Positions 1 through 64,000 of a stretch of DNA of 64,000 bases are shown one piece after another. The position numbers were made by a program, and so were the translations under genes. The notes beneath the pieces were generated by a model. The model was not told where the DNA came from, did no database searches, and saw only the letters and a program-made list of their open reading frames with translations. Source of the DNA: Blastocystis sp. Blastoise (Eukaryota; Protista; Bigyra: Opalinata); assembly GCA_039096225.1 (NCBI GenBank), contig JBBPEB010000014.1, positions 558,001 to 622,000 on the forward strand, given 5' to 3'. How positions within the stretch are numbered: position 1 is the stretch's first letter; each line of letters begins with the position of its first letter.

Positions 1-2148
1 GCGCTAGATGTAGAAGTAGATTTTGATGAAGGAGAAGTAATCATATTAAATGATCCATTAAGAGAATTATTAACAGTAATAAAACTATTTGGAATAATAG
101 AAAGACGAATAGGAAGTGTATTTCGTATACGATGATAATAATAATATAATGATTGTATATAAGATATAGTCATAAAATGTATACATAAGAAATGTATAAG
201 TCCTTCATCAGGTTTCTTAGTACAAGTAGGATCAAAAAATATAAAACTAATTTCTTTAATTAGATCTACTTCCATTTGTTTTTCTATATGTTCATCTTTA
301 ATATCAAATAAATCATGAGGTAAATCAGGATTTAATGAGAAATAACGATGCATACATATAGGTGATATTATATATTCTATATTCATAATCATATCATGAA
401 TAAAAGATGCATTCGATTCATTACATTGTTTAAATAATATAGGTAAATCTTTAGAAGAAAAACTTACCCAACCTGCTGAATTCATAGCATTATTAAAATC
501 ACGTAAAGATTCTTTTAATCGATTTAAATCTTCTTGATTATATAATTCTTCATAAGGAAGTATTTCAAAAGAATCATCAGTCATACTTACTTTCTTTATA
601 TCTTGATCATAATAAAATGATTTTAAGGATTTAAATACAGAAGTATTTTCTACTTCATTTATATTCATACTTGAAGTAGGTTCAGTCTTCTTTTTAGATA
701 TATTTATATATTCTTTCATAAATTTAGTTTGTGGTAAAGAGGCTAATTCTTGACTAGGTTCCATAGGTATAACAATTTCTTCATAATAATCTCCAGTATC
801 AGGAACATAAATCATTTCTCCTGTATCTGTTTGAACAAATCCTTGATCTTCATAATTCATATTTTCATTAGAAACAGGATATATCTTTTCATCAGCCATA
901 AAACTTGAATTATTTAATTCAGGAGGAATAGGAATAGAATTATCTATAGGATTTAAATTTGTATTTACTTGAAGAGATAATAACGAATTAGAATTAGTAT
1001 ATAGAGTAGGGTTTTGATTATTATAACGATCTTCAATAGGGGATACATCTATTCCTTGTGAATAATAATTATTATTAATAGAATCATCAGTATAATAAGA
1101 ATTAGGATTGGAAAGATCTTCTATATTATGAAGAGAAGTCTCTCCATGGCTATTATATGATTCTTGTTGATTAAAGAAGGAATCATTATTATAATCATAA
1201 TTTGAAAAATTATCAAACGCTGTAAAACTTCCATCATTATTATTCTTCATATTATTATAAGATATTTCATTTATATTTACTTCAGAATTCATAATAGAAT
1301 CTTGTTCTAGACTATTATCAAGATTTAATTCTTCAGGTATTTCAGAAGGTATTTCAGAATGTAATTCTTCAGATATTTGTTGAGTTATTTGTGATAGACT
1401 AGAATCAGAAATATAATCTGATTTATCTGATGTAGTAGTATTATTATATATTATATCTCTATGAATATCTGAAGAAACAAGAGGATGAGGCAAGCCATCT
1501 AAATTCATATCTATAGAATAATTTTCTTCTGTTTCTATAGATTCAGATATAGAACTATAATTATTATTTTGATTCTCTGAATGAACATATTCATTGAATT
1601 CTTCATATACGTCAGGACCTAATGCATAAAGATAAGCTTGTTGTTCTGATGGATCCATCATCATAATCTTCCTAATAAGTAATATAATAATAATATAATA
1701 TGTATATATATAGATATATATAGATATATACTTGAATGTTATCAGTCTCTGACGTCTATCTTTTAAAGCCTATAAATAGGAATATATATATATATATATT
1801 TATATTTATATTAATTGTAACTAATCTGTATTATATATTATATTATTATTAGTATCTCAGATAATAATATCTCCGATAATAATAATAAAACAAACAACAC
1901 CATAAATATATATATATATATAAATATAAATATATATATATATACCTTTTCTTGTTGATCATCTTCATCAAATCTGCTTAATACACTTGAGTTTAACTTG
2001 GTCATTCCTTCTTCTTCACTTAAACGCTTCGATTCTTCATCATTCAACGCATCCTGATGAATGATCTATATATATATATATATGAATAAAATACTATAAC
2101 ATTTATATAACATAAATATATAATAACAATATATATAATAATATAATT

Positions 2149-2187
<39 letters not shown>

Positions 2188-3171
2188 CATAAAGAAAAAT
2201 AAAATTAATAAAAATTAAAAAGAGTATATATATATATATACTCTAGTTTCTCCTGTTTTGACTATATTTGGAGGTTCATCTTCAGAGTAATCCGTTACTT
2301 TAACAGGGTTGAATCGAATGAATTTATTTCGAGGAATAGAAGGTCGTTGATATCCTGGAGTTAAGCATGGCTTAATATCTCTGAAATTTGGATTTTCATC
2401 ATTAGTAGTAGAAACATCTTTTGGTGAATACTCTGTAGATAAATTCACTTCATATATACCATCAGAATCAACTGTTATTGGAACCAAATCATCCTATATA
2501 TAATATATAATAGAAAAACAATATATATATAATAAAAAAAACAATATATATATTATAAAAAAGCAATACATATATTATAAAAAAACAATAAAATATAATA
2601 AAAAAACAATAAAATATAATAAAAAAACAATAAAATATAATTAGAAAACAATAAAATATAATAAAAAAAACAATAAAATATAATTAAAAAAACAATATAT
2701 ATATATACTTCATCTGTTGAAATACGGACACTTGCCTTATGACTACCAGAAAGTCTCTAAAATAAAAAATGCATTATTTAATATCATTCAAATAACATAC
2801 TCTATCATATATCTCATCTGAAAGTCTATCGGAATCCTAAATATATAAATATTACATGTATATATTTGTTTTTATAAACATAAAACAAAAATAGACAAAT
2901 TTCTTTTAAAAATAAAAAATACATAATATTCATTGATTTGATTTTGTTTGGTTTCTTCAGTTCTATCATGGATTGAATCTGAATTTAATGAACTTGAATA
3001 GGAAGAATTAGAATGTGACGAATTCACTTCGTTATGAATCGTCTTGTCCTTGTCATCAAATGATTGCTCAGAAGTATCTATATATATAAAATTAATCCAA
3101 TTAAAAACCATATAAAATAAGAAAACATTTTGTTTAATTCAAATCATACTACGAGGTAAATTATTTGACAT
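1..3171 (-). CDS. Hypothetical multi-exon protein, Ser/Asn/Glu-rich; 3' end runs off the window
   Basis: ATG at 3171-3169 (MSNNLPR) splices in frame into the exon TSEQSFDDKDK; several further short exons with GT/AG boundaries; a long exon from ~1671 appears open to the window edge. No recognisable domain. Confidence 0.7.
2513..2700. repeat. ~20-bp intronic tandem repeat (AAAAAACAATAAAATATAAT-like)
   Basis: About nine imperfect copies visible inside an intron. Confidence 0.75.
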
Positions 3172-4451
3172 GATATTAAATATTAATTTGTAAGTACAGA
3201 CAGATCGTGCAAATTACTAAAAACGTATCTTAAACAACCAAATATATCTCAAAAACCTAATTGATGCTCTTAGATAAAAGAAATGAAGCTACTTAATTCT
3301 ACCCGTGATTATTCTTTTCTATTCCCCACAAATAATTAAAATAATTCTGGGAAGTATTCCTCATACCACTATTTCTATAAACATTTTCGTTTTCTTATGT
3401 TCATTGTTTCCCAGAAAATTAAAAGTTCCTCAAAACAATTTCATATCAAAAGTCATTTGATTTGATTGACTATAGATCTTATTTGTTTGGTCTAAATATG
3501 CAAGCATTCATTTATATTTATTTCAAGTTGATGATACGTCTAGAATTGTTTTTACTTGTTGATTGAACTTCAAATTACTTTTTCTCTTATTAATACTTTT
3601 CTATGTTCGCTATATGTAAAATCAGTATATTCAACTTATATTTTTAGTACTATTGAGTATAATTCTATCAACAAAATTATTTTATTTTTGTGATTATTGT
3701 TATTTTTCTCAATTTACTTGTTATCAAGTGTTGTTATTAGTCACATAGCAACGCATTTATATCGTTCTATTCAAATTCATCATTGAATTGCCTATAATCT
3801 GAAAATATAGAATTCAAATTTTGGAATCTTTTTTTAAATCTATTTTTCTATCAATGGGTTCTTCGTAATTTTTTGATATCATATATAATATAAGATCTAT
3901 TGAATTAGTGTAGAATGAACTTAATCGCCGTCAACCTAGAGAAACAACAGAAGTTTTTGAATGGAGATCTTGCTTATGTTTTATATCGTTTTTATTCTCT
4001 ATATTAAGCATAACTTGAATATAAACATCATTCAAGTGGAACTAAAAGAATAGTGATCATTGATTCTATTTAATATATAACAATCATGAAATACTCATGT
4101 AACTCTCGAGACTTCTATTCGTAGATGTTCTTTAAAGTTTAATATTAACATGTTACATAAGGCCAAATAAAGCGATGAACAATTTTTTAGTTTTTTATTT
4201 ATTTAATAGTAACATATATACCTATTTTCAAAGAAACATATTTTGAATCTACTCAAAACAATAACACTAGTACATTCATTCTGAGAATTCTAAACACTTA
4301 ATTAAAAGCCAGAATCTATTTATCCAAAGAATCTATTTTTAAAAAAAGAGACAGTTTCATTAAAAAATTATTGTCCAAACAAAAAAACGGTGGTAAGAAA
4401 AAGAGAAAGAAATAGATTCTGTATGTACTTTATCTATTTAAAGTGATATTC

Positions 4452-5739
4452 ATGATGATTACAAGGTTGATAAGTGGTTCTTTAAGATATATTAGGTCAT
4501 GTGCTCGTGATTGTACTAAAACTATGACTAGATCTATGGCAAATGTTGGTGCTACATATAAATTGATGACTGTCGACAAACAAAAAGATGTCAAAACTCT
4601 TGTAGAAGAATATACTGCTCCATCACTTGCAGCTGGTCTTCGAGATCGTGAAGAAACACTTGCTTTCTGTGCAAAATTAGCTTGGCATAATAATTTCGAA
4701 GATTTAAAAGAAGTCCTCAAACCTTATTATTTAGCATACATGGATTATGATCATGATACGCATTTCAATATTCCTGACAAATTCTCAAGACCCTATTTGG
4801 AGAAAATTCGAATCAAACTGAATCGTTTACCTCGCAAAGTATATTCAACACTTTATTCTAATTTCTATTCATATAATTATTCATTATTATTTATTTATAT
4901 ACTGATTTTTATCAGTTATTTACATATTTTTGATAATGGCCACCTTTATTTGTTTATAATAATTAATATATATATATATATAGATCGCTCAACCCTCTTT
5001 AGGTCGTGCATCTGTATTAATTCCTTTATGTAATTATAATGGTCAAGCTGCTATATTATTTACAAAGCGTTCCGAACAGTTACGTCATTTCAAAGGTGAC
5101 GTATGTTTTCCAGGTGGTAAGATTGATGTAGAAGATGAGACGGTGAGTATTGCTGCATTACGTGAATTCAGAGAAGAATTAGGATGTAATGTAGATAATG
5201 TGAAGATCTTAGGTGTGATGCGTCTCGATTGGGCAGATGTTGCCTCTATTGCAGGAGTACCAGTAACACCTATAGTGGGCTACTTAGGAGAATATGATCA
5301 TATTAATTTTTCTCCTAATCCTGCAGAAGTCTCTGAAGTCTTTGCAGTTCCTCTTGAAAAACTTGTGGATGATAATTATTGGAGATATCAAGAATTTGCT
5401 GCTCCTACTTTTCATGATGATAAACACAAAATATGGGGGTTAACAGGGTATGTAATAAAATAACTGTTTTTTTTTTTGTCTCTTTTTTATTGATTTCACT
5501 TTTTTTTTGTCTTTTTAGTTTTTATTCATATGTCTTTTTTGTTTTTATTCATATGTCTTTTTTCTTTATTCTTTTTTTTCTATTCTTTTTTATTTTTATA
5601 TTATTCTAATATATATAGATATTTAACGGAATGTTTCATTACACAAATTATTAAAATGATCGATTTAAAATGTCCTGTGGATTGTATTCGTGAAGATACA
5701 ACGAAGACTGCTCCTGGCAATAAAACATCAAAAGAATAG
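4452..5739 (+). CDS. Nudix hydrolase, CoA-diphosphatase (NUDT7/NUDT8/PCD1)-like, 3 exons
   Basis: Exons ~4452-4839, 4984-5448, 5619-5739. Exon 2 encodes ILFTKRSEQLRHFKGDVCFPGG (CoA-ase motif), the Nudix box GGKIDVEDETVSIAALREFREELG and IWGLTG. Confidence 0.9.
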
Positions 5740-6046
5740 ATTATATATATATATATATTTCTTTCTTTTCTTTTTGGTCTATTTTTTTCTTCTTTTACTT
5801 AATTTTGTGATGTGTTATTATATACCTTTTTTCTCTTTTCTTTTTTTTAGTATTTATATCCTATATAACATTTTTATCTATAACCAGTTCAATAATCAAC
5901 TTTCTTGTTACTTATTTTGTTTTCCATCTTATTCACTATACTCTCTATATCTTTTAATAACATTATAGAAGAATAAAAGGTACAAAACTCATTTAAATTT
6001 ATAACTTAAATAATAATAGTATATTCTTTTCTGATAGATCCATTCT

Positions 6047-6433
6047 TTAGGATTCCTTTACAGCAAGAACATATGCAATGCAATAATCTTGATCATGAGA
6101 TATACTTATTTGAATATTTGAAAGATGTAATGGATCTATGATGAGTTTTGTTTTTCCAGTAAAGGAGACAGATGGAATTCCAGAGAATGCATTGGTTACT
6201 TTGTGTTTAATAATGATTTCATTGAAATTCAAGCCATTGCAACCCACTGCCTTGTAAATAGCTTCTTTTGAGCACCATCTTGATGCTAAAAAACTAACTG
6301 GATCACGATGAGCGTAATAAATTGTTTGTTCTTCAACATTTAAAACTCGCTTTACAAAGCGATCTCCATGTCTTTCCAATATCTTAGATATTCTTGGAAT
6401 ATAAAGAATATCTGTTCCTATACCCCATATCAT
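6047..6433 (-). CDS. acpS: Holo-[acyl-carrier-protein] synthase (AcpS-type 4'-phosphopantetheinyl transferase)
   Basis: 128 aa, intronless; motifs GIGTDI, FLASRWCSKEAIYKA and ISISHDQDYCIAYV. Confidence 0.93.
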   Translation of the reverse strand: MIWGIGTDILYIPRISKILERHGDRFVKRVLNVEEQTIYYAHRDPVSFLASRWCSKEAIYKAVGCNGLNFNEIIIKHKVTNAFSGIPSVSFTGKTKLIIDPLHLSNIQISISHDQDYCIAYVLAVKES

Positions 6434-6443
6434 GAATGAAATA

Positions 6444-6597
6444 AAGTACCTGTACCAGAGTGACCTCCTGTACCAAAGTGACCCGTTTTTGTTTTGTTTC
6501 CATATTTACGGGAAAAAATATTTTTTCACTGTATTTAATAAAGATAAACATGTAAATAACATTTTTTCAATAAAAATAGTCTTTTTTCTGTTTAAAA
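6444..6597. repeat. Left TIR of the pogo-like element
   Basis: Reverse complement of 25751-25904 (mismatch at 6581); contains two direct copies of CCTGTACCA(G/A)AGTGACC at 6449-6465 and 6467-6483. Confidence 0.95.
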
Positions 6598-6711
6598 CAA
6601 AACAAGAAATTTTTTTTGACATAAATTAATAACAATTATAAAAAAATAAGTATATATATGATATATTATATAAAAAAAAAATAAAAAATATATATATAGA
6701 AAGGAATATCT

Positions 6712-8116
6712 TTATTCATTAACTATTATTTCATCTTCTGAAACAGTATTATCAAGTTTATCACTAAATTCATCCTCCATCATTTCTCTATTGATATTAG
6801 TTAAGATTTTATTTGACACTTTAGATGATTTTCTAGTTACTTTACTACGGGGACGATCATCAAAATCCTTGATAAACTCATTCTCATCATCAATAAGAAG
6901 TCTCGAAGCTTGCCATGCACTTAAAATATTTCTTCTTGTAAAAGCTTCACTAAAAGCATCCTCAGATGCTGCTAATAACGAATATCTATTTGTTGTTTTA
7001 TAATATCTTCTAAATTTTGATTTATATACATTGTATATAACTAAATCAAGCGGTTGAAAGACACTAGTAGTATTTTTTGGAAGTACAATTACATCAATAC
7101 GGTTATTCTCACATAAACTAAGAAAATCAGTATCATTACGTGTTGTATGAGCATCAAGAATAAGTAGACAATAATCATTAGTACTATCAAGATTCATATC
7201 TTTTCTCTTTTTATTAACATATGGAAGAAAAACATCTTGAATCCATGAGTATAACACATGTGCATTTATCCATCCAGACTTAGCAGACCATACTTTTATA
7301 TAGGACAGATTTTGCTTATCTATTTCTTTAATATTATAAGTATCTCGATCAACAACATAAGAGGAAGGAACTGCAGTACCATCAGCACAAATACAACCAA
7401 TTAGTGTTGTATGAGTAACACTATTACCTTGTTTTGTTATTGGTAAATGATCATTATCAACTGCAACAGTAACTCTTGATCTTTTATCACCAGGAGTAAC
7501 CCATGACTCATCCATGTTGAATATAAGAGAAGTTTCGATTTTTCTTTTATTTATTACATAATGAATATTCCTATACAGTATCTTTGCATCTTTCTTTGTT
7601 GGTCTAGCTTTTTCTTCATAATTTGTTAGTGGTCTTTTCAATAGAATATTATTCTTTTTAAGCAGCTTCCTTACATACCCTTCTGATACAGTAATCATAC
7701 AGCCAATACCGTTTCGACACCTTTCAATTGATCTCTTACGTATTTCTTCAGCTATTTCATTCTTCGAAGGACAGTTATTCACATTAATTTGTGACTTAAT
7801 CCATTCTATTATTTCTACTTCTTCATTTTCATTAAGAACATGTTGATTACAACGATTATTAAGTGATACATCTTCATTCAGTTTCTTTTCAGAACGTTTT
7901 ATTGTAGACGGAGACACTTTAGTGATAGCACTAATACTAGATAAGGATAATTTCTTCATACCATTCTTTCCATTAAACACTTTTCTTATAGCACAGGACT
8001 TCTTTCTAGGACTTCTTTCTTTCTCAACTTCAGGATGATTCAGAACTTGATTTAGGGTTAAATTAGAATCAAGAATATCAAGATCAGGAAGGGGAATACT
8101 AGTAGTATTATCATTT
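6712..8116 (-). pseudogene. pogo/DDE_1-type transposase, main body, separated from its start codon by the nested insertion
   Basis: HTH-like N-terminal region; catalytic motifs FNMDESW, LILDAHTTR and FQPLD with 35 residues between the last two aspartates (DD35D). The frame stays open upstream of the ORF-track start (7980) as far as the insertion junction. Confidence 0.92.
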
Positions 8117-8123
8117 GGAAAAA

Positions 8124-8198
8124 TGTTAGAAATACCCAGATTTCCCTATTGATTTGTATACATACCCAATTTTTTGTATGATTTGGTAGAAATACCCA
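8124..8198 (+). repeat. Left subterminal array: 3 copies of TG(T/G)TAGAAATACCCA-like motif, 30-bp period
   Basis: ATACCCA cores at 8132, 8162 and 8192. Confidence 0.9.
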
Positions 8199-9420
8199 AA
8201 AGTATCTGTTAACATTTTGATTTCATTGTCCAATCGTATTAATTTATATAATAACCGTGTTTATTAGATGTATTTATAGAATTTAAATTAATAAAAAATT
8301 AAAAGAATAATTCATATTATGACGTTAGGATTTGACAATTTGATCCAATCAATCGATTTTTAAGTTTCTATTAGAAGTTCGTTTATTGTACTATATAATT
8401 CTAAGAATTTGCTTTTTGGCAATTTTATCTATTTTTATTTATTTATATTCATTCCTTATTTTAATCAATATATACATTTATTTTGTTAAATAACTTTTAT
8501 TTATACTATTAATTCAATAGAATAACAATATAGACAAGGATCATAACATAATTGTCTGTAATTGTTTTAAAAATTAAGATTAGCAGACGTATAAGCCATG
8601 AACAGCTATGAAATAAACCTGATTAAAAAAGATAACATAGAATTACGTTATATAACATACTTTTAATTTACTGACAAATTAATTTACTCAATGAATACTT
8701 TATATAAGATCTATGTATTTATAGTATATGAGTTTATAAATATTATAAAGATGTTTTTAGAAAATAGAACTTATTTTTTGATAATTAACAGATTTGTTGA
8801 TTCTTTATATTTTCATATATACTATTACAATGTCATAGTTACATTGTTTAAAGACAAACATATAAATATTAATCTCAAATAACTGTTTTAAGAGTATGAA
8901 CTGTGAATTGATTAAGAAAAGTATTTAATAGATGACGAGATTCAAGTTAACAAGTTTTGTTTGGTATATGATATTAGTTTCTCGATACTATATCAAAAGG
9001 ACAGATAGTTTTATAATGGATCAAGTAAATGTCGAAATGGAAAATGTTGTTTAAAAATCATGAATGTGTATGTGTTGTGTTTGGTTGCTTATGTTGAGCA
9101 TACTGACCAGAATTCAGTTTAAAATAATAAACTACAGTTGTTAAAGTATTAATGATTGCTAAATAGACTCTGTATTTGAGTATATTTTGAAAATAAAAAA
9201 TGAATCTAAGTTTTAAAACTGCATTTAACTCAATTCTAACATATTTTGAATAAGATACACTGTTGAGAATAAAACAGATTACAACTCATCTCAGAAACTA
9301 TGAAGTTTTGAAGGATGAAGAGCTATAAATAATTTAATAAATGCATTCATAAGTGTAAAAAGAACATATAATTAAAATGTTTATTAAATAAAATATCAAT
9401 ATATATATATATATAAGGAA

Positions 9421-9489
9421 TGACTTATGTCAGGAGTTGAACCTGATTGCTATCTAGTTATGATAGCCTCTCACCTTATAGAGCATAAG
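9421..9489 (-). ncRNA. tRNA-like cloverleaf 1 (non-canonical; expression unknown)
   Basis: Minus strand folds as CTTATG / CTCT-ataaggtg-AGAG / GCTATC-ataacta-GATAGC / aa / TCAGG-ttcaact-CCTGA / CATAAG-tca; T-arm matches box B (GGTTCRANTCC). Confidence 0.7.
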
Positions 9490-9531
9490 AGTAATAATAA
9501 TAATGATAATAATATTAAAATACATAATATC

Positions 9532-9567
<36 letters not shown>

Positions 9568-9749
9568 TTATAAATAAATAAAAAAAAATTAAAATATATA
9601 TAAAAAAAAACATAAATAAGTAGTATATAAATTAATGAAATAATTAGTATAAATAAGAAATAAAAATGGGAAAATCTTTTTATTAATAAAAATAAATATT
9701 ATATTAATAAGTATAACAGATAGAAATAATTAAAATATGAAGAGAAGTA

Positions 9750-11990
9750 TGTATATATATATATATATATATATAGATATAAAAGATAATGAAAAATAAG
9801 AATTGAATATAGAAAAAAATTGAAGACAAGAATAAGGAGAATAAGGGAAAATAAATAAAGAAGAAGAAAAATATTAATTAAATGAGAAGAAGAAGGAATT
9901 GATTAGAAGGATAAAGAGCGAAAAGAATTTATATGTATAAAGAAGAATTAGAGGAAGAGGAAGTACATATAGATAATAAGATAAGAAGATAAAAAAAAAA
10001 AGAAAGATGGAGACTAGAAAGTCAAGTATAAGAGATAAAGAAGAAAGAATGTAGAGAAGAGTTAGAAGAACTATAAAGGAAAATCTATTAGAAAAGAAAT
10101 AAAAATATGAGGAGAATACACATAAGAAGAACAAGTGAAGATGTAGGAAAAGCAAATAAGACTATAATGTATATGGAAAAGATAATGAAAGTGAAAAACA
10201 TTAAAAATAAATGATATTCTGTATAATAAATATTGAAAATAATGAGATATAGAAAAATAGATGAAATGGAATGAAATGAGAATAATATAAAGAGGAAAGA
10301 ATTATAAGATATAAAAAGAAGATGCTGAAGAAGAAGGAAAGGAATGATATACAGAAGATATAGAAAGATAAGAAGCGAAAGATATAGAAAAAGTGGAAAA
10401 ATGATATGTAGAATAAGAAGAAGAAGAAGAAGGAGATAGAGAAGCGAAAGAAGGAGATGAAGGATAAATAGAAGAAGAAGAAGAAGGAGGAGGAGGAAGA
10501 GAAGGAGGAAATGAATAGAAGGAGGATAAGAAGAAGAAGAAGAAGAAGAAAGATTAATAGAATAAGGAGAGAAAGATGAATAGAAGAAGAAAGATGAATA
10601 GAAGAAGAAGAAAGATAATTAGAAGAAGAAGAAAGATAAATTAAAGAAGAAGAAAGATAAATAGAAGAAGAAGGAGGAGAAGAAGAAGGAGGAGAAAGAT
10701 GAATAGAAGAAGGAGAAGGAGAAGGATGAAATGAAGAAAAGGAGGAGAAGAAAGATGAATAGAAAAAAGAAGTAGAATGAGATAGAGAGAGAAAGAGACA
10801 GAGAAGAAGAAGGATATATGAAGAGAAGACAACTGAAAAGGAGAATAAGTAAAAGAAAGAAAAGAAGAATATATCGAAGAAGAAGAAGAAGAAAGAGAAG
10901 AATAAAGAATAACAAAAACAAGTAGAAGAAGAAGAAGAAAATAAAGAAGAATAAGGAGAATAATAATATAAAGACGAAGAAGAAAGATTAATGAAGATAT
11001 AAAAAAAGAAGGAGAAATACAAAAAAAGAAGAAGTACCACAGAAGAATATGTTGGAAAATAATGATAAATAGAAGATATACAAGATATAGAAGAAGAAGA
11101 AGATGCCGATAATATTGAAGAAAGAAATATAGACGAGGATAAAGAAGAATAAAGAGAATATGAATATATAGAAGAAAAAAAGTGAATAAGAATATATAGA
11201 AGAAGAATGATAAATAGAAGATATAGATGAAGAATAAAGAGATAAAGGAGGTACTGAAGATATAGGAGGAGAATAATATGGAGAAAATGTAGAATAAGAA
11301 TAATGATAAATAGAAGAGGAAATGTAGATGAAGGAGATAGAAAGAAAAAATATATACAGAGAAGAATGTATAGAAAGAGAAGAAGAAGAGAAGAAGAAAA
11401 ATAAGATTAAATAGAAGAAGAAGAAACAGAAAGAGATAGAGAGAAGGTGATTCAGAATTAAAATAAATAGAAGAAGGATAAATAGATGAAGAAGAACGAA
11501 AAAGGAATGAACAAGGAGACAAAAAATAAGGATATATAGAAGAAGAAGGAAAATAGAAACAATGTGTAGATGAATAATTAAAATGAATAAGAAATAAAGA
11601 AAGTATAATTGGAAGAAGAGGAGAAAAAGAAGTAATAATATAAGAAGGAAATGGAGAAGAAGAATAGGAAAAGGAAGAGTTGAAGGAAATGAAAAAGAAG
11701 AAGATCATGATAAAGAGAAGGAAATGAAGAGAGTAGGTAATGATAGGAGAAGAAGAACCAGTAATAATTAATGGAGGAAAGAAGAAAGTGAAGGAAAAAC
11801 TAGAATATAGAATAGAAGAACATGAAATAAAACATACTATAAAGTTATATTGAGAAAAACAATAACTGTTTTATGTAACATAAGAGTATAAGAATATAAA
11901 ATGAGTAGAAACTAGAAGAGTAGATGAATGGAAGAGAGAAGAGGAGAACAAGGCCAATTCAGGACAAGAGGAGAAAATAAGAATGAAGAA
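9750..11990 (+). repeat. GAA/AGA-rich low-complexity purine tract
   Basis: Degenerate (GAA)n and AGAT runs, with frequent stops in all plus frames. Confidence 0.85.
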
Positions 11991-12013
11991 AAACAAATAT
12001 ATATAGAAATATG

Positions 12014-12081
<68 letters not shown>

Positions 12082-13771
12082 AATAAAAAAGAGAAAAATA
12101 AAAATAAAATGAAATAATTTAAACTATAAGTCAATAAATATATAGAAGAAAGTAAATAATAAGTATATATAAAAATAATATTCAATAATTAAGAAATTTA
12201 TATAATATAACCAAAATATAAGAAGTTAATAATATATATATACTATACAAAAAAGAAACCAAGCAGTTATTGACCAGAAAAGCAAGAACTATATTTAAAA
12301 ACATTATAATAATAGATATGAACGTATATATAATAATATAATTATAATTATAAAGAAAATAAATAGAGAAAATATATACATCTACAATCTGAGTATAAAT
12401 CAAGCAAATCTATAACAACGATGACATTTGAGTTATGAAAGTTGTTTATTAAGCCAAGATATTTGTGCTACTTTGTGACTTAAGACCAATTTGTTGAGAC
12501 AATTAACAATTTTATTTTCTGGAAGCTTTAAAACCGATACAATTAACACAATCAATCCATTGTGACTCACTGAGAAAGCCTAAAGAAATAGTTTTGTATG
12601 GTGACGTCAGATCATCCCATTTAAACCACGACACAATAGCTTACCATCTAGCTCAACCACTTTACACCACTCAGACAAGCTCACCATAGAGAAAGAGAAC
12701 ATAGCACAACAGATCAATCTGCCAATGGAGACTGGAAGGTACTCTACTATACTCCTAGGGCCTATATATAGATAAATATATACTTAAAACATACAAAAAC
12801 GAAATTAATCATATTTTTTATATGATTATTGAAACTTCACTATAAATTAACTTATTAAATTTTATTGAAATCTTAATATTTCTACTTTTTATTATTTATT
12901 ATTTAATTTAAATACTTTAAACCGTTATTCTTACTCATGATGTCTTCTTGTTGTTGATGGAGTATGTATTTATGTAAATAAAATTAGTTAATTGATTAAT
13001 TATTTATAGAGTGTTACATAAAATGAAATTAATGGTTATGGTCATGAGGAAATCACTAGACTTGATGAAGACAACAAAAATTAGTCGATTATGTGATAGT
13101 CACTAGATTGCCTAAATGTGTAGAACTGTCAGAAAAGGTGAGTTTGTGTGTGTTTGAATTTAAATTCAACATTAGTTTGAATACGTATTTCACTAATTAA
13201 TTCAATTTTAGAGAAGTTACAAACACAATTGGTTTTTCTAGTTGATATATTGAGTTAGAATGTCGTTATTTTAATTTTCTATTAGTAATTTGAATTTAAT
13301 TATGACCTATATAAACTAAAGTTAATTATAATAGTTTTCTAGGTAATGTAGATTTGTCAAGGTTCTTTAAAAGTCTCAAGAGTGGTTTATAAATGTTACA
13401 AATGACTTTTAGTGTCAATCATGTTAATATAAACAGTAGAAATGCTTTTTAAGAGTATAGACAAAGAATGCATTGCGTGTTTATAGACTTCAAGGTGTTA
13501 TTGATGAATATTTATTTTTTATTTGTGTGTAGAATTGATCAATAGGATATATAGCAAATCAAAATAATGAATATGGTATTCTAAGTGAATGTAATTGTGA
13601 ATGTGTTGTGTGTTGAATATAGTAAACTAAAAACATTATAAAAAAGCGACTAGTAATGTATAGAGTTTATTTAATTACATGAAACTCAATATACCCTTTC
13701 ATACTGGTTCTAATGAATGAGAATATCTATAGAGAAAAATATTTATATTTTTTTATAAAAAATATAATATA

Positions 13772-13842
13772 TGACCCTAGATCAGGAATTGAACCTGATA
13801 ACAATCTATTAATGATTGCTACTAACCATATTCAGTCTAAGG
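13772..13842 (-). ncRNA. tRNA-like cloverleaf 2 (non-canonical; expression unknown)
   Basis: Minus strand folds as CCTTAGA / CTGA-atatgg-TTAG / TAGCAATC-attaata-GATTGTTA / TCAGG-ttcaatt-CCTGA / TCTAGGG-tca; T-arm 16/17 identical to cloverleaf 1. Confidence 0.7.
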
Positions 13843-13915
13843 AATATTAATTATTTGAATATAACCATGTATATATGTTTAACAGACAAAAACCCAAAAT
13901 ATAATTATATAATTA

Positions 13916-13947
<32 letters not shown>

Positions 13948-14054
13948 AATACTCCATTATACCTATTAATAATAATTTATATAATAAAAACCTTATAATA
14001 AAAGATAACTATTAATATGTGATAAGTATAATGTATCAGAGATATAAAAAGAGA

Positions 14055-14085
<31 letters not shown>

Positions 14086-14497
14086 TTAAAGCCATATATA
14101 CATAGGAGACAAGCTAAGGATATGTTCTATAAATAGTTAGAGAATAAAGAAAATGAATAATAATATATAAATAAATTTGGTTAAAATATTAATAAAATAT
14201 TACATAATAAGTTATAAAAAACTAATAATAGTATAAATATGTATATACCAAAAAGGTTGTATCATCATTAATTATAGTAGTTTCTATTAGGAGCTTGGAT
14301 TCTAAAATATATATAATAGCATATAGATGAATGACATATTTATAGAAAGAAATATAGATATATATTATAAAAGAAGTAATAAGCAGAGTAGAAAGTTATG
14401 TATTTATATTTACAGTATAAAAAAAAAAAAATAACAAAAAGAAAAAAACATATATAAATATAATATAAGAACATAATACTTATAAGAATAAAAACAA

Positions 14498-14536
<39 letters not shown>

Positions 14537-15531
14537 TTACCTGGACAATATCTTAATTTCATTAGCAATATATATATAATAATAATAGAAAATAGTAAAT
14601 ACATATATATATATATATAAAGTTGGAAAACATATAGTAAATTATTAGATATATTTATATATAAGAGAAGTAGACTTAATATATATTACGAAAAATAAAT
14701 TGCTCACATCAATAATGTTATATATATATATATATATATATATACATAATAACTATATGTATATAATCTTTATTTCAAAATAAATACAAAACGATATATA
14801 AATAAACGACAATTAATATACATATATACCACAATACATATACTAACATAATTGAATAAAACATACATAAAGAAGCGCTATGACTATTACTATATGTACG
14901 TATAATAAATTATAAGGTATATGGTATTTAAAAAAGATAATAAATAATAAAGTTGTAGAAAGATAAATGATATAAAAGAGTTAAATAGAAGAATAATTGA
15001 TATAAAATATTAAATACACAAAATATTATCTTTTATATTAAATAAAAAATACATAATATATATATATATAGAATAAGATGATATATATAATAATATATAC
15101 ATATTCAGAATTAAAGAACTATATTTATATAAATTCATAAGAAACATAAAAGGATGACTTACATATAACTATTTAACTATACATAATATATTATAATATG
15201 TATACTTACAGAATACTATATATAAGTATATATATTTATATATATATACTTTGAATATTAATATCAATGATATCTATATATATATATGTATATAAATGGA
15301 TATAAAATAATTACATATATATATATATTAAATATAATAAACATGTAAAAATTAATGCATAAAATATATATATAATGAATACAAATTAATTCTATAATAT
15401 CATATATAAATATATATATTTGTTCACTAAAGCAACGTTTGAATATGAAATAAAACAACTATATATACATATGTAAGCAAATAGACATATTATGGTAATA
15501 ATATAATAAAAATAAATAATACATAATAATA

Positions 15532-15579
<48 letters not shown>

Positions 15580-16509
15580 CTTATAAAACTAAATAAAACT
15601 AAATAAATAAACACATATAATGTGATAGTTATTAAATATATTTATACATATAGAATGAATATATAATAAATATTAATAATAATAATAATAATAATAACAT
15701 GAATAAGAAATAAAAAGTATAAATAATCTAAATAATGATAATTAGTAAAACGTATCTATTTGTATAAACTACATACTTTATAGATTAAAAATGAAAGAAG
15801 AATGAAGTATATAACTCAAAATGGAATATAATATATAATATAATATATAATATAATATATATATATACTAAAAAATAATCTTGAATATAACAATAACTAT
15901 TCACTATATAAAAAATGACATATAGCTAATAATAGAAATATAATATATATATAATCATTGTTTAAAAATAAAATAAAAGATAATAAACAACATAATACTA
16001 ATAAGAGATAAAGAATAATAGAAAAGTAATATAACATATATATTTACATAAAAAGAATATGTATTATGTAGTAATATCGATTATAGAAAGCAAACCATTC
16101 AATGGTAGTAATAATTCTATATATATATATAAGTTTAAGAATAAAAAACAATAGATTATAAAAAGAAAAAGAAAATGTATAACATAATATTATATTATAT
16201 ACAAAATATTCTAGACAAATTATTAAAATATAAATTAATAAATAGGAATATATATTTATATATACATTATGTGATTGCTAATAAGATAATACTTAAATAT
16301 TATAATAAATAATGTAATCTATATACATATATTATTAATATAAATATATATATATATACATATATAAACAAGAATATATGTAGATATATATACTATATGT
16401 ATATAATGAGTTGATTATCCAAGTGATCATTAATACGTCTATATATGATAATATATAATAAATAATATTATATATATATAATGAATAAAAGGAATAAAAA
16501 TGATAAATA

Positions 16510-16545
<36 letters not shown>

Positions 16546-16589
16546 ATCAACTATTGATGATGATGTTTAAGTTCTAATAAATATATATA

Positions 16590-17460
16590 CTTTTAACTGA
16601 ATATATGTAAAATAATCTTGACATAATCATTGTTTTGTTTCTGTTATACCTATAGAAGATATGATAATTATTATATATATATATATACCTTCAATAATCC
16701 AATGATACTATGAATTTGAAAGATAATAAAACTTCAAACAACTGATCATTCACCATTTCTATATAATAATATGAGGTATGTTGATAATAATAAAAATATA
16801 TACTTGTAAGATCATGGGAGAAGTCATTAAAATAATAAAAAGACCTAGGTAACATTCTTCTCAGTAAATGCAATTCATTTAATTTTTTCTTTCAAATTCT
16901 TCACTATATAATAATTAAATATAGAAACAAAATATAAAACAATATACTACTAGAGCATACTAAAACCAAAATTGCCAATCAAGAAATTATGACAAATATA
17001 GTTTCTTCCAATATTGAACAGCCAACGTCATCATGCTCTCTAAATCATGTTTCCAAACCTATATATATAATACTAATTCAAATAAACATATACCTGAAAG
17101 AATGAATCACCAATTGGCTTATTATTTGGATTTATTTCATTCCTAATCTATAATAATCTACCTAATAAAATATAATATAAATATAAATAATAAAATAACC
17201 TTCTAAATAATTAAATAATCCATATACTAATATTTAAAAAATATACTCTTTCAGCAGTTCATTTAAGCTGATGCTGAATAAGACTTTCACGGATTGAAGT
17301 AATTCTGAAAAACTTTAAGAATAGGGACCATATCAAAGAAGACTTTTTATCCCATACTTTGAATCTCTAGAAATTATTTTTAAAACTTGTTCACTGAATC
17401 ACAAAACAGTTTTTATCAAAGAGGTTGCTTCCGCTATTTAGGCTGTTTTAACCCTGTTTC
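16590..17460 (-). pseudogene. Decayed multi-exon gene relic inside the 17.4-kb insertion
   Basis: Series of host-style minus-strand introns (~16650-16688, 16759-16803, 16904-16947, 17059-17093) separating GC-richer blocks. One exon is open (IRNEINPNNKPIGDSFFQ); its neighbours contain stops. Confidence 0.5.
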
Positions 17461-18139
17461 CATCCTCAGAATGATTATTTCTTGAGATTCAAATACTGCT
17501 TTATTTCATATATTGTCATTATAAACATATAAAATGAATCTACGTATGTTTTCTAGTCATAAATATATATATTATATAGTTTACTCTCTTCAAATATTTT
17601 GTTTTATATAGTAATCAGTTGATCAATTGGTTGCGTATTGTTTAGATATTCAGAAAAAGCTATATCTAGTTTCAAATCAACTCTAAAGGTCTTGGTGAAC
17701 AATACTGATGAATCTAAGGTATATAATTATTTTACATTTTCTCATTTTGTTTATTCTTTGCTATATTTATTTCATGTCTATGCTATTAGTATGTTTTTAT
17801 CATTCACATAACATATTTATTTTGTTTTCATTAGTATTATTATTTTTATAATTGAATTAGCTCCTACTTTTCTATCTAGTTGTTTCTTTAATATATATAT
17901 ACTTTTATCTATTTAATTTATTCTACGTATTTATTTCTTTAGTAAAACCAATCAAACTGAAGCACAACCTGGGAATCAGATTGCAATGATTCAAGTCTTT
18001 ATTAAGGTATATATGTATTTAATAATATATTTAGTTTGTTTTAACTGACTATTAATAATATATATGTTATTTTTTGTCTTTATAATATTATTATTATTCT
18101 ATTTTTATAATATTATATATTCTTTAGATTTATTGGTAT

Positions 18140-20830
18140 TAATTCTTCATTCTTCATTCTTAATTCTTCATTCTTCATTCTTCATTCTTCATTCTTCATT
18201 CTTAATTCTTAATCTTAATTCTTCATTCTTTATTGTTAATTCTTCATTCTTAATTCTACTGTACATCTTACTCTAATTTTTCTTTTTTTACGTATAGATA
18301 TAAACTTTTCTTTTCTTTACTATTACGTCTTCACAAATTCTACTATTACTTCTTCGTCCTTCTCATTATACTTCTTATCCCTATCCTTTTCATTATTCTT
18401 CATTCTTCTTATCCTTTCATGATTCTTCTTTTTCTTCTTACTTTACTTCTTCTTATGCTTCTTTCACCTTTACATCTTATTTTACTTTTCATTATTCTTC
18501 TTCTCTACTATACTTCCTTTCCACTTCTCCTTCTCATTATAGATTTACTTCTTGTTCTCATTATTATTGTTTTTTCTTCTTTTATTATCCTTCTACATCT
18601 TCTTATTCTTATTTTTTCTTTTCTTCTTCTTCTTTTCTTTTTTCCCTCGTTATCATTTCCATTCCATTTTGTTCCTTTTTTTCCTTATTCTCCTTGCAAT
18701 TCTTCTCCTTTAGCTTCTTCCTTTTTTCCTTCTTTCCTTCATTCTTCTATTTCTACTTGTACTTCTACTCATATTTCTTCTACTACTACTTACTCTTTTA
18801 TTTTTTCTTCTATTTCTACAGCTACACTACTACTAATAATACTTCTTATTATTCTACTTATATTTCTGCTTATATATCTACTTGTAGTTCTGCTTTTACT
18901 CCAACTCCTACTCGTGCTTTTGCTTCTACTACTTTATTCTTCTCATTCTTCTTATACTTATACTTCTCCTTGCTATTATCTTTCTCTTTCTCTTTCATCT
19001 TCTTCTTTTTTTCTATATTCAATTTCTCATTCTTCTTCTTCTTTTTCACTTTTTCTTATTCTTCTTCTCATTCTTCTTCTCATTTTTCTTCTTCTAATGA
19101 TTCTCATTTTCTTATTCCTAATACTTATATTTATACTTCTGTTTCTACTACTATACTTTTATTTATTTATTTCTCTCCTTCTACGTCTACTTTTTTGTCT
19201 TCATCTCTATCTCCTTTTCTATATTCTCCTTCTATTTATACTTTTACTTTTCTTTATCCTTCCTCTTGTCCTTCTTCTCTTTCTTATCCTTCTTGTTCTT
19301 CTTGTTCTTCTTGTTCTTGCTCTTCTTCTTCTTGGCATTCCTTCCTCTTCTTCTTGTCCTTCTTCTTCTTCTTCTTCTTCTTCTTGTCTTTCTTCTTGTC
19401 CTTCTTCTTATCCTTCTTCTTATCCTTCTTCTTATCCTTCTTCTTGTCCTTCTCCTTCGTCTGTTTCTTTTCTTTCTCTTTCTTCTCTTTCTTCTCTTTA
19501 TTCTCTTTCTTCTCCTTATCCTCTTTGTCCTTCTTATCCTTCTTCTTATAATTTTTCTTCTTCTCCTCTTTTTTTCCTTCTTGTCCTTCTCTTTCTCTTT
19601 CCTCTTTTACCCCTACTTTTCTTTTTCCTTCTTATCCTTCTTCCTATAATTGTTCTTCTTCTCCTCCTCCTCTTTGTCCTTCTTATCCTTCTTATCCTTC
19701 TTATCCTTCTTATCCTTCTTATCTTTCCTATTATCCTTCTTATTTATACTTTGCTCCTCTCCTTCTCCATCTTTTTATTCTCTTCTTGCTACACATTTTA
19801 TTCTCATGTTTCTTCTTGCTCCATATATTCTTCTCTGTCTTCTTCTTCTTCTTCTTCTTCTTCTTCTTCTTCTCATTCTTCTTATCATTTTCTTTCTTTT
19901 TCTGCTTCTTCTTCGCTTTATAATTTCACTTTTCCTTATTCTTCTCTTTCTTTTTCCTTCATTTTTTCTCGTTCTTCTCTTTCCTCTCCTCATTCTCTTT
20001 GTCATTCTTATCTTCTTATCCTTCTCCTTCTTCTTCTCTTTCTTCTCTTTCTCTTTCCTATTCTCCTTCTTATTCATATGTTGCTCCTCTCCTTCTATTC
20101 TCTTTTGAGTCTCTTCTTTTTCCACTTTTATTCTCATATTTCTTCTTCTATACCCACATATTATCCCTTCTCCGTCTTCTTTTTCTTATATTATCCTTAT
20201 CCTTGTACTTCTACTTCTAATCATTCTCATTCTACTTATCCCTACCTTCTACTGATGTTTTTCTTTTTATGCTTATTCTTGGTTTATTCTTATTTTCTTC
20301 TCTTTCTTCTTTTTCTTATTCTTCTCGTCCTTATCTTTCTCTTTCTTGTTCTTATCCTTCTATTTCTCCTTCTCCTTGTTCTTCTTCTTCTCCTTGTTCT
20401 TCTCCTGTCTTTCTTCTTCTTGTCCTTGTCCTTGTCCTTGTCCTTATCCTTTTTATTCTTATTCTTGCCATTTTCATTGTCCTTGTCCTTCTTCTTGTCC
20501 TTTTCCTTCTTCTTGTCTTTCTTTTTGTCCTTGTCCTTGTCATTCTTCTTCTTCTTGTCCTTGTCCTTGTCCTTGTCCTTCTCCCTCATCTTATTCTTAT
20601 TCTTCTTGTCCTTCTTGTCCTTCTTGTCCTTCTCCTTCTCCCTCATCTTATTCTTGTCCTTGTCCTTGTCCTTGTCCTTGTTCTTCTATATCTCCTTGTC
20701 CTTCTACTTCTACTTTTTCTCTTTCTCATTTTACTTCTGCTGCTACTTTTTTATCAACTTCTATTATCATTCTTCATCTACGTATATTACTACCACTTCT
20801 TATTATAAATTTCCTATTCCTATTATTCTA
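18140..20830 (-). repeat. TTC/CTT-rich low-complexity tract (GAA-rich on the minus strand) with (CTTGTC)n sub-repeats
   Basis: Minus strand reads as interrupted K/D/E/R-rich peptides (DKDKDK); plus-strand L/F/S ORFs are stop-free by composition. Confidence 0.85.
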
Positions 20831-22352
20831 AGAATCGTTTTTTTCATTCAATTGAAGTTAAATTCTCATTTTTTAAAACGCTATACACAATATTTGATAT
20901 ATTGAATTATATATATATTGATATATAAAACAATAAATAGAATTGTGTATATATGTTACTTTTATTAGTATGAAGAATAACATATATAGAAAAACATATA
21001 TTATATATATATTGAACATATATATATACTTAATCGGATATATTAGAATTCTATAATATAGATATAAATAAGCATATGTATAGAATGCTATATATATATA
21101 TATATATATATATAGAATTGTATATGTATGTAGAATAGATATACATATGTATTGAATAGTATACATGTATACATATATATATAAATTTATATATATTAAA
21201 TATTGTGTAGAAAATAGAAATTCTAATATATTAATATATTTATGTAGAATCATGTAATATATATATATATTCTTGATTAAAAATATTAATAGTTCATATG
21301 ATATGTCTAATTTGTTTTCTTTTATTCTTTCTTTTAGCACTATATATTGTTTAGTATTATCTTTTAAATCATTTAATTTATTTTTAACACTTTTTTAATA
21401 ACTTATAATCTATTTTTTGCTTTTTGTTTCATTTGATATATAATATATACAAACGATTGCATTTCTATAAATATGTTATTATAAGAGTATAATTTATTAT
21501 TTAAGTTTGCTCAGAAGAGTCGTGACAACAATATCTTTTGACTACCCATCCAGAAACATCATCACCTTGGGAATGGAACATAAACGTGTAATTTGAAATG
21601 TAACATCTGTAAACAAGTCTTCTTTTTTATGTTTTTTTGTTTTTTTATTCGATACCCTAGCTTTTACATTTATAGTAAAACTACATTCTCTAGTTGAAAC
21701 TTTTTACATACATAATTTTGACTCCATATGTTTTTACAGTCTCAAATTTTGTTATTTATTCACTATCTTTAAACTTATGATAGTTCACCTTAATCAAACA
21801 AAAACATATTTCCACTTCTTGTTGTGGCTGAACTGAATCAGTTACCAAATTATAAAACAAAAATAATTAACATGAATTTAATATTGATTTACAGATATCT
21901 TTGTTGTTAAATATGCAGTAATTAAAGCTTTAATCGTCTAAATATGTCAAAATTAAAATAAAGTATATTTTTGAGATTCTGGACAACAAATTTCATTTTT
22001 ATAGTGATTAATAAATGAAAAATCATGAAAAATTACATTGTAGTTTTTAAAAGCTTTATTCGAGAGCAATACAATATATTATTACACTATAAATAACCCT
22101 AATCAGTCGATATAAGTGTCTGAAGTATTTATACTATCCTTAATCCAAAAATTTGAGATAATTATATTTAATTTGTAAATAAAAATGCTTATCTTAAATT
22201 AAATAACTACTTTTCTAAATTATTATAATAATCTATTAAAATATTTCTTATGTTTTAATTACTACAAAATTTTTATGTAAGCTTTAATAAAGAAAATATA
22301 AATATATTCTTGAGTATATTTTTTCTAATAATGACAAAAGAAATAAAAAGAA

Positions 22353-22389
22353 CAAGCGTTTCACGACTGGCTACGCCAGCCTACGCTTG
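22353..22389. other. Isolated GC-rich nested hairpin
   Basis: Outer stem CAAGCGT/ACGCTTG encloses CTGGC-TAC-GCCAG, in a very AT-rich context. Confidence 0.6.
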
Positions 22390-22499
22390 AATCTAAATAA
22401 AAAAAAAAATAGTTTGTAAAAAAATGTCTTTTCATTATTTTAAATTATTAATTCAAATTTAATAATATCATTAATGACTATTTCATTAAATAAAACTAA

Positions 22500-23300
22500 A
22501 AATTAAAATATAAAACAAAAATTAAACTACATTCAAAAATAAATATATTTAAATACTTTGGAAACTTTTATTATTGTACATAATATATAGTTTATAAAAC
22601 AAATAAGTTATTTTTAAAAAACTCTAAAAGACTTTAACGTTTTTAAATCACATATCCACTTTTATTTTAACTAATTTAAATATTCATATACACATATATT
22701 TAATTTGCTATTTTAATTTGTAAAGAATAACTTGAATCTCTTTTATTTAAAGTCACAATTACAAAAAAATGAGTTCTTTTGAAAGATAAAAAACATTCTT
22801 TAAACAATAATATTCTTTTATTTAGTGGAGAATAAACGTATTATACGGTTTTAGAAACAATTAAAATCTTTTTACCCATTTTAACATTCATATCAAACAA
22901 TCAACCACATTTAATTAAACTAATTTTTAATATTTTATATTCTATAATAAGTCTATTTATTATTTTAATAAAAAGTGACCTGAATCTCTTGACTTAACTA
23001 TTGTAATTCTAAAGAATCAATTTTTTTGAACAACTTAAAATGTTTATTTATTGTAGATTTTAATATAAAACACTTAAAAAACACTCTATACATACTTATT
23101 ACAACCATTTTCAAAAAATAGACTCATTTTAACATTTTGGTCAAACACATAACCACCTTTATTTCAAACAATTCTTTTATTATTATAAACATTACACACT
23201 CTAATACTCATTTTTATAAAAAGTGACTTGAATCTCTTCACTTAAGACAGTCAAACAGACAATTCAAAACTATTTTACCCTTTAACTTCATTATAAAGTG
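22500..23300. repeat. Diverged tandem repeat, 248-bp period, about 3 copies
   Basis: TGAATCTCTT anchors at 22733, 22981 and 23229; CATTTTAACATT...CAAACA...AACCAC blocks at ~22877 and ~23125. Confidence 0.75.
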
Positions 23301-23499
23301 ATAATATTTACAGAATTGCCCTAATATATGATTTAGGCCACATTTAACTACTTTTTACAAAATTATGAGTCAACATGTGCATATATTTACACACTCGTCA
23401 TACTTATTTTTGACTATTTTTTTGAGAAATGCAATACATATAAGGTCTAGTTATCAAATATGTAAAAATTAATTGTCAAATATGAATTTGATTTGTCAA

Positions 23500-25000
23500 C
23501 TTTCAGAAAATTTTTAGAAAAACGATTTTTCAATTTTCAGTTTTTTAACATGTTATACTATTGACTCTACTGAACTCATTTTTTTATTAATTTTAAATAT
23601 TAAAAATAATATTATTAATATGTGTTATTCTCTATATTTATTTGTTAAAATTATAATAAATAATAAAATATTGACTGAGAAATTAAAACGATAAGCTATA
23701 CCCTTTTTTCAAAAAAAATAATTTTTATGTTTTGCATATATAATTTTTTATCTCAAAAGTTATTTTATATTTTGATAATATTTTTATAAATTTATAAACT
23801 ATAGTTTGTCTAGTTTATAAATAAGTTTTATTTATTTTTTAAAAATTAATATTGATGGAGGAATTGTCAAAATAAACTATAGTATCAAAAATGTTTTCTT
23901 TTTTTAAACGATTTATTTCACTAATTAAAGACAATTAAAAACATATTTATTTATTTAAAGCATATTTATGACATTTACAACTCATAATGACTCATAACTG
24001 ACTTTTTAAAACAAACATTGTCTGTATCAGTTCAACATGTTGTCCTAACTTTTTCAAATAAGTCACATTCAATGTCCATAAATGATTTTAAACACAAATT
24101 AAAACGTTTTAAGAGTTTATTGAGTTAACATTGTCTGGTGATCTGTTGTCACAGTCTTTTAAAAACCATAAAAAATTATAAAATATGTTTATTTTGGTAT
24201 GTTGTTATTAAATATGAAGTCAAATATCAAATATATTTATAAATGATGAAATTATTGACAACAAACAAATGAAAAATTTTTGAGATAAATTTCAAAAGTC
24301 ATTTTTTTATTGAGTTCAACTCTTGTCTCCTGTGACTTCATTTTTTAATATTTTAAAAAAGTGACAAAAACGGATGACATTTAAGTTTTGTAATATCTAA
24401 ATAAGCTTTAACTTTTTTATTTTATAAAATATTGACTGAGATCTAGTGATCACAAAATATACCCTTTTTAGAAATTTTTCATTTTTATGTTTTTGATATA
24501 AATTAATATATCTCAGTCAATATTAAATATTAAACAAAAATATAAAAAATGGATGACATTTAAGTTGTCCAGTTTACAAATATGTTTTTACTTTTATTAT
24601 ATGTTGAATATTGACAGAGATCTTGTGATCACAAAATTGGGTGTCAAAGATGAAAAATTTTTAAAGCAAATATTTCTCTTTTAATAGATATTACAAAAAT
24701 ATAAAACATGTTTATGACGGATATAGAGTTAGATAAATACATTAAAGCTCAAATAAGTTTATAAAGAAGGAATGTGTTGGATATCAGTTTGTCTTTTGTC
24801 GTTATTTAAAGGAATTATTGTTGTTTCAGAGTAGTTGAGGTCATTGTCATGACAATCGAAACCATTTTAGAGTTTATGGTTAGTGATGTGTGTATTGATA
24901 TGTTGTCAAGTTGTAAATATAAACAAATCTACCCGTCAAAACTATTTATAAGACCAACCCGTCAATAAAAGTTAATTTTATAAAAATAAATATAGAGTAT
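23500..25000. repeat. Diverged ~760-bp duplication with ~180-bp sub-repeats
   Basis: AAAATATTGACTGAGA at 23665/24426; TATACCCTTTTT at 23697/24458; GGATGACATTTAAGTT at 24372/24551. Confidence 0.7.
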
Positions 25001-25381
25001 GTGAAGTGATATAGGAAAAAATATAAAACAATAAAAAATGAAAAACGAAAAATAAGTGTTTTTATAAAAATGAAGAATATTGGATAAAATAAAAATAATC
25101 CAATAATTTTGGTTAAAATTTTGTGCGAAAATGGTTTTTTGCGTTTTTTAGCCAGAAATTTAGAGTTTTTGAAAAATTTCTTTAACAGTCATTTTCAGAA
25201 TTGTGTTCCGGTTTTTATGATGTTATTTTTATTTTATAAAAGTTAATAACAAAGTCAATAATAGTTAAAGTGTGTGAGACACCGTACTTTTGGGCTGCTA
25301 AATTAAGGATATTAATTTTAATTGGTTTATAAGAATTTGTGTTTTCAAACCACCAATCGTTTAGAGTCTAAAATAAACAGT

Positions 25382-25515
25382 TGGGTATTTCTACCAATTT
25401 TGTAAAAATTTTGGGTATTTTAACAAAAATTTTGAAAGATTTTGGGTATTTCTAACAATTCGATTTTTTTTTGGGTAGGTTAAAATAATTATGGTTTTTT
25501 TGGGTATTTCTAACA
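25382..25515 (-). repeat. Right subterminal array: 5 copies of TGGGTATTTCTAACA-like motif, ~30-bp period
   Basis: TGGGTA cores at 25382, 25412, 25443, 25472 and 25501; inverse of the left array. Confidence 0.9.
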
Positions 25516-25522
25516 ATGCCTC

Positions 25523-25554
25523 TTATCATTTTCGGATATATTTTCTATATTCAT
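25523..25554 (-). pseudogene. Detached 5' end (start codon) of the pogo-like transposase
   Basis: ATG at 25554-25552 gives MNIENISENDN, which joins in frame through one TSD copy to TTSIPLPDLD at 8107. Confidence 0.88.
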
Positions 25555-25750
25555 CGTATAATTAATTTATTTAAAAAAAAAACAATAATAAAATAATTAT
25601 GAATAAAATATGAAAACAATTAGATAAAGCCAGTTAGTATTCGTTTTAACTGAATACAAAAAGAATATTCTAGAAAGTTCTAGAATATATTTTCCGTTTT
25701 TTCCTTGTGAAAATTTTAAAAATTATACTATTTCTGTTCTTAAAAACCTT

Positions 25751-25904
25751 TTTTAAACAGAAAAAAAACTATTTTTATTGAAAAAATGTTATTTACATGT
25801 TTATCTTTATTAAATACAGTGAAAAAATATTTTTTCCCGTAAATATGGAAACAAAACAAAAACGGGTCACTTTGGTACAGGAGGTCACTCTGGTACAGGT
25901 ACTT
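25751..25904. repeat. Right TIR of the pogo-like element
   Basis: Reverse complement of 6444-6597. Confidence 0.95.
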
Positions 25905-27173
25905 TAATATAAAAAGCACTAGAGAATATTTTCTATTTGTTTTTTTTTATGTACCAAATATGGTTTAGTTTTTAATTATTATAAAATATTCTTTGAGACA
26001 CTCATAAGTTATGTTATCTATTATAAATAGTATTGATAACAAATAGTGTCATTTTGTCGTTGAAGTTATAATTACCATAATACTCTTGGCTATAGATATA
26101 TTTGAATGCAGAGAAAATGCATTTGAAATACTACAAAGCTTCTATTTGTTATTTATCATGCTTTTTCTCAAATTATTGAATTTGAAAAGTTGATAGATTT
26201 TATAGATTTATATTTAAATATATAAACAATCTTATATTAAACATATTTTATTATTTTAAGAACTGAAAAAATGAAGATATTTGATAATTAACGTCGTCAT
26301 CTTCATTTTTATTTTATATTTTTAAAATCCACATGTTTCAATTTGATTCACAATAAATATTTTTTCATGAATAGAACAAATAATGTTTAATCCTTATATT
26401 TAAAAAGGAATAGCGAATTATAATCAAATAACATCAATATGTAGTATTTACTCACAAAATACAAATAAAACCATAGTATAAACCTGAATTCAATAAATTG
26501 CATAACAAATAAAGGAGAAAAGTATAGTAAATCAACCCAATATATAAAAATGATAAACATAAACAAGTATATTTATGAAACTTCTTCTTAAGAATCCTTA
26601 TATGGCAATAGCATCACTAAAGAAATGAATAACGTAGACACCAACACCAAATAAGCCTACATTTAACAGGGAGCTTAATTACAAAGAATGAAGGAAATCA
26701 TAATTTCATAGAGAAAACAATAAAAAAACGCGAATTAATAATAAAATAATTATGAAAAATCAGAAAATAAGTATAATCTATGATAGAATGAGAAAAAGGA
26801 TATATGTTGGAAACGAAGAGATTCAGAAGCACCACTCTTCATCCACATCCAGTTGAAAAATGAGCCAATGTAGCTCATTCTAGAATATTTAGAAAACGAT
26901 GTGTGATTAAAAATACGGTTTAGGTTTAGCAACAGCTTCAGGTTGTTGACTATTGAGGAATTGCACTAAAAGACTAGAAAATAAACACAGTATATCATAC
27001 TAGTAAATGATTAGAGAATAGGCAATAAAAGAGTAAAATGGAAAAAACGGAAAAACTACCTGTAGAGAAAACTATATTTGTGATTATATCTGTCTTTCTT
27101 TGTTTTCTTTGAATAAATCAATTAGTTATATATATCCATTAAATAGTGAGTTTAAAAGATACACAATTAGAAG

Positions 27174-27873
27174 ATGTCTGGAAATAATCATTATGCAATC
27201 AAATCTATAACGGGTAATAATGCTTCTCACTCTCGTATTCAGAGAAACTATCGTCCTATGACGATACAAGACTATGGAAATAACTACATCCTTGTTCCGA
27301 TTCATACTGTGAATTCTACAGTTACAAAAAAACAAATTAAAGAATTAACGAATTCCTATCAGTTTTCAGAGACTAAGAATAACTCGTTCGTCCTATGCAG
27401 CAAACATTACCCACAAACTCGTATTGCAATTCCTTATTATTATGCTCGAAGTCATCAAGTTCATGGAAAACCCTCTGTTGAAATCATGAATTTCTATCCT
27501 AAATCTACTATACTTGCTACACCACCTGCAGGACAACATGTGTATTTATATATATATATATATTTCATTTTTTAAGTATTATTGATATCAGTAGATATTA
27601 TAGTTGTCATTCATAGAGCGGGAAAAACTGCGAAATTGGTTCAAGTGGATCAGAAGGCACTAAATTCATTAGTAACATTCCCTGAGATAAATCAAGTAGA
27701 TTTATATAGTAATACTCTTTCCAATAAATCGACATCAAATAGAATCAATGATATATCAATAGATCTTACTCAAAGTAATACTGGAAATACAGTAAATACT
27801 AATAAATCACATTCATGTATATAGAATATATATTGTATTATAGTAATTCATGGGATATAAATTTATTATGATG

Positions 27874-27915
<42 letters not shown>

Positions 27916-29371
27916 ATCTTGTTATTATTATTATTATTATTAATACTATAATAAAAACTATAATAATAATACTTATTCTATTTACAGCTATTTCTATAGA
28001 TAAATATCCATATAATTCCTTATTACATGCTACTGCTTCTACGACTACTTCTTCTGTCACTTCTTCTTCCTATACACAATCAACAAAACAAGAGAAAAAA
28101 ACAGTTAGTTCCTCCCTAGAAAGTGACCCAAGTAAATATAAAAGAACTCTCTCAGGATGGTCTACAAATAATGTCTTTGAATGCTCACATATGCCTATAT
28201 CCTCTTATTCTTATTTACTATATTTATATAATTATATGATTTCTTTTTAATATCCATCTCTATAACTCTTCTTCTCTATTTTTATGTTTTAAAAATAATT
28301 GATAATCTATTTTATATATTCATGGAATATTGTTCTATATATATCTTTAATTATACGCACAAGAAATATAAAACAGATCAACAACCTCAACAAAATATGT
28401 ATATATATTTATTATTATTATTATTTAGTATTATTCTATAAATATATATTCTTTGCTATTCTATATATTTTATTTATAATTGTATTTCTATATATATAGT
28501 ACAAATGATACTATGTATAAAGAGGTAGACACTCTCGTTCAGAGTCTTATCTCTATATTACAGAAGGAAGGATCTATTGCTATTGAAGTATATATATATA
28601 CTTATTCTTAATTCTATATATTCTATCTCCTTATTTATATATATTCTAAACACTATAGAATCTATTACTCTTATTATATATTCTATATATATCTTCTATA
28701 ATCTATATATAGTCTATTCCAACGATGTTTTCCAAATCCTATATACAAGTAGAACAGATATTACACATGCTCTATAATCTACAAATATTAACATATCGTA
28801 AAAACATACAAAACTCGAAGGACAAAGGAATCTATACGTTAAACTGTATTTATTATTATAGTTACTTATTGATTCTACTTGTATTTTTCTAGTATTATAC
28901 ATGACATTAGTTGTCTTTCTATATATATATATATAGGTGATGAAAAATGTCCAGTTCCACTAGATATTGCTACTCTATCAAAACAACTTCAACAAATGTC
29001 GAATGAAAATAAAGAAGCTGAAGAACGAATCAAATATCTAGAACAATGCGCACAAAAGTATTATTATTATTATTATTATTATTTGATTTTATATATTATT
29101 GAAATATAATAAAGTCTTCTTGTGACTTGTTTATTAACTAATATTTATTGATATTCTTATTATTGAATTATTAATATATTCTTCTTGTATCTGATTATTA
29201 TATATTTATTATTTGATTATATTTATTATTCTATACATATATTATTATAGTCCACAAATGGATCCATCCCTCGTTTATTATCATATACAAGATCGAATGG
29301 GTATATATGCTCTTCCTGACCCTCTCTATTCTTCTTTATCTAAATTAATTCCTTCTCCTTTTGATTCTTAA
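27174..29371 (+). CDS. Hypothetical multi-exon protein
   Basis: Coding-like first exon MSGNNHYAIKSITG; further exons bounded by GT/AG; last exon ends LSKLIPSPFDS*. Internal exon chain not fully resolved. Confidence 0.65.
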
Positions 29372-29587
29372 ACACATGTATGAATTATAAACTGTAAAAT
29401 AAATACTCTTTGAATATGCTTTTTGTTATTCATAGATAGAGTTGTTATAAACTTAATTAAAAAGAAAACTCAGATATAAACATCATAAATATAATTAGCT
29501 ATCATTACAAACATAAGAAAAAAACAAAAAAATTGCTTTAAAAAATTGAAAAAGATATTTAATATAAAGAATATGCTAATTTTATTT

Positions 29588-34511
<4,924 letters not shown>

Positions 34512-35987
34512 TTGAATTTGATTTGAAAAATATTTATATTGAATGGCTGATAGAGACAAGCTAGTTTAACAAGTTCCTCTCAATACAAAAATAATAAAAT
34601 GATCGAAGTCTTTGATTTGGTGAAATATAATTTTTGAATTTTTTATTGGTTTTTTCTCAGTTTTGCTCTATCAAACTGTTTTTATTCAAAGAAAATAGTT
34701 TCAATCTTGTAAAATGAATGAAGGCTGCTTTAAATGAAAAGTAATATGATATATTCTATTAAATCATTCTATATAAAAATAAATATGAGTAAAACTTTTG
34801 ATTTTGGGGATAAATCATGAAAAGATTATTGTCTATGTGGCTAATACTTATTTAAAACAATATAAATATTCAAAGGAATAATATGAAGATATGCTACAGA
34901 TACGAATGAAAAAGAATCTTTGATTGTGAACACAAAGAGTTATTGTATTTCGTTTGCTTGTACATAAATATTATCATGATGTATAGAAAGCAACTGAATA
35001 GCAATAACATTAGGATTAATATGATAAATAAATGATATTCATTGTGCCCGGGTGTTGAATTTGTTTTAATTGATTACTATTGTGTATCAATGATCTATAT
35101 TGTAGATATACACTACAAAAAAAAATTGAGGGCATGTGAGGAAACAGTATTGTTTCATATTTTGAAGAATAACCAACTAATTTAAGATTTGGTAACATTC
35201 GCTATTCTTAATTATGTGAAACCATAAAATAATAATACAAAGCTGACACAAATTTCTGAATCAATATCTGAAGTTTTTAGTTGTATTATACAGGTTGATT
35301 GTGATTTTTCTTTTGTTGAATACAAGTTTTTCGTATGACTATCACTATTTCTATAAAGTAGGGAATCTACGAATTGCATGTAACATTACAGAGCTGTAAT
35401 GAAAGCAAAAATCATACAAAACAATATGGATTTTCTTTAAAATTGTTCTGTTTAATAATCATATAATATATATGATGCTATACCATTAAGTATTTATTCT
35501 AATAATAAGAAAAAAAAAGTAATTATGTAATTATAATGACAAAAAATGAGTTATGTTTGTTTTTATTATTATACATTACTTTTTGATATATATAATAATC
35601 TCAATGTACGATAGAGATGATTAAGAAAATAAGCAAATACTTCGTATTGATATAAAAGAAATTTATAAAATAATTTCTACAGAATTAAGAATATTTTAAG
35701 TGAAATTCGATTAAAAAGCCCTTTATTACACAGAAGAACAATTGATGATTAATTAAAGAGTATCTATGAAGCATATAAATGAATAGCAATAAAAGTGTTC
35801 AGTGAGAGATATACAGAAAACGCACGTTTCATTCTTCATTTGTTGAAAAAGGATTGTTCTGTAAAAAAGAATCATGGTTTTTCTGAGAAATAATAAGAAA
35901 TAATGAATAAAATCAAAAAAAAAAGGATGAATCTTTTTAAATTTGAAAGAACTATTATAAAGTTAGAATTAGATTATAAAGAGCAAT

Positions 35988-38900
35988 ATGAGCTTTTCAA
36001 AGTAAGTTTATAAAGTTTTTTGATTCCATTATGTGATATAGTAATATAAAAGAGAGTGAGATTCCTCTGATTCGTTCCATTTTTAATCGTTTTGATATTA
36101 AAAAGACTGGATCTGTTGACACAGACTCATTATGTTGTATAATAAAAGCTATCATTCCCAGTATTGAAGAAGATGATGATATTGAAGACGCTTTAGAAGC
36201 TCTTGGAAATGATGGTAAACTTGAATTCGATATCAATGATGTTTTCCAAATAAAATCATATCTTGATGCAAAGGATCGTGGGTTATCTTTTGGATCTCAT
36301 AGAGGATCTATAACAACATATAAAAGTAGAAAGACTGTCGATCAGAGTTTTCATAGTGTTGAAGATCGTGAAAGAGTATGCTTATTGTTGTATTTTATAT
36401 TGACTTATTTATATATGTAACTACTTCTTTGTTTCACTTCATAATATCTATATAAATTTCTAATCTAGATTGCTTTTGTGAATCATATTAATACTGCTCT
36501 TTCTGGAGATGTTGATCTTCCTTATTTACCTCTTAATCCTGAAACTGATCAACTATATACTGTTGTTGCTGATGGTGTCTTATTATGGTATATATTATAT
36601 TCTAAAATTAATATTGTTTTTGTGTTATTATTATAATTCTCTTTCATTTTTATTTTGATATAAATACCTTATAATCTTATCTATCCATTTTAATTGTTTT
36701 TTTTTTAATTTAATTCTTCATTAGTAAGATGATTAATAAGGCAGCTCCAGGCACAATTGATGAACGTGCTATTAATAAACACAAGAGTCTCACAGTATTT
36801 CATAAAACTGAGAATCTTCGATTAGCTTTAAATGCTGCTTCTTCTATTGGATGTATAATTATTAATATTGGATGGAATGATATCATGGAAGGAACTGTAT
36901 ATAGTTATTCATTATTTATTTATATTTATGAATCATATTCTTTTATTATTGTATTATTTATTATATTATTTATTTTATTATTGTATTATATATCATATTT
37001 TTTTATCATTTTATTATTCTGTTATATATCATATTCTTTTATTATTCTATTGTTTATTCTATTTGTAAATTAATTTTTTTTTATTATTCTATTATATATC
37101 ATGTTAATTAAAAAAATAAATATCTTCTTATTCTATCTGATTATATGATACTATATGATATCATTATAGCCTCATTTGATATTGGGAGTTATTTGGCAGA
37201 TTATTAAAGTAGAATTATTGTCAGGTATTGATATTCAAAATATGCCTAATGTAGCACAACTCTTTGAAGGTGAAGAAAATATCGATTTCTCCAAGATACC
37301 TCCTCAGGAAATCCTTTTGAAATGGTTTAATTATCATTTAAACAGAGTAGGATGCCCTAGAAGAGTGAATAACTTTGGACAAGATATTCAAGTATATATA
37401 TATAATAAGAATAATTATATTCATCTATTATCACTAATATGTATAAAATGATGCTATATTTTTATTGTTTTTTTTTTATTATTAGACTTCCTGTGAATTC
37501 TATTGCTACTATTCTATAATATATAAATATATATATATAGGATAGTGAATGTTATACATATCTTTTATATGCTCTTGATGGTGATCGTAATCATTTGAAT
37601 AATCTCCAAGAACAAAATGAAGAGACACGTGCTGGACACGTTCTTCAAGGAGCTACTGTATATATATATATATAAATATATATATTTATATATATTAGTA
37701 TAGTAATAATAATTATAATATAAATAATAATTATTTTTATTAAAATACTACTGTTAATAAAATACTATTAATAATAATAATACTATATATATATATATAT
37801 ATAGCAACTAGGTGTTGAGCCTTTCCTTCATCCTCAGGATATCGCAAATGGAAATGAACGTTTGAATCTTGCTTTTGTTGCTATGCTTTTTAAGGCATGT
37901 ACAGGATTAGAAGAAGTAGATCCAAAAAAACTGTATATATATATATATATATATATTTTAAATTTTCGTTATCTAAATAAATTATATATGTGATAAACAC
38001 TTTTTTTATTTTATAATTTAATCTTAAGAGTATTATATATATATATAGTAAGGAATTATTAGTAGATATATTTGATACCAATAGTGCTGAAGGAAGAGAA
38101 GAACGTGTATATAGAATGTGGATTAATAGTTTAGGTATTAAGGATGTTCAATTAAATAATCTATTCAGTGATTTTGATGATGGATTGAAATTAGCTAAAG
38201 TAAATATATAATAAATGAATAAATTATTGAATAAACATATATAATTATTTAAATTATTATTTAAATTATTATATAAATAATTCTATAAATAATTCTATAA
38301 ATAATTCTATAAATATAGGTAATGGATCATTTACAACCAGGAGTTGTTAATTGGAAACTTATGAATATGAATACAAAAATGAGAATTCCAAAAGTATATA
38401 AATATATATTTTAAATATATTTCTTATCATTTATTATATATAATAAACATAATAAACATAATAAACATAATAAACATAATAAATATAATAAACCTAATAA
38501 TAATAAACATAATAATAATAATACCACTATACTTATTATTATAGGTATTGAATTGTAATCAATGTGTTGAATCAGCAAGGAAAATGGATTTGAAAATCGT
38601 AAATATTGGTGGTGTAGATATTGTTAATAAAGAAAAAACACTTATTCTTGCAATTGTATGGCAACTTCGTCGTTATCATCTTCTTTCCCTCCTTTCTACT
38701 CTTGGTGGCGGGAAACGTATTGAAGATAAAGACGTCATGGCTTGGGCCAATGAAATGGCTCTTTCTATTGATCCTTCAACGATGACTATACATTCTTTCT
38801 CTGATCCTATTCTTCGAAATGGAATCTATCTTCTTTTAGTTATGTATAGATATATTATATGATTTAAAAATTAGTATAAAACTTAGAACATTTATTAAAT

Positions 38901-39358
38901 GAATTTCATATATATATATATATCCTATGTTTTTCATTCCTATTGTATATATATATGTATAGATCTAGTATTGATAGACAAGCAGTCAATTGGGATTATG
39001 TTCATGATATTGGGGAAAACGGAGAAACTGAAGCACAAACATTTGAAAGTAATGCTAGATATTGTATTAGTATAGCTAGAAAAATAGGAGCTACTGTATT
39101 TATTACTTGGGAAGATATTGTTGAAGTATCTATAATTAATAAATATATTATAATATAAAAATATAATAATAAATAAATATAATATAATATAATAGTAAAT
39201 AATATAAATATAATAATAAATATAATATAATATAATAAATATAATATAATAAATGTAATATAAAATTATTATACCTATAGTGTAAGCCAAAAATGATATT
39301 AGCGTTTATTGCATCTCTTATGTATACTCAGAAAATGAATGAGAATCAACAACTCTAA
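35988..39358 (+). CDS. Fimbrin/plastin (EF-hand-like headpiece plus four calponin-homology domains), multi-exon
   Basis: Motifs [79 protein letters not shown] and [14 protein letters not shown]...[13 protein letters not shown]. Confidence 0.95.
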
Positions 39359-39909
39359 ATCATATATACTAGTTTTTAAATCATAAATAGGTTTTTCATT
39401 ACTTTGCAATTATTTATAGTTATAGTTAGATTAGTTATTCTCTTGATTGCTTATTTTTTAGGTTTTATGTATAATGTCTATTATTTTATTTGCCTATTCA
39501 TTATACTTAACCACAACGTGTTGTCTACAAACAAATATTAGCTTGTAACTACTTGAAATCGTTTTGTTATCATATAAAATCATATATTATTATTAATATC
39601 ATATATCTTTCCTTTTAATAATCTTTAGAAAATCATAAACTTATCTTTACAACGTTAATTAAATAGAAAATAAAAAAAATATTGTTGAAGATTTAAAATT
39701 AATGTTTTGTTTAACTAGATCATTTTATATCCTAGCCATAAAAAACAATATTCTATGTATTTATAAACTTAAGTATGTAGTATTCTTGTAAATAAGAGTA
39801 TATTATAAATATAAAAAGAAATGAGAAAATAATTGTGATTATTTTATTAGTATTAGTTAATTATTTAGTATTCCCAAGTATTTTTTAAATTGTTTTGAAT
39901 AGATTACAA

Positions 39910-40305
39910 ATGCAGAATAACAGAATAGCAAGACCTATGGATAGAGAAAAGACTTGTCCTTTTCTCTTAAGAACATTTATTCGTTCTAATCAACACTTCC
40001 AAGAAAGTGAATTCACTATTCAAAGTGTTCCTTCAGACTGTGAACTTGATATTCATACTTGGAAAGATGCCACTATCATGGAGATTCTAACAATTATTAG
40101 ACAAGATAATATTGATTCAAGAAGAAAAAATGCTACTATTGATATATTAAAAGGTTATTTTACGAATAGTGGTCAATTTTATATAAAGAAAGTGGGTTCA
40201 ATCACATCAGATCAAAATTATGATAAGAAAATGACGCTTGATCAAACTCAACTTCGTATTGGTGATTTCTTACTTTTTGAAATAACCTTCTCTTCTCCTA
40301 TTTAA
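39910..40305 (+). CDS. SAP18: Histone deacetylase complex / ASAP subunit SAP18
   Basis: Motifs DREKTCPFLLRTF, IHTWKDATIMEI and KMTLDQTQLRIGDFL. Confidence 0.92.
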   Translation: MQNNRIARPMDREKTCPFLLRTFIRSNQHFQESEFTIQSVPSDCELDIHTWKDATIMEILTIIRQDNIDSRRKNATIDILKGYFTNSGQFYIKKVGSITSDQNYDKKMTLDQTQLRIGDFLLFEITFSSPI

Positions 40306-41328
40306 GTGTTATACTTTATCTACAAATGAATTGTTTACTATTTTATCAAAAATTAATAATTGTTTTGCTATTTGAATTAAAAACTCTTTTTAATGATCGA
40401 AGACATAATATGCAATTCTTGATAAACTCCTTTTTGATGAAATTATTACAATTTTATTTTTTTTTTGACTATTGAATAATTTAATTTGTTGTAATATTAG
40501 TTCCTATATAAGCTTATTATTATTAATATTATATAAGCTACATGAAAGTATGAGAAAAATAGTAGAAACAACTAATCTGTCTTTTTTTCGTATAAAATAT
40601 ATACTGGCATTTATTGATCATAGAAAGATATACAAAGACAACGATATATATATATTTGACTCATTTCAAGTGAATAAAAACGAAAAACAAAAGATTTCAT
40701 TCATTCATTTTTTTTTTAGGAATTATTATGGACATAGTTATTTTTTGTTTTATTGAATCATTTAATGATAAACAACATTTTAATTAACGATATCATCTTA
40801 TTTTTTTTTCTTTTCCTTCATCGGTGAAAAATGTGAATTTTCTTTGAGATTAGTATTAATATGATGTAAATATTGTGGTCATCTTTCTGTAATTATTTTT
40901 TCTATAAATATATGCTGAAAATAAAGAAAATATCCTGAAAGAAAAAGAAGCATTCAGTTAGGTTTTGCGGTCATAACTGTTTTGTTAGAATAAAACAGAA
41001 TAAACAGAAAATAGAATCTATTCATGAAAAAAAAAGATTAAACCCTTGAGAACACAAAAAAATCATAATTCGAAATAGAGAAACTTCCTCAGAATTCTGA
41101 AAGATGGTAACTTTTAAAAAAGCGAAACGTTGATTGGAATTATCTAAAAAAGTCTATGATGAACAAGGAAAAGAAATCCGGAAATGTATGATTGAACTTA
41201 TGACGGTAGGATGCGTCGATGATCTTTTGACTTTTAAACACAAACTCCTACATCACAAACGTTAGAAATACTTTTCTCTTTTTAGACATATTTATTTTAT
41301 TTTTAGGATAGATATATATTTATATAAT

Positions 41329-41419
41329 ATGACGAGTATGCTCAACTATATTAATATTATATATTTATGTTCTTTTATAGCTTATTTCCCTACTGTTTCA
41401 AAGATTAACTATGAAGGTC
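41329..41419 (+). CDS. xylA: Xylose isomerase, 5' fragment (exon 1 and first part of exon 2), cut by the CACTA element
   Basis: ATGACGA, intron 41336-41380, then CTTATTTCCCT...GAAGGTC gives MTTYFPTVSKINYEG(P), the class II xylose isomerase N-terminus. Confidence 0.9.
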
Positions 41420-42097
41420 CACTGGTAGGCATTTTCATGGGTCTGAAAAAGCGATACACTAGAAATTCTTGCTAACTATTTTTTAAGAAATTTTCAGTCA
41501 ATAATATGGAATCTATCAAGAATTTATTAAAAACTTAATTGGCTTATTACTATATATTGGCAAATTAAAATACATAGAATAGTCCAATTAAATTAATGAG
41601 AATATTCGGGAATTTTTAATTAAGATCTTTGAAAGATACGTTTGCTTTTATTATCAAAAATTGAGAGTTTTTTTTATTCGTAGTTACTTTTTAGTATTAA
41701 AACAAAACACACTATATTTTTAATAAAATAATAAAAACAGTAAAAAATAAAAATATAATTTATATTTTTCTAAACCTATTGCATTGTGATTTAATAAAGT
41801 ATATTGCAGTCAAATAAAAGTACCTATAAATAGTGAATCTGTTAAGATAATTGTTTATCTATTGAAATATATATAATGAAATAATATATTATTAAAGAAA
41901 CTAATATATACCATAGTAATTGATGTTTGCTAATTCGTGATCTATAAAAAGGAATATGATAAATTAAAATAAAATTGAATTTAAAAAAATACATAAAATA
42001 AGCTATAATTATTGTTTTTAGATTTATGATCTATATAATATATGTAATTAATAAAATAAACAATAATATTATATATAATTATATAATAAATTACTTT

Positions 42098-42194
42098 CAC
42101 TATTAGGCACTTTTGGCCTTTCAGAACATATGATTGGCAAAATCAACTATTTTATCCAATCAATTTCCTTAAAACATCAAAATGCCTAATAGTG
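42098..42194. mobile_element. 97-bp CACTA MITE nested in the large element
   Basis: TIR CACTATTAGGCA at 42098-42109 and 42183-42194; TTT on both flanks. Confidence 0.85.
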
Positions 42195-42285
42195 TTTTAC
42201 AAATTTACTCTATTTCATTACTATGCTATAAATGATAAGTTAATACATAAAATTCATATTATATACCTATTTAAGTGATTAAAAT

Positions 42286-43400
42286 TCATCTTTCAACTTT
42301 TATATCATAGTGATGACCCTGAATGCAATCCATTCTAACTTTGTTAAATTATTCTATAAATATAAGGATACACATAAATAATTATTATAATTCATATACT
42401 TATTTTCAAGATAATATAATACATATTCATAAAATAAATTAAAATACTAAAATTAAAAAAATATATGAAAAGATAGAATCTATCATATTCCAAATAAATA
42501 AAAAGAAACAATAGTTTAATAAAAAAAGTGAAACAATAATAAATAAAACAACCAATAGTATATACTTACCTATGACGACGATTGTGTTCCACAACTGCGT
42601 CATAACTCTTTTGTAGTTCTTCAATAATAGCGTAGTTGGCTTTATATGAATACGTCGTTTTGTCAAAAAAGGAAGGATTTTGCTTCCATTCTAAACTCTA
42701 TATATGTATATATAGATTAGTATATAATATTATAACAAGTTACCATAAAGTCATTTTTCAAACGTTTTTTATCAATAATAGAATACCCTTCTTCATCTAT
42801 AACATTAAAACCAAAAGACGCGGCAAGATTTCCATTATTCTTTTTGTCATACAATGATTTTTTTACACATTTTATTATAACATAATCATCTAATGGTTCA
42901 GCAAACTTGTTTTGGGTCATATACTCTTTTATCACTTGAAGAATAGTAATATACAATTTGTTGTTTTCATCAATTAAACATTTATTATTCGTCTGTTTAT
43001 ATATATGCTTAGCTTCAGCTAACTCATTCTCTTTCACAACAAAAGGAATAAACCTTAAACAAGTCTATATTATAGAATGTATAATTTTATATAAATACTT
43101 TTATTATTCTTGTCGAGTTCTTAATAGCTGGAACCTTTATGTTTCTTATCAGAGCTTCACGTCGAAAAAAAGTTTCCATATTATATGTTAAATAACGACA
43201 TTTTTTATTATCTAAATATATAATAGAAATAGATATAGTTATACTTGTTTTCTCAGGTAATAGTATTAGACGATAGAACTCATGAAAAGCTTCAAATAGT
43301 ACCAATTTGAGTTTTTTCATTCTCTTTATATCTTCATTTATTATTTTATCTCTAGAACTCGATATACACAAGAAAGAAACATGTATTATACTTGGGTGAC
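42286..43400 (-). CDS. Element-borne multi-exon hypothetical ORF (possible TnpA-like accessory gene); ends uncertain
   Basis: Open exons joined by host-style introns, e.g. ...KRLKNDFM|SLEWKQNPSFFDKTTYSYKANY...; divergent from the transposase. No recognisable domain. Confidence 0.55.
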
Positions 43401-44572
43401 ATTTCTGCACTTTTTTATAAAACAAAATAAAAATGGATTTTTCTAGAAAAATATTTTGTATTTATGTAATATTTTAAAAAAGATTTTCAATATTATCTAA
43501 AATAGTCATATTAATAAATAACTATGAAATAAAGTAGCCTATTTTATTCTTACAATAGTGAAGATATACTTCTTTGTATCATCTATTCCATATAATGATA
43601 TATTAAAGTGAATATATTGTTATTCTTGACGAATAAATGAGATAACAAAAGACATTAAAGAAAAATTATAATAATCATAGAAATATAAATTAATGTTTCT
43701 AATTTTACCGATAACATATGAATAATTAATTATTTATAAGTTACACTACCAACTTACAGAAAGAGGTATATTACTCTCGTATAAATAAATAAAAGATAAT
43801 ATGGATTCTAAATATTTTCTTATAATCCATAAAACGTACTCATTAAGAAACCACATATATATTAACTGTAGTCTGATATATATCTAGACTATTTCATATA
43901 AACTATAAACTTTATATATTTAAATACAAACCTTTTTAATAATTTCGTTATACTTATATAATATATTTATATACGTAGCATATTTCACTAGATCATATGA
44001 TGATGACACATATTAAGTAATTAAGAAGCAATTCATTATCAAATCTGTCTATATATATAATTTAATATTTTTATATACATTTTTTATAAATAATATTTCA
44101 ATTAATAATAGAAATAATAATAGTATAAATAGTAAATAATCTTATAAAAAAAATAAGTAGGCCAATAAATGGTGATAATGTAATGTATGATATATATATA
44201 TATATATATACAATATAGAGTAATTTTCAAAAGATATTTAACAGAGACTAAAATGAAAGCATGAGAACAATCTATTTTATTTCTTCCTAAATAAACTGTA
44301 ATAAATAGCTTAATACATAAAGATGTATACAAAATATATATATATACCATTGATCATGTTGTTGAAAGACATAGTATATAATGTTCATTAATATCCCAAT
44401 TCATCAAATATAATTTATATGAGTTAATATTTACTCTACGCTAAATGGAAATCTAGCATGCTTTATAAATACTTCCTTAGTCATTATGTAATAAATGGAA
44501 TTTATTTAAGTACTGTCTCTAAAAAATATATATGAGAATATTGTTAAAATAATATATTTTTTAATAAATACA

Positions 44573-44640
<68 letters not shown>

Positions 44641-45624
44641 TATAATATTTTAATTACAATATTATTCTTTATACTAATGACAGATACTTATAATAAGAAA
44701 CTAAAATTAGATGTTATCTATATAAGTAAAAAATGAATCATTAAGTCTAATGGTACATAACATAAATAATATAATATTGAAATGTAAATTTTGTAAATAA
44801 ACAATAAGATATATAATATAATATCAGAGACATAATATATAAGAAAAATAAATACATAAACAGTCAGAATAATAACATATATATAATATATACTTCTATT
44901 TGTTAGTGATTAATACTAGATTCTTTTAATATCGTTGACTTCATTTCTAATATAAAAAGAATATTGAATCAAAACAATTAATTCGAAATCTCAATGAATA
45001 ATTATGTATTTAATAATTCAGGTATACTATTATCCTTTTTTGAAATTTAAGTTTACATCACATGATAATATAATTGATGTTCTTTTTCCTATAATAATAC
45101 AGTTTATATATATTAGTACGTCTTATATATGTATAGATATATATATTTAAAGTAATTAAGATCAAGAAATATAATAATAATAAAAATGTTAACAAATTAT
45201 ATTTATTATTTAGAAAATGATATTATTATTTATTTATATATACACTATATAATTGACTTTTTTATTTAAAATACGGCCTAATGCAGTTTGTATATATATA
45301 TATTTGGTATTTAAATTTCATCATAAAATATTTCAAAAGAAATTTTATTGAGTTTCCGCTAACTGCTAAAAATTAAATCTTATTACGAGTTACATGAATA
45401 AATACATGATTAAGATTATTATTTGAGATAAGTAAAGAATTATCGCAATTCAAGAAAATGATGTTGAATTTGAAATCATTAGAGTTGTTACTATCAATCA
45501 AAAGACTGACATGCTATTGCTTATGTATTGAATAGAGAAAGAATCGGCTTGGAAGAATGTGTGTAAACAAAAATTTAAAAGAAATTATTGAAAAAAAATT
45601 CTAATTTTTATTTTGAGTTTATTC

Positions 45625-48600
45625 ATGACCAAACGTTTATTTGATTTACCTAGATTCGAGACAAAGCAAAAGAGTAAACATCTTATTTGTTGTATCAAAT
45701 ATATAGCAATCCCAAGGTATGATGACCATCATGAGTTAGAAAATGATGCTTTGAATACTTCTACATTACTCGAAGGATTGAATGAAGATGTTAGTGATAA
45801 AAATCTTAGTGAAACAGAATCAATTTATGATTTACTTATGAATAATATTGTGAATCAGGTAATTTTTTATAAATTTTTATAAATGTATTAATTAATAATG
45901 TTAATTTGTTTATTTTATTTATATATATTCATATAGAAACGATTATCAAAGAATAATGAAACAAATCAATCAAAGATAGAAGATATCATTTATTCTTGTT
46001 GGTGTGAATTGAGAGTTAGCACAGAAAAAATAAAAAGACTATATGAATTAGCTAATAATATAATCAAACTGTTGAATCCTGATAGTGATTTATTGTTTAT
46101 TCCAAAGAATGGGCAAGATATAATCAGAAAGTATTGTAGAACTCATTCAGAAACGCCCATTCATAAGAATATATATGTATGTAGTAAGTGTAATTCATTA
46201 ATATCATTCAACGGTGGACGAAACCTTCTAGCTCAAGAAAAAAAACAATGCAATAACAAAGACTGTAATCTTAACTTAGGTATATATATATTATACTATT
46301 AAAAATCATCTTTATATTTTCAAATATATATGATGATTACTACCTTTATAATATATTTTTAATAGTAAATTTCTTTATAATACATTTCTTTATAATATAT
46401 TTCTTAAGGCATATTTCATTTTATTACATTTCTTAATATTTTTTTCTTAATAGTATATTTCTTATTATTATATTTCTTATTATTATATTTCTTATTATTA
46501 TATTTCTTAATAGTATATTTCTTTGTAATGTGTTTCATTATAATATGTTTCTTTACATTTTATATCTTAATAATAAATTTTTTTATATATTATATTTCTT
46601 TATAATATATTTCTTAATAATGTTTTTCTTAATATATATTATATTAACATTTAATATTTATTATTTATGTCATGATAAAGGATCAAAGGTATCAATTATT
46701 CCATTAATTCCAAGAATTCGATATATGGTTTCTTCGATGTCTTTAATGGAAGATATTTCTTATTATACAAAAGAAGAAATACAGTATTATTTATCTATGC
46801 CAATTGAAAGTCTACCTAATACTCTTCCTTCATATATGTCAGGAAAAAATTATAGAAGATATATAGAATCAGTATTAGATAATGGTGACATTTTTCTTCT
46901 ATTCGATATGACATGTGATGGTATATGTGTATTCTCAAATCCTATTATAGAAAGTAATAAATCTTCATTTCCTATACTTCTTAAACTACTAAATTACAAT
47001 AAAGAACGAATAAATGATCAACGTGTATTCTGGACTTATTGTATTACTAAAGAATCATTATCAAATACAATTCTTACTATATTAATGAAAGAGTTGTCTA
47101 TTCTATCTTCTGGTATTGAAATGGATGTGTTTATAAATGGGAGAATTGAGAAAAAAAGAGTTGTAGCTGTATTATTAAGCGCTTATGGCGATTGCGCTGC
47201 TGTTACTAATGTTGGAAGTTTTACCGGTTCTTCTTCTTCATATCCTTGTAGGTATTGTGAACTCTTTTGGAATAGAACAAATGATGATTTTCATCTGGGA
47301 ATTAAATGTGCATATGAAAGTATCAAAAATTATGTTACTATTGATGATACAAATAAAAAACTTCTGAATATTCGTTATCCATCTATTTCTCTACCATTAT
47401 ATAATTCTCATAATTCTTCATCCTCACCTCCTCAGGAAGATACTATTATTACTAGTCAAATTCTTATTGAATCTATTTCTGATGATCATATATTTACAGA
47501 TGCATTCGACACAATAACATATAATCAAAGAACTAAAGAATCTATTCAAAATAATCGCGAATTATCATCTGAAAATGGATCAAATATTGGAATAAAGCAA
47601 AAACCTAGTGTTTTTGAATCACTAACTTATTTTGATGCATCTACAAGCTATACACTTGATCCTATGCATTTATTCAACAATGTTTGTACTCTTATCTTAA
47701 ATCTCTTATTCCATTATAATGTTACAGATTATACTACTAAATTAGCTAAAAATGATAGTATAAATCCTCAGAAACTACTTATGACATATTGTCTAGATGA
47801 TGAGAATATGTCTATTCTTAATTCAAGAATACTAGCAATCAATACACTCTACAATGATAATGAATACGAATTTAGATATATATTGAATGAGAAAAAATTC
47901 TACAATATGTCCTCACATACTAGAATTTTTTTTACTTCATGTATTCTTCCTCTTATTACTTTAGATTTCAGTGCTTCTGATTCTCCACTTATTTTACTTA
48001 TTGATCCATTAGCAACTATTATACGTAATGTCTACATATATCGTGGAAATACTTCACAGAATATTTTAAATATGTTTAAAGATCAATGCTATATATTCTG
48101 TTTTTTATGTGAACTCCTGCTTCCAAAAGAAATTTTGAATACACAGTTACATCTTATTCAACATCTTTATGATTCTATTATAAACTCTGGTTCTATATAT
48201 TATGCTTCCACTTTTCAGTCAGAAAGATTCTATTCGTTTCTTAAAAGAGTATCCTTTGGAAGAAAAAACTTTAACGAATCATGTATTCGATGCGTAATTG
48301 AGAGGGAGGTACTAGATATAAATATGAAAAAATACTCCAACGATTATATATTAGATGAATTCTCAATAGATTCTAATAGTATTACTAATAATGATAATGA
48401 ATCTAGAATTAGTATTGATATACATCCTCAACAAATAATATCTGATACTTTTAATAGTATTATTATTAATTATAATGGTATTGATACAGTGAAAGGAATA
48501 AGAGGAATTGATAAAATTAAATTGTATAAAAATGATATGAAAGATATAGCTAAGATTATTCTATCATCAAATGATAGTATACTTAAAGAACGTCTCTATC

Positions 48601-49223
48601 AAGGCATAGATATCAATGAAATTATATATGTTGATGATATTCTAAATGATCCTTCCTTGTGTAAAATAATTTTTAATAATTTAGAAAAACTAGAAATGAC
48701 ATTTTACTCTGAGATAATATTAAATGATTCAATAATATTTAATTCTTCTGATATTGACCAAGGAATAGAAACAATTGACAATTCATATATTATGTACTTC
48801 ACTTATGACACAATAAATAGTCATAAAGTTCACTTAATTAAAGCTCTATGTTATATCCAAATTGGATCTTTATTATTGATAAAAAAGCATGAATATCCAT
48901 ATGCACGAGTATCAACAACAGGATTGTATTACATAGTTAATGATTCTAATGAAGTTCTGTCAAAAAGAAAGGAATATGTATCTAGTTTCATATCTATATC
49001 TGATATTGAACCTTTTAATTTAATAATTGCAGATGTCCATGAGTATATCAATCGAAATAATGATGAAACATATGCAGAGGTATATATATATATATATCTT
49101 TTTAATAAAATTTCTTTAATATAGGGAAATGAGAAAGACGATCAAGATAATACTGGAGTAGTTGATGGAAGAACAGTTATCACGAATACTGTGTTTATAA
49201 CTCGACATAATAATACAATATGA
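45625..49223 (+). CDS. CACTA/EnSpm-type (TnpD-like) transposase, ~1024 aa, 4 exons
   Basis: Exons 45625-45858, 45937-46279, 46681-49079 and 49125-49223 join in frame (the exon 3 acceptor is an AAG, so less certain). Motifs CSKC...CNNKDC, FDMTCDG, GDCAA...YPCRYC, DPMHL and HLIQHLYDSIINSG...FQSERFY. Confidence 0.9.
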
Positions 49224-50099
49224 ACATAAAACTATTATATTTCTAGTATTAATAATATGTTTCATTCTTAGTAAGATATATATTACATAATATTTTTGTT
49301 ACAATTTTATTTTTCTAATACGGTTATCTAATCATATTTATGTCATTATATTATTTTGTTTCGATCTATATTATAAAGTAAAACAGTATTGAATAAATGA
49401 CTTTTTTAAGCCTTAAAAAATAAGAATTTTAACAGAACTATTACATAAAATACTCATTCAGTAATCATTAAAATAGCAAATTATTATTACTACAGGTATA
49501 TCAATTATGATTTTTAATTATTTATGATAATTCTATTAGCCAAATATTTATCATATAATACAATAAGATTATTTTTTTTATTAATATAACTTTGTGTTAA
49601 TTATTTAAAATGACATATATTCAGATCTGGGATATCAATATTGTAGTTAGTAACAAAGTATTAAACATTATAGAATTCACGAAGAATAATTATGTAGAAC
49701 AATAAATCATTAAGAATAAAAACGAGTTTAAATTCCTGAAAAATTTGTATCTACTATTTATGATATTATTGTTAAGGCTATCCAATAAACAACAAATGTT
49801 AACATCAAAAAATTATTAATGTGTTTAGAATCACTATTATAGATATCCTCAGAAATAAGGACAGTAAATGGAATTATATAAAAGGTTAAAGGCATCTTTC
49901 AGGAAACAAATAAAGAACAATAAGAATTGATAATCATGATAATAGATGAATTGGATGCACAATCTGTAAAAAATAATAACACTAAAAAGAATATTTATAA
50001 TCATCAGTATTAGGATATAATGTAATTCTTTAAAAGCAGCAAACAAAATAATATAATTATTTACAGAATATATAAAATAAAGTAGTTATAAACATTATT

Positions 50100-51330
50100 A
50101 GATTAATAAATGTGAGAGGTTTCAAAATAGTTATAGACTTAATAGAAGGTATATCAATTAAAAGATTGTCAAAAGTTATAGGATTGATAGAAATTACTAA
50201 CATTATAGATTAATGATCATTATAGAATAAATAGAGGTTATAAAATTAATAAATTATAAATGTTTGAGGATAAATAGAAGTTATAAGATTTATAGAATTA
50301 ATATATGATATATGATTAGTACTGTATATAGAAGTTATAAGAATAATAGAAGGTGTAGTCGCTCAAATTAATAGATAATAATGCTAGTAGAATGTATAAG
50401 ATTAATAAAAGGTATAAGATTAATAAAAGGTATAGGATTAAAAGAAAGTATAGGATTAGTGAATTTTAAAGAAGTAATAGGATCAATAGACCATAAGATC
50501 AATAGAAACTACAAATTAATAGAATGTATAGATGTTTTACTGTTAATACAGTTTATGGAGTTAATAGAAGTTATAGAAATCATATAATTAATAGAATTTA
50601 TATAATAATGCTACTAATAAAATCGTTAAGACAAATAGATGGTGAAGAAGCTATATTAATAGTAGAGATTATAAGATTAATGGATGGTATAGAAACTATA
50701 AGATTAACAGAGATTATAGAACTAATAGAAGTTAAAGACATTTTATGATTAATAATAGTAATAGAATTTCTAAGATTAATAGGATATAAATGAGTAATAG
50801 AAATAATAGAATACATAAGATAAAAGATACTATAGTATTAATATAATAAGAAATATAAATTGTTAGAAGTTAAAAGTAAAATAGAAACTATGACATTAAT
50901 AGATTCTATATGAGGAACAGAAGTTATATGACTAATGAAAGCTGTAGAAGTTACAAAAATAGTAGAAATTATAGAAGTTATGAGATTTATGGAATTTCTA
51001 GGATTAATTTAGATAATAGAGGTTATAAAAATATCGGATTACTAGTATAAAAAGTAATAGAACTAATAGAATTAGTAAAATTAGTAAAATTGATGGACGT
51101 AGTAGAATTAGTAGAATTGCAGAATATATACGATTATCTTTAATATATCTAATTGAACTTTTAATATTTATCAGTTATAGTAATTATGTGTATATTAGAA
51201 TAATAGAAGCTAAAGGGTTAATATACGTTATAAGATAATTAAACTTTATAAGACGAATGAACGTTAAAGAAAAATAAGCATTAACGGATTAATACGCTTT
51301 ACAGAGTAATTAAAGGAATAGGATTAATCG
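50100..51330. repeat. Degenerate 18-bp tandem array (consensus ~GATTAATAGAAGTTATAG)
   Basis: Recurrent TTAATAGAAG(T/G)TATA units, e.g. near-perfect copies at 50395-50460. Confidence 0.75.
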
Positions 51331-51749
51331 AAATAATCAGACTGATGACTTATTTATAGATAAAAAATATCATTATGAAGAGACAAATATCGATTAAATA
51401 ACGAGTAACATTAAAAATAATTATTTCATAATCTTTTTTTTTCAACATATTAATACTTTGTAAAGTGTAGATAAATATTATCATAGTACCAAAAGGTGAG
51501 AATAGATTTTGTGGTATTAAATGCTAATATTGGACGATTTATTGATTAGTTTCAATCCTGAAATATAATATAATAGTAATAATATTGATTTTATATTAAA
51601 TATCAATAGTTAGATATAATAAAAGTCCATGAAATTAATACAACAATTCTATAATATAATAATTCTAACATATATTTTTATATTAGTATTGATATACAAT
51701 TATAATAGAAATGTAAGAGATTGTGATACATATCAAAAAGCTTATTTAG

Positions 51750-52900
51750 ATGTAATAAGATATAAAATTAGGATATAAAATTGTAATAATGGTTCTACTG
51801 AATAGAAAAAAATATTATAAATCAGATAGTTGACCAATAGTTATACTTCAAATAATCAAAGAAAGGCAACAAATATAGAAGAAGCAATGACAATAGGAAT
51901 AATGTCACTAGTAGCAAATATTAAAAAGAAGTAGTAGCATATATTTGTAGTGTATAAAAAGTGTTTGAAGAATACTATTAGAAAACGACATTCATAGTAT
52001 AAATTGTATATAACCTCTAGTAAAATTTAGAGTAAACAACAGTACTTTATTGACTAATATTAGTTTATTTTGAATTATTAAATTAGCTAGTAAAATAAAA
52101 AACAAAAAGGAATTAGAATAATATCATATATAGTAGTATTTATTATAATACACATAATATTAGTAGAATCATGAAATAATACATAAACCAAATAAATGAC
52201 TGTTATAAAGATATAATTGAATTTAGAAAAATTCTGACCATCATACATAAATAAAATCAAAATTAGTACCCGAGTAATGCAGTAGGTAAGTAGTAGCAAT
52301 AACAATTCAAATACAAATTGATACGTACAAAAATATGACTGAATAAGTAAGAATATCATAGAAGGTTTAGTAAGAATAAAAAATAGGAATACAATTAGGG
52401 ATATCAATACAAGTGACTGATAAGTGGAAGGAATGTTATTAACTAATAACAATAGGATAATTGTAATGCAACTCAAAAAACAATTAAATATTAATAGAAT
52501 ATTATTGCATAATATGTCAATAGTTATAATTCATTTTGATAGCAGATAACAATAAATATCATATAGAAGAGTTAATAAAAATAAATCAAAAAAGAGATAT
52601 GATAACAGAAGTATTCATTATACATTTGATATTCAGTAATATATATTTATAGTAGTAATAAAGGAACATAATTAAACAGTAGTATAGTAAGAATCTTGAA
52701 TACATGGATATAAATTGCTATGTTATTTTTTTTCAACAAGAATTGAAGTTGATAATTTTGTAGAACTAATATAATATTTCAAACAAAAGTAATAGCATAG
52801 TAGGAGTGGAAGACAGTAAATAAATTCCAGAAAGAATAATCTACATAATAGGAAGAATAAGATATGAAATAAGTTAGAGAAAAACATATAAAATTGTATA
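51750..52900 (-). pseudogene. Decayed hydrophobic (membrane protein-like) coding relic inside the CACTA element
   Basis: A 129-aa hydrophobic ORF (52087-52476) is flanked by similar but stop-interrupted sequence. Confidence 0.3.
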
Positions 52901-53086
52901 ATGTTCTATATGATATATTAAAGATAAATTTATAGCACTAATATCTAAGAAAAGTATGACGTTCAATTAAAGTAAATTAAATAAATGAAAGAAAAACACA
53001 TCATATTATGTACATTAAATGAAATGAATATATACACAATGAATAGTAGAATAAAACATATCTATACAATAAATACATTACGCAAA

Positions 53087-53147
<61 letters not shown>

Positions 53148-53277
53148 AGTATAATAAGAATATACAAAGTAACATCATCATCATCTTCATCAATTTAAGC
53201 ATCTTTTTATTTTTATAAAGTATAAATTATCTTTTGTTATTTTTTTATCTTTAAATAATTTGTATATTAATAAAATA

Positions 53278-53425
53278 TTAAATAATAAAATAATAAAATA
53301 ATAAAATAATGAAATAATAAAATAATGAAATAATAAAATAATAAAATAATAAAATAATGAAATAATAAAATAATAAAATAATGAAATAATGAAATAATGA
53401 AATAATGAAATAATAAAATAATGAT
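53278..53425. repeat. (AAATAAT[A/G])n 8-bp tandem repeat
   Basis: Direct observation. Confidence 0.9.
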
Positions 53426-53439
53426 AACAATATATGTAT

Positions 53440-54200
<761 letters not shown>

Positions 54201-55290
54201 AAAGAATCATGTTGCAAAATAGGAAATTTTTAATAAATAAATACTGATATATTATGTGTTGAGCTTAAAAACGTAAACAATTCTTATTATAAACTCTAGT
54301 TTTAGTTATAGACAATATATTTAAAATATAAGATGAATTCACAGTTAAATTCAAACTATTTAGTCAAAAAATAAATATTTTCATAAAAAAATAGTTTTTT
54401 TTATTTTGATATATTTCATGATAGTTTATTAGAATTTTAGTTTATAACAGTTCAAACACAACCATATACAAACAATACTGTTGTATCCCAATAATCAAAA
54501 CTTTGAAAATAAAAACTCATTTTTCTTTGACTCTATGATCTGTTTGCTTATTCTTTTGAAAACTATTAATTTTTACTTGAGACTTCTATTCATATCAGAA
54601 TTAATTATAAAAGCAACTCATAAAAAGACTTTTATTTCATTCTGAGAAAAGTCCGTCTTTTTATGATCCCCGATATATTTTTCTAATGGGGAATTTTATT
54701 TCATATTGAAATCAAAAGAAAAAACCATTTTAAAACCTTTGTGTCCTCTTTTATACAATAAAATATAGATAGACTCAGTTTTGAACAAGAAATATATTCC
54801 CGTAAATATTTAAAAAACAAAAATCTGGTCTAACTGTCCATGATACAAATAGGCTCGGCTCTTTTTTTCAGTGTAAAAAAAATACAAAATTTTGACTTTT
54901 TGGCTGAATTTTTGTTTTGAGCCATAGAGGTCAGCTGTTTGACTTTTAATTACATTTATGACTCTAAAACGGTCTAAACTTTAAACAGAGAGACATAATG
55001 TTTTAAAATATTGACCCCCATTTTTCATCAGAATTACGACTTAAAACAAAAGAAAAACGGTTTGGATATCGTGTGACCCTCTATAAATAAAAAATAATGT
55101 CAATTCTTTAATAAAATAGGTTTAATATGGTCTTTGAGTCTAAATCAAAAGTCGTCTTAAAATTTTTGTGAAAATTTTCTTTTTTTTGCCTAAGTCTTTT
55201 TTTTATTGAATTCTCATTGGCTAAATGAGTCTTGAACGAAAATTAACCAATTAAAACCCTTTAAAAAGTCAAAAGTGCCTACCAGTGGTC

Positions 55291-56708
55291 CTGAATCTGA
55301 TAAGATTCTTGCTTTTAAGTATTACGATGCTGATCGTGTTGTGATGGGAAAAGTATGATTTATAAATTAGAATAGGATGTTTATATCTATATGTTTTTCT
55401 TTAGAAAATGAGTGAGCATCTTCGTTTTGCTTGTGCTTGGTGGCATACTTTTTGTGCTGGAGGTAATGATCAATTTGGTGATCCTACTCTTCCTAAGCCT
55501 TGGGATGATGGTACTAAAACATTAGAAATGTGTAAGAAACGTGTTGATGCTGCCTTTGAATTCTTTACTAAACTTGGAGTTCAATATTATTGTTTCCATG
55601 ATCGTGATATTGCTCCTGAACTTGATACTCTTGAGGCTACTAATCATTTATTAGATCAAGTAAGTGATTATATGCTTGAAAAGCAAAAAGAAACTGGTGT
55701 TAAGTTATTATGGGCTACTGCCAATTGTTTTGGTGCTCCTCGTTATATGAATGGTGCTTCTACAAATCCTGATGCTCATGTATTTGCTGCTACTTGTGCT
55801 CAAGTAAAGAAAGCTATGGATCTTTGTCTTAAATTAGGAGGTGTTAACTATGTATTTTGGGGTGGTCGTGAAGGTTATCAAAGTATTCTTAATTCTATTC
55901 CTAAAGAAGAATTAGATCATATGGCTCGTTTTATGCATATGGCTGTTGATTATAAGAAGAAGATTGGTGCTACATTCCAATTATTAATTGAACCTAAACC
56001 TAGAGAACCTACTAAACATCAAGTATGTATTTTTATTTATTTATTATTATCTTTATTATTATATATTTATTATTATATATTTATTATATAAATATAATAA
56101 TTAAAATTGATTTTTAGTATGATTATGATGCTCAAACAGTTATTGGTTTCCTTCGTACTTATGGTTTAGAAAATGATTTCAAATTAAATATTGAACCTAA
56201 TCATACTACTCTTGCTGGTCATGATTATGAACATGATATTGTAATTGCTTCTCAATATGGTATGCTAGGTTCTGTTGATGCTAATACTGGTGATACTCTT
56301 CTTGGTTGGGATACTGATCAATTCTTAATGGATACTAAAAAGGCTGTTATTTGTCTTTTAGCTATTATTAAAGCTGGTGGTTTACATAGTGGTGGCTTAA
56401 ATTTCGATGCTAAAGTAAGAAGAGAATCTACAGATTTAGAAGATCGTTTTATTGCTCATATTGGTTCTATGGATACTTGGGCTCATGCTTTATTAATTGT
56501 AGAAAAAATATTAGCTGATGGTAAACTTGATAAACTTGTAAATGCTCGTTATTCTAGCTATACTGAAGGATTAGGTGCTAAAATACATAATGGTGAAGCT
56601 ACTTTCGATGAATGTGAACAATATATTCTTGAACATGGTGAACCTAAACCTATTTCTGCTAAACAAGAAATGTTTGAAATGGTACTTAATCAATATTTAA
56701 GATTATAA
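55291..56708 (+). CDS. xylA: Xylose isomerase (class II), main body
   Basis: Exons 55291-55352, 55405-56022 and 56118-56708. Motifs WWHTF, FHDRD, VFWGGREG, IEPKPREPTKHQYDYD, NIEPNH, GWDTDQF and GGLNFDAK. Confidence 0.97.
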
Positions 56709-56722
56709 ATATATAGACTTAA

Positions 56723-56760
<38 letters not shown>

Positions 56761-57095
56761 ATCTTTTCCTCTATCATTATTATTTACTTGATTTTCATCG
56801 CATTTGTAGTTATATCTCGTTTATTTCTTAACTACTGTTATATCTTGCTTAACTATCTCTGCACGTTATTATCATATATTTGTTTTGTTTTATTATTTAT
56901 TAAAACTCAAAATCATTTCAAACAAACAATAACTTTATATATATATCATTCTACAAAGACAAACAAAATAATAACAAAAGTTAAAAAATGGAGAAAAACT
57001 AATCAATTAGCTACGCAAAAAAAAAAAAAAAATAAATAATAAATAACAAAAATAACAATAAAAAATATAACAATGAATAAAAAAAATAATAATAA

Positions 57096-57778
57096 TTATA
57101 ATATATATTCATCTAAACCAAAAACTTCGATTTCTTCTACTTGGAAATAAACACAACTTTGATTTTTAGTTATGGAAGAAAATTGAATTTGATCATAATG
57201 AGTATCATAAGCATGATTCGATTCAATTGAAATCCAACCACCTTGTTGCTTATTACATTTATCATCAATAAATAAATCAAAACCATCTCCAAAAACAGGA
57301 CCACAACGTTGATGATTGTATATAGCATATTTTGGAGATTTACAAAGACTTTTCACAGGACACATCTGATCATTTATTGCTAATAAATATATGAACGCTT
57401 CTTTATCTTCAACAAACTGCCTTACTATATATATGATTTCATATAGATTAATAAATAGTTAAAAAAATAAACAAATAAATGTAAAATAAATAAATAAATA
57501 CGTTGATGAGGAGGAGTTATCCAAGATTTTGATGTATATCCTCCAAAAATAACAGAGTCAGATCCAATCTTACATTTGATAATAGTGACAGTCTCACCTC
57601 TCTGATCACACTTTTTGTGAAAACAATTTGCAGAAAAACCATCTTGAGTCCCTCTGTAAAGTAAGTCCCATTTTTTATCTTCACCTAACCAATTGAGGAT
57701 TACCGAACAACTATTCATGTTTAACAAAACAGAATCAGGAAAGTAATCAACCATCATGTCATTCGACAGATAAACCAT
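57096..57778 (-). CDS. TLDc domain protein, 2 exons
   Basis: Motifs WDLLYRGTQDGFSANCFHKKCD, IFGGYTSKSW, GPVFGDGFDLFI and FQVEEIEVF. Confidence 0.92.
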
Positions 57779-58839
57779 TCTAACCCATAAAAATAAAACA
57801 TATCTAGATTTGTAAATTGAAAAAAACCAAAAAGACTGTGTATAAACTGTATAATTCACTGAAATACAAAATATTTCCCATGAAATCACTAAAATTTTAA
57901 AACCTGCTTAACTTTTTAAATACTTATTTAGTATTTATTATGTGTTTTTCTTTAGTAAAATGATATCTATTGATGAACATGATGAATAATAGACACAATT
58001 TATTAATTCATAGAAAAATATAAGCTTTTGTTTATCTATTGTGATTACGTTTTTTATTCAATTGCCACTTTTACAAGTAAGAATGCATCGTTGTTAGATC
58101 TATAGGATCAGAAAATATTACTTAAGATTTATTTTTCATTTGGTTTTCATATATATTTGATTTTCTTTGTATTGTATACTTTTTATCATCTCAAAATAAT
58201 GGTTATAAACACCTTAGCAAGCAATGATTACTAAATAATTCATATTGATAATTCTTTGTATCGATTATTTTCAATACTTTGAAATTCTTACGATTCATGC
58301 TTGTATAATATTATTAAGCATGAATTATGTAGGTTTTACTATCAAACAAATAAAATAGAGATCTGTTTTTTAAAAATAAATAGTTTAATGATTAGTATAT
58401 TATTTATAAAACTGACTAACAACTGAACTAATATATATGAAATCATTAGGTAATAAACAAGAAATAATAAATGAAATGAATTTCAATGATAATTGTTTAA
58501 TTGATTCTAAATAAGGAATTCGGACTTCTATCACGGTAAAACAAGTTTCTGATGACTTATTTCTTTTAAATTATTGAGAATGAAATCTTTTTTTAAATGA
58601 AAAGTGGTATTTGTCTGTAACTCTTATCATAACACGAAATATCTTATATATTTAAACCAAGCACTATTATGTTATATATATACATATACTCTCTCAATTG
58701 TACTTGATAAATGAACTCTTAAAAATGAAGTATTAATATTTCTTTTTCAGATCAATTCTGACTTTCTGAATTGGTTTTGGCGGTTTTTTCACCACTTTGA
58801 AGAATCGTTCAATTATCGTTAGCTATTACAAATATATGA

Positions 58840-60851
58840 ATGAAACGCGTTCAACAAGATAGTTGTGATATATTTGAAGAAATAGAACAACAAAAGAGGA
58901 AATTTCTGAGTAGTCATTCGAATAGTATGGATGCAAATAACATATATTGTCGTGATCCAAATTGTAAATTGACTCATTCATTTACTTTTGATGATATCTC
59001 TTTTGAAATCAATACTCAATTTATGAATTGTCCTTTTTATATGAATACTATGATTTTTATGTTAAAGAAGATATGCGAAACTGTATATAGATAAGTATTT
59101 TAATAAAAAACAATATTATATATAGGAAACAATTTCAAAACAAGTATCGATTTTTCAATATCTCAAATTTATGTTGTCTTCTTCATATATGAAACTATTC
59201 TACGTCACTCAAGAAATAAAGAGTATGTATTTATGTATATAAAAGAAACATAGTTTTTAGAAACATCTGTTTTCTCTTCAAAATTAATTCTATATTCACT
59301 TGATTTATTAACGACAGATGATTTATTTCAAGATTCTTCTGAATTATCTATTCAAGTATATATAGTCTATAGAACATCGAGTCTTATTATTCTATAGACA
59401 TTTCTATCTAATCTTGTAAAGAATTCAAAAAATGATGATCATCTGTATATATTTAATAATTGTCTATATATACTATGATATGTATACAATTTATTCTATA
59501 GTGATATTCTCATGCTCTTTGATCGAATTATTCGACATTATCTTTCAATTACTACAACGGATACTGTATATTATTATTTTTAATTCTCTTATTAGTTTCA
59601 TTCATTTGTTTTTCTAATATATGTGTATATAGATACTCAAAAAATTATTATCTATACTAATATATTTACTGAATCCTTCTCAATCAAATGATATTGTTTC
59701 TAATAAAATATATATTGGAATACAAAATGTATTTTAATTGATTTTATTCTATGAATCTGTTTTATTCTATATGTTGTATCACTAGCATTTCAACAATTGT
59801 CAATCTGAAAGTCTATATACTTTATTATCCTCATTACTTCCTATCTACTGTTCTATACAACTAGATTGTATATAATGATCATTAACAATACTTGATAGTT
59901 ATTATATATATATATAGCTCAATATACTTCATTATATAAACAAATGTTATCTTCTTTTCTTCCTCTCTTTTCTTCTTCTCAAAAAGAATCATTTTGTATA
60001 TATTTTGTTTTCTTGTTCATTTATAAATAATTTCTATTAAAAATATGTATACATTCCTTTATATATATATATATATATAGATTCTTTACTTTTTTCGTTA
60101 TCTACTTCTAAACAAAATATTCCTATTAATTCTACTGATATAAATCTAAATTCAACATTTCTACTTACTTGTGATTATCTATTTACTTATCCAGAAATAG
60201 CTATTAATTTTATAGAATTTTATTCTTTATTTATATATGATTCATTATTTATAACACAGTATAAGTCAGAATCTCCAATTTATACAAACGTTATTTTACC
60301 ATCATTAAAACTACTCACACATGTATATTAATATTCTATGTAAACTACTATATATTTATATATATAGATATATGAACCTTATGAATATAAACTTTATTTA
60401 TATACATATATTATTAAATGTGAAAGTATGCATATATATATATTAATTTTATATATAACTTTTATATAATAGGTATGACTGAATATGTGAAGAAACCAAA
60501 GAATAATTTACATATAATTTTAATGTTATTCATGGATTTATTAGACATATATCCCCGTGATTATCAAGAGGTTTTATTTGATATATTAAAGTCATTAAGA
60601 TATACAGAGAGTGCTTCACAAGTATTTTATTATTCTTTTTTATTCTATAAAAATATATATTATAATTGGTAATTATATATATATATATATTAATTACTTT
60701 ATATAGGTGCAACCATTCTTAGATAAATATCGAGATATAGTACAAAAGTGTAAAAAGGATATTAAAGAGGATGAGAGAGAGATACATAATGATGAAGAAC
60801 AATATACTAAGATGACGACAGTATGATAAGTATTCTTCTTTACATTCTATA

Positions 60852-60887
<36 letters not shown>

Positions 60888-62729
60888 AAAACACACTTTT
60901 AACAATATTATGTTATAATATATATATATCTATATTTCAAAATATAGATAGAATCTTTATATTATAATTGGACTCAAACATTGAAAGTTCCACGGGAAAT
61001 TATTAAATGGCAAGTATTTCCTTCAGAATGGTATAAAAACATGTTTATGAAAGATTTACTAGTATATATATGAATATGTATATTATACTTATTCTAATCA
61101 TATTAAATATAATAAATATAATAAATATAATAAATATAATAAATATAATAAATATAATAAATATAATAAATATAATAAATATAATAAATAAATATAATAA
61201 ATATAATAAATATAATAAATATAATAAATATAATAAATATAATAAATATAATAAATATAATACTATTCATTATATAAATGTTAATAATAAAATTTATATA
61301 CTATTAATAATTATCTATTTATTTTTTTCTAAATAACATATATATATAGTTAGACACAAAATATGCTGATTTTGAACTATTTCTCTATCAAAATGGATAT
61401 ATTTCAAGACCTAAACATCTGACCTATATACAAGGTATATATTATTAATATACTCATTTTTTCTATATCTCTATTTATTGATCAGAAATGGAGAAACTGA
61501 ATACTCACTTAGAAAATATTGATAATCACGATTATTCTGATGAATATGGTATATGTCTATACTATATATAATAATTCATATTCTTTTATAGCTATACTTC
61601 AATGTATTAAGGATATTAAACAAAAACGAAAAGATGTAATTATTTATTTGTTTTTTAATCATTATATATTTATATATATGTTTATAGATCTATTCAAATT
61701 ACTTTTTATCCATATCAAAACAAATAAAAGAACATAATAATACTTTTGTATATATATATATAACAAATCAATTCTATTAATATTATTTGTATACAGTATA
61801 TATCGTTTCTAACAAAATGTTTGTCTACTTTATGTTTTTATCCATCTATTTATCTTTTTCAAAATGATTCTCACGGTAATATCGACGCACCTCCTTCCTT
61901 GCCTGTAGAAACAACTATATTATCTCAAAATATATCCACAACACAAATCAATCATCAAAACTATACATATAATTTTACATATATCTATAAATATATATAT
62001 CGACAAGATTTTTTAGAGTTATATACATATATTAGAGAATTACTATTATTATGTCCAGTTTCTATTCAAGAAGAACTAGATAATCAAATGAACAATATCC
62101 GCGGGGATCTGAAAGAATGGAAAGACAATATTCAATCTATTATTAACTTGGGAAATAATGTATTTATATTATTTATTATTATTTATTATTATATATAGAT
62201 ATTTATGATATCTCTTCTTTCTTCTTATCTTCATACTACTCAAACAAGTATATATATATATATATAATTAACATTTATATAGTATCAAATAATTATATTA
62301 CTGAAGTATCCAATCTCTTTATCAGCTCTATTCCGTTTCTCTCACCATATCTATATATCTATCTTGTATATATATTATATATAGTTATATCTATTTATTA
62401 GTGTATATATCATTTATATATATATACATATAACCTTGATCATTATCAATTATATATGAATTATAATTCTAGTATAATTGCTTGACTCTTCCATTTTGTC
62501 TTATTCCTTCTATTATTGATTCTCTTGATACTAATACAGATATTCATGGAAATACATGCTTATTCATATCAAATATAAAGAATGAATCTCTCAACTTCGT
62601 TTATAATAGTATATATATATATATTTGTATACTTTATATACATATTAATCATGCATATTTATTTGTTTATAGCTATATCTATTCCCTCAAATTCTTTTTC
62701 AATTTACTCATTTCTTATCTCTGTTCTCG

Positions 62730-62764
<35 letters not shown>

Positions 62765-64000
62765 TTTTTTAATTTTTCTTAAAATAACTTTCATTACAGA
62801 TACATATCCCGTTCTTCTTTTGCAACCTTATTCATGGTTATTTTCTTCATCGCAGAGTATTTCTATTGGTTTCTCACGATTTTTATTTTACTCCTTTTTA
62901 CTTGTTTCTAAACATGAGTCGAAATCATTATATTATTGGAATATAGATCATTATATAAATATATATGGATATATATTTATAAATCAACTACAAACATCTT
63001 TTGTATCTCTTTGTCAATTTTGTGGTATATTGATATCATTTATTATATTATTATTGATTATATTATTTTATTTATATTATTTTTATTATTAATATATAAT
63101 ATCTATTTCTTTATTATTTCTGTAGCTCAGTACATATCATTACTCATAATAAGCTCATCATACAAATCAAGTATATATATAATATCATTATATAATACTC
63201 TATATATTTATTTAGTTATTGATTCTATAAGTCATTTTATTTGTAAACTTATAACAGATTATATATATACAACACAGTCTCCAGCAAAAATTAATAATTT
63301 TCAATATTTCTCCAATTTATTTTATTCATTGTTTCTTATTACATATAATTATCTATTATATTATGAACCCTATATAACAAATTCATTATCTTCTTCTTCA
63401 ATAGACGTCTCTATATCTTTACAACAATTTCCATCAATTTCCCATGATTATGAAGAATTATTAAATACATACTTGTGTTCTTCATCATTTGAAAATATAG
63501 ATTCTTTTCTTATAGCACATCCACTGTCATCTTCTTCTTCATCTTCTTCATCTTCTTCTCATTCCATATTACAATCTCTACATACTCTATATATTTCTTT
63601 CTTTTCAACGCTTTTCTCATCGTTTCCTTATTTTTCAGACATATCAATAAAATCTCTTCCCTCTTCATATATAAAACTCATTATATATATTTCACAATAT
63701 CAGTATTTATCGTCAAATATCACTTCTTCATTCTATCTACCTCTTTATCTATATTTATCTTCTTCATTACCATTATCATTATCAGATAATAAGAATACAT
63801 ATAAACCTATGAATAACGATAACATAAATAATAATATTAATAACGATATTCCAGAGTCTAATACAATATCTAATCAAATAGATAATTCATCTAATAATCA
63901 TAATAATAGTATACATAATGATTGTATAGAACTAATAGATTCATTCAGTCATGATTTGTTATATTCTATTTCTCATTCAGAATCAATATCTTCTATTAAT
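58840..64000 (+). CDS. Hypothetical protein with many short introns; runs off the window
   Basis: Starts MKRVQQDSCDIFEE; numerous short exons bounded by GTAT...TAG. No recognisable domain. Confidence 0.65.
61105..61261. repeat. (AATAAATAT)n 9-bp intronic tandem repeat
   Basis: Direct observation. Confidence 0.9.

Follow-up and report, generated by a model that had tools for sequence, protein, structure and literature searches.

Drosophila Foldback (FB) elements generate target-site duplications (TSDs) of 9 bp, and the composite mobilization of large segments is known for both Foldback and Ac/Ds elements. Merlin (IS1595-like) elements produce duplications of 8-9 bp, and typical Pack-MULEs are much smaller than the 17.4-kb element described here. 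MULEs, which are present in stramenopiles, have TSDs of 8-11 bp and terminal inverted repeats (TIRs) of 14-500 bp, and some of them have no TIRs (PMC6446971). In root-knot nematodes, the Phantom-type Mutator/Foldback element Tm1 combines a 9-bp TSD with asymmetric 7-bp tips and unequal TIRs made of tandem units, and such "sub-TIRs" are also known from other MULEs (PMC3169594). The stretch studied here, hereafter the window, comprises 64 kb of Blastocystis sp. "Blastoise" (Rus-B), a tortoise-gut isolate (contig JBBPEB010000014.1:558001-622000). It was analyzed together with 13 other loci of the same genome, giving a sample of ~0.3 Mb or ~0.9% of 33.3 Mb. The assembly was produced with Flye from metagenomic Nanopore R9 data of a xenic culture and was polished with Illumina data.

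In the window, we found an element of 17,406 bp (8117-25522) that was flanked on both sides by a perfect duplication of TTATCATTT; the length of this duplication is exactly 9 bp, as the neighboring bases differ on both sides. The insertion interrupts a pogo/Tigger transposase gene ten codons past its ATG. The remnant of the host transposase, 464 codons in length, is still open, matched Pfam DDE_1 with an E-value of 2.6e-19, and was 99% identical to a 475-aa protein of Blastocystis sp. Blastoise (P0001). Additionally, the two TIRs of the host pogo element were 99.4% identical to each other, and the six other annotated pogo proteins whose N-terminus is intact, encoded by seven gene copies, all begin with MNIENISENDNT, one copy reading MNMEN. 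Pogo is a repeat of at least nine copies, and five paralogous copies (L001, L036, L037, L042 and L043) carried the site unoccupied, the 9-mer being present once, which is independent proof of the insertion. The interrupted copy differed from L036 and L037 at 2 of 1664 aligned nucleotides, which indicated that the insertion was very recent. These results bear out two claims of the original prediction, namely the perfect 9-bp TSD and a recent move, the target being an almost pristine pogo copy. The features of the locus are listed in Table 1.

Table 1. Features of the 17.4-kb element and its pogo host, in window coordinates.
Feature	Position	Strand	Description
Host pogo/Tigger-like element, 3' part	6442..8116	-	TIR 6442-6597; DDE_1 transposase ORF 6715-8106
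Left TSD copy, TTATCATTT	8108..8116	.	single at the homologous site in paralogous pogo copies
Left asymmetric 7-nt terminus, GGAAAAA	8117..8123	+	outside the inverted repeat
Left sub-terminal inverted-repeat array	8124..8210	+	three ~30-nt units; ATACCCA cores at 8132, 8162 and 8192
tRNA-like module 1	9422..9643	-	cloverleaf 9422-9492, ARAGORN Val-AAC; degenerate dispersed-repeat copy
Homopurine-rich low-complexity tract	9801..12000	+	(GAA)n-like, 82% purine; purine strand with short ORFs only
tRNA-like module 2	13772..14004	-	cloverleaf 13772-13842, anticodon loop reading UAA; ~70% identical to module 1
Extremely AT-rich core	14000..16800	.	12-18% GC, (TA)n and short tandem arrays
Homopyrimidine-rich low-complexity tract	18201..20800	+	85% pyrimidine; opposite polarity to the purine tract
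Nested Helitron-like element "X"	22353..25316	-	both termini present, between A and T, no TSD; 3'-terminal GC-rich hairpin 22353-22390
Right sub-terminal inverted-repeat array	25382..25515	-	five ~30-nt units
Right asymmetric 7-nt terminus, ATGCCTC (GAGGCAT read inward)	25516..25522	+	sequence
Right TSD copy, TTATCATTT	25523..25531	.	sequence
Host pogo element, 5' part	25523..25906	-	first ten transposase codons, ATG at 25555, MNIENISEND; TIR 25751-25906

The ends of the element have a composite architecture. Read inward, the terminal 7 nt on the left and right matched at only 2 of 7 positions and were followed by an exact 15-mer, TGTTAGAAATACCCA, which started 8 nt from each tip (8124-8138 on the plus strand and 25501-25515 on the minus strand). 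Further copies of the 15-mer were found at 8184 (+, one mismatch), 25443 (-) and 25382 (-, one mismatch), and no others occurred in the window when up to three mismatches were allowed. The ATACCCA cores lie 16, 46 and 76 nt from the left end of the element and 16, 45, 74, 105 and 135 nt from its right end. The window contains 10 ATACCCA heptamers, 7 of which fall in these ends, correctly oriented as inverted repeats. The units are presumed transposase-binding sites. The barely matching tips and the exact inverted 15-bp motif are as originally predicted; the accompanying description of the TIRs as minimal understates the ends, which form an imperfect TIR alignable over ~90 nt at ~72% identity. 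Similarity between the ends ceased beyond ~90-150 nt, and no long inverted homology was found within the element beyond the arrays, which total ~230 bp and account for less than 2% of its length. A scan of the window for an inverted 11-mer accompanied by an 8-10-bp TSD returned this element alone, and the same scan on Markov-simulated sequence gave ~0.4 hits per window. Other copies of these ends were absent from the rest of the window and the 13 other loci (~0.3 Mb), and when public collections of metagenome, prokaryote and viral sequences were scanned for the ends, the only matches were unrelated prokaryotic tandem arrays.

Upon comparison with the described systems, we found that the 17.4-kb element is a real mobile element of the familiar cut-and-paste kind, probably Mutator/Foldback-like, rather than a new class. 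Since the ~0.3 Mb sampled held neither a second copy nor a partner transposase, the superfamily was assigned from structure. The exact 9-bp duplication lies within the Mutator/MULE range, in which 9 bp is common, and the ~90-nt repeat with its 15-nt core lies within the TIR range or corresponds to a sub-TIR. Non-autonomous MULEs (Pack-MULE, sub-TIR and non-TIR types) further resemble the element in their G...C tips and in mobilization in trans, which is proposed for it below; they differ in that no captured gene fragments were found here and in that the TIR identity is only ~72%. The element shares with Tm1 the 9-bp TSD, the asymmetric 7-bp tips outside the inverted repeat, the unequal tandem-unit TIRs (three versus five units of ~30 nt here) and a non-coding character, as Tm1 has many non-coding members. 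However, Tm1 units are 13-15 nt long in elements of ~1-2.6 kb, no sequence similarity was found, the host here is a stramenopile, and the element is known here without a transposase-bearing member. Similarly, FB elements and FB-bounded composites have tandem sub-repeat ends with long non-coding or foreign DNA between them, but their arms are long, fold back and take up much of their length, whereas the arrays here measure 90-140 bp. Mutator/Foldback affinity, as originally proposed, is therefore the best structural fit, and the unmatched 7-nt tips are no anomaly, being published for Tm1 and sub-TIR MULEs. Four other superfamilies were ruled out: hAT by a TSD of 9 rather than 8 bp, Tc1/mariner/pogo by a 9-bp TSD that is not TA, a Helitron origin of the whole element by the presence of the 9-bp TSD, and CACTA/CMC by both termini (GGAAAAA.../...ATGCCTC versus CACTA/G) and TSD (9 versus 2-4 bp).

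The interior of the element was characterized by low-complexity DNA with no detectable coding capacity, although an ORF could be masked by indel errors left in the low-complexity tracts. The window contained no further tracts like the purine and pyrimidine ones, which were complementary in composition only (70-77% over 80-160 nt) and whose placement was not symmetrical. Long ORFs of 828-883 aa were present on the pyrimidine-rich strand, including one of 828 aa at 18419-20902, but these had no Pfam hit and no protein-database entry and were rejected as genes, being low-complexity artifacts. A Pfam search of 20 ORF pieces from the interior that were not of low complexity gave no hit, no gene was called in 8216-18215, and tblastn with 1,283 ORFs from this genome (~1% of the genome as source) matched only nested repeats. 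Within this scope the element did not qualify as a Pack-MULE-type carrier of gene fragments, and no transposase was found inside the element by ORF, Pfam or tblastn analysis. Internal TIR pairs were likewise absent and only one GC-rich hairpin was present, that of the nested element "X", which indicated that the element is no recent stack of TIR elements.

Two tRNA-like modules were found in the interior. Both cloverleaves folded with z-scores of -2.7 and -2.4, one of the two was called by ARAGORN, and both retained a box-B-like GGTTCAAyTCC. The Rfam tRNA model (RF00005) missed both modules even at E<=1, and two genuine tRNAs of the same genome scored 65-67 bits; functional tRNA genes as cargo were thus ruled out, both modules falling below the Rfam threshold. 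Module 1 was 73% identical to positions 6982-7186 of another locus (L047), in the 3' part of a 2.7-kb Helitron with 5'-TC and 3'-CTAG termini. The two cloverleaves belong to a dispersed tRNA-like repeat as degenerate copies of it, and a third copy lies in the L047 Helitron. Element "X" and the L047 Helitron both lack a TSD, are inserted between A and T and carry a 3' hairpin. Element "X" was 87-88% identical to two recent insertions in L045 (3565-7611 and 13902-18357) that were missing from L044, which is otherwise 99.9% identical to L045. With regard to the interior, the prediction of two opposed purine/pyrimidine tracts, of no intact recognizable ORF and of a large transposase-less, non-autonomous element was supported, and the two cloverleaves were confirmed as folds. 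In contrast, the gene relics were not substantiated, and neither a cargo of structured RNAs rather than proteins nor a purely private, old cargo found support, as ~3 kb of the interior is a Helitron-like element that has relatives at other loci.

DNA transposons of large size are usual in the Blastoise genome, as a 13.9-kb CACTA/EnSpm-type element (41420-55287) shares the window. It is bounded by CACTG termini and a 3-bp TSD and carries a TNP2-like ORF of its own; its second copy was 99.93% identical. CACTA elements of 13.9 and 14.4 kb, with copies 99.9% identical, occur in the genome, and the size of the 17.4-kb element is thus not exceptional, contrary to the original prediction. The 13.9-kb element is similarly large, contains kilobases of non-coding low-complexity DNA and was recently active, but it has no end motifs in common with the 17.4-kb element. 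Nesting of transposable elements (TEs) was frequent and included a MITE in a pogo copy, a Helitron-like element in a CACTA element and one CACTA element inside another; the MITE has a TA duplication, unlike the 17.4-kb element.

We consider, with a probability of roughly 0.7, that 8117-25522 is a non-autonomous class II cut-and-paste transposon that was mobilized in trans by a Foldback/Phantom/Tm1-type enzyme of the Mutator superfamily. A transposase encoded elsewhere would bind the phased ~30-nt units with their ATACCCA cores (three in the left array, five in the right), pair both ends and integrate them across a 9-bp staggered cut, the repair of which would yield the TTATCATTT duplication. 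The type of enzyme is suggested by the combination of a 9-bp duplication, seven unmatched tip bases and unequal tandem-unit sub-terminal repeats. The cargo consists of ~17 kb of non-coding DNA, comprising the purine/pyrimidine tracts, the AT-rich core, the two tRNA-like relics and the nested 3-kb Helitron-like element, and the unit that moved would therefore be 17.4 kb, or ~14.4 kb if "X" came later. It is rather unlikely that the element belongs to another superfamily with 8-9-bp TSDs, such as Merlin/IS1595, or to an undescribed one. TSD length by itself cannot separate Merlin from MULEs, so the superfamily call is drawn from the layout of the ends, and no transposase was identified; however, 7-nt asymmetric tips together with unequal tandem-unit sub-TIRs and a 9-bp TSD are described for Mutator/Foldback-type elements and, to our knowledge, are not a described feature of Merlin.

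The history of the cargo was also considered. A small family element may have landed in pogo and then grown in place to 17.4 kb through nested insertions and low-complexity expansion, with no 17-kb move, which fits the heavy nesting of TEs in this genome and the complete Helitron-like element 65 bp from the right array, which may postdate the landing because its family is currently active. We regard this as distinctly unlikely, as the host pogo copy, with two private differences in 1664 nt, leaves little time for growth, and the other 14 kb contained neither internal pairs of TIRs nor units flanked by TSDs nor Helitron hairpins and had no homology in 0.3 Mb besides the two tRNA-like relics of 200 nt (72-73% identity), its features being those of old sequence rather than fresh insertions. 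Macrotransposition, in which the left and right ends of two small elements ~14-17 kb apart carried the host intergenic DNA between them, so that the interior would be captured DNA rather than specific to the family, would account for end similarity that stops so soon and for an interior that resembles anonymous non-coding DNA with resident repeats, and it has precedent in the Foldback and Ac/Ds composites. It is nevertheless improbable: the inner ends of the small elements are absent, the core motif occurs only in the outward-facing arrays, and 5/5 matches to the 15-mer are terminal. A gene-free host segment of 14 kb would also be unusual, as the Blastoise genome has 8,547 genes in 33.3 Mb (~1 gene per 3.9 kb) and its intergenic spacers have medians of 645-719 bp, and the gene-free stretches of at least 6 kb in the sampled loci were all inside or adjoining CACTA-type transposons. 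Finally, the assembly method and the xenic source, together with a pogo repeat that could mislead an assembler, raise the question of a chimeric join placing unrelated DNA in a pogo copy. Such an artifact is very improbable, since a misjoin would not make a precise 9-bp target duplication or set phased inverted arrays exactly 16 nt from both junctions, the GC content is alike (22.5% inside versus 23.2% outside), and the interior holds repeats of the same genome.

This locus documents, against an empty-site control from its own genome, the very recent move of a large non-autonomous DNA transposon in a tortoise isolate, and it reveals no new transposition mechanism. The window and its paralogous loci contain pogo, CACTA, Helitron and MITE families that are currently or recently active and mutually nested. 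The published survey of these genomes gave the TE fraction in bulk only (5.6-7.5%), and a RepeatModeler-based survey put the 1.5-2.4-fold genome expansion of the lineage down to "intergenic" DNA rather than TEs; the locus bears on the transposon-borne share of this enlarged non-coding fraction. It is a doubtful but conceivable extension that tortoise-associated Blastocystis harbors an active, undescribed Mutator/Foldback-like family of which the element is the first member to come to light; this family would move non-coding, low-complexity blocks of at least 14 kb and, with the 14-kb CACTA elements, would form part of the genome expansion. The locus also helps the annotation of these genomes; for example, the gene model KAK8805467.1 is a chimera whose start lies inside the element.

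The 17.4-kb element is a large, non-autonomous DNA transposon whose ends are Mutator/Foldback-like, and its insertion is real and very recent. The 9-mer TTATCATTT was found at 8108-8116 of the window and again at 25523-25531; as the neighbouring bases are unlike at the two copies, the target-site duplication (TSD) has a length of exactly 9 bp and delimits an element at 8117-25522 (17,406 bp). The outermost 7 nt of the two ends, GGAAAAA and GAGGCAT, match at 2 of 7 positions and form no inverted repeat. From the 8th base inward, both ends carry the perfect 15-mer TGTTAGAAATACCCA in inverted orientation, followed by more copies, and no occurrence of this 15-mer was found elsewhere in the window with up to three mismatches allowed. 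Each end is an array of ~30-nt units. In particular, the ATACCCA core lies 16, 46 and 76 nt from the tip at the left end and 16, 45, 74, 105 and 135 nt from the tip at the right end, and of the ten ATACCCA heptamers in the 64-kb window, seven fall within the arrays. Alignment of the left and right ends covered ~90 nt with an identity of ~72%.

A generic scan of the window for an inverted 11-mer with an 8-10-bp duplication revealed the element as the sole match. The end motif was absent from ~250 kb of other loci of the same assembly, which were reached by exact-protein look-ups. Exact-pattern scans of metagenome, prokaryote-genome and viral collections with two phased core motifs returned only unrelated prokaryotic tandem or CRISPR-like arrays, which have a single orientation and a GC content of 25-55%.

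The ORF abutting the element encodes a DDE_1 (pogo/Tigger) transposase, and its top database match was a 99% identical, 475-aa 'Blastoise' protein. On the minus strand, this ORF begins with MNIENISEND at 25555; the duplicated 9-mer marks the break, after which the ORF resumes at 8106 and continues for 464 open codons to 6715. The pogo copy that hosts the element (6442-25906) has TIRs of 156 bp that are 99.4% identical. The unbroken site, with one AAATGATAA, is present in five pogo paralogs from other contigs (L001, L036, L037, L042 and L043), and the other annotated proteins of the cluster that keep the N-terminus (six of six) start with MNIENISENDNT, one of them as MNMEN. The two fragments of the interrupted gene were never joined as a search query: the large one was searched by itself, and the ten-codon one was compared in place; the break points were mapped by blastn with the L001 pogo copy minus its MITE, and the unjoined sequence gave the same mapping. 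As only 2 of 1664 aligned bases differ between the window pogo copy and those at L036 and L037, and the element is younger than this nearly pristine copy, the insertion is very recent.

The annotated product of the window's pogo copy is KAK8805467.1 (P0029, 468 aa), which locates the window to JBBPEB010000014.1:558001-622000 in GCA_039096225.1. This model is a chimera in which a first exon, MLTDTFG (8197-8215, minus strand, within repeat unit 3 of the left-end array), is joined by splicing to the truncated transposase ORF at 6715-8106. Other pogo copies also showed rearrangements. A ~668-bp MITE flanked by a TA duplication, whose ~140-bp TIRs contain repeated GTGGAAAA motifs, sits in non-coding sequence on the 5' side of one pogo copy (L001, 9157-9825), and a second copy elsewhere (L043, 17110-17802) is 98.6% identical. 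The pogo copy at L035, which encodes P0028, has a truncated 5' end and is fused to an unrelated GC-rich segment (10001-10118) that provides residues 1-41 of the annotated protein. A look-up with a Tc3-like transposase gave no further locus.

Features of the element interior and of the neighbouring CACTA transposon (window coordinates)
Feature	Position	Strand	Description
tRNA-like cloverleaf 1	9422-9492	minus	fold z = -2.7
Purine tract	9801-12000		82% purine; 1.7 kb from end of element
tRNA-like cloverleaf 2	13772-13842	minus	fold z = -2.4
Pyrimidine tract	18201-20800		85% pyrimidine; 4.7 kb from end of element
Helitron-like X	22353-25316		nested in element; 87-88% identical to two 4.0-4.5-kb elements at locus L045
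CACTA/EnSpm-type transposon	41420-55287		13,868 bp; CACTG termini, 3-bp TSD, TNP2-like ORF

As listed in the table, the interior contains two low-complexity tracts, which are the only purine or pyrimidine tracts of this kind in the window. Within the interior, the only stop-to-stop ORFs exceeding 100 aa lie on the pyrimidine-rich strands of these tracts, and their translations are L/F/S-rich strings with no Pfam match; the longest (828 aa) had no match in the protein database, where no record of the ORF itself appeared either. No credible Pfam match was obtained for 20 ORF pieces from the non-repetitive interior, and a tblastn comparison of 1,283 ORFs (at least 50 aa, from ~0.3 Mb of the same genome) with the interior gave no match outside X and the tRNA-like repeats. 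The public annotation shows no gene at 8216-18215. The core between the two tracts has a GC content of 12-18%. We rejected a giant foldback with the tracts as kilobase arms, since their complementarity (70-77% over 80-160 nt) is compositional only, their distances from the element ends are unequal and there is no flanking inverted homology. An organelle-derived (NUMT-like) interior, which the atypical tRNA-like folds had suggested, was likewise rejected: no relics of organelle genes were detected, and the tRNA-like unit belongs to a dispersed repeat of the nucleus.

Sampling of other loci of the assembly revealed repeats in part of the interior. Compared with L044, which is 99.9% identical outside them, the X copies at L045 (3565-7611 and 13902-18357) are insertions; as both lie in one CACTA copy and are missing from its sister, the X family has been recently active. 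All three X copies have a common 5' end, ATTAATATCC, and terminate on the 3' side in a GC-rich palindrome that ends with ACGCTTG and is the only GC-rich hairpin within the 17.4-kb element. Each was inserted between A and T, with no TSD at two of the three sites and an ambiguous third site, and the family is non-coding with a size of 3-4.5 kb. The remaining ~14 kb of the interior contained no internal TIR pairs and had no homology to the sampled loci.

The two tRNA-like cloverleaves are ~70% identical to each other, and each matches a segment from the 3' part of a Helitron at L047 with 72-73% identity. This Helitron (6904-9616) is a canonical non-autonomous copy of 2.7 kb that has 5'-TC and 3'-CTAG termini, contains a GC-rich hairpin and occupies an A|T target; it is missing from the 99.98% identical L044 copy. 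The Rfam tRNA model detected neither cloverleaf even at E<=1; with the same model, bona fide tRNAs from this genome reach 65-67 bits. The original prediction proposed structured RNAs as the cargo of the element, which is not upheld given the lack of an Rfam tRNA match and the presence of the dispersed repeat in the L047 Helitron as well; the cloverleaves are neither tRNA genes nor a special cargo but remnants of a tRNA-like dispersed repeat.

The precise 9-bp TSD, the phased motifs in inverted end arrays and the lack of coding capacity together constitute the signature of a cut-and-paste transposon without its own transposase. The phased ~30-nt units most plausibly represent multiple transposase-binding sites, and the element would have been mobilised in trans. 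An assembly chimera is very unlikely to account for the locus, because a misjoin would neither duplicate the target nor set inverted arrays equidistant from both junctions. Growth in place, in which a small element inserted and later enlarged, is also unlikely, since the host pogo copy is near-identical to its paralogs and the other 14 kb bears no hallmarks of fresh insertion. The unit that moved was the entire 17.4 kb, or ~14.4 kb if X, whose family is active, was inserted later.

A 9-bp TSD excludes hAT (8 bp), CACTA (2-4 bp), Tc1/pogo (TA) and Helitron (none) elements and is compatible with Merlin, whose TSD is 8-9 bp. It also fits Mutator elements, in which the TSD is 8-11 bp (PMC6446971). 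Among published descriptions, that of Tm1 in root-knot nematodes is the closest. Tm1 has a 9-bp TSD, asymmetric 7-bp tip motifs outside the inverted repeat and TIRs composed of tandem units whose count is unequal between the ends; its authors noted such sub-TIRs in other Mutator-like elements and placed Tm1 in a Phantom/Foldback group (PMC3169594). The layout of Tm1 is the same as that of the element, although the length and sequence of the units are unlike. The unmatched 7-bp tips, previously regarded as an oddity, are therefore a known feature. The end layout suggests a likeness to Mutator/Foldback elements, and membership of the Mutator superfamily is not claimed.

The CACTA transposon in the window has CACTGGTAGGCA termini, and a second copy on another contig (L041, 4510-18377) is 99.93% identical; the TSD is GTC in the window and ATA at the second copy. 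Its TNP2-like ORF (46437-49121) showed a weak DUF4218 match and belongs to a family of at least nine protein clusters, every one from the 'Blastoise' strain. We rejected this ORF as the partner transposase of the element, since it belongs to a CACTA transposon with its own CACTG ends and 3-bp TSD. A relative, a 14.4-kb CACTA-like element at L044 (6571-21018, CACTATTAG...CAGTG) that encodes the 972-aa P0036, lies in a repeat common to L044 and L047 and is nested inside another CACTA-like element encoding P0033, a case of large DNA transposons inserted into each other. A size of 17.4 kb is not exceptional for this genome. The locus adds a large non-autonomous transposon of known type to a poorly annotated protist genome, and its general interest is moderate to low.

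'Blastoise' is strain Rus-B, isolated from a Russian tortoise, with a 33.3-Mb genome in 33 contigs (23.1% GC, 8,547 genes) that was assembled with Flye from Nanopore R9 reads and polished with Illumina data (PMC10690189). Among tortoise isolates, the median intergenic spacer is 645-719 bp and the TE-annotated share of the genome is 5.6-7.5% (PMC10690189). The GC content of the window is 22-23% along its whole length. A ciliate genetic code was ruled out, as the pogo transposase and a xylose isomerase-like gene are intact as standard-code ORFs. An anaerobic-fungus source, which the low GC content and the xylose isomerase-like ORF had suggested, gave way to 'Blastoise' on the protein matches. 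An open frame of 1,105 codons on the minus strand (30248-33562) is rich in Asn/Ser/Ile repeats and lacks a Pfam domain; as no record matched a guessed product of 1038 aa, the annotated model is probably different. The xylose isomerase-like gene consists of two neighbouring ORFs (55405-56705) separated by a short intron-like gap, with a weak AP_endonuc_2 TIM-barrel match and an LRFACAWWHTF motif spotted by eye, and its start is ~120 bp from the CACTA transposon's right end.

Follow-up and report, generated by a model that had tools for sequence, protein, structure and literature searches.

The window, i.e. the whole 64-kb stretch of Blastocystis sp. Blastoise DNA that was analysed, has a GC content of 23% and carries spliced eukaryotic genes. 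Its features include an ACPS phosphopantetheinyl transferase gene (6050-6433, minus strand) with its start codon 8 nt away from the outer inverted repeat described below, a xylose isomerase-like spliced gene (55405-56708, plus), which is a candidate plant-sugar enzyme of putative bacterial origin, and a 1105-codon Asn/Ser-rich low-complexity host frame (30245-33562, minus) with no Pfam match. A long transposase-like gene (45937-49124, plus) with weak RYYR-CCHC and DUF4218 matches is presumably CACTA/Tnp21-like. We infer that the host falls within the low-GC tortoise-associated Blastocystis clade of PMC12129017, to which the available part of that study attributes 21-23% GC and longer introns.

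A 19.5-kb unit that the first-pass annotation had taken for a single giant element was resolved into two nested ones, a 2.05-kb pogo-type transposon and a 17.4-kb insert within it (Table 1), since the transposase gene is split and an exact 9-bp duplication stands at the split. The transposase frame of the outer element (DDE_1, 6712-8145) is 98% identical to Blastocystis sp. Blastoise proteins (NCBI) forming a cluster of 8; five of these eight sister transposases are 475 aa long and, together with the 453-aa P0010, begin with ten residues that are missing from the window frame. With its TA-bounded inverted repeats and DDE_1 transposase, this 2-kb element resembles pogo-type Tc1/mariner transposons, but it is the landing site only and the cloverleaves described here are not part of it. 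A set of 52 metagenome loci with distant DDE_1 relatives corresponded to the outer element only, and yielded no cloverleaf by either the strict scan or the model R1 presented below. As a separate observation, one annotated protein (P0015) starts with seven residues encoded in the left end of the insert and continues into the transposase body (8215-8100, minus), its annotation splicing from the insert into the split transposase gene.

Table 1. Features of the nested elements and of the insert, in window coordinates.
Feature	Position	Strand	Remarks
Outer element, left inverted repeat	6442..6597	plus	arm includes TA; end 6444 or 6449
Outer transposase body (pogo-type DDE_1)	6712..8116	minus	separated from first codons by the insert
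Target site duplication (9 bp), left copy	8108..8116		exact 9-mer
Inner insert, Mutator/Foldback-like	8117..25522	none	17.4 kb, carries both cloverleaves
Insert, left composite terminus	8117..8199	plus	3 short-motif copies
Candidate intron	8236..8279	plus	44-nt GT..AG skip in the X1 contig ending at 8117
tRNA-like cloverleaf 1	9421..9489	minus	stem spans 9489-9424; discriminator position held by U (9423); AAC as central triplet
U/C-rich tract 1, degenerate (CTT)n	9790..12010	minus	upstream of cloverleaf 1
GC-richer island	12480..12770		TGACTCA (12563) and TGACGTCA (12602); candidate promoter
tRNA-like cloverleaf 2	13772..13842	minus	acceptor of 7 bp (13842-13775); U at 13774; TAA as central triplet
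C/T-rich tract 2	18254..20905 (tract about 18.1-20.9 kb)	plus	883-codon stop-free low-complexity frame
Insert, right composite terminus	25381..25522	minus	5 short-motif copies
Target site duplication (9 bp), right copy	25523..25531		exact 9-mer
Outer transposase, first ten codons	25523..25554	minus	match start of intact sister copies
Outer element, right inverted repeat	25751..25906	minus	155/156 complementary

The two ends of the insert match each other in inverted orientation (left terminus against 25381-25460, 74% over 82 columns), and their short motif has a single stray match elsewhere in the window; two further matches in viral contigs were taken as chance. As judged from its sequence, the anatomy of the insert, with a 9-bp duplication and composite motif-bearing ends, is that of Mutator/Foldback elements such as Tm1, for which the same duplication length, composite ends of repeated motifs and non-autonomous members are described (PMC3169594, in part), and the insert is likely mobile DNA. 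It differs from the Pack-MULEs covered in the available part of PMC6431247 by its size (17.4 kb versus 7 kb at most), and from both Pack-MULEs and Mutator/Foldback elements by a non-coding cargo with two tRNA mimics. No MULE transposase was found in cis by standard-code, code-6 or spliced-ORF searches of the insert, which would be mobilised in trans by a Mutator transposase; MULE domains number 26, 4 and 15 in three low-GC tortoise Blastocystis strains (PMC12129017, supplement S5, in part). Additional copies of the insert are hinted at by the X1 contigs, which are RNA by guess only: where compared (6440-14200), they differ from the insert by 4-8% (7/117, 22/279, 8/169 and 8/176 positions), and one terminates exactly at 8117, the insert's left end. 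The right part of the insert also contains three pairs of direct duplications (110-125 nt, 70-75% identical, 22633-24637).

The insert holds no recognisable protein gene and is essentially non-coding. Among the 13 frames scanned, the 12 standard-code insert frames matched no protein family above the curated cut-off, and spliced ORFs predicted in four non-repetitive interior regions did not exceed 70 aa, while the control recovered a 288-aa Nudix gene. An alternative code (TAA/TAG read as Q, code 6) was rejected, with no Pfam match in the 28 frames chosen from 64 listed. Two degenerate (CTT)n tracts, on the minus (tract 1) and plus (tract 2) strands, face outwards. The longest frame of tract 1 is ordinary relative to chance (0.44-0.64). 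By contrast, the 883-codon frame of tract 2 goes beyond random frameshifting (p 0.002-0.006, post hoc); it is Leu/Ser/Phe-rich and spans several repeat phases, the other frames having 17 and 7 stops, and no homologue of it was found. Coding on the purine strand of both tracts was discarded, as the phase shifts every 15-440 nt and the best phase still contains 73/729 and 70/867 stops.

One X1 contig spans 12565-12740 of the GC-richer island, and the skip at 8236-8279 hints at spliced non-coding transcription, antisense to the cloverleaves and to the start region of the outer transposase. None of the seven X1 contigs among the matches listed spans a cloverleaf, and such contigs cannot show absence; the depth over 9289-9547, which comes with loose ends at the (AT)n run, was set aside. 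Host-like intron candidates were predicted on the minus strand upstream of the cloverleaves (12289-12379, 17059-17093 and 17162-17246). Others lie on the plus strand, at 17719-17942 and from 18007, without an open frame. That candidates occur on either strand near 17.5 kb (17059-18127) possibly reflects divergent non-coding transcripts.

Cloverleaf 1 had been described in the first-pass annotation as a 66-nt four-arm fold of the minus strand with 6/4/6/5 Watson-Crick stems, and this description holds: the minimum-energy fold of 9489-9424 has stems of 6, 4, 6 and 5 bp with every pair Watson-Crick, and is identical to the centroid for both the 66- and the 69-nt spans. As also reported at first, the acceptor directly abuts the D stem with 0 nt between them and the variable region counts 2 nt (3 nt when the central stem is taken as 5 bp). 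The fold further displays an 8-nt D loop with GG, a 7-nt central loop and a TTCAA T loop, followed by TCA. Its product before CCA is predicted to measure 67 nt. Depending on the register chosen, 0-4 junction bases are unpaired in the cloverleaves. A strict cloverleaf scan of the 64-kb window with a TTCRA loop returned two sites, this one and 13841-13776, while none of 100 dinucleotide block shuffles contained any. In a local structure scan (149 scanning windows on an 80-nt grid), the top 16 were AT-rich hairpins only and the cloverleaves were not ranked there.

The second site, cloverleaf 2, allowed the fold to be evaluated by comparison. The motif GGTTCAANTCC has only two matches in the window, at cloverleaves 1 and 2, whose cores align without gaps (48/66 identical), better than in 200 of 200 shuffles. 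Within this alignment, each of the 20 shared pairs is a standard one in either copy, with 4 double changes, 2 single changes and none broken, versus 33-39% pairing in slid controls. The 10 stem changes between the copies thus kept every pair, an outcome reached by random stem substitutions in 3 of 400,000 trials starting from either copy (393 of 400,000 for 5 changes). This covariation is drawn from two sequences only, with a floor of 36/500 for the tool's shuffle control. The T stem and the D-loop GG are invariant, and both copies have in common the GG, A14, U33, A32, U37 and the U before CA. The D stem counts 3 bp plus a 2-nt linker in the shared ungapped register, and 4-5 bp in each copy's own best fold. 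By contrast with the cores, the flanks (30, 60 and 120 nt on each side) were no more alike than shuffles in 6/6 tests, nor were the 900-nt downstream regions. This combination of a kept core and unrelated flanks suggests an old duplication whose core was retained for its pairing, although the stem compensations may date back to ancestral genes.

Model R1 detected no third cloverleaf in the window, the next candidate scoring 15 bits versus 96-99, and a 12-nt match to cloverleaf 2 at 9150 was discarded as it has no cloverleaf fold. Exact-pattern scans returned no cloverleaf in viral or metagenome contigs, nor did another exact pattern in prokaryote genomes, such patterns missing diverged relatives. 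The possibility that the fold arose by chance in AT-rich DNA, or that it is a tRNA pseudogene or SINE head in decay, draws on the (TA)n run following cloverleaf 1 and on its modest folding energy with 6-nt flanks on each side (z -1.93, 9 of 200 shuffles at least as low), where the centroid also differs. We nevertheless regard it as barely credible, given that such a cloverleaf was seen in none of 100 shuffles and that two diverged copies retain every pair in a non-canonical register. Where a tRNA-derived SINE would have many dispersed copies with decaying stems and target duplications of their own, the window shows two copies, with intact stems. Judged from these two copies, the cloverleaf is a real, conserved and non-canonical RNA structure within an unusual carrier.

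Both copies depart from canonical tRNAs. With a canonical acceptor register (7 bp and a 2-nt connector), 4/7 pairs form in either copy, versus 6/6 (copy 1) and 7/7 (copy 2) in the connector-less register. The variable region of canonical tRNAs measures at least 4 nt. The anticodon-like loop contains U33, but position 37, termed the 'universal purine' in the available part of PMC7954030, is a U in both. Three tRNA-defining features are therefore failed, i.e. the connector register, the purine 37 and the length of the variable region. When set against cytosolic tRNA-Val(AAC) and tRNA-Leu(UAA), the cloverleaves share the T arm, U33, A14, G18-G19, the 7-nt loop and the overall length, and they differ by an acceptor 2 nt out of register without the 8-9 connector, a 2-nt variable region, U37, A32 and a 6-bp central stem. 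The parts that make up the tRNA elbow (5-bp T arm, TTCRA loop and D-loop GG) are present in both. A low score in ARAGORN had been expected for copy 1: the program instead called it tRNA-Val(AAC) at the default threshold, albeit through a forced register with 4/7 acceptor pairs, and needed -ps80 to recover copy 2, a setting that gave 27 calls, most of them spurious. Rfam returned no tRNA or mascRNA match, either for the whole window (E<=1) or for both loci (E<=10; 4 and 9 weak matches). The earlier statement that this is not a standard tRNA is thus borne out by the failure of the canonical register in both copies and by the lack of an Rfam tRNA at E<=10.

These observations bear on whether the cloverleaves could be atypical decoding tRNAs (Val-AAC, Leu-UAA) built on a compact core and used by the host or for the low-complexity frame. 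There are compact tRNAs that decode with a 6-bp anticodon stem, and the cloverleaves offer a 7-nt loop with U33, a 6-bp anticodon stem and ARAGORN calls, in an insert whose Leu/Ser/Phe-rich 883-codon frame is longer than chance. tRNA-Pyl and mammalian mitochondrial tRNA-Ser(UCN) have, like the cloverleaves, a 6-bp anticodon stem and a shortened connector and variable region. Those tRNAs are charged and possess a 1-nt connector and a purine 37, both absent here, and the cloverleaves lack the CUA or UGA triplet. Moreover, U37 and A32 occur in both copies, the discriminator is U and not A, no long variable arm is present for Leu, and the corresponding codons are minor ones in the 883-codon frame (TTA 23/829, GTT 15/829), itself without homologue. 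Decoding is unlikely for these two copies, which combine the loss of the 8-9 connector, a 2-nt variable region and U37, and we consider this explanation improbable.

The retained parts are those read by RNase P and RNase Z, and the lost ones those serving charging and decoding, which argues that both cloverleaves are probably functional, non-decoding tRNA mimics. Such a mimic had been proposed for cloverleaf 1 at first reading, and the two-copy covariation supports it, as does a junction resembling that of mascRNA, which itself has no linker residues (PMC11693755). Human mascRNA and menRNA lack the eight linker residues of tRNA, are processed by RNases P and Z, gain CCA and are not aminoacylated (PMC11693755). 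They share with the cloverleaves a four-way junction where the D arm comes right after the acceptor, the D-loop GG and T loop, a longer anticodon-like stem and a U before the CCA site. In contrast, the cloverleaves are longer (67-69 nt versus 57-58 nt), with a D arm of 14-16 nt and a 7-nt loop where mascRNA/menRNA have a reduced D arm and a compact loop, and they have neither the ENE and A-rich tract upstream nor an Rfam match. Since MALAT1 occurs in jawed vertebrates only (PMC10869381, in part), any likeness to it would be convergent, and the cloverleaves are not members of the mascRNA family, though their function may be mascRNA-like.

Our preferred, if tentative, reading is that the cloverleaves may act as mascRNA-like RNase P/Z cut signals within long transcripts of the insert. 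What is directly observed is the fold with its compensatory conservation, the kept elbow and absent connector, and the nested position; every later step is conditional. Minus-strand Pol II transcripts would traverse pyrimidine-rich stretches before entering each cloverleaf. The elbow formed by the D-loop GG and the T loop would be read by RNase P, either RNA-based or PRORP, which would cut at 9490/9489 and 13843/13842, and the RNase Z cut would fall past the U at 9423 and at 13774, CCA being then added. The upstream RNAs would thereby end without poly(A), small RNAs of 70 and 72 nt would be released and the 4.3-kb RNA between both cloverleaves would possibly be excised, while the cloverleaf RNAs would escape synthetases and ribosomes owing to U37, A32 and the lack of a normal core. 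In mascRNA, RNase P and RNase Z do read the T arm and the GG, in a molecule devoid of linker residues, with a U before CCA and not aminoacylated (PMC11693755). A protein-only RNase P domain and the subunits p30, Rpp21, Rpp38 and Rpp40 are listed for all three low-GC strains (PMC12129017, S5, in part); no literature on Blastocystis with PRORP and RNase P was found.

As the first-pass annotation had noted, a U/C-rich tract lies about 300 nt upstream of cloverleaf 1 on the same strand (about 9790-12010), and its suggestion that this cloverleaf is the 3'-end signal of a long U/C-rich transcript is as yet unproven. The pyrimidine fraction upstream reaches 0.77 for copy 1 and is weakly rich for copy 2 (0.58), versus 0.52 downstream, and no cloverleaf lies past tract 2 (18.1-20.9 kb, plus). 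In MALAT1, an ENE and an A-rich tract stand directly upstream, and their triple helix protects the upstream RNA (PMC8457004, in part). No A-rich tract occurs in the 150 nt upstream of either copy, the last 15 nt being AU-mixed with at most 6-7 A per 10 nt, and hence no obvious protection of the upstream RNA like that of the MALAT1 triple helix. Also against cut signals, the only splice in the data (8236-8279) is on the opposite strand, and the 16-nt D arm and 7-nt loop have the dimensions of tRNA rather than of mascRNA.

Each cloverleaf might instead be a stand-alone RNA polymerase III gene for a 70-nt uncharged mimic without a role in processing a long transcript, which could for instance act as a decoy for proteins that bind tRNA or serve in defence. 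Perfect B boxes occur in both copies and nowhere else in the window, and a T6 run stands 10 nt past the TCA of copy 2 (chance 0.04), where a Pol III gene would end, both of which speak against the cut-signal reading. At copy 1 the terminator is weak, with a T4 at about +28 (chance 0.38). The B-box bases are however uninformative between the two readings, because the RNA elbow demands the same bases. The internal A box is degraded (6/8 and 5/8 consensus positions): A14 and GG are retained, but G10 is gone in both copies and T8 in copy 2. Unrelated flanks would suit self-contained genes, and no triple-helix tract would be necessary. A Pol III gene fits almost as well, and we hold it to be the main rival, a possible, if somewhat unlikely, account. 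What favours cut signals is the damage to the A box, together with the pyrimidine-rich regions and intron candidates upstream.

Alternatively, the cloverleaves could be passengers, either odd host RNA genes or TFIIIC boundary sites, captured by a Pack-MULE-like element for which they have no function, and perhaps without any function now. Mutator elements do capture host fragments between their ends (PMC6431247, in part). Low-complexity DNA makes up 11.8-12.7% of these genomes (PMC12129017, in part), so that the tracts need not be element-specific, and as the cloverleaf search covered the window, host copies may lie outside the insert. Passengers are nonetheless unlikely: pairing is unbroken in both copies, a point in favour of current or recent selection on the RNA, since a DNA site would need no stems, and the insert spans 17.4 kb without a recognisable host gene, versus a median intergenic distance of 645-719 bp (PMC12129017, in part).

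A literature search, with few subscription papers within reach, found no description of such cloverleaves. The term 'tRNA' is absent from the main text of PMC12129017 and, in the available part of its supplement, occurs in file 10 only (a domain table, 206 places); it is also absent from the available part of a giant-transposon review (PMC6431247). Linker-less tRNA mimics that recruit RNases P and Z have been described from the jawed-vertebrate MALAT1/NEAT1 loci (PMC11693755 and PMC10869381, in part).

Taking the cut-signal reading to its full extent, a mascRNA-like system would have evolved independently in a stramenopile, on a 17-kb Mutator/Foldback transposon, with mimics punctuating a transcript from which RNase P/Z would free a 4.3-kb CU-rich RNA and two small RNAs, a scenario that we find conceivable but doubtful. 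If true, such convergence in a protist would make this way of ending long RNAs a general solution, and the cloverleaves would be a natural experiment on the tRNA parts required by the processing enzymes. It would also reveal an unusual giant transposon, a 17-kb Mutator/Foldback-like element with structured RNA as its conserved cargo, and hence a DNA transposon carrying a processed non-coding RNA operon.
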